Source: Piromyces finnis finn (Eukaryota > Fungi > Neocallimastigomycota). From it: a stretch of 64,000 nucleotides of DNA. Below are positions 1 through 64,000 of this stretch, in pieces. The translations under genes were made by a program, and so were the position numbers. Within the stretch, counting starts at the first letter, position 1. Each line of letters begins with the position of its first letter. The notes under the pieces were generated by a model. It saw only the letters and a program-made list of their open reading frames with translations. It did not search any database and was not told the origin of the DNA. The DNA lies in NCBI GenBank assembly GCA_002104945.1, contig MCFH01000015.1, positions 1 through 64,000 on the forward strand. The letters are read 5' to 3'.

Positions 1-3000
1 GGTGACAATCTTCCGACATTGACCATGCTCTTATCAATTCGAAGATGAAAGATCTTATTCACTCAGGATCATTTATAAATAATTTTTATCCTGTATCAGA
101 CCATAAGCCACTTCTTATTAATGGTAAAATTATTCCTATGGAAGATTTTTCTAATGACTTTAACGTTCCTAAGAAAATTCTGAAATGGAATAGATTAAAA
201 TGTATTGAGGAAAAGGAATCTATTCTCAGTCATAATAAATTCCAAATACTTTCAGCAAAATTCAACGATCCTAATGTTTCTACAGATGATCTTTCCAAAG
301 AATTTACTTCAACTGCTTTTTCAATTGCAGACGAGCTCAGTATTACCTCAGCAAATAATGTTATAAAGTCTTCATTTCATATTTCACAACAAATTTTTAA
401 TCTCCAAAAAATCAAAATGAAGTTGTATAAGAGATTTAAAAAAGAAAGAATTTATGATATAGATGAATTTATTAAAGAATTAAAATCTACCGTAAGCTCA
501 TTGATTACATCCACAAAAGATGTAATGAATTTAGGAAACAAGAATATCTTCATTGGATTAAAACAGGATGTGAGTATATGAAGAGTCATAATCCTAAGAA
601 GGCCTGGAAATGGATCAAGAAAACTGCAAAAATTGGAAAAGATTCTTTCTTTATTGCTCAACCAATTAAAAATAAAAATGGAGAGTTAGTTGTTGCTACG
701 GAAGAACAACTAGATGTGTGGCATGATCATTTCGAAAATCTTGCATCAGATCCAAGTGGCGTAAGTCTTGATTTGGAGCATTGGTATGAAGAACCAACGA
801 ATAAACGTTTTTCACTCCCTATGCTTGATGAATGGGATATCAACCAAGATATTAGTATTGATGAAGTCAAGTCAGCTATCCTCTCTACTCCGAATTATAA
901 AGCATCAGGTCCGGATGGTATTCCAATTGAATTTTACAAAGCATTAATTCCATCAAGTAATGATTCTAATAATGCTACAGATAATAATTCTTCCGGTAAT
1001 ACCACTTCAGATAATGATTCTTATGGTTTAAATTTTATTCTTAAATTATACAACCGTATTTGGGATGGAGACTTCCCCAACTCATGGAATGAATCCAGTA
1101 TTGTTTCTATTCCTAAGAAGGGAGATTTGACAGATTGTGATAACTATCGAGGTATATCACTTATCAATAATGGTATTAAGTTGATTTCCAAAATTGTCAC
1201 CACTAGAATCTCAGAATATGGTCTAAAGAATAATTTCATTAGACCTGAACAATTTGGTTTTCGAAAAAAGGAAGAAAGTATCAGTCTTTTCATTTCAATC
1301 CAAGAAATATGCCGTAGACGTCAATTAGATAATAAAGAGACATATTTGGCCTTTTTAGATCTCAGGAAAGCATACGATTCAGTCCCAATCGGTAATATTC
1401 TCCATAAATTAGATTGTTTAGGAATCCGAGGTAAGAGTTTACAATTCATCAAAAATTTATATTTAACATCTAAGGCTAATGTCAAATTAGATGGACAATT
1501 CTCGAAATCTTTTGATGTGAAGAAAGGAGTCCGTCAAGGATGCCCTCTTTCTCCTATTCTCTTTAATCTCTTTATTAATGATATATTTAAAGAGTGTGAA
1601 GATCTCGGAGTCAGTTTAGGTGACACTCGATGCTGTGGTGGACTTTTTGCAGATGATATAGTTATTTGTGCTCCAACAAGAGGATGCTTAAAAAAGATGC
1701 TTAGAAGAGTTAATGAATGGGCCTTGTATAATGAAATGGAATTTGGTATCCAGAAATGTTCAACGATGGTGATTCGTCCTGAATCAATAGAAAATCAGAA
1801 CAAGAGAGATCCAACATTTTACTTAGCAGGACAACCCATTCCAACTACTGATTGTTATACTTATCTTGGTGTTCCATTTGATAAGAATCTGTCCCTTAAA
1901 CCAGTTATTAAAGCTCTTAATAACAAGGTTTTGAAAGGACTTTTCTCAGTCAGTAAATTCTTAAGAAATCCTAATATTCCTATTCCCTTCAAAAAGCTAG
2001 TACTTAACTCACAAGTGATTAGCAGAGTTTCATACTTTGCACCATTACTTGGATCCAACAAAGCCAGGTCTAGGATTGCACAGAAGCATGTTAACAAAGG
2101 AATACGATGGGTTGCCGGAGTTCATAAAGCTGTATCGTTTATATCTTTATACTCTATCTCAAAAGATTTGAATATTCCTCCATTGTCAGCCAAATGTGCA
2201 TTAGCTCAGGTTAGATGTTTTAACAAATGGAAAAACTCAAATTGTATTATCTCACACCTTGTCAATTACATTCCTAAATTTAGAAAATACACGTGGTGCA
2301 AATCAAGTAGGACACTTGATAAAAAACTAAAGAAACATGGAGATGTTAAAGCAGTTAAAAACTTTTATTGGAAAGATCTCAAAGGGAATTCAATCAAAGC
2401 GCAATATTATGATGATAATAAGTTTATTGATACTAAAGATTTTATTAAATTATGTTATGAGTACCCAGAGTTTGCCTATGGCTTCTACTGGCTATTGAAA
2501 GCAAGAAGCGGATACAAGTTGGATGCTAGAGTTGCCAAAGCTGCCAAATTTGTTGATCCAGTTTGTCCTAACTACTGTCCATGTTGCAAGTGTGGAGATC
2601 AAAGTATTAAACATTGGTTATTAGATTGTCCAACATTTAGAGATATCCGTATTAAACATTATGATTCCATAGTCCAGCTATTAAATTTTTTCAGTCAACG
2701 TAATTCCAATAGTCCTATCAATAATAATGAAATTGATAATATCAGTAGAGATAGTAATAATATTAATAGTAATAGTAACAATAGTAATAATAACAATAGT
2801 AATAGTAACAATAGTAATAATAACAATAGTAGTAATAGAAATAATAATATTAGTAATGATAGCAATAGTGAAGATAATAATTCTAATTTAGATAGTAATT
2901 TAGTTAATGATAGTAATAGTTCTAATAATCCGGTGAATATTAATGTGTATGATTATTCTAGTGTGTGCAGTAAAATATTTAAATTCCTTCTTGGGGGAAG

Positions 3001-3498
3001 AAGTTTTAACAATATTAATTACAATTCAAGGGAATGGAAAGAACTTTGTAAGCGTCAGATTCAATCTGGTACTAACGAAGGAACACCATTCTTGACGGTA
3101 ACCGCGGAACTTCTAACCAAAATCATGCCTTTTGCTATTGGCCAGCAATGGTCAATGTTCAAAAGGTTTGAAGCAACATCCAAGAGCGTCAATGCTGAAG
3201 AAACAGTAAGACAGGCCAGGAGGGCCAGCGCAACCAATGGAGATCATAATTTTGTCCCATGATAAAATTTTGATCTTTGGCTCGGTGTCCCATTGGAAGT
3301 CAAATACAATTATTATACTTTAGTATGATAGTGGCTTTCTTACTTTAATTAAAATTACTAGAATACATTATACCCAATTTTTATTCATTTGTGTTTATTT
3401 AAACATATTTTTTTTTATTTTTATTTTATTTTAATTTTTATATTACATGTATTATAATTTTAATTAAATTAATAATAAAGTTTAAAATATTTGATGCC

Positions 3499-3542
<44 letters not shown>
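1..3542 (+). mobile_element. Non-LTR retrotransposon (LINE, APE-endonuclease type), 5' end outside the window; ORF2 split by a frameshift; 3' UTR and poly(A) tail
   Basis: Frame of 45..581 gives the APE C-terminal motifs (DIDHAL, VSDHKPL). ORF 578..3262 has RT motifs (KASGPDG, YRGISL, QFGFR, LDLRKAYDSV, GVRQGCPLSP, LFADD, YLG) and a C-terminal CCHC knuckle (CKCGDQSIKHWLLDC). AATAAA at 3474-3479 is followed by an A-run at 3502-3542. Confidence 0.95.
578..3262 (+). CDS. LINE ORF2 reverse transcriptase plus zinc knuckle. The frame is open upstream to about 476 and was originally continuous with the endonuclease frame
   Basis: RT domain motifs as above; FADD catalytic motif. Confidence 0.92.
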   Translation: MKSHNPKKAWKWIKKTAKIGKDSFFIAQPIKNKNGELVVATEEQLDVWHDHFENLASDPSGVSLDLEHWYEEPTNKRFSLPMLDEWDINQDISIDEVKSAILSTPNYKASGPDGIPIEFYKALIPSSNDSNNATDNNSSGNTTSDNDSYGLNFILKLYNRIWDGDFPNSWNESSIVSIPKKGDLTDCDNYRGISLINNGIKLISKIVTTRISEYGLKNNFIRPEQFGFRKKEESISLFISIQEICRRRQLDNKETYLAFLDLRKAYDSVPIGNILHKLDCLGIRGKSLQFIKNLYLTSKANVKLDGQFSKSFDVKKGVRQGCPLSPILFNLFINDIFKECEDLGVSLGDTRCCGGLFADDIVICAPTRGCLKKMLRRVNEWALYNEMEFGIQKCSTMVIRPESIENQNKRDPTFYLAGQPIPTTDCYTYLGVPFDKNLSLKPVIKALNNKVLKGLFSVSKFLRNPNIPIPFKKLVLNSQVISRVSYFAPLLGSNKARSRIAQKHVNKGIRWVAGVHKAVSFISLYSISKDLNIPPLSAKCALAQVRCFNKWKNSNCIISHLVNYIPKFRKYTWCKSSRTLDKKLKKHGDVKAVKNFYWKDLKGNSIKAQYYDDNKFIDTKDFIKLCYEYPEFAYGFYWLLKARSGYKLDARVAKAAKFVDPVCPNYCPCCKCGDQSIKHWLLDCPTFRDIRIKHYDSIVQLLNFFSQRNSNSPINNNEIDNISRDSNNINSNSNNSNNNNSNSNNSNNNNSSNRNNNISNDSNSEDNNSNLDSNLVNDSNSSNNPVNINVYDYSSVCSKIFKFLLGGRSFNNINYNSREWKELCKRQIQSGTNEGTPFLTVTAELLTKIMPFAIGQQWSMFKRFEATSKSVNAEETVRQARRASATNGDHNFVP

Positions 3543-3543
<1 letters not shown>

Positions 3544-4208
3544 CAATAGTGAAGATAATAATTCTAATTTAGATAGTAATTTAGATAATAATAGTAATAG
3601 TTCTAATAATCCGGTGAATATTAATGTGTATGATTATTCTAGTGTGTGCAGAAAAATATTTAAATTCCTTCTTGGGGGAAGAAGTTTTAACAATATGAAT
3701 TACAATTCAAGGGAATGGAAAGAACTTTGCAAGCGTCAGATTCAATCTGGCTCTAACGAAGGAACATCATTCTTGACGGTAACCGCGGAACTTCTAACCA
3801 AAATCATGCCTTTTGCTATTGGCCAGCAATGGACAATGTTCAAAAGGTTTGAAGCAACATCCAAGAGCGTCAATGCTGAAGAAACAGTAAGACAGGCCAG
3901 GAGGGCCAGCGCAACCAAAGGAGATCATAATTTTGTTCCATGACAAAATTTTGATCTTTGGCTCGGTGTCCCATTGGAAGTCAAATACAATTATTATACT
4001 TTAGTATGATAGTGGCTTTCTTACTTTAATTAAAATTACTAGAATACATTATACCCAATTTTTATTCATTTGTATTTATTTAAACATATTTTTTTATTTT
4101 ATTTTATTTTAATTTTTAATTTTTTTATTACATGTATTATAATTTTAATTAAATTAATAATAAAGTTTAAAATATTTGATGCCGTTAAAAAATTCAAAAA
4201 AAAAAAAA
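3542..4208 (+). mobile_element. Second, 5'-truncated copy of the same LINE family (3' ~640 nt plus A-rich tail)
   Basis: 3542-4186 matches 2861-3501. I counted 13 substitutions plus small indels in T/A runs. It ends in GATGCCGTT followed by A6-TTC-A13. Confidence 0.95.
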
Positions 4209-5471
4209 CTCTATTTTACTGATTCAATAATTATAATTATAATTATAATTATAAATTAAAAAATACTTTTAAAATATATATATATTTAAATGGTATAAAT
4301 AGTAATATAAAATTAGTTTTGATATTTAATTTATTATATAAAATAATAATACAAAGTAATATTATAGTAATAAAGAATATATATATATATTATTTAGGGT
4401 ATTTAGGTTATTTTTTTTAATTAAAAAATAAAAATTATTTATTTTTATCTATTTATAATAGATATCCAAGAGTAATGCGTTATTTATTTTGTTTTTCTTT
4501 TTCTTTTCGTTTTTTCTGGTACCTTATTTTTTAATTTTTATCGATGTAATACGCTCTTTTTCTAAATAGCTTTTCATTTTAGAATTATTTAGATTGAATG
4601 CAAATCTCCATAATGTAAGTTCCTTATTGTTATCATTATATATCTTTGTTTCCATGTTTAGTTTATTGTCGATCAAAACATCTGTTATATCGTAGCGTTT
4701 TAAAATTATTAAGTACTTTAAAAGGTTATCGATAAAATTTTCTTCTTTATAACCTATAAAAAGTTTTAAACATGATAAATTGGAATTTTTAAATTGATTT
4801 TGAAAAGGGAATAATGAAGTTTATAAATATTTAATGCTGCTAAAAAAAAAATGAAGAAATATACATTTTTCTAAACTTTATTATTTAAAAAAAAAAAAGT
4901 TTTTAAAAGGTTTTATAATTTTAATCTTATTTTGTAAAATTTATAAAAACGAGAGAGAAAAAGTTATGCTAGTTTTTAAGAAAAAAAACTTTTCAAAAAA
5001 GGTAATTGTGGCTTGTATTGATGTAATGTATATAATGTATAATGTTGATGATAATTTATAATTTTTGAAATTTTTGATGGTATTGTAAATTTCTATTGAA
5101 TATTTATATGAAAGGGTTGATAAAAATAAATACATATATATGTATGTATGTATGTATATATGTATAGGCAGCATCCCCTATCAATTTATTTTTCTTTTTA
5201 ATATTTCAATGATTATTTTTATTTCTATTGAAATTTTAAAAAAAAATTATGATTTTTATTTCTTATACTTTTTTTAAGATTTTTTTCTTTGATTTTTTAT
5301 TAAAGGATGAATAGGCTTTGGCAGTTTTTTTATTATAGAATGGGTGCTATAGAGAGATCATTTATACTTTTTTTTTTTTCTTCCTTTAGTCCTAGAGAGA
5401 ATTTTTTGAAAATTGGCATTTTTGCTAGATAAAATTTATAGTTTTGTTATAAAAATTGTCAATTAAGTAAT

Positions 5472-5543
5472 GCCTGTTTGGCTTAGTGGTAGAGCGTCGC
5501 TCTTGTAAAGCGAAGGTCGGTGGTTCAATTCCGTCAATAGGCA
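5472..5543 (+). tRNA. tRNA-Thr (anticodon UGU), intronless
   Basis: Acceptor GCCTGTT/AATAGGC, D arm GCTT-AGTGGT-AGAGC, anticodon stem TCGCT/AGCGA with loop CTTGTAA, T loop TTCAATT, discriminator A, then TTTTT (Pol III terminator) at 5544-5548. Confidence 0.95.
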
Positions 5544-6058
5544 TTTTTGTCTAATTAAGAAATGATTTTTTTTTTTTTTTAATTTTTCTAGTCATCAAAG
5601 AAATTCTCCCTTTTAAATTTTCTTACTTCTTTCAACCGTATTATCCAATAAAAATAAATTTAAAAGTTTATCTATAATAAGGTATCGATATAAAATAATC
5701 AAAAAGATTTTTCTTCTACTACATCACCACCGACTATTATAAAAATTTAAAAATTTATTTCATCCACACACTAAAATTTTAAATTCAATTTTTTTTTTTT
5801 TTTTTTTTTTTTTTAATAATTAAAATTTATTAAATTTAAAAAAAAAAAAAAAGGATAAAAATATGGTATGCGTTTGTTTGTTTTTTTTTAAAAAAAAAAA
5901 ATAAAGAAAATGGGAAAGAGTAATAAAATGGTATAGATCAACATCTAAGTTTTACATTCTTGTAAAATAGATGAGGAATAATTAAAATTTTTGTGTTTTT
6001 TTTTTTTTTTTTTTTTTTTTTACATCATTTATAATGTACTTTTTATAAAAGTTTTCAT

Positions 6059-8482
6059 TTACATCTTTTCATGGAAGGTACGAGCAATAACTTCCTTTTG
6101 TTGAGCTGGAGTCAACTTGACAAAGTTAACAGCATAACCAGAAACACGAATAGTAAGATTTGGATAGTTTTCTGGATGAGCCATAGCATCTTCTAAGGTT
6201 TCACGCTTAAGAACATTAACATTAAGATGATGAGCACCCTTAGTGAAGTAACCATCTAATAAACCAGAAAGATTACCTTGACGTTCTTGTAAAGTCTTAC
6301 CAATAGTGTTTGGAACAATAGAGAAGGTGTTGGAAATACCATCCATACAAGAATCGTAGTTAACCTTAGCAACAGAAGAAAGAGAAGCAACAGCACCAGA
6401 GAATTCACGACCGTGCATTGGATTACAACCTGGAGCAAAGGCTTGACCAGCCTTACGACCATCTGGTGTAGAACCAGTCTTCTTACCATAAACGACATTA
6501 GAAGTAATAGTAAGAATAGAAAGAGTGTGCATAGCACCACGGTAAGTTGGAGTCTTTCTAAGCTTAGTGATAAGCTTGTCAGTAACAGTCTTGGCAAAGA
6601 AATCAACACGGTCATCATCATTACCGAATTTTGGGAAATCACCTTCAATCTTAAAGTCAACGGTTAAACCAGTTTCTTGATCACGGATTGGAGTAACCTT
6701 AGCATACTTAATAGCAGAGAAGGAATCGGCAACAACAGAAAGACCAGCAACACCAAAGGCCATAAGACGACGAACGTTGGTATCATGAAGAGCCATTTGA
6801 AGAGATTCATAACAGTATTGATCATGACTGAAATGAATAACGTTCATGGTGTTAACATAAAGCTTGGCAATCCAGTCCATAGCCTTGTCGTAAGTTTCCC
6901 ACATCCAATCGAATGGAATTGGACCATCTGGAACTGGACCAAAGTCTGGACCAACTTGCTTACCAGTTCTTTCATCCTTACCATGATTAAGGATGTAAAG
7001 CATAAGCTTAGCAAGGTTACAACGAGCACCAAAGAATTGCATATCCTTACCAATTCTCATGGCAGAAACACAGCAGGCAATACCATAATCATTACCGAAT
7101 CTGGCAGACATAAGGGCATCAGATTCATATTGAATTGATGAGGTATCAATAGAAACTTGGGTGGCAAAGTCCTTGAAACTCTTTGGAAGAGCCTTGTTCC
7201 AGAGAACAGTGATATTTGGTTCTGGAGCTGGACCTAAGTTGTAAAGAGTGTTAAGAACACGGAAGGAAGTCTTAGTAACTAAAGTACGACCATCACTTCC
7301 CATACCACCAAGGGACATAGTAACCCAGGTTGGATCACCAGCGAATAAATCATTGTATTCTGGAGTACGTAAATGACGAGCAAAACGTAACTTAAGAATA
7401 AGGTTATCGATAATTTCTTGAGCTTCAGCTTCAGTGATAACACCGTTCTTTAAATCATTTTCAAAGAAACAATCGAGGAAGGCATCAACACGACCGAGAG
7501 ACATAGCAGCACCATCTTGTTCCTTAATAGAACCTAAGTAACCAAAATAAACAAATTGAGTAGCTTCTCTAGCATTCTTAGCTGGCTTGGAAATATCAAT
7601 ACCATAGGACTTAGCCATTTGAGTAAGTTGCTTAAGAGCCTTAATTTGGTCAGCAACTTCACCAATAAGTTTCATAGTTGGCTCGTCCATTAAATTCTTT
7701 TGAAGTTCAACTCTATCCTTTTCCTTTTGAGCAATAAGACGGTCAGTACCGTAAAGTGCAACACGACGGTAATCACCAATAATACGACCACGACCATAAC
7801 CATCTGGTAAACCAGTCATGATAGCGTTAGAACGACCAGATCTCATTTCTTTAGAATAAAGATCAAAGACAGCGGTATTGTGTGTCTTACGGTAATCAGA
7901 GAAAATGTGTTCAACTTCCTTGTCCATTGGAACATTAACAGCAGCAAGAGCATTCTTAACCATATTAACACCACCAAATGGCTTAATAGCTCTCTTAAGT
8001 GGAACATCAGTTTGATAACCATAAATAACTTCGTTATCTTTATCAAGATAACCTGGCTTATGAGAAGTAATAGTAGATGGAGTGTGTGGGTCAACATCAT
8101 ATAAACCACCATTAGCACGTTCCTTGGCTAAATATTCTTCAGCTTTAGCGAAAAGTTTCTTAGTCTTTTCAGTTGGACCAGCAAGGAAAGAACTATCACC
8201 TTCGTATGGAGTGTAGTGCTTCTTGATCCAACCTTCAACATCAATTTCACTCTTAGCAGCAGCATCATTGGTAATACTTTGAGCTTGAGTAGCATAAGTC
8301 TTAGTTTGAATAGATGGGAAGGAAGACTTTTTGGAAGTCTTAAGACCAATAGTGGTCATTGGAATAGTGTGCATAGCACGAGTGGATTTACTAATTCTAA
8401 CACCAGCAACCTTAGTAGCAGCAACAGTATTAACTGAAACTGACTTGGCTATAGCATTATTAACTTGTGTTAAACTTTCCAT
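6059..8482 (-). CDS. pflB: Pyruvate formate-lyase (formate C-acetyltransferase), intronless, with an N-terminal extension resembling an organellar (hydrogenosomal) presequence
   Basis: Active-site IACCVS, glycyl-radical motif [42 protein letters not shown]. About 70 Ser/Thr/Ala/Lys-rich residues precede the conserved core. Confidence 0.97.
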
Positions 8483-10573
8483 TCTTGGTATATATAATAT
8501 AAAATATAATTATTTTATTTTTAAATAATGGTATAAATGGAATATTTTTATATAAATATAACTCTTTTTTTAAAAAATTTATATATATTATTATTATCCA
8601 GATAGAATAATAAAAAAATTTTTTTTTTTTTTTGTAATTTTTTGTTTCTTTTATACTTCTCAATAAAAATTAAATTAAATATTTATTCTTTTTTCGTCAT
8701 GGAAAAAATTTCGAAATTTTTTTCAATTTTTATTCCATTTAGTTATTTTAATGAATGAATATGAAATGGATAATTTTGATAATAAATAAATAACACTTTG
8801 ATCTTGACTATTATATTTTACAATGGTACTATAGACATATCATAGTATATTATAATATATAATAATAAATGAATGAATATATTAATAATAAATAAATTTA
8901 GTATTGAATTAAAAAAAAAGTTAGGAAAAATTGGCTAAATAAAAAGTTACACAAACAAAAGATAATATATTATTCATAAAATATTTAAATTAATTAATAT
9001 ATAATATTTATATATTTATAATATAAAGTATATAAGGATTTTCAAACGAAAATTAATGTAATGAATATATTTGTTATAAAATAAATAAATTAATTAATTA
9101 TAATAAATGAATGGTTAAATAAATGGTTAAATTTGAATTTTAATTCACTAAAAAAAAAAAAAGTTAACTATATATAATAAGAAAAAAAATTTTTGTGGTG
9201 GTAATGTTAAATAAAAAAGAAAGCATTAAATAATTGTATGAACAACAACAGTAATAGTATCAATACAATAAATAAAATATTATTTTATATCAAAAAGTAT
9301 CTATCATTTTATTAAGTAATAATGAATAAAAAATGTGGAGATTTATAATCCAAAAATAAAATTGATGTTAATTTTTATTTATCCTAAAAATTAGTAATTG
9401 GTAAAGGGTTAGAATAAAACTTGCTCAAATTTAAAATGTTACAGGTTTAAATGACCTTTTAAATTACAACAAAAAGACATACCTTTTCATTTTATAAAAA
9501 AAAAGAATTGATGCTTGTTTATAATTAATATTGAAATTTTAATTATTAAATGTTTATAATGATAATATACCTTTTTTTTTTTTTTTGAAATATATTAATT
9601 TTATCTGAAAATAACAATTCTATATAATAACAAAGATATATTTACGAAACATGTGATAAATACATATGATCGAATTTTATGAATTCTAAGGATTAGATTT
9701 ATACAAAAATATAATTCAAGACTATATAGATAGAGAAAATCTTTAATAATAAATAGATGAATATGAATAAATTAGACTTTAACATTCTTTGATATATAAT
9801 GTAATTAGTATATAAAAAAAGGTTTAGATTTAATGAAAAAGTTTTATTAATTTTAACAATTATGAAAATACAAAAGTAAATTATATATATAAATAACATT
9901 ACCATTTATATTTAACTTTTTATAATATGAGAAAATAAAAATGTTAAGATATCTATAAATAAAACAATAATAAAATTAAAATGATAATAAAATTATATTA
10001 TAAATTTATAGAATATTATTATAAATATAAATGTAAATATATATAAATTTAATCTTTTACAATATTTATTTAGATAAATAATAAAAGTCTTTTTTGTATA
10101 AATTATAGGCTACATAGTCAATTTTTTCTTTTTTAAATTAAGAATGCTTTTGTAATATGTTATAATAATATATAATATACATAAATATTAATAGTACTCA
10201 ACTTTAAATAATTTATTTTCTTTTCGTAAAAAAAAAAAATAAAAATGTACTTTTATGAATTTATTTTTTAAAAGTATTTTATAGTTTTATTAATAAATTT
10301 ATTCCATGTGTATTATAAATGAAAATTTTAATAAATATTAAACTAAATATATCATATATATATTATAACATTATTATTGTATTTTTTTTTTATTATTATT
10401 ATTATAATTAATAGCATTATTATCATTATTATATAATATTTTAATTTTAATATTCAATAAATGATTTGAAAGATTCTTCTTTTTTATTTTCTTGTTATTA
10501 ATGTTAGTATTAATGAAAAAAAGAAAACTGTAATAGATAGGATTAAAATAAACCTTTCATATATATATATGTT

Positions 10574-12910
10574 TTATAAACTAATTATTGCAGATTTTTC
10601 AATTACTGATTGTCTATTTTCTATTGCTGTAATTTTTCTATTTGGATTATAATTATTTATTGATGAATTATTCAAACCATTACCATTACATCCTTTATCC
10701 TGTTTTTTTAGATTATCCATTATTTTTTCCATCATCTTTATTAAATCGCCATAATTAGATTTTTTAGCTATATCATAAGGTGATAATCCTTTAGAATCTT
10801 TTAATCCCGGGTTAATATTTTTATTTTTTAATAATAGTTTTGCTGAATCAAAACATTTCTTTTCCAATGCAATGAAAAGTGCTGTTCTACCTTTTCTGTC
10901 TCTTATATTAACGTCAATATCTTTTCGTTTAAGTAAGACTTTTATACATTTTACATCTTTGATAGCTAACATGAGTGGCGTTTTTCTAATATTATTATAT
11001 TTATTTACATCGGTTTTTTTTTGTTTAATTAGCATCTTGATAATATTAACGTTTCGGTGAATGGCAGCAAATATTAATGCTGTATTTTTATATTTATCTT
11101 GCTTATTTAAATCAATATTTTTAATTTTTAATAGTTGCTTTACAGCGGATAACATATTCTTTTCACATGCTACAATTAACGGTGTACGCAATTCGTTATC
11201 AGAAACGTTTACATCAATTTTTTTATCTTTCAATAAAAATTTTAATTTATTCATATTGTTATTAGAGTTTAATTTTATATATGCGAGAAGTGGGGTATCT
11301 CCTGTATTATCTACTGTATTGATTTGAATGCTATTTTGTTGTAAGAGAAGTTGCATTATTTTATACATATTCTTTTCTATAGAATACATTAATGCTGTTT
11401 TATTTTCATTATTGAGAATATTAATATTTATATTCGGCATTTCTAAAAGTGTTTTGACTACTTTCATATTTCCTTTTTTGGCTGATAACATAAGGGCTGA
11501 ATTTCCTTTGTTATCTACTGCATTAATATCTAAATTCGGTCTTTCCAATAATTTAAATATAATTTCATTACAATCTTTAAATATAGCATACATGAGTGCC
11601 GTAATTTTATTATTATTACTGGCGTTAATATCAATGCTATTCATATTCAGTAACATGTCGGCAATATCTATGAATTTCTTATCGGTAGCAATAATTAATG
11701 AGGTATTTCCAAAAGTATTTTTAATATTTACATCTACTTTATACTCTTCTATTAGTCGTTTCATTGTGGTGATATCTTTGTGAATGGCAGATAAAAGTAA
11801 TGGAGAATTACCGTATTTATCACAAATATTAACATCTATTCCAGGATATTTTAATAATTTATCTGTAACTGTTCGATTTTTCTTTTTAATCGCCCAAATT
11901 AATGCTGATCGATTATTGGAATCTGTTAAATTTATATTTTTTACTTGACTATTATTAAGTATATAATTATAGGTTTCTTTATCCCCATAACATATAGCCC
12001 AAATTAAAAATGTTGTTCTCAGTCCTCCTTTATAAGTATAGGAATCAAGCATTCTATCAAGTAATATATTAAAAATATTTTTATCATCACAATCATGTGC
12101 ATTTTTAATTGGGATATGTTTATTGGAATCATAAACGTATAAATCAATTTCAGGATATGAAATTAAAAATTTAATTAATTCTTCATTTTTATTATTAATT
12201 GGAATGTCAAATATAGTTTTTCCATCATAGGTATTAAATTTAACATATAAATCTCTATCTAATATTTCTTTTATTCTTGGAATATTACTGTTTCGACAGG
12301 CATCAATTAAATTTACTTTATCGACTATAATAGGAAGGCTTTGAAATTTTTGTTTTATACTTGAAATATTATTGACCTTGCTATAATCTAAAAATTTAAT
12401 TAGTATTTGAAAAATTATATTATATTGATTAATTAAAATGAGATATTCATTTTTATATTTCACCATTTGTTTATAACCGTCTTTATTTATTACTCTTAGT
12501 TTTTTTGGAATGATAACAAATGATATTACATAATCATTAAGAAGTTCTGGAAAATGTGTAAAAAAATCATTATTATTTAAATCTGCAATAGCTAAAGATA
12601 ATAAAGCATCTCTTTTCTTAACTTCCTTGGTTATATATTCCTTTAAATCTATAAATATATCAATAATCTTTTCTGCAATATTTTCAAATTTTAATAGAAA
12701 GGGATCTTGTAATAATTTTGTTATTGTTTTGTAGTAATAATTATTCTTATCATATATACAATCTAATTTTTTGATTTTTGACATCATTTGATTAAACATA
12801 TCAAGCAATGCAGGATTTTGGGACAATGCCGATTCTATATCATTGTACATGACTTTTTTGGATTTAATATATATTTCATCTTCAAAATCAAAAAACTTTG
12901 ACAACTCCAT
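10574..12910 (-). CDS. Intronless ankyrin-repeat protein (778 aa): about 200-aa helical N-terminus followed by roughly 15 ANK repeats
   Basis: Recurrent G/N-x-T/S-A/P-L-x-x-A...D-V/I-N units, e.g. GNSPLLLSA, GNTSLIIA, GNSALMLSA, GRTALFIA. Confidence 0.9.
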   Translation of the reverse strand: MELSKFFDFEDEIYIKSKKVMYNDIESALSQNPALLDMFNQMMSKIKKLDCIYDKNNYYYKTITKLLQDPFLLKFENIAEKIIDIFIDLKEYITKEVKKRDALLSLAIADLNNNDFFTHFPELLNDYVISFVIIPKKLRVINKDGYKQMVKYKNEYLILINQYNIIFQILIKFLDYSKVNNISSIKQKFQSLPIIVDKVNLIDACRNSNIPRIKEILDRDLYVKFNTYDGKTIFDIPINNKNEELIKFLISYPEIDLYVYDSNKHIPIKNAHDCDDKNIFNILLDRMLDSYTYKGGLRTTFLIWAICYGDKETYNYILNNSQVKNINLTDSNNRSALIWAIKKKNRTVTDKLLKYPGIDVNICDKYGNSPLLLSAIHKDITTMKRLIEEYKVDVNIKNTFGNTSLIIATDKKFIDIADMLLNMNSIDINASNNNKITALMYAIFKDCNEIIFKLLERPNLDINAVDNKGNSALMLSAKKGNMKVVKTLLEMPNININILNNENKTALMYSIEKNMYKIMQLLLQQNSIQINTVDNTGDTPLLAYIKLNSNNNMNKLKFLLKDKKIDVNVSDNELRTPLIVACEKNMLSAVKQLLKIKNIDLNKQDKYKNTALIFAAIHRNVNIIKMLIKQKKTDVNKYNNIRKTPLMLAIKDVKCIKVLLKRKDIDVNIRDRKGRTALFIALEKKCFDSAKLLLKNKNINPGLKDSKGLSPYDIAKKSNYGDLIKMMEKIMDNLKKQDKGCNGNGLNNSSINNYNPNRKITAIENRQSVIEKSAIISL

Positions 12911-15085
12911 GTTATTATTTTCTTTTTTTTTTATAATAATTATAATTATATTATTAAAAAAAATTGTAAATATTATTTATTTTATTAGTAGTTTAATCTA
13001 TTTTATTTGGATCAATCCTTTTTTTTAATCTATTAATCATTATTATATATAATGATTATATATATATTATAATCGTCTTTTCTTCTTTATTTTTATTATA
13101 AATCAATATTATAGAAAAAAAAGAGTTATTTTATTATAAATTATTATATAAAAAGTTAATATTATTTATTAAACTTTATAATATTAATACTATTAAAAAT
13201 ATAAAAAGTAATAATTAAAATCATTATAATTCAATATTATAAAAGTAATTTTAAGATATAAAAATTTAAAATTATCAATAAGATTATAAAAATATTATAG
13301 ATAGTATTTTTAATAAAAATAACTTTGTGAATAAAAAACCTTTTTTTTTTATTTAGCATTATTAATTTTTACAATGAATCTACTTTAATAATATTGGCGA
13401 TAATTCAAAAGTAATTGGTTAAATATAATTTAAGTTGAATTTGATAATTGTATATGAAATTATTTATTTGCAATTCTTTAAATTTATTTATTTTCCTTTT
13501 TAATTCTATTTATTTATTCTTAATATATTATCATTGTTAGTTTATATTTACAATTTGTCTAAAAATATAAAAGAATTAATTTAAAAAATAAAATATTTTA
13601 ACTTTAAAGTTTTTATATAATTCATTTTTTTTTTTTAAAATTTTTAAAAATACATTTTAAAAAGAGTTTTGAATTTATTGGTTAAATTCTATAGTCTTTA
13701 ACAATTATCCTACTGGGACAATTATCCATTATTCACAATTATTAAATATAAAGTTTGTTAAAACATTTCTTTTTCCAACAAATAATTTGAGATCAATAAC
13801 TAGAGGTAAACCATAGTAACAATCAATATTAACAACAATTAATCTAAAAAAAAAAAAAATAAGCAAATTCACATAATTTATTAAGTAGTTAACTTCAACA
13901 ACGAAAGATGATACATACTTCATCATAATTTTAAAAAAGTTTTTTTTTTTTAAATCTTTATTTACCAAATTTATTATCAAAAAATTTTTACATAAAATAT
14001 CATTAGCCATAAATATTTTAATAGAATAATAATAAAAAATAAGGACACTTTGATACATTTATAACTATATATTAATAATGTAGAATGATAATAAAAGAGT
14101 TATTGTAATAATAATATACCCAAAAGTAGAAATACTACTATTACTACTACTAATAAAAATAATAGCATATTTTTTTCTTTAAATATATTATTATTCAAGA
14201 TAATAAATGCCATGAAAATAATAAAATTTAAATAATATTAAAATAATGTAAATTTAGTGGCTTTAAAATTAAAAAATTCATACGTCTGAATGTACCAGAA
14301 TAATTGTACAAAAACTAACCTAACCATCAAACATTTAATTATTTTATTTTTTTCAAAGATTAAACAAGACTTTAATCTTTGAAAAAAATAAAATAATTCG
14401 ATAAAGACTATGGAATTTCAAAAATGCATACAATTGATGGTGGTAGGGTTAACAATATTATTTTATCATGATATTGCTTTTTAAATTCTTATCAAAACTT
14501 TAATTTTTTAAGAAATCTAATAAAAAAAATTCACTATTACTTTTTTTTTTTTTTTTGTAAAATTATTTTATAATTATTATATATAGTTCTTTACAATTTT
14601 TATTTCCTTTAATCTTGTTAACACACAATAATCTTTTTTTTTTTTTTTATTTTCTTTTGCCTTTCATAAAAAATATTAAACAAACTTATTTATTATAACA
14701 TAAAAAAAGTAGACAACTTTTTTTTTAATCTTTGTTTTTTCTAAATTGGTTTATTGAAAAAGTCGAATTGTGATTGGTGGTGAAAATGTTGTCCATACCA
14801 AAGTAAAAAAATGTGAAAGTTTAATTATTAATTAAACTACAAAAAAAAATTTTTTTTAATCATCAATATATATAATTAAATAGAATAATAATAATTAATT
14901 AATACAATAAAATTATTTAATTTAAATAATTTATAAATAAAAGCAATTTTCTTTTTTTTTTTTTTTCTTTTTTCTCTAAGTTTTTTTAAATTCAAAAAGG
15001 TCAATTTTAGATTGATTAATTGATTTTTATTATTATTAAATCTATTTGTACGTCAAAGACAAAAAGGATAAAATAACATATTAAA

Positions 15086-15887
15086 ATGGCTGGAGGTAAA
15101 GGTAAAGCTGATAACTTACATCAAAAGTCTGCTTCAAGATCTTCAAGAGCTGGTCTTCAAGTAATTATTATTATTTTTTTAACAAATATTTAATATATAA
15201 ATATTGATTAAAAGTAGATTGTGAAAGAGTTAATAATTGATCAATTTAAAATAATATTTTATTAATCTTATTAATATATATATATATATACATATATGCA
15301 TATATGCATATATAATTTATATATGAAATTCTAAAAATAATTAAATTTAAAAAAAAAAAAAATAATAGTTCCCAGTTGGTCGTGTTCACAGGTATATATT
15401 TTTTTACCGATTGATATTATAAATTGAAGAATTAAAAGATTTGAAAAAATAATTTATTAACAAAATTGCCTTTTTTATATATTATAAAAGACTTTTAAGA
15501 AAAGGTAACTACGCTCAACGTATTGGTGCCGGTGCTCCAGTTTACTTAGCTGCTGTTTTAGAATATTTAACTGCTGAAATTCTTGAATTAGCTGGTAATG
15601 CTGCTCGTGATAACAAGAAGTCTCGTATTATTCCACGTCACCTTCAATTAGCCATCAGAAATGATGAAGAATTAAACAAGGTTGGTTTAAAAATATATAT
15701 AAAAGAGATAATTTAATTGATTAATAAAAAATTAACTTTTTTTTTTCTTTTCAAATAGCTTTTATCTGATGTTACTATTGCTCAAGGTGGTGTTCTTCCA
15801 AACATTCACAGTGTCTTATTACCACAAAAGTCTAAGAAGGGTATGGACGGAAAGATTACCTCTGGATCTCAAAGCCAAGAATATTAG
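15086..15887 (+). CDS. H2A: Histone H2A (H2A.X-type tail SQEY), 4 exons: 15086-15160, 15369-15391, 15491-15680, 15759-15887
   Basis: Spliced product [118 protein letters not shown]...SGSQSQEY*. All introns GT-AG. Missing from the ORF track. Confidence 0.97.
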
Positions 15888-16520
15888 ATGAATTAACACA
15901 TTTTTACATATAGATTAATTCTATTTTTATTTACATATAATATAACGATTAAACTGTTTTTTTTCTTTTAAATATATAAGATTATATTTTAAAAGAAAGT
16001 TTCAAAACAACTCAAATTTTTTTGACAATTAAAATAAATGTGTAAATATTTATTTAAATTTTTTTAATAAACGTTCTCTATTAGCATATTAAATTTTTAT
16101 TGGGAACTTTATAATTTGTGTGTACATTGGAAGGAGGTGTGTTATAAATAATGTAGTTTCACTATTTAATATAAAATCCTTGATTTTATGTTTATTTTGA
16201 AAGTTTTGTGAATTATGCAAGAGTAGGTTTATTTTTTTTTTATTGCAAGTAAACATGCTTTTATATTATTTGCATTATGAATTTATGGGTAATTAGTAAC
16301 AACATTAAAGTATTTGAGATTTTGGCCAACAGCCGTTGTTAAAAAAGAGGATATTATATAAATTAGGATCTTATTAAATGAATATCAAAGTGCATACAAT
16401 TTTTGCTATTAAAAAATAAAATTATTAAATTTAAAAATATGAAATATATAGTATAAATATTAATAAATATGATGAATATACCAAGAACTTAAAACTATAA
16501 AAATCTAAATTCCTGTGTAG

Positions 16521-16552
<32 letters not shown>

Positions 16553-17169
16553 CATTATGAAAATTAAAAAGATACAAATGAAGTAGTGAGACAGGTTTAG
16601 TTCGTTCTATTGATATGAACTCTGTATTTAATTTATGATATATTTTTGATTCCTAAAAATTTCTACACAAACAGTATAAAGCATGCATTGTGTTATTTTA
16701 TTTTTATTTTATTTTTTAAAAAACTTTTAAAATTTGTTATGAAATACATAATACATTTTTAAGATGAAAATGTTATATATATATATAAACTTTATAATAG
16801 TTTTTAAACCTATGAAATTATAAAAGAAATTTTATTTATTTATTTTTTTTTTTTTTTAAAGAAAATGAAATATATATATATATATATATATTTAATTGTT
16901 TTATATATTTTATGTTTAACAATATTTACTAAGTAAATAAATAAAAAAAAAAAAACTAAAGGAAATAATAAAAATATAAAAATAAAAATTATTATAATGA
17001 TAATGATAATAAATATTATAAAGAATATTCATACTGTCAAAAAAAAAAAAAAAAAAAAAAGTAAATAATAATTAAAAAATTTTCTTTTCTTTCTTTTTTC
17101 TTTCTTTTCTTTTTCTTTCTTTCTTTTTTTTTTATATGATAGAAATCAATGAGTATTTCATTGGGGGGT

Positions 17170-22515
<5,346 letters not shown>

Positions 22516-24704
22516 TTCCTTTTAAAATAAATAAGTAAATTAATTATACATTATTAAAAATAAAAGATAATAATAATAATAATAACAATAATAATAATAA
22601 TAATAAAAAAAAAAAAAAAAAGATTTAGTTGTGGTAAAAATGATTTTTATTTATAAATTATAATATATATTAATTACTATATTCATTAATGAATATATAA
22701 ATATTTATATCCTTTTACCTCTGACATCATTTTTCTGTTAGAATATGAAGTATTTTTAATATTTTTAAATAATTATTTAATAATAGGAATACCAGTAAAT
22801 ATATAAATAAAAAAATAAGAATTAATTTATTAATTATAACTTTATAGTAATTAAAATTATTAAAATTTATAGTATTTTTTTTCTTTTTCTTTTTTATTTT
22901 ATAAATGGTTGATTAGATACGATATTTAAATATAACTTTTTATTATCTGTATAAATCAAAGATAAAAAAAGTATATACTCTCTCTCTCTCTCTTTTTTTT
23001 AATTGTAATTATACTTTATTTCTTATTTTATAAAATTAAAATTAACACATAAAAACTTTTTACTTCATTTTTATTATATAAATAAAACAAACACTATTTA
23101 TTTTTAAATTTAATAGTACTCTATAATTGGCAATTTAATCTGTCAATTTTTGACAAATTTATTGATTTGTGTTAACGAGATTATTTATTTATTTATAATT
23201 TTTTAAGTTACATTTATTATTAGTAAATTATATATTATAAATTATTATTTTTAATCATAATATAATATTTACTGAAGGACTTAATAAATAAATAAAGATA
23301 TGTAAAAGACTTTTATAGTTTCAAGTTATATATATATATTTAATAAAACTCTACTATTTTATGAAAAATATTATTGTATATTTTTTTATTTGTTCCTTTG
23401 TTATATACCTATTATTATTACTGATAAAGACTTTTTTTGATAGTATTGATTTAAAAAAAAGGTTTTACTTTTGATTAATAATTGTTTTTTTTTATTTTAT
23501 TAATATGATTGTTCGTTGGTATATTATTTAAATTATATATATATTCCTTTCTTTTTTTCTTTCTTTCTTTTATTTCAATTCCTGTATTATAATACTATAT
23601 CTGAATAAAAAAAAAGGTTTTTTTTAATTAGCCAATTTTTTAAAATAAAAATAAAAAAAAAAAGAATGGATAGATGATAAGAAAAAAAAAAATTTTTTTT
23701 TTTGTATTTATTTATCCTAATACATAAATTTCTAGATTTTATGTAATGTACATTTTTTAATTAAAATCTTTTTTTAAGTTTTTTAAGGCATTTAATAATG
23801 AAATATTCTTTTTTTTTTTTTTTTTTTTTTTTACTATTACCTTTTTTATTAACATCCTACTTGCATTATCAATGTATGATTATTAACAAAAAAGTTAATT
23901 TTGGTTATCATAGATTACACTATTCTTTATAATTTATAGTATTTTAGAAAAAAAATCTATAAAGCAAAGTAAAATTACACTTTTAATTTTTATTTTATTG
24001 TAGTTTGTTAAAATGATTATAATAAAAAAATGTAAATTATACATGAGTTTTCTTCTTCTTCTTCTTCTTCTTCTTTATACTATAAACAAGCAATAATGTA
24101 GAAATGTATAAATTTTTATAAAAACAAATTAAAAAAACAAAAAATAAAAACAATTTATATTTTATAATAATAAGCTTTGTAAAATATTAATATATAATTT
24201 TTAATTATAAATTTTGGTTACATTTTTAATTAAAAATTATTAATTATTCATTTAAAGTAAAAGTAAAAAAAACATAAATAAAATTTTTTGTATAATACAT
24301 TTCACATTTTAAAAGTAATTGTGAAATGTGAATTCAATTTAACATTATATATTATTATATATATATATATAACTATACTATAAAATTCATTATTTCTATC
24401 CATTATTTCTATTATTTCTATAATTTTTATTATTATAAAATAAAAACATTTTTTTTATTATTTCAAAGTATTAAAATACAAATTACTGTTAAAAAAAGAG
24501 TTTTGTGAGAAATTTGTAATTAAAATAAAAAATAAACATAAAAAAAGTAATACGTAAAGAATAATAATTAATAATAAACAATTATTATACAATATCTTTT
24601 TTCATTTCAGTGAATATTTTTTTTTTTTAAAGAAATTAGAAGAAGAAAGAAATAAAAAAAATCAATATTAAAGTTTAAAATAATGTTGAAATAAAAACTT
24701 CACT

Positions 24705-28894
<4,190 letters not shown>

Positions 28895-29163
28895 GTTTTT
28901 TTTTTTTTCCTCAAAAATATGAAATGAAATCATAATAATAAGGATAACAATTATAATAAATTATTTTAAATAGTCTTATTTGCAATTTTTTTTTATTTTG
29001 TGTTTTGTTATGGTTTATATATAATAATGGAATATTCTTAATATGGTATTTTTTTTTAATATATTTCTTTTAATAGGAATTATAATTAAATATGGTATTT
29101 ATATATATATATATTTTTAAAAAATATATTTATTTAAATGTTGTTTTTATCTAATTAATTTGC

Positions 29164-29204
<41 letters not shown>

Positions 29205-29312
29205 TCATTTCAATTCTACTTTAAAATATTGAATGAAACATACTATTTTTTTTTTTTTTTGGTATGATTTACTTTTACTTTACTAATTTTTCTAGTTTTT
29301 GATATTTTAAAC

Positions 29313-29990
29313 TTATTTGACAACAATTTTATATTTCTTTTGGAAATCTAATAATTCTTCTTCCTTCTTTTTGTAAGTTTGAACTAATTGACCTATTATA
29401 GTGTTAATCTGCATTTTTTTTATTTTTTTTAATTGGAATGATATCATCAATAACACATATGACAATTGAAAATTTGTTATGTAAAGAAATCAAATTATAT
29501 ACATATAAATAAAAAATAATAATTGTACTATTAGTATAATTATTTTAAATTGATTTGATCTTTAATTTACACAATTTCTTACTCCTTCTAAATTATTTTC
29601 AACAGCTGGTAAAACATCCTTAACAGTACGTTCAACTAAAACACCATGAATTAATCTGAAACATTTTCTATCACCGCTAAGTGGTTTTAAAGTTTGAATA
29701 ACTAATCTATCATATAAAAATTAAACATAAAAATCATTATATATATAATAAGAAAGTAATGTAAATTTAATTTTCTTTTTTTACAAATGTTTATTTTTAT
29801 TTTATTTTAGGTATATATATAAAAAAGAATTTTTTTAACGTTTAATTTCATTATATTAAAATAATATTTACTCATGTTCGTCTTTTTCACTTTCTAATTC
29901 ACCAACTTTGGTAGAAATAGATTGTAATTCTTGTTTTAAACTTTGGAATTTAGCAACAATTTCTTGGTCAGTTAATTTTTTTTCAGACAT
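29313..29990 (-). CDS. GIM4: Prefoldin subunit 2, 3 exons
   Basis: MSEKKLTDQEIVAKFQSLKQELQSISTKVGELESEKDEHE/LVIQTLKPLSGDRKCFRLIHGVLVERTVKDVLPAVENNLEG/INTIIGQLVQTYKKKEEELLDFQKKYKIVVK*. RKCFR..GVLVERTVKDVLP is diagnostic. Missing from the ORF track. Confidence 0.93.
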
Positions 29991-30780
29991 TTCTTTTTAT
30001 AAATTTTATAATTTGTAATGTTTTTATTATATACAAATTAATAGGAGTATATAGAAGAATATAAAAGGTTTTTTTTTTTTTTGTTAATTTACAATAACAA
30101 AGTTATAAAATATTAAAAATTTTAAGTATTATTATTTAGTTTCAAAAAAATGAATCATAAATTTTACCTTTAAATTCTTTATTATATAAAGTAAAGTAAG
30201 CAGTAATTTTTTTTGGTAATATAATTCATATTTAAAATTAATTGTACATTGAATTCAATTGATTGGTCAGAATAATGTATTTGTATTTATCCTTTTTTAT
30301 TCATTAAAACTAATTTATTTTTTTTTTAATATTATGAATTTTTTAAATGAAAAATGGAAATGTAAAAAAAATGATAAAATATAAAGTTTATTTAATATAA
30401 AATAAATTTAATTAATTAATCAAAAAATAATAATTAAAAAAAAAATAATATGAAATAAGTTAAAACTTAAATAAATAATATAAAGGACATAAGTCATAAA
30501 TAAAAAAGAGATAAAAAAAAGTATATTTTCTAGTTATTTAATAATAAAAAAAAAACTTGTCATTTTAACTTTTTTAATTTCTTTATATTAATTTAACATA
30601 TTATATTTGAATTTATTGAATAAAACATTAAAGGAAATAATAGTTTAAGAGTAATAAACCTTAAGAATAGTAAAAATTAACACTGTTCATTTTTGAAGTC
30701 ATTCATTCTATTCATAATTATTATTCTATTTTCTTACATTTTTAAATTTAAATTATTCATTAAAATTTGTCAAATAAATA

Positions 30781-31814
30781 ATGGATGAAGAAGATTATGT
30801 TGAACCATGCAGTATTTGTTTAGAAGATTTAATACCCGAAAATAAAGAAAATGCAGAAAATTTGGGTATTTTATCATGTAACCATAAATTCCATGAAGCA
30901 TGCATTAAATTATGGTCAGAGGTATATATCTTTTTTTTTTTTTTTTTTCTACAATTTTAACGTTAAAAAAAAATTAATATTCTAATTATACTATTTTTAA
31001 AATACCAATTTTATCATGTTATGCATATTATATTAATAAATTAAATTAATTTTAAACACTTTTTTTTATTATTATTATAATTAATAATGTAATTATATTT
31101 AGAAAGCATGTACTTGTCCAATTGATAGAAGTGAATTTAATGAAATAAAAATTTATAATTGTAGAGAAGAGTATCTAAGTACTTTTTCAATTAAGAGTAA
31201 AAATGTAATAAAATTATTCAAATTTATATAAATATTCATAAATAATGATAAATTTTCAATTTATCTAATTATTAATTTCTTTTTAATAAAATTTTTATAG
31301 AAAGAAGCAGAAATTGAAATTGAAGATTTATCATTTTGTATTATTTGTGGAAGTTCTGAACATGAAGAAATAATGCTATTATGTGATATATGTGATGCCC
31401 CATATCATACAAGTAATTAAAATTATTGACATAATTTCACCACCACTCACCTATTCTGTATATAATATTAATAAACTTTATAATATATACACAAATATAG
31501 CTTGTTTAGGATTAAACAGTATTCCTATAGGAAATTGGTATTGCCCAAATTGTGTAAATGAAAACCCTGCTTTAGCTTCATCAATGTTTCAAGATGATGA
31601 ATATGTATATGATTATTCTGATAGTCCTTTAATATTTGAAACAGTTTCATTTATTCAGGAAAGCCCTATAGCCGGAAGAAGAACAAGGAATAGTAATAAC
31701 GAAGGAACTAAAAAGAAATATACGAGAAAAACCCGAGGAAAAAAAGTAACTTCAAGAACAGTTGCTAATTCTAATACTAGAATCAAAGCACCAAGATCAA
31801 TGATAAGGTAATAA

Positions 31815-31860
<46 letters not shown>

Positions 31861-34474
31861 CATCATCATAAGTATATTTATAATATTTCATTATAATTAT
31901 TTATTTTTCAAATATATAATAATATAAATTTATAATATAATGATATGAAAATAATACAGTAAATTAAGAAAAGAAATCATTAAAAGAAGACAAGATAATA
32001 TGATTGCGAACCAGAGATTATTAGCCGAAAACGTTTTATTAGATATACCATATTCATTTTCAGATTATGTTGATGCTTATCGGGCTTCAAGCTCTAATTC
32101 TAAATCAACTCGAAATTTAGGTAGTCTGAGAGAAAAACTTAATTACGATATGAAAAAAAAGCATTCCAAGATGCTTGATACAAAGACTGTTAATGAAATA
32201 TACAATAAACCTTCATCATACAATAGAAAGTCAGAGTATGATATGATTTGGAGGCAAGCTTCTATAGCAAAAAAATTTAATAAAGGTTCAGATTCTTCTC
32301 CTCCTAAAAATAACACACAGGAGAAAAAGGATTTACCATCAACCTCATTTAAACGACCAAATATTGCTCAACGAAAAATGAAAGAACCAGAATCTACAAA
32401 AATCGATAATAAAACATCACTCTATACCAATACTCTATCGAAAGATAGTAATTATCAGTTATCATCGGCATCATCATCAAGTTATACGAAAAAATATAAT
32501 GATCAAGATAATAATAATAATATGAGGACAAAAGCAAATAATACGAATTCTAGATTAAATTATAATAAGTCTAAATCATTAGCATATAGTAGTAATGATA
32601 AAGCTTCATCATCCAATGATTTTAAATTTAATAGTACTAATAAGTCATCAAGTCATAAGTCAAAATACGATAATAATAATAATAATAATAATGGTAGCAG
32701 TAGCAATAGCAGTAGTAGTAGTAGTAGTAACAATAATGATAATAACAATAAAATGCTACATAATAACAAAAGATGCAATTATGATAATGATGGACATTCA
32801 CAAAGTAATTTTAAGTATAAAAGTAATTATGATAGAATTTCGTATGATGGTGGTGATGATTTAAAATACAAAAATGTCGATAAAAGTATATATAATGATT
32901 CAAAATATAAAAATAAAGATTCATATGATGATTTGAAATACAAGAGTTATAAGAAGAGTTCCTATGATGACTCAAAATATAAAAGTTATGGTAAAGATCC
33001 GTATTATGATGATTCAAAATATAAAAATTATGATAAAGATCCATATAATAATATGAAATATAAAAATTATGACAAAAATTCGAAGGATGGTTCAAAATAT
33101 AGAGATTATGATAAAGATCTATATGATGATTCGAAATATAAAAATTATGATAAAAATTCGTATGATGATTCAAAATATAGAAATTATAGGAAAAGTTCGT
33201 ATGATGATTCAAAATATAAAAATAAAGATTCATATGATGATTTGAAATACAAAAGCTACGATAAAGATTCATATAATGACTTGAAATATAAGAGTTACAA
33301 TAAAGCCTCATATGATGACTTGAAATATAAGAGTTACAATAAAGCCTCATATGATGATTCAAAATATAAGAGTTACGATAAAGATTCATATGATAATTCA
33401 AGATATAAGAGTTACAATAAAGATTCATATGATGATTTAAAATATAAGAGTTACGATAAAGATTTGTATGATGATTCAAAATATAGAAATTATAATAAGA
33501 ATTCGTATGATGATATAAAGTATAATAGTTATAATAAAGGCTCGTATGATGGTTCAAAATATAATAAAGATAGAGGTGTCTCCAGTAATGACATATTATA
33601 TAAAAATAGCGATAAAGCTTCTTACAACGATTTAAGAGATAGTAAGAATAAGGACAAGGATAATATAAAATCATTGTATTCACCCAATAATGATCAATAT
33701 TCCTATTCAGAAATGAATAATAAAGGACGTTCATCGGTAGAACGTCCAAAATTACATAATATTTATTCTCGTTTTTCATCTAATAATAATTTAAGTAGTA
33801 GTAATTATCGTTCGTCAGCGTCAACAGAAGACTTAACATTAAATAATAATAAATACCAAATTTCACCTCAAACCAATACCGATCTTCATTATAATGATTT
33901 AAATCAAAGTTCCAGCAGCAGTATTAATCGTATTCTTTTTAATAATCCAGGCGAAGATACCGTCAAAGAAAATAATTCAAGTAATGGTTCAGATTATCAA
34001 TCCAGCGGTAGAATAGCTAGTCGTTATTCAAACACTAATAGATATCACCCATATAAGAAATTAAGTAATGAACATCCACCAATTGATCGTTCAACCCTAA
34101 CTATAAATGATCATCCTTTAGTTAATTCGAAAGTAATATCAAAATCAGATTCTGAACCATCAAAAATTAAAGAGAGTAATAAAGAATTTTCATCAAGAGA
34201 AGTACTAAGATATCTTAAACCATACTTGAAAAAGAAAGTTAATACTAATTATATTTCAAAAGACCAATATAAAAAGTTAACTAAAGACCTAACCTATTAT
34301 GTCATTAAAAGAATGAGTAAAGATTACAGTGGAGATCATAAAATGAGTTTCAATGAATTAAAGGAAGATTTTCTTATTGAGCAACAATTTACCAATAAAA
34401 TAATAATTAATTTTATTAATTACAATCTCAGGAAATTCCTAGCTTATAATAAAGAACTCCATAAAAAATTCTAA
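30781..34474 (+). CDS. RING finger + PHD finger protein with a C-terminal SRI-like domain (PHRF1/SCAF11/Asr1-like), about 5 exons
   Basis: CSICLEDL...CNHKFHEACIKLWSE/KACTCPIDR (RING); [43 protein letters not shown] (PHD); C-terminal EVLRYLKPYLKKK...ISKDQYKKLTK. Confidence 0.85.
32864..33560 (+). repeat. Coding minisatellite: about 18 copies of a 39-bp / 13-aa unit (consensus KYKSYDKDSYDDS)
   Basis: Read from the translation of 32000..34474. Two 11-aa variants (KYKNKDSYDDL) and one 14-aa variant are present. Confidence 0.92.
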
Positions 34475-35492
34475 ATCTAACCGTTAAGAAACTGTTGTTA
34501 TCCTATCCTATTAGTATTTTATTATAAATACTAAAAATCTGTATTTAACTATTTAATATAAAATTTTTAAGTAACTAGATACAATTCAGTAATAGAAAAG
34601 AATATACATATATAATATATATATTTTTTAAGTTTTATGTAAATATGATATAAATGAAATAAAATATATAAAAACTATTACAAAAAAAAAAAAAAAAAAA
34701 AATTTTATTTGATTTCCAATGAATGGGAACATCAAAAATTATATTTTGTCCGCCTTTCATTAGTTTTACTGATTTGCCTTGTTGTTTCTTCAGGTATATT
34801 AATGCACTTGCTGTAAGTCTTTTTTAAATATTGACCATTATTGACTAATAGCATAATACAGTCATTAAACATATGAAAACTTTGAATGTTCACCACAATT
34901 TAATATAAATCTTTAAATCAAATAAATATAACATTAATATATCTTTTTTTTTTTTTTATTTATTTATTTTACTTGTTTTATTTATTTATGGTTTTATTGT
35001 TATTTCTGATAACATTTATTTTTCTTCTTTTATATATCTATTTCTCTATGTTTTATCTAATATTATAATTTTTTTTTGATTTTTTATAATTATTTTCAAT
35101 TATCTTCTTTTTCTTTTTCTTTCTTTTTTTTTATTAATTTATTTATTTTTTTTACTGAATAGCTAATGTAATACTGTAATACTTTCTCTATATAATAATT
35201 GATTATCACTGATAATTATAACTTATTCATCAATGATAACAATATTATTGTATTTTTACTTAAATTAAAAATGATAAAATAATAATAGAAAAAAAAAAAT
35301 AATACATTATTTATAATCTTCTTAATATATATATTTAAATAGTTTTATATCGTTTTATATGTAATATTAAAATAAATAAATTTTCTTTTTCTTTGTGTGT
35401 ATAAAATGAATTGCATAAAAAAAAAAAACTTCAAAATTTTTATTTAAAAACCCTAATTAATAAATTATTCTTCAAAAATGATTATAAATTTT

Positions 35493-38400
35493 TTAATTTG
35501 TTAAGGCTAATTTTCTTAATAATTCAGCATTAACTGGACCTGTTTCATCAACTAACTTTGAGAATTCAGTTTTACTGGATGGCATCATACTTCCATCTTC
35601 TTGTTTTTCAAACAATAAATTACTTGGTTTATCATATTCAAGAATATTACCATTACTTAAAACTAAAACTTTATCGTAATCTATAATAGTATTCAAACGA
35701 TGGGCAATGGTAATAACTGTAACATCTTTAAATTCTGTTCTAAGTGCCTTTTGAATAATAGCATCAGTTTCAACATCAACAGATGCAGTAGCTTCATCCA
35801 TAATAAGAACACGACTTTGACGAATCATAGCTCTGGCTAAACATAATAATTGTCTTTGACCAACACTGAAATTTTCACCATTTGAACGAACTTCAGCTTC
35901 TAACTTATTTTCTAATTCACTAACCATATTCTTTAAACCAGCATGTTCTAATGCTGCCCAAATTTCTTCATCTGTATGTTCATCAAATGGATCCATGTTA
36001 AATCTAATGGATCCTGAGAATAAAATTGGATCTTGTGGGATAATGGAAATTCTTCTACGTAAATCATTTAATTTAATGTCTAAAATTGAAACATCATCGA
36101 TCTTAATAGATGATCCTTCCTCTGGTTCAACCAATCTAAATAAGGTCATAACAATACTAGATTTACCTGCACCAGTACGACCAACTACACCAATCTTTTC
36201 ATTAGCTTGAATATCTAATGAAATGCTGTTCAATACTGGTGGTAAATGTGGAGCATATTTCATGGTAAGATCCTTAATTTCAATCTTACCGTTTTGTGGC
36301 CAATCCTTTGGAACATCTAAACCCTTTTGATTTTCAGTATCAATTTCATTGGCATAATGACTTAAACGTTCAGCAGCATTCATATGAACTTCGGTTTCAC
36401 TGAATTGACGAACAGCCCAATTAAGATTACCAGTAACACTTAATGAATAGGATAAACTTAAACCAAGTAAAGCTGGGGAAATAGATTTTTTAAGGATGAT
36501 ACCAGACATAGCAGCAAAGAAGACCAAGAATGCACCAATGGTTTCTAATCTTAAACCTAACCATCTTTGAGCAGTAATTTGTAAAATGCAAGGTCTGTTA
36601 TTATTATCCATAAAAGTATCATTTATATTAATAAATCTATCTTGTTCACGGTAAGCTCTAATAGTAGATAAACCATTCATTGTTTCAGTAAAGTTAGCAT
36701 ATAATGGTGATCTTGCTAAGGAGTCAAGACGCTTAATTTCTCTTGAAGTATTTCTATAGAATTCTTGCATTAAATAGTAAATTACTAATAATGGAATAAG
36801 GGCAATTAAAAAGATTGGGGTGGCATATATAATTAATAATAATGTGGAAACAGTGATAGCAAAACAAGAAAGGAAAGATTGAATGGATTCAATTAAAACG
36901 CCATCAACAGAATCTTGATCCTTTGAGAATCTATTAATAATTCTACCTAATGGAGTTGTATCAAAGAAAGATATTGGGGCACTCATTACTCTAGCAATGG
37001 CATCTCTATGGATTTTTCCAGCAGCTGAGATACCAGTATAGGCAATGCAGATACCAAATAACATTTCAGTAATAGCTTGTAAGAAACTCCATCCTAAATA
37101 TATAAGTACATAGGCTAAGGTAGTAATATCAAATTTTTTATCAGTCCAGAATACCAACCACATATCATTACCGATTTTTGCAACTTGAGTTAAAATAAGA
37201 AAAGCAAGTACAGCAACAACACAGCCTATACCACCAGCAGCTCTTACATAGAATTTGTAGATACTGAATTTCACAGATCCAGTGTTTCTTTCTTCCTTGG
37301 TCATTAATCCTTGTTGTTCTTTCTTTTCATCCTTTTCCTTTGGTTTTTCACTATCAGTTTTGTCATTGGCAACATCTTCTTTGGAAATAGTGGCATCATC
37401 ATCTTCTTCCTTTTCACTTGATTGTTCTAAATCAGATAATTCACTTTCATCCTCATTTTCATTATTTATCTTTTCATCAATACCACCATAATTACGCATT
37501 AAGCGAGCAAATTCACCTTCATTACTCATTAATTCATCATATTTACCTTGTTCTTTAATTTCACCATCTTCTAAATAAATAATATAATCAACTCTAGGTA
37601 AAACATGAAGTTGATGAGTAACTAAAACACGAGTTTTTTCGGAAAGTGTTCCAAGAATACATTTATCAAATAAATAACGACTAACATGAGCATCGACTGC
37701 TGAAAGTGGATCATCTAAAAAGATAATATCACTATCGAAATATACAGCTCTTGCTAAATTAATTCTTTGCTTTTGACCTCCTGAAAGATTAATTCCACGT
37801 TCACCAATTTCGGTCATATCACCATTTGGGAAAATTTTTAAATCATGTGTTAAAGCACAACTTTTAACAGCTTCCATATACTTTGAATGATCATATTCCT
37901 TACCAAATAAGATGTTATCTCTAACCGTAGCATTTTGAATCCAAGCTTGTTGTGGACAATAACCAATAGTTCCACCAAATACTATTTCACCACTTTCACT
38001 CTTCATTTCACCAATTAAAGCATTAACTAATGAAGATTTACCGCTACCTACGGCACCAACAATAGCAGTTAATGATTTTTTTGGAATAGATAAATTAAGA
38101 TTTTTAATCTTAAATGGTTCGAAATCTTCTTGATCATTGGCATCCTTTTCATCAGAATTATTCTTTTGTTCGGAAGTTTCAGTGATATCTTTTTCCTTTT
38201 TAGATGTCTTTTTTTTGTTCTTTTTATCTTTTTTATTTTCATCATCAGTAGTTTTTTCATCTTCTTTTTTAGTTTCCCAATAGAAATTTCCATCCTTTAC
38301 AGAAATAGCAAATTCAGAATTTGGATCAATTTTTGGTAATTCGTCTAATTCTTCACCACTAATAACGTTATTAATACGTCTTAAAGCTACAACAGTATCA

Positions 38401-39981
38401 GCTAATTGTCCTGAAACCATTGGTAAAATACCTAATGGGAAAGATAACATATTAAAGAAGGCAAGAGAAGAGAAAACCTTACCTGCAGTTAATTTATTAC
38501 CAGCTACAGCATAACAAATATAGGTAACAGAACTAGCAAGTACTGGAATAATACCAGTAACAGAATCAACACCAGTGTAAATAATAAGTGATTTTCTAAT
38601 ACGAGCTAATTCTTTTGAACGTAACTTGTTAATAATATCTAAAAAACTAATTTCCCATCCAAAGAACTTAATTACTCTCATGCTACCAATAATTTCTTGA
38701 GTTTTTTTAACACGTTCATCGGTAAAAATAACAGTTTGTTCTCTTAAAGAAGTTAACCATTTCATAATATAACCTTGTAATGGAATAAGGACAACGAAAA
38801 TTGAAAAACCAATTAATGCCCATAATCTATATTATAAATAGATTGAAATTTAATAGCAATTTAATATAATTTAATTATAATAATGTTAATGATTAATAAG
38901 TATTTAATTGCATATATAATTAAATACTTATTAATCATGAATATAATAATTACATATATACAATTATTTAATTTTTTTTTAAAAAAAAATAATTTATATT
39001 TATTTACCCTAATGCACGAATTAATAAAATTAAAATTACTACTAATTGGAATGGACCACTCCATAAATAATGAAGATAACTACAAAGTCCTTGAATTCTT
39101 GATGAATCAGAAGAAACAATATTAATAATTTGTCCTTCAGTTAAATGTTGCTTTGCATTTTGTGAAAGCTTAAGCATTTTTCTATATATAATTCCAATAA
39201 TAGTTGCTCTAACACTAAGACCAACTTCCATAACTAATTCAAAGTAAGTATTAATAAATATGGTAGCTAAGATTTGAAGAACAAATAATACAACGGCATA
39301 AATCCAACTATAATATAATGATAATATAATATTTAATTATTAAAAATTATTACATTTATTACATTATAAATTATATTCAAATAACTTTTTTTTTTTTTTT
39401 TTTTAATAATTACCCTTTATAAGCTGGTTCATTAGTATTATTACTAACAAAATTTAATAATAATTCTAATATAATTGGTGAGGTAAGATTACAACAATCC
39501 GAAAAGAATTTTAAAATACCAGATGGAATCCTATTATTTTCAATAATAGTTTTAAAATTAAAAACAATAATTCAATTTTTATTAGTTACTACCATCCATT
39601 AAAAAAAAAAAAAAAAAAAAAAAGAAGAAGAAGAAATTACATTGGAGGTAATTTAAAATTTAAAACTATCTATTTTTTAAAATCAATTAATACTTACCAT
39701 TTTGGACCAAATACTCTTATAAAAGTTTTAAGGATGCTAGGATTATCCTTTCTTTTTATTAATTCTTTATCCCATTCTTTATAAAAATTATCAGCTAATT
39801 TCTTTTCTTCAAATTTAGGGTCAAGTAAGTATAAATCATTATCTTGAAGTGGTCTATTATAACCTGTAATAAAAATAGGATTTGCCCACCAATATGTTAT
39901 CCTTGATAACCATGAAGCTTTTGTGTAGGGTGTAGGTATAGGTTCCTTTGGAACTGGAATATCTTTTTTCTTAAATAACAT
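35493..39981 (-). CDS. ABCC/MRP-family ABC transporter without TMD0 (YOR1-like); several short 5' exons and one ~3.3-kb last exon
   Basis: N-terminus ASWLSRITYWWANP...RPLQDNDLY; NBD1 GAVGSGKSS and LSGGQKQR; NBD2 GRTGAGKSS and FSVGQRQLLCLARA; TPLGRIINRFSKD. Confidence 0.95.
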
Positions 39982-40636
39982 TATATTTTTTGAAATTGGA
40001 TTAAAAAAAAAAAAAAAAGCCAACTATTCAAAATATATAATTCTTTTCTTTTTTATAAATTTTATAATTTTTTTATAAATCTTTAAAAAACATATTTATA
40101 TAGATTTACTAATAAATAGTAAAATATTTGTACCAATAAAATTACGGATTATAAATAAAAAATATAATAAACTTTAATTTAAAAAATTTTTTTTGACAAA
40201 TTAAATGATATATTATTTAAATAGTATTTATTAGTAATATCATAAAAAAAAAAGAAATAAAGATTCATTAAAAATATTTTCCACCATCCGCAAAACAAAA
40301 ATCCGCATAATAAAAAAAAAAAAAGAAAACTGCTTCACCCATTCTTTAAAAAAAAATGATGCATGCATTCTTTATACATCATTTTTTAAAAAAAAAATAA
40401 ACAAAAAACAAGGAAAAAAAATATTGAAATTAAATAGTTTTTTTTTTTTAATTGATTCTAAAATAAGGAAAAAAAAAAAAAAAAAGAAAAAAAAAAATGG
40501 ATTTTTTACCTAATATTAGAAAACTTTTTATTAATAAAAAAACAAGCAAACAAAAAAGTCTATATAAACACCATTAAATTTATTTAAAAAATTAATTTAT
40601 TAATAATTCTATAATTAAAATTTCTAATAATAATAA

Positions 40637-40887
40637 TTAATAATTATTGTACTTTATGAAGTATTAACAAGCTAAATAACTATACAAAAAAATTATAATT
40701 ATGCATAACAATGACCTTGTTTTATTAATAATTATTGTACTTTACGTAGTATTAACAAGCTAAATAACTATACAAAAAAATTATAATTATGCATAACAAT
40801 GACCTTGTTTTATTAATAATTATTGTACTTTACGTAGTATTAACAAGCTAAATAACTATACAAAAAGTTATGCATAACAATGACCTT
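40637..40887. repeat. 88-bp tandem repeat, about 3 copies, intergenic
   Basis: GTAC anchor recurs at 40649, 40737 and 40825. Copies are nearly identical; the third has a short internal deletion. Confidence 0.95.
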
Positions 40888-41149
40888 TGTATTTTGTTTT
40901 CCAAGTTTATTTTAAATGAAAAATATTGTCCATGGAGAGTTTTTATATACCTGAAATTTTAAAAAATTTAATTTATGTCAAAAAAGAGTAAATCTAACCT
41001 TTTATCATGTTTTATAATATTGTTAATCTATGTAATGGCAATGATAAAATAGTGTAAAGAGAACAACTTACAATACTAATTATATAAATAGAATAATAGA
41101 ATAAAGAATATTAATAATCACATTTATATATAAATTAACATACAAACAA

Positions 41150-41228
41150 ATAACTAACTAACTAACTAACTAACTGACTAAATAACTGACTAACTGACTA
41201 ACTGACTAAATAAATAAATAAATAAATA

Positions 41229-41275
<47 letters not shown>

Positions 41276-41395
41276 GTAAATATATATATATATATAAATA
41301 AATAAGTAAATATATATATATATAAATAAATATATATATATAAATAAGTAAATAAATAAGTAAATAAATAAATAAATAAGTAAATAAATAAATGT
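41150..41395. repeat. Compound microsatellite (TAAC)n-(TAACTGAC)n-(TAAA)n-(TA)n
   Basis: Visible directly. Confidence 0.9.
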
Positions 41396-41722
41396 CTATA
41401 TAGTTGATAAGAAATTATTTTTTGATAATAATTATTTGATAGATAATAAACTATAGATAATAAGAATAATAATAAGAATAATAAAAATAAAAAGTATATA
41501 TTTCATTATTAATAATTATTATTCATAATATAGAATTAAAACTTTTTATAAAACTTATTTCCTTTCTCTATTTCCTATAATAACCCAAGAAGTGTTGAAA
41601 GTGTTTTTTTCTTTATTTCTTTTTTCTTTATTTTTACATTTTAATAATTAATATTAAAATTTTTAATTAAATTTGAAAAAAAGATAAAAATTTAAATTTT
41701 TTAATTAATTTTATTATAATTA

Positions 41723-41762
<40 letters not shown>

Positions 41763-43181
41763 TTAACACACCTTTTTTTATCATCAAAAAATTAAAGTTT
41801 AAAAATTCTTTTTTTGTTAAAAAGTGAAATGGCAATTTTACCTAATCTTACGCCTTAAATTGCTAATTAAATACTATGAATTTGTAGTTTATTACAATAT
41901 TTCTTTATAAATATTATTTAAAAAATTAAGCGTTTTTTTTTTTCTTTTTTTTAATATTAATAATTAATATAAGAAAATAAAAAAAAAAAAGTTTTTATCA
42001 AAACAAAAATACAAATCTTCAAAAAAAAAAAATAACAAAAATACTATAAACTATTATATATTTATATAATATTGATATTGGAATCAGTGTGATAATAATA
42101 ATAAATAAATTGACGTATTTGAAGTTAATTTATATTTTTTATAAAATAAAAAAAAAAAAAAAAAAAAAAAATCCCCTCATAATATAAAATAAAAATAAAC
42201 AAACAAAAAAAATACAAGAAACTTTTGGTGGCAAAAACGACATTTAATATATTCTTTTTATTTATATTCCTTAAAAATAAAAGAATAAAATAGTAATTCA
42301 AGGTATTAATACTTTTTATTATTATTATTATTATTTTATTATTGTTATTATAGAGAAAAAAAGTGACAAATTCAAATTAGTAAATTTTATGTATTTAATT
42401 TACAATAACAACGTTTTATATTAACAATGTATTTATTTATTTTTATTTTTATTTTTAAATTAAAGTAAAACATTTCTTACCCTGTTTTCTTTTTGTAATA
42501 TTCACATTCAATTGATAATCCATCTTAATTATTTATATATACTATATTTGAAAATAATAAATAATATTTTTACATATTATTATAAAGCATTGGACAAATA
42601 TAAATAATATAAATATTAAAAGTATATATATTCCATTATATATATATAAAGGTCATATATATTTCATATTGCATATGATGGAATTATCTTTAATTACTTG
42701 GAATTTTAGAATATTCAAAGTTTTAAATATCATTACTCAATTATATTGGCGTTAATAAAATATCAAATATACAATAATATTAGTAAATCTATTAAATTTT
42801 GTAACTCATAATTTATCAATAATAACAATAGAAAAAAGAGGAAGTCATTTACAATACTAAAGGCTTTTTATATATATATATATTCTTTCTTTCTTTTTTT
42901 TTTTTTTTACCTATTTGTTAAGTAATTCAAAAGTTTGCAATTTCCATTTTCTCATAATATATATTAATTATTTTTTTTATATTGATAAAAAATAATAATA
43001 ACAATAATAACAATAATATATAATGGAACGCGATATCATAATAATCTAATACATATAATAAAACTAAAATTTACTTATTATAAAAAACATTCAATTTAAA
43101 CAAAAAACAAACAAACATATATCTAGCCTTTTTTTTTTTTTTTAAAAAAAAATATATATATATATATACACTAATAAAACA

Positions 43182-46100
43182 ATGGAGAATAATGATACTA
43201 ATAAAGTAATTTAATTATATTTATTTATTTATTATTATATATATTGATAAAACATAAAGAATATTTATTTAATAAATAAAATCTATTTATCTAAAAATTT
43301 ATAAATATATATATAATAAAAACTCACATTTTTTTTTAGCTCTATGCAAAATCAATAAATATACCTGTTACATCTTCTTATAATAGTTTGACTGTTGAAC
43401 ATATACCAAATTATAATAGTAATACTTTACATATTTAATAAATTGATGTAAAATATATATTTTGGTTATTCCTATTTATTATTATTTATTTACTAATAAA
43501 CATTAAACTTTTAAATATTTAAATAATATTTTGAATTTGAAATATGTCACATTATAATAGCATTTAGCTATTCTGAAGATAATTCTATTCACGGTAGTAC
43601 ATATGAAAATAATGATATTTTTAAAGAAAATATTCAATTGAAAAATAATCAATTTGATTCTTCATGTTCACTTGTATTTAAAAAAAATGATTTAAATTCA
43701 TCACATGAAATTAATAAAAGAAATAAAACATCTGCGTTATCTTCGGCACTTCGTGCATCTAATCATTTAAATAAATCTAATAATACTAATAATAAAATTT
43801 CATATGATATTAAGCAAAATGAAAGAAAATATAACACAGGAAATACAGATAATGATAATAAAGAATTATTTTCTAATAATTTAAGTGATTTACCAAATCT
43901 TAATAAAGAAAAATATAATGATTCTAAAAATGATACTAATGATACCAAATCAAAAATAATAACTGAAGACAAAAATACTGTTGGAACTGATTCTTCAGTT
44001 ATAGCAGAGAAACCTCAAAAGGAAGGAATAAATATAAATGATTTCTCACTGAATTCAACAACAACGACAAAAAATTCAAATGAATCATCCTTAATACCAT
44101 ATAATAAAGATAATAAATTAAATATTCTTCGTTTTGCAAATAGTGATTCAATCCTCTTACCAAATCAACAAGAATTTCTTCTATCTAAAAATATTGAATA
44201 TCTTAGTGTTAACACTGTACAAAATGATAAAAATATATGTCAAACATGCAAAAATAAATTAAAAAATCAATTAACTAAACCTCACCATGTGCATCATCAT
44301 GATAATTATATATCATTAGATTCACAGGTAAAGATATCAAATATTAATTCCATTGATATTATTGGTGCAGGAAATGATCGTAATAGTATAACAACAAATA
44401 CGCTAAATCGTATGTTAAATTCACCATCGTATAGTCAGGTTTCAATTGATAGACAACAACTTTCAATAGATAAATTAAATAACAAAGAAAAGACAAAAGC
44501 TATTGTAAGTTACTATGCAGACGAAAAAATAAGTAATAAAATTGATCCATCTTCTCATACACTAGAAGAATTGACCCATACTAGTGATGACACAAAGGAA
44601 AATTATATTAAAACCGAAAAAAAAGAAAAGAGAAGAGATAAAATAAATACTAAACATGATTTCATGGAATACCCATTGATTGAAAAAAAAATATATTCCT
44701 TATCTTTAAATGATAGTGATATTCTGAAGGGTAACCCAACTCCTTTAACTTCTTTAACTCCATTAAATAATACCTCAAATTTATTTGAAAATAAGATAAA
44801 ATTATTCCATCCTAAACAATCCTTTAAAAATACAGAGAAAAATAATGTCGTATCGAATGAATTAAGTAATTCACCTATAGAAAATTGTAAAAATATCATG
44901 AAAAAAAGTAGTAGTAATGACATTACTAGGAATGGTAAAAAGAATGATAGTATTGATAAAGAAGATATACTATCACTAAAAGCTGATAATAATTATAATC
45001 AGGATAGTAAACTATTTAATAAATCCTTTAATAAGGATAATAATACTAATACTAATAATGATGATGGTAATGAAAATGACCAAAGTTATGTTGATGAATT
45101 GCTTAATAATAATATTGAAAGTTCAAGAGAAGTAAAAGACAATGATATAATACCAGTATTGTCACCAACAAAAAAGGAACAAAAAGAACCAATACCATAT
45201 TTGAAAAAAGACTCTAGCTATTCTAATGCCGATATAATGCATATGGATAATAATATAAGCTTAATAAGTCTTGAAGTAGAAAATGAGGATAAAGATCAAT
45301 TACCAAGATTAGGAAATGAATCAAAAGGAAGCTTTGAAGATGAAGATGATATTAGAGCATGCTCATTTGAAAATGAAGAAGATTTAATAGATAATATATT
45401 TGATAAGGCATCACCGACATCATTACCATTGCTTCCATATGGACATCAAGTTGGAGGTCATGCACCATTTTTAAGATTTTCTGATAAAGCTTTATGTAAG
45501 TTAATGAACCCAGCGGAAAGGGCCTTTTATGAATCTGTAAATAATATATATCCTCAATTACGACCATTTATTCCTGGCTACTACGGTGTCATTAATGTAT
45601 ATTTTAATAATAATAATGGAAGCGATGGTAACAGTAATACGTGGGTAGATAATATACCTGTGGCTATCATTGAAAATGAGAATTATAGTAGGAATAATAG
45701 TCAAACTATTACTTTTGAATCGGCGGGTGATAAATCCTCTCAACTATTAAACCCATCTTCATGTAATAATTATTTAAATCATGATCATAGTTCTTGTAGT
45801 GAATGTGGAAAGCCAAATATATCTCCATTATCTCATAATAGTACTAAAGTTTCTGTAGATAATCAAACAGACAGCAATAATAAAGACAAAAGTAGTAGTG
45901 GTGGTATAGCGATTAACACTAATAATAAAAAGGTTCCAATAGAATATATATCGTCTTATACCGATGGTGAATCACGGATGGGAAATTACAATTATTATCA
46001 AAAACTTCGTGAAAAAGTATTACGTGATGCATTAACTATTCAAAATCGTCGTTATAGATACTCACAATTAAGAGCTTCATCTTTAACAAGATTAAAAAGA

Positions 46101-47165
46101 AGACATTCATTAAATGCATTAAGTAATGAATACCAAGGTTTTACACCTTTAATAGAAGATAAACCAGATGTTAAAAATACAGATGCATCAATGATAGGAC
46201 AAAATATAAATCCTTGGTCATTACATTGTCTTAATAATCAAATCAATAAAATGGGACAAAGTGATAAAGAGAATCAAAAACCTGAACAATTTATTTTAAT
46301 AGAAGATTTAACGTATGGTATGAAATATCCATGCATTTTAGATTTAAAAATGGGAACACGACAACATGGTGTAGATGCAACCCCACAAAAACGAAAATCC
46401 CAAGAAAAGAAGTGTGAATCAACAACAAGTAAATTATTCGGCGTTCGTATGTGTGGAATGCAAGTTTATAAAACTAATACAAAGACATTTGAATATTCTG
46501 ATAAATATAAAGGTAGAAAGATTGTTGCATCGCATTTTAAAGAAGGACTATTATCGTTTCTTGATAATGGTGAAAAATTACTAGTAGGATTTATACCAAA
46601 AATTGTTGAAAAATTAAAAACATTATATTCTGTGGTAGAACAATTAACAACATCTCGCTTTTATGCTAGTAGTCTTATGTTATTTTATGATGGTGCATGG
46701 GCTGATGAGGAAAATGAATCCAATTCAAATCATAATTTACTTTTAATACACAATTCTGACAATTATCTAGACAGACATAATACTAATAATGAAGATGATC
46801 CAGATTCATACTCAACGGTTCAACGTTGTCTATACAATAAAGAAGTTGTCGTTCATTTAATTGATTTTGCACATTGTACTAATGATGCCCATTTAATGGT
46901 ATCAACAGATCCTAAAAAAAGAGGTGATATAGATATCACTCAACCAGTAATTAACTCCATTACAGGAAAAGAAGAAAATTACATCTTAGTACCGTTCCCC
47001 CCAACACATAAAGGTCCCGATATGGGTTATTTATTAGGCTTAAGAAATTTAATTATGTTTTTTGAAGAAATTTATAAAGACTTTGGCGCTAACGGTCATG
47101 TTTATAAAAAGGATTACCCAGAAATATTTAATAAACAAAATATCAATTCTGAGTTTAAAGAATAG
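43182..47165 (+). CDS. KCS1: Inositol polyphosphate kinase (KCS1/IP6K-like). Main exon about 43560-47165; start probably at ATG 43182 via short upstream exons
   Basis: IPK motifs HQVGGH, FILIEDLT, PCILDLKMGTRQHG, FYASSLM, LIDFAH, and GYLLGLRNL. The track ORF begins at TTG with no in-frame ATG back to TAA 43524. ATGGAGAATAATGATACTAATAAA|GTAATT at 43182 is a plausible first exon. Confidence 0.88.
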
Positions 47166-47493
47166 TCTTTCCCATCACATACTATATATATATATTAAAG
47201 TTTTAGTCGTAAAGTAATGTTTATTATCAAAATTTTAAATAGTTTTTAAAATATGTAAATCAAAACTATTTCATAATTTAATAATTTTTAAATTATGAAT
47301 AAAAATAAATAAATAAATAAAAAATGAAATAAAGAAATAAATAAAATTTATAACTTTTAGTCATTTTAATAAATCTTTTTATTTTAATATTTTCATTAGT
47401 TTACATTAAAAATACTCAATTTTTTATTTATAAAAATTATTATAATTATATGAGAAATTAAATTTAGATATATCATTATTATACAGTTCATTT

Positions 47494-49942
47494 TTAATCT
47501 ACAATTTCAAGATTTCTAATATTAAATATAATAATAATAAAATATTGGAATATTTAATTAGTATTATTAATAAACTATATAAATATTTATATATTTATAT
47601 TTAAAATATACATTTGAGAGAGTTTAGAAAGATTTTCAACAGAATCTGGAATTGGACCCTTTATTTGATTATTACATAAGAATCTAATATATTTTTATTT
47701 AAAAGGTTGATATGGATTATTTTTTTTTTTTTTTTAATTTATTTAAATAGTATTATAATATTATAAATTAATAAAAAATAATTTACAATAAAGAAAGATT
47801 AATTAAATAGCCGATAGAATCTGGGATTTGACCGTTCAAAGAATTTGAATCTAAACGTCTATTTTTATTATATTTACATAATTTAAATGTTAAAAAATAA
47901 AAAAGTACGATATATAATTTTTCTTTTTCAATTATTTGCATAATGACTTACAAATGTGTTAAATTTATTAGATTTCCAATGGAAAATGGAATTGCACCAT
48001 CTAAGTTATTATTATTAAGATAACTAAATATATATATATTATAAAATTATTAATAATAACCTTTAGAGTCATTTTAAATTATGATAATATACTTACAGTC
48101 CAATTAATGTCTTTAATTGACATAAACTTAATGGAATATTACCAGATATCTGATTGTTTTCTATATGTCTAAATATATAAATTAATAATAATAATAAAAA
48201 GTTCAATCAATATAAATATTGATAATAATAAATTAAATATTTCAATATTATTAAATATTTACAATAACGTTAATTTATTTAGACTTCCAATGCTTTTTGG
48301 TATTTCTCCATGTAAAGAATTGTTATTAAGCCATCTAATAATTAATTTATTAAAAATATTATTAATTATTAATTTTATAATTTTTAAATTAATAATTATA
48401 AATGACTTATTTAAAATAAAATAAGTTACAATCTTTCAAGGTTTTGTAGATTGCCAATAGATTCAGGAATAGTTCCATCTAAGCAATTTAAGTTAATTAA
48501 TCTTTTATATATTTGGGTGTTGTTATAAAATATAAAATTAATATTCACTTAGTACTAAATAATCTCTCTTAATAATAATAAATAATATAATTAAACAATT
48601 CTTTACAATGCGGTAAGGTTTTCTAAATCACCAATAGAATTTGGAATATTTCCACTTAATTGATTATTATCTAAACGACTATTGCATTATTATATAATTA
48701 TATAGTATTAATAAATTAAAAATAATAAAAAAAAAATTAATCCAATAAATATTTTTAGTATTTATTACATTAAATTCAAATTCTTTAATTTTCCTATTGA
48801 GCTTGGAATTTCACCGTGTAATTGATTAAGGTTAAGCCATCTTTATTTTTTTTATTTTAAATAAAAAAATATTATGAAATAAATAATAAATAAGTATTAG
48901 TAAAAAAAAAACATATTGAATTGCATTATGAGATATAAAAAAAAATAGTTACAATCTATTCAAATTTTTCATTTGGCCAATTGTTTCAGGAATTTCATCA
49001 CTTAAATGATTAATATTCAATAATCTTTTATATTAAATTATTTTAGTAATGTTAGAAAAGATTAAGTTGTCATATAATTGATATAATTTGGCATTTTTTT
49101 TATACTACAAGTATAATTTTTAAACTTACAATCCATTAAGTTTTTTCAAATTACCAATGGAAGGTGGTATACTACCGTCAATTTCGTTATTATCTAAACG
49201 TCTATATTAAAAATAATGATAATGTTTTAACCATTGTTATTATTATTTTTTTCATTAAAAATTAATAATTTTAATTGTCCTACAATTCTGTTAGATTTTC
49301 AAGTTTTCCTAAAGTATCTGGTAATGGTCCAACAAATTTATTGTTTTGCATAGAACTTTTTTTTTATAAAGTATTATAAACAATATATTAATATTTTTAT
49401 ATGTATTATTGATCCTATACTATTTAATTAATTACATGATAGTAAGTTCATATAAATTGCCAATGGATTTTGGAATAACACCTGTTAATTGATTGTTTCT
49501 TAAATATCTATTTTTTAAAAAAATGGGTTTTTTTTTTTTTTTTTTTTTAAAATTTATATTTAGAAAAAATATAAATTGCATAATATGTATATAATTATTT
49601 AAAATAATAAAGTTAATAAATAGGTATTCCATACAATTCTGTTAAATTTCTTAATTCTCCAATTTCTTCTGGGATTTTACCGCACAATTGGTTTTCTTCC
49701 AAATGCCTTTAATATATAAAAATTAACAGAATTGTTATATTAATATAAACATAAAAAGTATAATAAAAATATATTTTTTGCATACAATAATCTTAGATTC
49801 TTTAATTTTCCAATAGTAGCTGGAATAATTCCTGAAAGTTGATTGAAATTAAGCCATCTATTTTTTATAATGTTATGAAAATCCGTTATGTTATTAATAT
49901 TATTTTATATTTTTATCTAAATTAATATAATATTATATTTCG

Positions 49943-49973
<31 letters not shown>

Positions 49974-52900
49974 TACAATCTATTTAAATTTGATAAGTTT
50001 CCAATTGAAGCAGGAATCTTTCCTTCAAATTTATTAATATTTAAAAGTCTATATAAATAAAATATAATTTTATATTGTTAAAAAATAAAATTTTCCCTTT
50101 TTAATATTCAATATATGAAATAATAATATGAAAATGCCTACAATCCATTCAAGTTTACCAAATTTCCAATTGATTCTGGAATTTCTCCACTTAATTGATT
50201 ATTATCGACACGGCTGTAGCATTTAAAAAACAGATATAATATATAATATAATTAATAAAATGTATTTATTTCATTATTATTAACATTATAATATTAATAT
50301 ATATAAATATCTTACAATTCAGTTAAATTAATTAATTGACCTATAGAAGGTGGTAATTTTCCAGAAAGTTGATTATTATGAATATACCTATTATCAAGTT
50401 ATTAATTCAATTCATTAAAATGAATTTTTTATATTTCATTATTATTGTAATATGCTATTAAATAAATTTACAATCCAGTTAATTTCGATAAACATCCAAT
50501 CCATTGTGGAATACTTCCATTTAATTGATTATTTTCCAAGTGTCTATATACCAAGATTTTTTTTTTTTTTAGAAAATTAAAATTAATAAATAATTAAATA
50601 GTAATAATGTATTTTTTTAAAATTATTATTATTATTATTTCTACATACAAAATAGTAAGGTTTTTAAGTAATGAGAAATTATCTGGAATATGACCCTCTA
50701 ATTGATTAACATTTAACCATCTTTCAAAGAAGAAGAAAAATTTTAATTTCAAGATTAATAATATTACTTGATTAATATATTATTATATCTATTTTATCAA
50801 TAATTTAATATAATTAAATATTTCATTATGAATACTACTAACAATCTTTCTAGATTACTAAGATTTCCAATAGATGGAGGAATTGAACCTTTAAGTTTAT
50901 TGATATTAATTAACCTAATAAAAAAATTGATTGATTTAATTTAGAATAAATTGGCCTTATTAAATTTATTAAAGAATTAAAAAAAATTATAATTTAATAG
51001 TTTTTTAAATATTTACAATCCAGTTAAATTTCTTAATTTTCCAATACTTGCAGGGATAGCCCCAGTTAATTGATTATTATCGAGACGACTATTGATATAT
51101 ATTTATTTAATGATGCATTATCATTATAATATTTAATATTTATAATTAATATTTATAAATAAACAATTGAATAATAAAATAAATGTATTTAAAAATTACA
51201 GCAAAGTAAGATTAGATAAATTTCCAATTGAAGAAGGAATCTTTCCACTTAGCATATTATTATTTAACCATCTGTTAATTTTATTATAATATACAAAAAA
51301 AAATTAATACTATTAATAAAATATAAAATAAATAATTATATTTAATTCATACAATCTCAATAAGCTTGTCATATTTCCTATGGTACTTGGAATACTTCCA
51401 GAAAGTTTATTTACATTTAAACATCTATATTATTTATTTTTTAATATGCACATAATTAAATATATAAATAAATTATATATATATTTTTTAAAAATTTATT
51501 TATAATTTTTAAATAATTAAAAATTAATAATTACAATAAAGTTAAGTTTCTCATATTTCCTATAGATACCGGAATTTCACCTTCAATCATATTTGTATCC
51601 ACACGTCTAATATTTATAAAAAAAAACTAATCAGTATTTGATTATGGCTATTTAAAATTTCAAAAACTATGAAAAGTTATTACAATTCTTGAAGATTAAC
51701 CAAATTTCCAATATTTTCTGGTAATTTACCATTTAATAAATTATTTCTTATATATCTGTAATTAGTATAATAAGTAAATTTATGTTAACATTTAGCATAC
51801 TATAACAGCCACATATAAAAAAAATGAAATACTATTAAATATTATTTACAATCCTGTTAATGATGTTAATGAGCATATTTCATTTGGAATACTACCACAT
51901 AATTGATTATCTTCAAGATGTCTATTATTAAAGACCATTATATTATTAATAATTACTCATTTATTTCATTATATTAAATTAGTTATAAAATTTTTAATGT
52001 AATTACAAAATCTTGGCTTCCTTAAGATTTCCAATAGATTTTGGAATATGACCAGTAATATGATTAAAGTTAATCCATCTTATTATATATTTATAACAAA
52101 TTGTTTGTTAGTAATACTACAATATATAGTTAAATAGAAAAAAAAAAAGACTTAATATAATTACAATTCTGTTAATTGCTCTAATTGACCAATAGAATCT
52201 GGAATTCTTCCAGAAAGTTGATTATTATTTAAATATCTAAATAATATATAAAAATGGTATAACTTAATATATATTTTTTGCTTATAATTTCATTACATTT
52301 ACAATTATATATTCTTTACAATCCATTAAGATTTTTTAATTGTCCGATTTCTGATGGAATAATTCCTTCAATCTCGTTATTTTCTAAATGACTATTACAT
52401 ATATAATATATTCATTAATATATAAATTACAATTTATTTTCTAATTTTTTCATTAAAAGTTTAATATATTAAATTATCCATACATAAATTTTAAACTTTC
52501 CATTTCAGCAATTCTTTCCGGAATAGCACCGCTTATTCTATTATTACTTATCCATCTTTTAAAATATAAATGAATATATCAATAAAAATGAATTAAATTT
52601 ATTATATATAATAATTAATGATTTATATTTACAGTTCAGCTAATTTTTTTAAATTTCCAATAGAACTTGGAATGGTTCCATTTAATTGATTAATGTTAAG
52701 AATTCTAAATTTCCATGGTAAAATATATTATTAATAATTATTAACTATTTTCATAATAAATTTATGATAAGGGATAATAATAATTATATTCTTACAAAAT
52801 TATTAAATTGCTAAGATTTCCAATGGATTCTGGAATTGATCCAGTTAATTGATTATTATCAAGTCGCCTAATTTTTATTTATAACACTTTTATTAATAAT

Positions 52901-53653
52901 CCATTTTTTATATTAAAAATTTTTAAAAATTTTAAAAATTCTTACAATTGTAAAATATTTTCCAAGTTTCCGATAGAATCTGGTATTGAGTCTTTCAATG
53001 AGTTGTTATTTAAATATCTTTATATTATATACAGAAAAAAGTTATTCACATGTTTGTTTATTAATATTATTTTAGTATATAGTAAATATTATTTTTCTTA
53101 CAATCCAATTAATTTTTGTAATTCACCAATAGATTCCGGAATTGCTCCATCTAAATAATTATTATCTAAATGCCTATATAAATATATATGAATCAATATA
53201 ATTGAACCATACTACGATAAGTTATATTTTAAGTTTGAACAAATTACATCAAGTATAGATTTTTGAGATTTCCAATCGAATTTGGTATCATTCCTGAAAG
53301 CTTATTATTATTTAATCCACTTTTGAAAAGAAAATTAAAAAATTAATTTATTGGATATAAATCATTAATTGTATTATAAGAATTACTTACATAACTCTTA
53401 AATTAACTAAATTTCCTATATTCTCTGGTATATTTCCAACAAATTCATTATGATCCAAACGTCTATTAAAAATATATATAAATATAAAGGTATAATTAGT
53501 TATAATAAATACATTAAATAATTGTATTTATCTATTAATATATTTTTCATAATAATTACAATTTTTTCAATTCAACTAATTGGCAGATTTCATTTGGAAT
53601 GATGTGGCTTAAGGAATTATTATTTAACCATCTTTTTAGATAAAAATAATATA

Positions 53654-53684
<31 letters not shown>

Positions 53685-56600
53685 TTAAAAAATATGCTTA
53701 TTTATTATTATAGTAAAAAGTAATAAAATATTTTACAATCTTCTTAAGCTTCTTAAATTTCCAATTGATTTTGGAATAGATCCAACGATATGATTTTGAT
53801 TTAAATATAATCTTTTTAAATTAGTTAATTTTCCAATAGAATCAGGAATACATCCGGTTAACATATTTTTATCTATTTTTCTTTTTATTTTTTATATATT
53901 ACAATATTAGTAATTAATTAATCCTTAAAAATATGTTGTAGTATATTATATACTAACAAGACTTCAATATTAATTAAATTATCAATATTCTTTGGAATTT
54001 CACCAGTTAATTCATTATCAGATAAATATCTATTATAAAAAATAATATTAAATTTAATATTATAAATAATAGATTTATTATAGTATATTTTTGTTTGAAA
54101 AATTAATTTACAATTCTTTTAAAGAATATAAATTTGAAAGTGTTGCTGGTATTTCACCACTGAATCTATTATTTTCCATTTGTCTATATTAATTATTTAT
54201 TTTAAAAAAAATTATTATAATTAATATATAATTATTTTAGTATTTATATTTTTTATATTTTTTTGTATGTATTCAAAATATTTATATGTATAACATTTAC
54301 AAAATAGTTAATTTTTTAAGATTCTCTATGCCTTCAGGAATTTGACCTGAAAGATAATTATTATCCAAATATCTACCAAAGCAATAATACATTTTGTTAA
54401 TTAATATAATACAAAACTATTTTTATATATAATATATATAATAAATTAATTAAAAGAATAAGTACAATTCCTTTAAAGAATGTAAGTTTTCAATGGATGA
54501 TGGAAGTCTTCCCTCTAACATATTATTACCTAAATGACTAAATTGTTAAAGTAATTAATGATTTATTAATATTATTTTATTAAATAATAAAAAAAGTTTT
54601 AATTGCGTACAGAATTTCTAAATATTTCATGTTTCCAATAAATTCTGGAATTCTTCCTTCAAGACGATTATAACTCAAATATCTAAAAATATAATATATT
54701 TTATATTTTAAATATTTTTCATTAAAATATTCAACCTTTTTTTATACTATTATATTACAATTCTTTTAGGTTATTTAAATCTTTTAAAGCATCTGGGATT
54801 GATCCTCTCAATTTACAATTAGTTAATGTGCTAAAAAAGTATTTATAATAAGATAAAAATTTTAATAAATATGATATATATTTATAATATTGATACTACT
54901 ATAATTACATTTTTGAAATATTTTTAATTAAAGATATTGATGATGGAATCTTAAAATCATATTTTATGAAGAATGGATCGATATTTTCGGATATACTGTT
55001 AATATTACTATTTTAATTTTTATCATTATATCAATATAATTAGTTAGGAAAAAAAATTAATAATATTGGAATTAATAATTTTTTAAAAATAATTACATTT
55101 CATCATTAGTTGCATATTGTTTAATAATGCTGTTTGGTATATAATTATAATAATAATAAACGTCATTAGTCATTTATATAAATATTCATATACGATCATA
55201 AATATTATTTTACAAACATATGCAAATGCAAATATATATGTATATATTTACTTTAATGTTAATCTTGGATTTATAACTAAATTATTATTTTTTTTTGTAT
55301 TTATAGAGAAATATTCTATTAAAGAATCAACATTTTCTACAGTTAAAAAGTGCTTAGAATTTGAATTTACTAATTCATAACTTTCATTGTGGGAATTGAC
55401 GATATCCTGTTTATCTTTTACATAAACAATAAAAATTTTGTCATTAGATTTTTGAATTAACTTTGACTCCATCATTCTGATATTTGCTTGGGTCATTTCA
55501 ATGTTTGATATTATCCATGTATTTAATGGATTTTTATTATTTGATTTATTTATAAGGTTCTCGCTATTAGTAATAAGAGTATTGAAATCAATATTTTCAT
55601 AATCCATTGAATAAATATCAAAATTTGATAGTTCGTTGAAGTAATCTAACTTATTACAAGTGAAACCAATATCAAGATTTTTATTTATATTTGTGATTAA
55701 TGCTATTCTATTACTAGTATCATTTGAATAACATTCACCAATAACTGCAGGCATTAACGTTAAATTTTGATCATATTCACTATCCCAATATAAGACAATT
55801 AATATATCTGTATTTATAGCATCTGGATTAATTAACATTTTTTGGTTACGATTAATTTCAGTTAAATCTTTAATCATTTTATTCATCATATGAAGAAATA
55901 GAATATCTCTATTCATATGCTTTTTAAATTTCTTAATTTTTAATGCATCTAAATAGCATTCATTATTATCATTTATACTAAATAGTTCATAGGATGACGT
56001 AGTGAAAATTGGATACATCGAAAATTCGCTTATAATATTCATGAAAACAATATCTTCCTTTGAATCATTTACTTCTGTTAAAGATGAATCAGAACCAGAA
56101 TTATTTAAATAATTGTCTAATATAATATAAGTTGGTCTTCCTTGTTTTGCAACAGTATCAGCAATTTCTTTATAGGTTTTCAAAATTTCATGATCATCAT
56201 TTGCAATTTTTGGAATTAAAATAACTACTGCGTTTATATATTGTTTATTATTTACAGGAATATCGTTATTGTAAATAGAATAAGAATTCATACTTTGCAT
56301 AGTTTCATCTAAATTATATGTATTAATTGAATTCCAAAGTTTATTATAGTCATCTGATGTTGGTTTCTTAGTGAGATGAATAATACTATCATCATTAGGA
56401 AAATAACCGTTGATAATATATTTTAACACTTCTTTATTGTCATTTTGAGATGAACTAATATGATTGTAATTTTTATTATAAAACATTCTTATATTTAATG
56501 GCCATTGTTCATTATTTAAAAAATTTTCTGAAAAACTTTTTTCAATAGTTTCATCATTTGATAAATCTATTTTATTAATATTATAATTCTCAAATAATAA

Positions 56601-57257
56601 CTTCATACTAGTTACTAAATTTTTTGAATTTTCTAAAGAAGGACCAAGTAACATTATATTAAATATTTCATTTGTTTTATTAATTTTTAAAAAATCTTTA
56701 ATGAAAAAGTCAGATGTTACGTTAAATAAAGTTGGATAACTCTTTATCAGAGTTCCTTGATTATTATTATTGCTAATTAATCTTATAGAAATATTGTTTG
56801 GTAAATTATCTATCAAATTTTCAATAGCATATACACAATCAGATGAAGTATCATAATTATCTAAATTTAAATACTTATCACATATTGTTAAATTTACTTC
56901 TTTAACAATAACTTCATTAATTTGAATTGAACTGATTACAAAAGAATATGTATTAAAATAATTTTCACTACTAATTATGCATTTAACATTGCTTATCTCT
57001 TCAAAACAATCATTTAAAATGGTAATATAGGCTTTGACATTTTGACCTATTCCATTATAATGTTTTGCAAAAGAGAATTCAACTTTTAAATAATTATTAT
57101 TTTGTGGACAATCTTCTATATCATTTGGTTCTAATTTTACAAAAGAATATAATGAATTTTCATTTTCAATATTATTTGTAACTATTGAATTATCAATATT
57201 TAAACTGTGAGCGATTAAATCATCGACAATAAAATGACTCTCATTAAAGTTGTTCAT
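47494..57257 (-). CDS. Predicted ~1,800-aa intracellular LRR protein: exon 1 (57257-55252), linker exons (55129-55097, 55007-54909), 44 LRR exons (54830-47612), and a tentative last exon (47515-47494)
   Basis: Each LRR exon translates to a 24-aa xLxxNxLxGxIPxxIGNLxxLxxL repeat, e.g. 47787-47858 RLDSNSLNGQIPDSIGYLINLSLL and 54759-54830 TLTNCKLRGSIPDALKDLNNLKEL. All are flanked by AG/GT in phase 2. The exon-1 donor AA|GTAAAT is also phase 2. The LRR array itself is very secure; the join to exon 1 and the last exon are predictions. Confidence 0.85.
47612..54830 (-). repeat. Exon-intron tandem array: 43 exons of 72 nt plus one of 144 nt (45 LRRs), average period about 164 nt
   Basis: Counted exon by exon. 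On the + strand each unit appears as ..tac-aat....ccaat....ggaat....att(a/g)tt....ct.., separated by AT-rich introns of roughly 70-130 nt. Confidence 0.95.
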
Positions 57258-58259
57258 CTTTAATTAAAATTTGTTGTTTAATATTTATTTACAATAAAAA
57301 ATAGAATAATGAAATATTACAATACAATAAAGCTATTAAATATAACTTACTAATTACAAATATAATAAATATATATATATAAAAAACCAAAATTATTTAT
57401 TTATTAAAAAAAGAGAAAAAAAGATTTTTTATATTATATATTATATATAATAATAATTATAATTTGATTTTTAGAATTATTTAAAAATTTTATTATTAGT
57501 TTTTAGTTATTATAAAGGAATATTTATCTTTTTAGCCTTTTTTTTTTTAGCTTAAATATAATAATATTTAATTATTTAAATATTTTGTTATATTTAAATC
57601 GGAAATTTAAAGTTTATATATATAGTAAAATTTATATAAATATAAATAAAAATTTTTATAATTAAATATTATCCAATGAATTTAAAGATTCAATTAAATA
57701 ATTTCAAAATGCAATAACATCCATCATAGATAATAAATAATACAAAAAAAGGTTGTTTTTTTTTCTTCTTTTAATCTGTACTATTTAATTTAATTATTTA
57801 TTCTTCTTCTTTATTATTTTTATAATAAAAATAAAAATTTTATTGCTTATTCTTTATTTTTTTTATTATTGTTTTATTATTATTTTTATATATAATTTAA
57901 TTAATTGTACATGTATATTGATCTTTTTAATTAAAGATCATGATAAAAAAAAGATATTAGCTCCAGTTAATAAAGGTGAAATTAAACTATTTTAAAATAT
58001 TAAAATTAAAGGAATGAAATAATATTATAATTCATAAAAAAAGAAATATTAATAGTATTTTATCATATACATATATACTTAAATAAAAAGTATAGATTTA
58101 AGATGTTTTCAAATAAATTATACAGAAAAAAATATATAATATTATTATTACAATAAATTTACTATTTTTCATTATGCATATGTATAAATAAAGAATTAAC
58201 TACGTATCGAAATGGAATAAATAAGCAAATAAGAATAAGTGAAACTTTTATTTATGTAT

Positions 58260-58310
<51 letters not shown>

Positions 58311-59493
58311 TATACTCAAAACATAATTTAAATTTAGAATTTTTGAAATTTTAAGTATTTTTATATTAACACCTTTGATATATACAGGAAAATATTAAAT
58401 TAGAAACAATATAATTATATATAAAAAATTGAAAATGATATAGTTGTTAAATAAGCATATTGAATTAAGTCTTAATAATAATAATTGAATAACAATTTAT
58501 ACCAAATTTGAAATTTGAATTGAAAATTACTAAAATAGATTTTATAAATCATAATAAAATATTAAAACCAAAAAAAAAAAGTATATGTTATAAAAAGCTA
58601 ATCCCTTATATAAAATATAGAAAATAGAATTGAATTATAAAAACTTTAAGATTTTATTATCATATAATTTATAAAAACAATAGACGATATGCACATAATA
58701 TCTATATATTTTTAATCTTCTTTATTGAAATATTTCTATATCATTTATAAAAATAAAAGTATTCTCAAAACTTTAAATAAATTTAAAATTAATTTTATCC
58801 AATAGATTTGGAGATTCAATTTAATTACATTTCCATATTTGTATAATTTTTAAATTTTAAAATTTTTCCTGACAGGGCCAAAAATAATTTTTTGAGAATC
58901 AATGAATTTTTGTATACTAATAAAATAAAAAAAAAAATAATAATAACTTATATATTAAATTTAAATTAAATTAAAGTAAAAAATGATACTTCAAACTTTT
59001 TTTTTATTATTTCATTTCATTTAATTTCAATCAATTAATAACAATCAAAAAGATAAAAAAAAAAAAAATAGGAAGAATAAGAATAAAACTTAATTTTATA
59101 AATATTTCAAAACAGTTCATATAGCATATAGTAAATGATTACGATCACTAAATATTAAAAATAGCAATAAAATATTCAAATTACAATGACAATTAAATTT
59201 TGAATTATATTTTAAATACTTAAATATACACCCACATTCTTATTTTATATTACAGCTACTTATTAAAGCATTAATTTAAAATTATCTGTAAAGCTAAATT
59301 TTTTCAATTGAACTATCCATTTTTTTTCATCACTCTCTTAAATATTACATAACCGTATTCTTCATCTCTTCATTATTATATATATTTATACTTCCAATGA
59401 ATAAAAAAATTTATTAAATACATAATAAAATATTAATCAAAGAAATCAAGAAATTTACTTTAATAATAATCTATAAATTATATTAATTTTAAA

Positions 59494-62400
59494 ATGAAGC
59501 AATTATCAACTTCAATGGATAATATTCATGTGGCCATTAGAATAAGGCCATTACCACAGGAAAATGATACTTCAGTATGGTCAGTAAAGGGAAATGTTAT
59601 ATCTCCAACTATTGACTCAAAAGTAATATCAAGTTCTTCATATTGTGTTGGTAAGAAATATATTAAAAATTCTTTTATTAAAAATTAAACTAAAAATTGA
59701 AGAATAAAATTATTTACATATTATTAAATGTTTCTATATATAATAACATATAATAAAATAAAGATAAAATATTTAATGTTGATTCAAATACAGAAGATGT
59801 ATACAATTCTTTCATAAGACATATAATTTGTTCGACTATGGATGGTTTCAATGGTTAATAAGAATAATTTTTTATATAATATTAAAATGTATTGTAGATG
59901 TAATAAAATAATTGAATTATTTAATTATAAATAATTATAATATAAAGGTACTGTTTTTGCATATGGTCAGACATCATCCGGAAAAACTCATACAATGCAT
60001 GGAGATAGAAATGACCCTGGAATTATACCTCGCGCTATTCATGATATTTTTCACATAATTCAAAATGTAATGAAAAAATATATAAATTTGATGGATTTTA
60101 CTTAAATTATTAAATATATATACAAATTCATATATATATATATATATACATTTATTTATAATAAACAATCAAGACCCCTGATAGAGAATATTTATTAAGA
60201 GTTTCATATTTAGAAATATATAATGAAAAAATTAAGGATTTATTAAATCCATCACATGAAAATTTGAAAATTCATATGAAAAATGTAAGAATTTTTATAG
60301 TAAATGTTGTAAAAAAATAAAAAAAATAATAATAAAAAAAAAAGTAGAATTTTATCTAATAATAACAAATGCAAAGAATGAATTTTACGTTGATAATTTA
60401 ACAGAAGATATTGTTTTAAATCCTGAAGAAGTTGCAAATCTATTGAAAAAAGGAGATGGTAAATTAGTAATAAAATTAGTAGATTCATTTAAATTAATAT
60501 AATAAACTAACTTTCCAAAACAATTTTACCAAGATTTTAGACATGTTGGTCAAACAAATATGAATGAACATAGTAGTAGATCACATACAATATTTAGAAT
60601 GGTAAATTTAAATAACTAAAAATTATAATAATAAAATAATTATAAGAATTAAAAATTTATAGCTCATAATACTTTCTTTTTTTTTATTATTGTTATTATT
60701 ATTTGATATATGATAGATTATTGAAAGTAGAGAAAAAAATAGCAATAATGAAACAAATAATAATTCAGCAATTAAAGTTTCACATTTAGTAAGCTTATAA
60801 TTTATACATTTACATTAAAAAACAATAAAAATAGAAAATATTTTAATATAAAAATAAAATCACATTTTATTTTCAGAATTTGGTTGATTTAGCAGGTTCA
60901 GAAAGAGTTTCGCAAATTGGTGGTGATGCCCAACAAGTAAAAGAAGGTGTTCATATCAATTTAAGTTTATTTACATTAGGTGTAGTTATCGCAAAACTTT
61001 CAGAAGGAAATGATAAGTAAATATTGAGAAAAATAAAAAGTATAATATTAATTTATATATATTAATTTATATATATTCAATTATTAAATAAAAAAAAAAA
61101 GTGCACATATACCTTATAGAGATTCAAAATTGACAAGAATATTACAACCATCACTTGGGGGTAATGCAAGAACAGCAATTATTTGTACTATTACACCTTC
61201 GATTGATTACCAAGAAGAAACTCATAGTACATTGAAATTTGCAATAAGAGCTAAAACAATCCAAAATAAACCAGAAGTTAATGAAGTATGTATTTTATAT
61301 TGATATTAAATAATAAATTAATGAATTATTATTAATATAACTAAAAATGACAATTCTTTAAATATATAAAATAGATTGTATCAGATGAAGCATTATTAAA
61401 GAAATATAGAAAGGAAATCAGTTCTCTAAAAAAACAACTTCAAGAAGTAATATTGATATAATTATTAATTACATTAATATTAATAATTAGGATACCTATT
61501 AATTATTAATTATATATTTTTATTTATTAAAAAAAAGATACAAACCCAAGATAGATTAACTGAATTAAGCAAAGTAGATAACTATATATAAATTAATAAT
61601 TTTTTATATAATTAAATTCGATTTTATTTGTACAATTTAAAATTGATTAATAAAAACATAAACCTATAGATTAAAGAGCACAATATTGTAATGATGAAAA
61701 AGTTAGAAGAAAAGGAACAACATGAGGTAATATAGTAATAATAATAATAATAATAATATATAACAAAATAATAGTAAAAAAGGGAAAACTTATTTATATT
61801 TAATAGGCAAAATTAATGGAAAACTTAGAACAATTAAAAGCTATACCAAATGAATACATTAATAAAATTAATGAATTAGAGCAACATAATGAATTAATAT
61901 CTAAGAAACTAGAAGAAAAGGCAGAAAAAGAAGTATTTATTTATTTACTACAACTATATTATAAGAATTGATATTTGATATTTAATCATATATTACAATT
62001 ATTTAAAATAATAAAATAAAAAGGTTAATCATGAATTACATATCAAAAATTTATTCAATGGTATCGAAAATTTATGTGATCCAACTAAATTAGAATTTGT
62101 CCCAGAAGAATTAAATGTAAATGAATTGATTATTATATCGATATATTTAATATAATATTAATTAAAATATTGTATTTATTATTATATCATAGAATGTTAA
62201 AAACTATATAAAACAATTATTAAATACTGTAAGTGATGCTAAATTGATAATAGAACGTTATTCTATTAAATTTGAAAAAGATGAAGATTATTTAAAATTA
62301 GAAAGAAAAGCATTTAATGAGGTATTAAAATATTATAAGGCATTTAATATATATATATTAAATAAAATATATATTTTAAATTAAATATAATAATATTGTT

Positions 62401-64000
62401 ATTTTCTATTTTATTATGAAATAATTGACAAAATAATTATTTTAATAGATTTTTCAAAAGCAATCTAATGAAATTGAAAAATATAAGAATATTGAAGAAA
62501 AGTGTAATTCGATGATAAATATATTAAATAAGAAAGAAGAGGAATACAAAGAAAAAATAGAAAAAATGAATAATGACAATAATATCTTATTAAATAAATT
62601 AAAAGAAACAGAAGGAAATTATTTAAGTCTTATAGAAGAAAATAATTCAAATGAAAATGTCTTACATTTGGTTTCTAAACTAAATAAAGTATTTAATGAT
62701 AATAAAAAAGAAATACAAGAATTGGAAATTAAAGAAGATGTTATTAATAATATTATATTAGCAATTGATAGCTTAAAGAAAATAGTTTCAAACACAAATT
62801 TATATATCACGAATGAAGTTCAAACAGATGAATTATTAGATCCACAATATATTGAAAGGGTAACAAAAATTATATAAATTTTATTTGTATTGAGCAAATA
62901 TAAGAAAAAAATTGTGCCTAAATAGATTAACATTTTTGTTATTGTTATTGTTATTGTTATATAATATATTAAATTAAAGTTGGAAAAGAATGTAGAAACT
63001 ATGACAAATCAAATTACTGAACTCAAAAAAGAAAATAATATATTTAAAGATAGTAAAAAAGAATTTGATACTATTATTAAAGAAAAAGAAGAAACTATTT
63101 ATCAATTAAAAATAAATAATGATGAATTTAAGAAAAAATTGGATCTTTCAAATGATGAAAAATATAAGGTTTGGATTATAAAACTCAAAATATAAATTAT
63201 ATGAAAGTTTATATATATATATATTAAATATCATATTTTAAAACAAAATAATTAATATAGGCCGATAAGGAAATTAATGAACTTAATAAAAAAATAGAAT
63301 CCTTAAAAAGCGATTATAAAACTAAAGATCTATCAATTCAACAATTACAAACTGAAGTTACTAAATTAAATAATGATAAAACAATAGATTCTAATAAAAT
63401 AAATCATTTAGAACAAGAAAATAAAAAAGTAGTTATCAATTATACTAATAATATATTACAATACCAAAAATTAGTATATTCATTAAAAATAAAAATATAT
63501 ATATATATATTTTTTTTAGATTGAAAGTTGTAGTGAAGACCGTCAAAAAACTATTGATAAATTAGCAAAGGAAATTGAAGAAGATAAGAAGAAGATCATT
63601 GAAGTAATTAATACCATTTTAATAATAATATATAATTTATTATAATATAAAATATTAATAAAAAAATATTATTTATAAATATAGTTAAATGATATGATTG
63701 AACAATACAAAAATACAATTGAAGAAAATCAAAATTCACATGAAAAATCAATAGAAACAATGAAAATTGAACATGAAGAAAGAATTGAAGATCTAACATC
63801 TCAATATAAGCAATCTTCGGAAAATGTATCTAAAGTTGAACAACAAGTATTTCAAGTATGTTTAAAAAACTTAAATATCATTTTGTTAAAGAAATAATAA
63901 GCATATGATTAATATTTATTCATTATATTAATATAATAAACCATTAGCTTGAAGAACAAGTTGTTGATTATCAAGAAAAATTCATGGAATTACAAAATGT
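59494..64000 (+). CDS. Kinesin-7 (CENP-E-like) motor with coiled-coil stalk, multi-exon, continues past the window end
   Basis: [10 protein letters not shown]; [17 protein letters not shown] (P-loop); [11 protein letters not shown]; [20 protein letters not shown]; [15 protein letters not shown]; [10 protein letters not shown]; [31 protein letters not shown]; STLKFA. Confidence 0.93.

Follow-up and report, generated by a model that had tools for sequence, protein, structure and literature searches.

A putative pseudo-GTPase-like and MIDAS-less vWA-like head precedes a long LRR array in the anaerobic gut fungus Piromyces finnis

Introduction

IFI44 and IFI44L are vertebrate interferon-induced proteins in which a putative TLDc domain is followed by a G domain. 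In the ROCO proteins, including LRRK1/2 and MFHAS1, LRRs are combined with a ROC GTPase and a COR domain. Nucleotide-free pseudo-GTPases are represented by the pseudo-GTPase domains of p190RhoGAP and by CENP-M, and intracellular vWA domains without a MIDAS site occur in Ku70/80, the Sec23/24 trunk and TFIIH p44/Ssl1. In CE2 esterases, an N-terminal jelly-roll precedes the SGNH domain. A putative TLDc domain of IFI44 is described in PMC5614904, and the pairing of vWA domains with GTPases has a bacterial precedent involving AP-GTPase and AIG/GIMAP-type domains (PMC7159879).

Here we analysed a window of 64,000 nucleotides, namely positions 1 to 64,000 of the Piromyces finnis contig MCFH01000015.1 (assembly GCA_002104945.1), in which a long LRR array follows a 669-residue N-terminal region, hereafter the head. 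An initial annotation, made from the letters of the DNA alone, had read this head as an Ig-like beta-sandwich, an IFI44-type P-loop domain that had lost its Walker A GKS and a degenerate vWA domain without MIDAS. Our analysis finds the pseudo-GTPase and MIDAS-less vWA reading plausible and partly supported, though not proven.

Results

Structure of the gene and predicted localisation

The minus strand from 55248 to 57257 carries an intron-free ORF of 669 aa, which is the first exon of P. finnis BCR36DRAFT_286381 and is 100% identical to the public model P0004 (Table 1). The ORF appears to end in TAA because the GT donor GTAAAT overlaps the stop codon; the exon itself encodes aa 1–668 plus two bases of the following codon, and past this split codon P0004 reads ...RLTL-N-IIKQY. 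The orthologous contigs L102 (GTAAGA) and L105 (GTGAGT, where the "stop" is TGA) have a donor at this point too, and the fusion of exon 1 to LRR exons through a donor overlapping a stop codon was seen in three taxa. Two linker exons, at about 55097–55129 and about 54909–55008, lead to the first LRR exon at about 54757–54831. The head-to-repeat linker is also present in the models of Piromyces sp. E2, Anaeromyces and Orpinomyces, and the Orpinomyces models carry the head and the LRRs on one chain. The downstream LRRs that the initial annotation had announced are indeed there as mini-exons, mostly with one repeat per 72-nt exon, and LRR motif matches numbered 41 in the array of the window, 37 in L102 and 43 in L105.

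On the other side of the head, no conserved coding block was found from 57258 to 59494. An upstream exon or signal peptide was considered and rejected, because the one block with conservation upstream belongs to a kinesin gene, which is transcribed divergently from a start at 59494. No TM helix was found in the head (best 19-residue Kyte-Doolittle mean, 1.09) and no signal peptide, the N-terminus being acidic and non-hydrophobic, in agreement with the earlier proposal that the protein is cytosolic.

Table 1. Features of the head and of the adjoining LRR array, in positions of the window.
Feature	Position	Strand	Basis or remark
Exon 1 of LRR gene BCR36DRAFT_286381	55252..57257	-	ORF and identity to P0004; ATG at 57257
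Splice donor GTAAAT	55246..55251	-	Sequence read directly
Two short linker exons and first LRR exon	54757..55129	-	P0004 tail mapped onto the window
LRR array, ~45 plant-type 24-residue LRRs	47590..54830	-	Three-frame listing and motif matches
N-terminal segment, aa 1-184, strand-rich	56706..57257	-	AF2 strand predictions, dN/dS
Middle alpha/beta core, aa 196-424, then long helix to about aa 471	55986..56672	-	G-domain-like, alternatively SGNH/flavodoxin-like
Loop after strand 1, G205-P-S-L-E-N-S-K-N213	56619..56645	-	Ortholog alignment and motif scan
C-terminal alpha/beta domain of head, aa 484-653	55299..55808	-	vWA-like strand/helix order, no MIDAS

Conservation and selection

The head is real, conserved and restricted to anaerobic gut fungi. 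Its orthologs, at 56–74% identity, are confined to Neocallimastigomycota, and the gene occurs in single copy, in a 1:1 relation with its orthologs in the different genera. Among 1.84 billion cluster representatives, 3 matched; a set of 5.8 billion proteins yielded 8 matching proteins, and every named match belongs to Piromyces, Anaeromyces or Orpinomyces. Searching the 5.8-billion set with a profile revealed no further relatives, and a metagenome scan found no additional orthologs. The dN/dS values ranged from 0.13 to 0.27 across the three segments of the head (0.13–0.18 for aa 1–184 and 0.17–0.27 for aa 484–653), indicating purifying selection in each; this is more in keeping with a fixed partner than with a diversifying receptor.

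Searches with the whole head

In profile tests of the head with Pfam, PDB and hhalign, P-loop, vWA, Ig and SGNH families all failed to match. PHROGs produced nothing consistent, and the language-model search with the whole protein gave no match. A motif scan located Walker A, DxxG and MIDAS in 0 orthologs, and NKxD was not conserved. The AF2 model of the head reached a mean pLDDT of 44.5, and the single-sequence AF2 model (pLDDT 33) was not usable. Foldseek retrieved nothing from the PDB at E <= 1e-3, and the atlas fold search gave TM values of only about 0.2, which carry no meaning.

The N-terminal segment

Strands were predicted in aa 1–184, in models with a pLDDT of 25–33; these predictions are the sole support for the beta-sandwich earlier proposed for the first ~150 aa. 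This segment had no match in Pfam, NCBIfam or PDB. PADLOC reported Cas2_II for aa 56–128 in 7/7 orthologs (best E 5e-5); no such match emerged from Pfam, NCBIfam or PDB, and it is regarded here as probably compositional.

A possible G-domain fold without its motifs in the middle segment

The language-model search with aa 185–475 returned IFI44-like and MMR_HSR1 clusters at 0.82–0.86, below the trust threshold. All neighbours were P-loop clusters, with "interferon-induced protein 44-like" at rank 3. In the structural match list, G-like matches spanned the whole aa 196–424 core, and the top 50 contained far more of them than of other alpha/beta folds. The AF2 model of this domain has six strands and a long C-terminal helix, as in G domains; helix 1 and the helix that follows it are separated by one strand, not by a hairpin.

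The motifs of G domains are missing from this core. The loop G205–N213 stands at the P-loop position without GK[ST], resembles GDSL block I as well, and begins with GPSLE, APSLE or GSSLD across the orthologs. The G1 motif (Walker A, GxxxxGK[ST]) is absent from the window protein, in which the loop reads GPSLENSKN, and from 8/8 orthologous sequences, and a scan for [AG]xxxxGK[ST] found none in any ortholog, which bears out the previously noted loss of the Walker A GKS. For G3, no DxxG is conserved at the end of strand 3. At the G4 position, [NT]KxD, the end of strand 5 reads ILDNY with L380-D381-N382 invariant, and the NKxD strings found elsewhere are not conserved. The loss of G1, G3 and G4 would make the domain a predicted nucleotide-free pseudo-GTPase.

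The profile methods were uniformly negative for aa 185–475. Pfam at E <= 10 showed no MMR_HSR1, Ras, AIG1 or Septin match, and the PDB profile search with hmmsearch gave 0 matches. Alignment by hhalign against 9 E. coli G domains reached P = 0.16 (positive control, 97%), its best, non-significant stretch placing aa 363–380 on helix 3–strand 5 of the G-domain profile. The initial annotation had aligned this segment residue by residue with human IFI44; the strings that it quoted are all present, among them NIMLLGPSLENSKNLVTSMKLLF at aa 200–222 and RDILFLHMMNKMI at aa 450–462, but the alignment is not confirmed beyond chance, and no G-domain family gave a significant profile match.

A possible vWA fold without MIDAS in the rear segment

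In the language-model search with aa 476–669, every named cluster was vWA (PF00092/PF13519) at 0.87–0.91, and Ssl1-containing vWA clusters were among the neighbours. The predicted order of elements in aa 484–653 is beta-alpha-beta...beta-alpha. The strand strings from which a vWA domain without MIDAS had been proposed, DILIVLYWD (aa 484–492), RIALIT, TWIISN, KIFIVYV and ELVNSNSKHFLTVENVDSL (aa 628–646), are all present and the MIDAS DxSxS occurs in 0 orthologs, strand 1 ending in YW(D/N)xxYDQ; however, no vWA profile matched. Pfam showed neither PF00092 nor PF13519 at E <= 10, and hhalign against a YegL-family vWA profile (16 sequences/loci) was negative with P = 0.64. The model of aa 484–653 exceeds a pLDDT of 60 only at aa 560–610 and lies mostly below 50, and the structural match lists of the head model were filled by the middle domain.

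For the language-model tool, 0.9 is the "lead only" line and ~170/256 shared features are typical of true family members, compared with 95–154/256 for the matches of aa 185–475 and 476–669; one third of shuffled proteins also yield ten concordant matches. The G-like and the vWA-like results both fall in segments that had been named in advance. Profile and structure searches had been put forward as the test of the two folds: the outcome is mixed, as the profile searches are blank, whereas two other methods, the language-model search among them, indicate the proposed folds where they had been expected, each with scores short of its trust threshold.

Discussion

The best explanation, which we hold with moderate confidence, is that this single-copy cytosolic protein of Neocallimastigomycota carries a pseudo-GTPase-like and MIDAS-less vWA-like head as a docking platform on a 45-LRR solenoid. 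The gene structure, the conservation, the taxonomic restriction and the lack of the motifs are shown, whereas both folds and the role as a scaffold are inferred. The middle domain would be a three-layer alpha/beta domain, most likely derived from a TRAFAC/IFI44-type G domain and devoid of G1, G3 and G4, and the rear domain a second alpha/beta domain, most likely of vWA type without the metal-binding MIDAS site. Such a head would be expected to have neither enzymatic nor canonical nucleotide-switch activity, and may serve as a fixed platform for protein docking or oligomerisation that links the ligand of the LRR solenoid to other components of the cell. Most likely the head functions in non-enzymatic docking, with the LRRs as its cytosolic scaffold.

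Alternatively, the head may consist of lineage-specific domains unrelated to G or vWA folds, for which neural-network methods default to the most frequent doubly-wound alpha/beta families. We regard this as unlikely, while giving it real weight: every profile method is blank, the language-model scores stay at or below 0.91 with few shared features and with the tool's concordant matches for shuffled proteins in the background, and the atlas fold search is uninformative. On the other hand, two segments returned two different families, each as predicted beforehand from reading the sequence alone, and G-like matches, which span the entire 196–424 core, prevail over other alpha/beta folds. An improbable reading takes the middle domain as a degenerate SGNH/GDSL-hydrolase fold and the N-terminus as a CE2-type jelly-roll, making the head a dead esterase-like module. 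By target TM, a GDSL lipase cluster ranked first in the atlas search (0.41), G205-P-S-L is kept as G/A-P/S-S-L in the manner of GDSL block I, A-N353-D-D resembles the GxND of block III, and the single strand after helix 1 suits this fold; yet block V DxxH and the block II glycine after strand 2 are both absent, Pfam gives no Lipase_GDSL match, hhalign against TesA reached P = 0.06 over only 13 residues, 0 SGNH families stand among the language-model neighbours, and the strand number and C-terminal helix of the model are those of G domains.

Two further readings tie the protein to immunity. In an innate-immune-type sensor like NLR or ROCO proteins, a reading by analogy that the initial annotation had offered, ligand binding to the LRRs would release the G-like/vWA-like head to oligomerise and to signal or kill. 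The association of vWA components with GTPase effector domains of AP-GTPase or AIG/GIMAP type in bacterial conflict systems (PMC7159879) speaks for such a sensor, but we consider it very improbable, as the gene has one copy, its orthologs are 1:1 and dN/dS is about 0.17, no NACHT, NB-ARC, COR or effector domain was detected, and no intact P-loop is available as a switch. Equally remote is a genuine IFI44-type module, a TLDc-like sandwich plus a G domain, that lost nucleotide binding and became fused to a vWA domain and the 45-LRR solenoid. If so, IFI44-type immune modules would exist outside animals, and an early-diverging fungus would possess a class of single-chain cytosolic sensors with a GIMAP/IFI44-type pseudo-GTPase in place of a STAND ATPase.

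If the folds of the docking-platform reading hold, the chain combines a G domain devoid of its motifs, a vWA domain devoid of MIDAS and a plant-type LRR solenoid of great length, an arrangement for which no description was found in the literature searched; the search on IFI44, vWA and GTPase likewise found nothing relevant. The protein would then add a further case of pseudo-enzyme domains used as scaffolds, in anaerobic gut fungi, and offer a testable handle on the role of cytosolic plant-type LRRs in fungi. Should the fold assignments fail, what remains is an orphan head of 669 residues, clearly kept by purifying selection, which still merits a structure but is not a defined new system.

Comparison with known systems

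Set against SGNH/GDSL hydrolases such as TesA of E. coli and the CE2 esterases, the fungal middle domain exceeds the usual length of an SGNH domain by about 80 residues; it has the block I-like GPSL and a block III-like AND, whereas the glycine of block II, the Asp/His of block V and a Pfam GDSL or other profile match are missing. Unlike ROCO proteins, the fungal protein places the head before the LRRs, its P-loop is destroyed, it has plant-specific LRRs of 24 residues and no kinase was detected; Pfam matches no Roc or COR domain, the G motifs are absent, and a vWA-like domain follows the G-like part instead. It does not group with NLR/STAND proteins either, as Pfam finds neither NACHT nor NB-ARC in the head, which also lacks a Walker A throughout.

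The protein is like IFI44/IFI44L in domain order: a strand-rich N-terminal part comes first and then a G-like alpha/beta domain of comparable size. However, the fungal orthologs carry neither Walker A nor any other G motif, similarity does not reach the profile level, a vWA-like domain and 45 LRRs are present in addition, and no intermediates to the fungal lineage are detectable. The head has no sequence relationship to the pseudo-GTPases of p190RhoGAP and CENP-M, and differs from the bacterial vWA–GTPase conflict proteins and MIDAS-less vWA domains in having no Pfam VWA match, MoxR partner or operon context. With Ku70/80, Sec23/24 and p44/Ssl1 it would share, by a fold that is predicted in the fungal protein, a cytosolic vWA-type domain used for protein docking.

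Gene structure and genomic context

The 669-codon ORF encoding the head, i.e., the front end of the LRR protein, does not represent a complete gene; its translation matched residues 1-668 of the 737-aa NCBI protein BCR36DRAFT_286381 at 100% identity, and the gene is already publicly annotated, as a hypothetical protein. After the splice donor at the end of this ORF, the public protein model passes through a pair of short linker exons before it reaches the first LRR exon. The LRRs that follow the linkers are of the 24-residue plant type and number about 45, most of them occupying a 72-nt exon each. The same layout was found in two metagenome contigs carrying the orthologous gene, L102 and L105, in which exon 1 is intron-free, ends in ...NPRLTLK and is followed by 37 and 43 LRR motif matches, respectively. 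The donor GTAAGA of L102 (about 5794-5805) yields an apparent stop TAA, and the donor GTGAGT of L105 (about 4985-4996) yields TGA, so that the apparent stop is made by a splice donor in three taxa. Gene callers that read the donor as a stop produce a "protein" of 666-670 aa, and metagenome entries are stored in that form.

The ATG at 57257 can be trusted as the start: the same Met opens all orthologs. Upstream of it, no conserved block was found except a divergently transcribed kinesin gene, which also lies upstream of the ortholog in L102. The window is very AT-rich (GC content 0.14-0.39), and its other long ORFs are listed with the features of the gene.

Coordinates of the head ORF, its splice donor and other ORFs of the window
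Feature	Position	Strand	Remark
Head ORF	55248-57257	minus	669 aa
Stretch with splice donor GTAAAT	55246-55253	minus	supplies TAA of the apparent stop of the head ORF
Kinesin motor gene	59494-61303	plus	transcribed away from the LRR gene, whose ATG lies about 2.2 kb off
Retroelement reverse transcriptase	578-3262	plus	long ORF
Pyruvate formate-lyase with glycyl-radical domain	6059-8482	minus	long ORF
Ankyrin-repeat protein	10574-12910	minus	long ORF
ABC transporter	35493-38765	minus	long ORF
Inositol polyphosphate kinase	43638-47165	plus	long ORF
ORF without Pfam match	32000-34474	plus	824 aa

Distribution and selective constraint

Searching the head with phmmer against 1.84 billion cluster representatives matched three proteins, and a search of 5.8 billion sequences matched eight, whether the query was a single sequence or a profile. 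The named matches came from P. finnis, Piromyces sp. E2, Anaeromyces robustus and Orpinomyces sp., the remainder being metagenomic, and the relatives were 56-74% identical to the window protein. Each named genome holds one copy, except Orpinomyces with two gene models, which look like one locus modelled twice. Nei-Gojobori comparison of P. finnis with the two orthologous contigs, at a dS of 0.8-1.2 that is near saturation, gave dN/dS values of 0.13-0.18 for the N-terminal segment (aa 1-184), 0.15-0.17 for the middle segment (aa 185-475) and 0.17-0.27 for the rear segment (aa 476-669). Since hits occurred in gut fungi and metagenomes only and dN/dS was low, the head is a real, constrained and lineage-restricted module, an orphan confined to gut fungi.

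Motifs and fold of the head

To the initial annotation, the head had looked like an Ig-like module followed by a dead IFI44-type P-loop and a degenerate vWA domain lacking MIDAS; the observation is borne out for the most part. The peptide strings that it quoted were all found in the ORF translation at the positions assigned to them, and the motif scan bore out both absences, as neither the Walker A pattern [AG]xxxxGK[ST] nor DxSxS was present in any ortholog. DxxG was likewise present in none, and the few NKxD strings were not conserved. The best 19-residue hydropathy mean of the head (1.09) and its acidic N-terminus show that it has neither a signal peptide nor a TM helix, and the protein can reasonably be inferred to reside in the cytosol.

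Taken at face value, the sequence and profile tests do not support membership of the head in any family. Pfam at E <= 10 (whole protein, all orthologs and single segments), PHROGs and NCBIfam gave no consistent match, and PDB searches by phmmer and hmmsearch gave none supporting the proposed folds. In hhalign, the ortholog alignment of the middle segment had no significant match to YihA alone (E 0.63), nine E. coli G domains (P = 0.16) or TesA (P = 0.06), nor did that of the rear segment to a 16-sequence YegL vWA profile (P = 0.64); as a positive control, YihA matched the G profile built without it at 97% probability. The power of these tests is low, given thin target profiles and query alignments whose Neff was only about 1.6.

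A protein-language-model search with the whole protein gave no match. With aa 185-475, it returned ten concordant P-loop cluster sets (0.82-0.86), including DUF815, chordate MMR_HSR1 clusters, "G domain-containing protein", septin and Gtr1/RagA, with an "interferon-induced protein 44-like" cluster at rank 3. With aa 476-669 (0.87-0.91), the top match was an unnamed 171-aa viral/bacterial cluster, and the named clusters were all vWA (PF00092/PF13519). By the tool's calibration, scores up to about 0.9 with 95-154 of 256 shared features are leads only; they gain weight because families and segments coincide exactly with those that the initial annotation had predicted in advance from the sequence.

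AF2 models of the whole head were unusable from the single sequence (pLDDT 33) and reached a mean pLDDT of 44.5 with an eight-sequence alignment (50-76 at aa 190-420, 64-73 at aa 560-610, <50 elsewhere). Foldseek found no match at E <= 1e-3; entries for EngA, G-alpha, Get3 and SPARTA were overrepresented in its weak list, and the structure-based evidence also names Rab6, Sar1, RagA, Der, septins and G-alpha. The modelled middle segment comprises a strand (199-204), the GPSLENSKN loop, a helix and an insert, then strand WPLNIRMFY with helices, strand AVVILI with a helix, strand TYIIL plus DN with a helix, and strand PIF plus TTSSY before a long C-terminal helix, an order that fits a G domain without G1, G3 and G4. 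The segment also resembles SGNH blocks I (G-P-S-L) and III (A-N-D), whereas blocks II and V are absent. We put the chance of a G-like fold in the middle segment at about even and consider a vWA-like fold of the rear segment slightly favoured. The pseudo-GTPase plus MIDAS-less vWA interpretation has partial support but is unproven.

The N-terminal segment was predicted to be strand-rich at pLDDT 25-33 only, and profile searches gave no match to it. IFI44 has a putative TLDc-like sandwich (PMC5614904); the segment may be Ig-like, a TLDc-like sandwich or a CE2-type jelly-roll, candidates of equal standing. The PADLOC Cas2_II profile matched aa 56-128 (56874-57092, minus strand) in seven of seven orthologs (best E 5e-5); this identity was set aside, the match probably arising from the biased composition of AT-rich sequence, because Pfam, NCBIfam and PDB profiles failed to reproduce it. 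Separately, a PDB profile search matched aa 125-171 (56745-56885, minus strand) very weakly to LRR repeats of LRRTM (E 5.2), which could reflect one or two degenerate LRR-like turns, or chance.

Proposed role

Most plausibly, the head would serve as a docking or oligomerisation platform joined to the LRR solenoid. We infer that it is non-enzymatic because all orthologs lack the canonical nucleotide- and metal-binding motifs even though purifying selection acts on each segment. An immune-sensor role, by analogy with the NLR/ROCO-style sensor to which the initial annotation likened the protein, would be a speculative alternative: NACHT, NB-ARC and COR domains were all undetected in the head, and the gene is single-copy and conservative in its evolution. 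For a platform of the proposed kind, nucleotide-free pseudo-GTPases and the MIDAS-less intracellular vWA domains of Ku, Sec23/24 and TFIIH p44 offer parallels. Bacterial conflict systems provide a precedent for vWA paired with TRAFAC GTPase domains (PMC7159879).

Follow-up and report, generated by a model that had tools for sequence, protein, structure and literature searches.

A 669-codon open reading frame in Piromyces finnis as the probable first exon of a 48-exon LRR gene

The window analysed here is a 64,000-nt stretch of DNA from the anaerobic gut fungus Piromyces finnis (contig MCFH01000015.1, positions 1 to 64,000). On its minus strand lies an open reading frame of 669 codons (57257..55248), which is followed by a long array of LRR-coding exons. 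The locus raises the question of whether this ORF encodes a complete protein or is the opening exon of the LRR gene. The ORF ends with the sequence ...AGA TTA ACA TTA AA|G TAA AT, with the G of a possible splice donor at position 55251. The first-pass annotation had placed the stop codon inside a phase-2 GTAAAT donor; the sequence is as it described, and the GT is invariant in the six lineages compared below. Taken by itself, a stop codon within a GTAA donor is weak evidence: we estimate that about one in eight TAA stops would follow a G in this DNA. In phase 2, an intron whose donor is GTAA, GTAG or GTGA will automatically read xxG TAA, TAG or TGA when the frame is continued into it. A ciliate-type code, with TAA read as glutamine, was considered and rejected: glutamine is encoded by CAA, TAA and TAG are absent from the 669-codon frame, and the organism is Piromyces finnis.

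The reading supported by the sequence is that the 669-aa ORF would serve as exon 1 of the LRR gene, reaching the repeats by way of a 33-nt and a 99-nt exon. We consider it very probable that the ORF is the first exon of a single spliced LRR gene occupying 57257..47494 on the minus strand, with the following parts:

Exon 1, 55252..57257, minus strand: 2,006 nt, starting with the ATG at 57257; the intronless orphan head; its final AA supplies two thirds of a split codon.
Intron 1, 55130..55251, minus strand: 122 nt, GTAAAT...AAACAG, phase 2; the TAA at 55250-55248 is bases 2-4 of the donor.
Exon 2, 55097..55129, minus strand: 33-nt micro-exon, coding for (N)IIKQYATNDE(I).
Intron 2, 55008..55096, minus strand: 89 nt, GTAATT...AAATAG, phase 2.
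Exon 3, 54909..55007, minus strand: 99 nt; a lead-in and an irregular first repeat (NINSISENIDPFFIKYDFKIPSSISLIKNISK).
Intron 3, 54831..54908, minus strand: 78 nt, GTAATT...TTTTAG, phase 2.
Exon 4, 54759..54830, minus strand: 72 nt, the first canonical LRR.
Exons 5-47, 47612..54682, minus strand: 72 nt in 42 cases and 144 nt in one; each 72 nt encodes a plant-type LRR.
Intron 47, 47516..47611, minus strand: 96 nt, GTATAT...ATTAG, phase 2.
Terminal micro-exon, 47494..47515, minus strand: 22 nt including the TAA, coding for (I)NLEIVD*.

The gene so defined has 48 exons and 47 introns. Every one of the introns (47/47) is in phase 2 and bounded by GT...AG on the minus strand of the window, so that intron 1 shares the phase of all the LRR introns, as had been claimed from the first inspection. 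The exons add up to 5,400 nt including the stop codon, corresponding to 1,799 amino acids; the frame is open across every junction and the sole stop is the terminal one. Exons of 72 nt number 43 in the whole gene, in addition to the one of 144 nt. Intron lengths range from 71 to 127 nt across all 47, the donors are GTAA (35), GTAT (6), GTAC (2), GTTA (2) and GTAG (2), and the acceptors are TAG, AAG or CAG throughout. The G+C content is 11% in the introns and 24% in the exons; in the window as a whole it is about 18%, with coding stretches higher than spacers. Homopolymer runs (T or A, 20-30 nt) are found in several of the array's introns (53660-53700, 49940-49975 and 49525-49550, minus strand).

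The boundaries, phases and lengths of the exons, as well as their conservation across genera, are observations on the DNA, from which we infer splicing at the RNA level. The predicted protein would be composed of a 668-residue orphan head, a linker encoded by the 33-nt exon, an irregular repeat encoded by the 99-nt exon, 45 plant-type LRRs and a seven-residue tail. Intron 1 would then be an ordinary intron that is normally spliced out, the apparent stop of the ORF being bases 2-4 of its GTAAAT donor.

The path from the head into the repeats leaves little choice. When all in-phase, open exons flanked by AG and GT were enumerated up to 400 nt past the exon 1 donor, only three were found, namely 55129-55097 (33 nt), 55007-54909 (99 nt) and an 87-nt form of this second exon. 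The 87-nt form, which uses an alternative acceptor within exon 3, is present only in P. finnis and absent from the other species, and it was discarded. The putative branch sites to which the first-pass annotation had pointed are found where it placed them, with GACTAAT about 40 nt ahead of the AAACAG acceptor and CCTAAC and CTAAT preceding AAATAG, but they carry little weight: CTRAY occurs near the 3' end of 10 of the 47 introns, compared with 5.9 +/- 2.2 in shuffled sequences, which is a bare enrichment. The motif was consequently discounted as evidence. A yTAAT can be loosely aligned in intron 1 of six lineages, although this may arise from the alignment of A+T-rich DNA.

At the other end of the gene, the 5,400-nt total depends on the 22-nt terminal micro-exon (47515-47494). 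The first-pass annotation had arrived at the same total of 5400 nt and about 1,799 aa, on condition that its tentative last exon was right. We reproduce these figures, and the micro-exon is conserved in Anaeromyces robustus (L003) and in the metagenome lineage L004, two loci in which the surrounding flanks cannot be aligned. If the last donor were read through, the tail would be MYILNINI* in P. finnis but just M* in the other loci; the conserved micro-exon was therefore preferred. Such a terminal micro-exon is easily missed because read-through of the last donor yields a plausible short tail.

The comparison with orthologous loci provides the main evidence. Orthologous DNA was available from Piromyces sp. 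E2 (L002), A. robustus (L003) and the metagenome lineages L004, L005-L009 and L010-L011; these five loci and P. finnis make up six lineages, with at least two other genera represented. The orthologous heads are 64-74% identical to the P. finnis query. In all six lineages the head closes with AA|GT, the donor hexamers being GTAAAT, GTAAAT, GTAATT, GTGAGT, GTAAGA and GTAAGT. In L004 the 'stop' is TGA rather than TAA and the donor is a perfect GTGAGT, which fits a constraint acting on the splice site. The head is followed in 6/6 lineages by a 33-nt and then a 99-nt exon, both flanked by AG and GT, with invariant acceptors. These two exons had been proposed for P. finnis at exactly the positions given above, and they thus hold with the same lengths in every lineage; their junctions are also used by four public gene models (see below). 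Exons 2-3, and the array wherever it is covered, follow the head on every contig that is long enough.

The sequences between these exons behave differently. Intron 1 varies in length from 84 to 122 nt, intron 2 from 86 to 130 nt and intron 3 from 78 to 105 nt; the differences are not multiples of three, and stops occur in nearly every frame of the introns. Exons 2-4 have a mean pairwise identity of 0.78-0.81, and the final 99 nt of exon 1 reach 0.83; introns 1-3 give 0.64-0.67, and shuffled controls 0.62-0.65. A column-by-column inspection of the multiple alignment agrees with this contrast. For exons 2 and 3 the only stop-free frame common to all species is the proposed one, and the variable columns at codon positions 1, 2 and 3 number 5, 2 and 10 of 11 in exon 2, and 12, 7 and 29 of 33 in exon 3. 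The proposed exons thus evolve in a coding-like manner and the proposed introns in a non-coding-like manner. These comparative data, which are drawn from DNA sequence, place the pattern formed by the ORF end and the exon chain well above what chance would be expected to produce.

In P. finnis and in L004 no break interrupts the chain between the head and the final repeat, with 46 exons past the head in each, and the A. robustus chain is orthologous and ends at the same last repeat. The 144-nt double exon occupies position 10 in all loci, and the number and order of the repeats are fixed across genera, without shuffling. The points at which the automatically built chains broke are trivial: an assembly gap of 3,043 N in Piromyces sp. 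E2, and a 1,004-nt intron 5 with a microsatellite in A. robustus. This last intron (L003:12664-13667) measures 73-99 nt in the four other loci; its microsatellite is a long one of dinucleotide type that translates as ISISIS...

Could the head and the array nonetheless be two separate genes, the head being a complete 669-aa protein that ends at the TAA 55250-55248 and the LRR array being transcribed alone? The ORF forms a complete frame in the standard code, and prokaryote-style gene calls on the metagenome contigs likewise give the head alone, with 666-670 aa. The searches for transcripts would also be compatible with two genes, in that neither the metagenome scans nor a word search of the junction region returned a junction transcript. 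Individual exons were analysed singly, and searches spanning the junctions were made through public protein identifiers. A scan of the metagenome with a degenerate pattern for the spliced exon 1/exon 2 junction gave no match, and a protein-pattern scan of metagenome contigs found no relative. The word search, limited to residues 620-737 of P0001, returned genome-derived models only; look-ups of P0001 and P0007 returned no contigs, and cluster look-ups added no further members. On one contig of a public sequencing run, L009 (Logan SRR7031345, 2,614 nt), the head ORF is followed by introns 1 and 2 in unspliced form; this contig would be an unspliced transcript if the run is RNA. On the other hand, two separate genes would leave exons 2-7 as orphans, conserved, fixed in length, in frame and with coding-type substitutions, yet with no conserved start. 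Furthermore, the TGA 'stop' of one lineage preserves a perfect GTGAGT donor, conserved 3'-end signals are absent from intron 1, and four eukaryotic gene models splice across the end of the ORF. We therefore regard two genes as extremely unlikely, and the single spliced gene, with the 669-aa ORF as its first exon, is retained; it draws on the GT/AG boundaries and phase, on conservation at five loci and on a Pecoramyces model that continues from the head into 11 LRRs.

Part of this structure can be found in the public annotation. The P. finnis protein ORX52505.1 (BCR36DRAFT_286381, 737 aa) is 100% identical to the ORF over residues 1-668, and its junctions (55252/55129, 55097/55007 and 54909/54830) are those proposed here. 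After ...NPRLTL it reads N-IIKQYATNDE-I-NINSISENIDPFFIKYDFKIPSSISLIKNISK-I-TLTNCKLRGSIPDALKDLNNLKEL, which corresponds to exons 2, 3 and 4 in joined form, and it ends after exon 4 with a TTG TAA that extends into the donor of intron 4. PIROE2DRAFT_5262 of Piromyces sp. E2 (735 aa) and BCR32DRAFT_293146 of A. robustus (738 aa) have the same junctions and the same end. Two EVM models are available from Pecoramyces ruminantium (formerly Orpinomyces sp. C1A), Orpsp1_1 1185457 and 1176139. P0007 (Pecoramyces, 931 aa) begins with the head and continues by way of exons 2-3 into 11 LRRs, among them the repeats encoded by exons 5-7; P0008, from the same organism, is similar to P0007 but lacks the 33-nt exon, with the frame kept. 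The 33-nt exon is used in the public models P0001, P0003, P0006 and P0007 and skipped in P0008. P0008 and P0007 lie on different contigs and apparently represent the same gene, differing in the 33-nt exon and in a gap of about 190 residues in the head; the difference could be due to an assembly duplicate, to an allele or to gene modelling.

The shared end of the three JGI models raises the possibility that the 737-aa model is the true product, comprising the head and exons 2-4 and ending TTG TAA, and that the rest of the array is a second gene. Three independent annotations (P. finnis, Piromyces sp. E2 and A. robustus) agree on this end point, which could reflect transcript evidence and is not necessarily an artefact of the pipeline. 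In two of the three, Piromyces sp. E2 and A. robustus, a second model opens within LRR exon 8, at an ATG that lies five bases in (Q-M-ENNRF...). However, exons 5-7 are located between the two models. They are unannotated in the public models of E2 and A. robustus (L002:12488-13196 and L003:12495-14021), with their GT/AG boundaries intact; over five loci they are in phase, fixed at 72 nt and 83-84% identical, whereas the introns there are at shuffle level (0.64-0.68 for introns overall), and the Pecoramyces model reads through them. A gene that began at this ATG would split a repeat, and nothing sets the donor of intron 4 apart from the others. No conserved in-frame Met of the array comes earlier than that of exon 8; P. 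finnis has one in exon 5, which is missing in E2. The proposal that the array has no start of its own was thus right in substance. A 737-aa end product consequently appears very unlikely. Since exons 5-7 are conserved, P0007 includes them and no conserved Met precedes exon 8, the public division into a 737-aa model and another for the LRRs is an artefact of annotation. The head-LRR junctions are already on public record, while the full-length model is not; no head-bearing protein longer than 931 aa was present in the collections searched.

Given the single 48-exon gene, the frame stops one codon into intron 1 if this intron is retained, and it does so in 6/6 lineages. In fungi, alternative splicing most often takes the form of intron retention, and regulated retention of intron 1 might release a functional, head-only isoform of 669 aa alongside the full-length mRNA, as the first-pass annotation had proposed. 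An immediate stop would nevertheless follow retention of 37 of the 47 introns, and intron 1 is not singled out: its donor, acceptor and length are typical, GTAAAT being the commonest donor hexamer of the gene, and its sequence is conserved at shuffle level only. The presence of GTRA donors in all six lineages is predicted by the 37/47 usage (about 0.24 by chance). No head-only gene or paralogue was found in the P. finnis genome or among 1.84 billion representative sequences, and an mRNA whose stop codon precedes 46 further junctions would be a likely target of nonsense-mediated decay. Such an isoform is very unlikely, and of the earlier proposals it is the one that we reduce to a formal possibility. 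The wider notion, that intron 1 (or intron 4) is retained in a regulated manner to produce a head-only or head-plus-one-repeat protein acting apart from the 1,799-aa form, is decidedly improbable; if true, the phase-2 GTAA donors would represent built-in truncation switches along the array.

The head itself appears to be restricted to a single fungal lineage. A second copy was not detected in the P. finnis genome (56.46 Mb, 232 contigs), and no Pfam family was matched in the head at E <= 1. Among the 1.84 billion representatives there were no relatives outside the anaerobic fungi: the head-bearing entries were only P0004, P0008 and the 77-aa fragment P0009, and every named member of the head family comes from an anaerobic gut fungus. 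This exhaustive search returned no head-bearing protein longer than 792 aa, the remaining hits being LRR matches of a generic kind that covered the final 40 residues. The head was found to contain neither a signal peptide nor a membrane segment; the maximum 19-residue hydropathy of P0001 is 1.09 and its N-terminus is not hydrophobic. An AlphaFold model of the Pecoramyces orthologue, built with 8 sequences, has a mean pLDDT of 45, with most of the head and the junction below 50, values too low for it to place the junction peptides relative to the head and the repeat solenoid. Since the head has no signal peptide or membrane segment, we infer that the protein may be a soluble, intracellular LRR scaffold or sensor, in which the head would act as an output or anchoring module. 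Our search of the literature found no paper on this LRR gene or on LRR genes of Neocallimastigomycota.

The surroundings of the gene are conserved as well. On the opposite strand lies a convergent neighbour (43638..47165, plus strand) with an inositol polyphosphate kinase domain (PF03770, E 1e-51), the two stop codons being about 330 nt apart. A kinesin gene is found upstream in the orthologous loci, and both Piromyces sp. E2 and A. robustus retain the order kinesin, head-LRR, IPK.

The one-repeat-per-exon architecture is shared with other systems. In the ROCO genes of brown algae each 72-bp exon encodes one 24-residue LRR and the introns are in phase 2, and in gonadotropin receptor genes the LRR exons are all in phase 2 (PMC11378527). 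The P. finnis gene resembles both as described there, in that it also has one-repeat exons of 72 nt, all in phase 2. With this arrangement any exon can be duplicated or skipped in frame, and any retained GTAA donor becomes a stop. In contrast to the brown-algal ROCO genes, the head of the P. finnis protein is an orphan without ROC-COR or any other Pfam domain, and the repeats are fixed in number and order across genera and have not been shuffled. A likeness to plant-type LRR receptor proteins and kinases is seen in the 24-residue consensus LxxLxLxxNxLxGxIP, which can be read in the exon peptides, and the Pecoramyces orthologue carries the LRR families PF13855, PF00560, PF12799 and PF23598. Unlike the plant receptors, however, the P. 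finnis protein lacks a signal peptide, a membrane segment and a kinase domain, and it ends at the C-terminus with NLEIVD*. The protein thus resembles an intracellular LRR scaffold with a lineage-specific head, and is a member of none of the families with which it was compared.

The outcome of the analysis is a corrected full-length gene model, with no new mechanism. A more general caution applies to very A+T-rich genomes with phase-2 introns, where a long ORF that 'ends' in G TAA may be merely an exon; ORF callers and metagenome pipelines report such an exon as a complete protein, as illustrated by the 666-670-aa calls. For the anaerobic gut fungi, at least three proteomes divide this gene into a 'hypothetical protein' of 735-738 aa and a headless LRR model, and the split drops three conserved exons (5-7); the product would instead be a protein of 1,799 aa with a lineage-restricted head.
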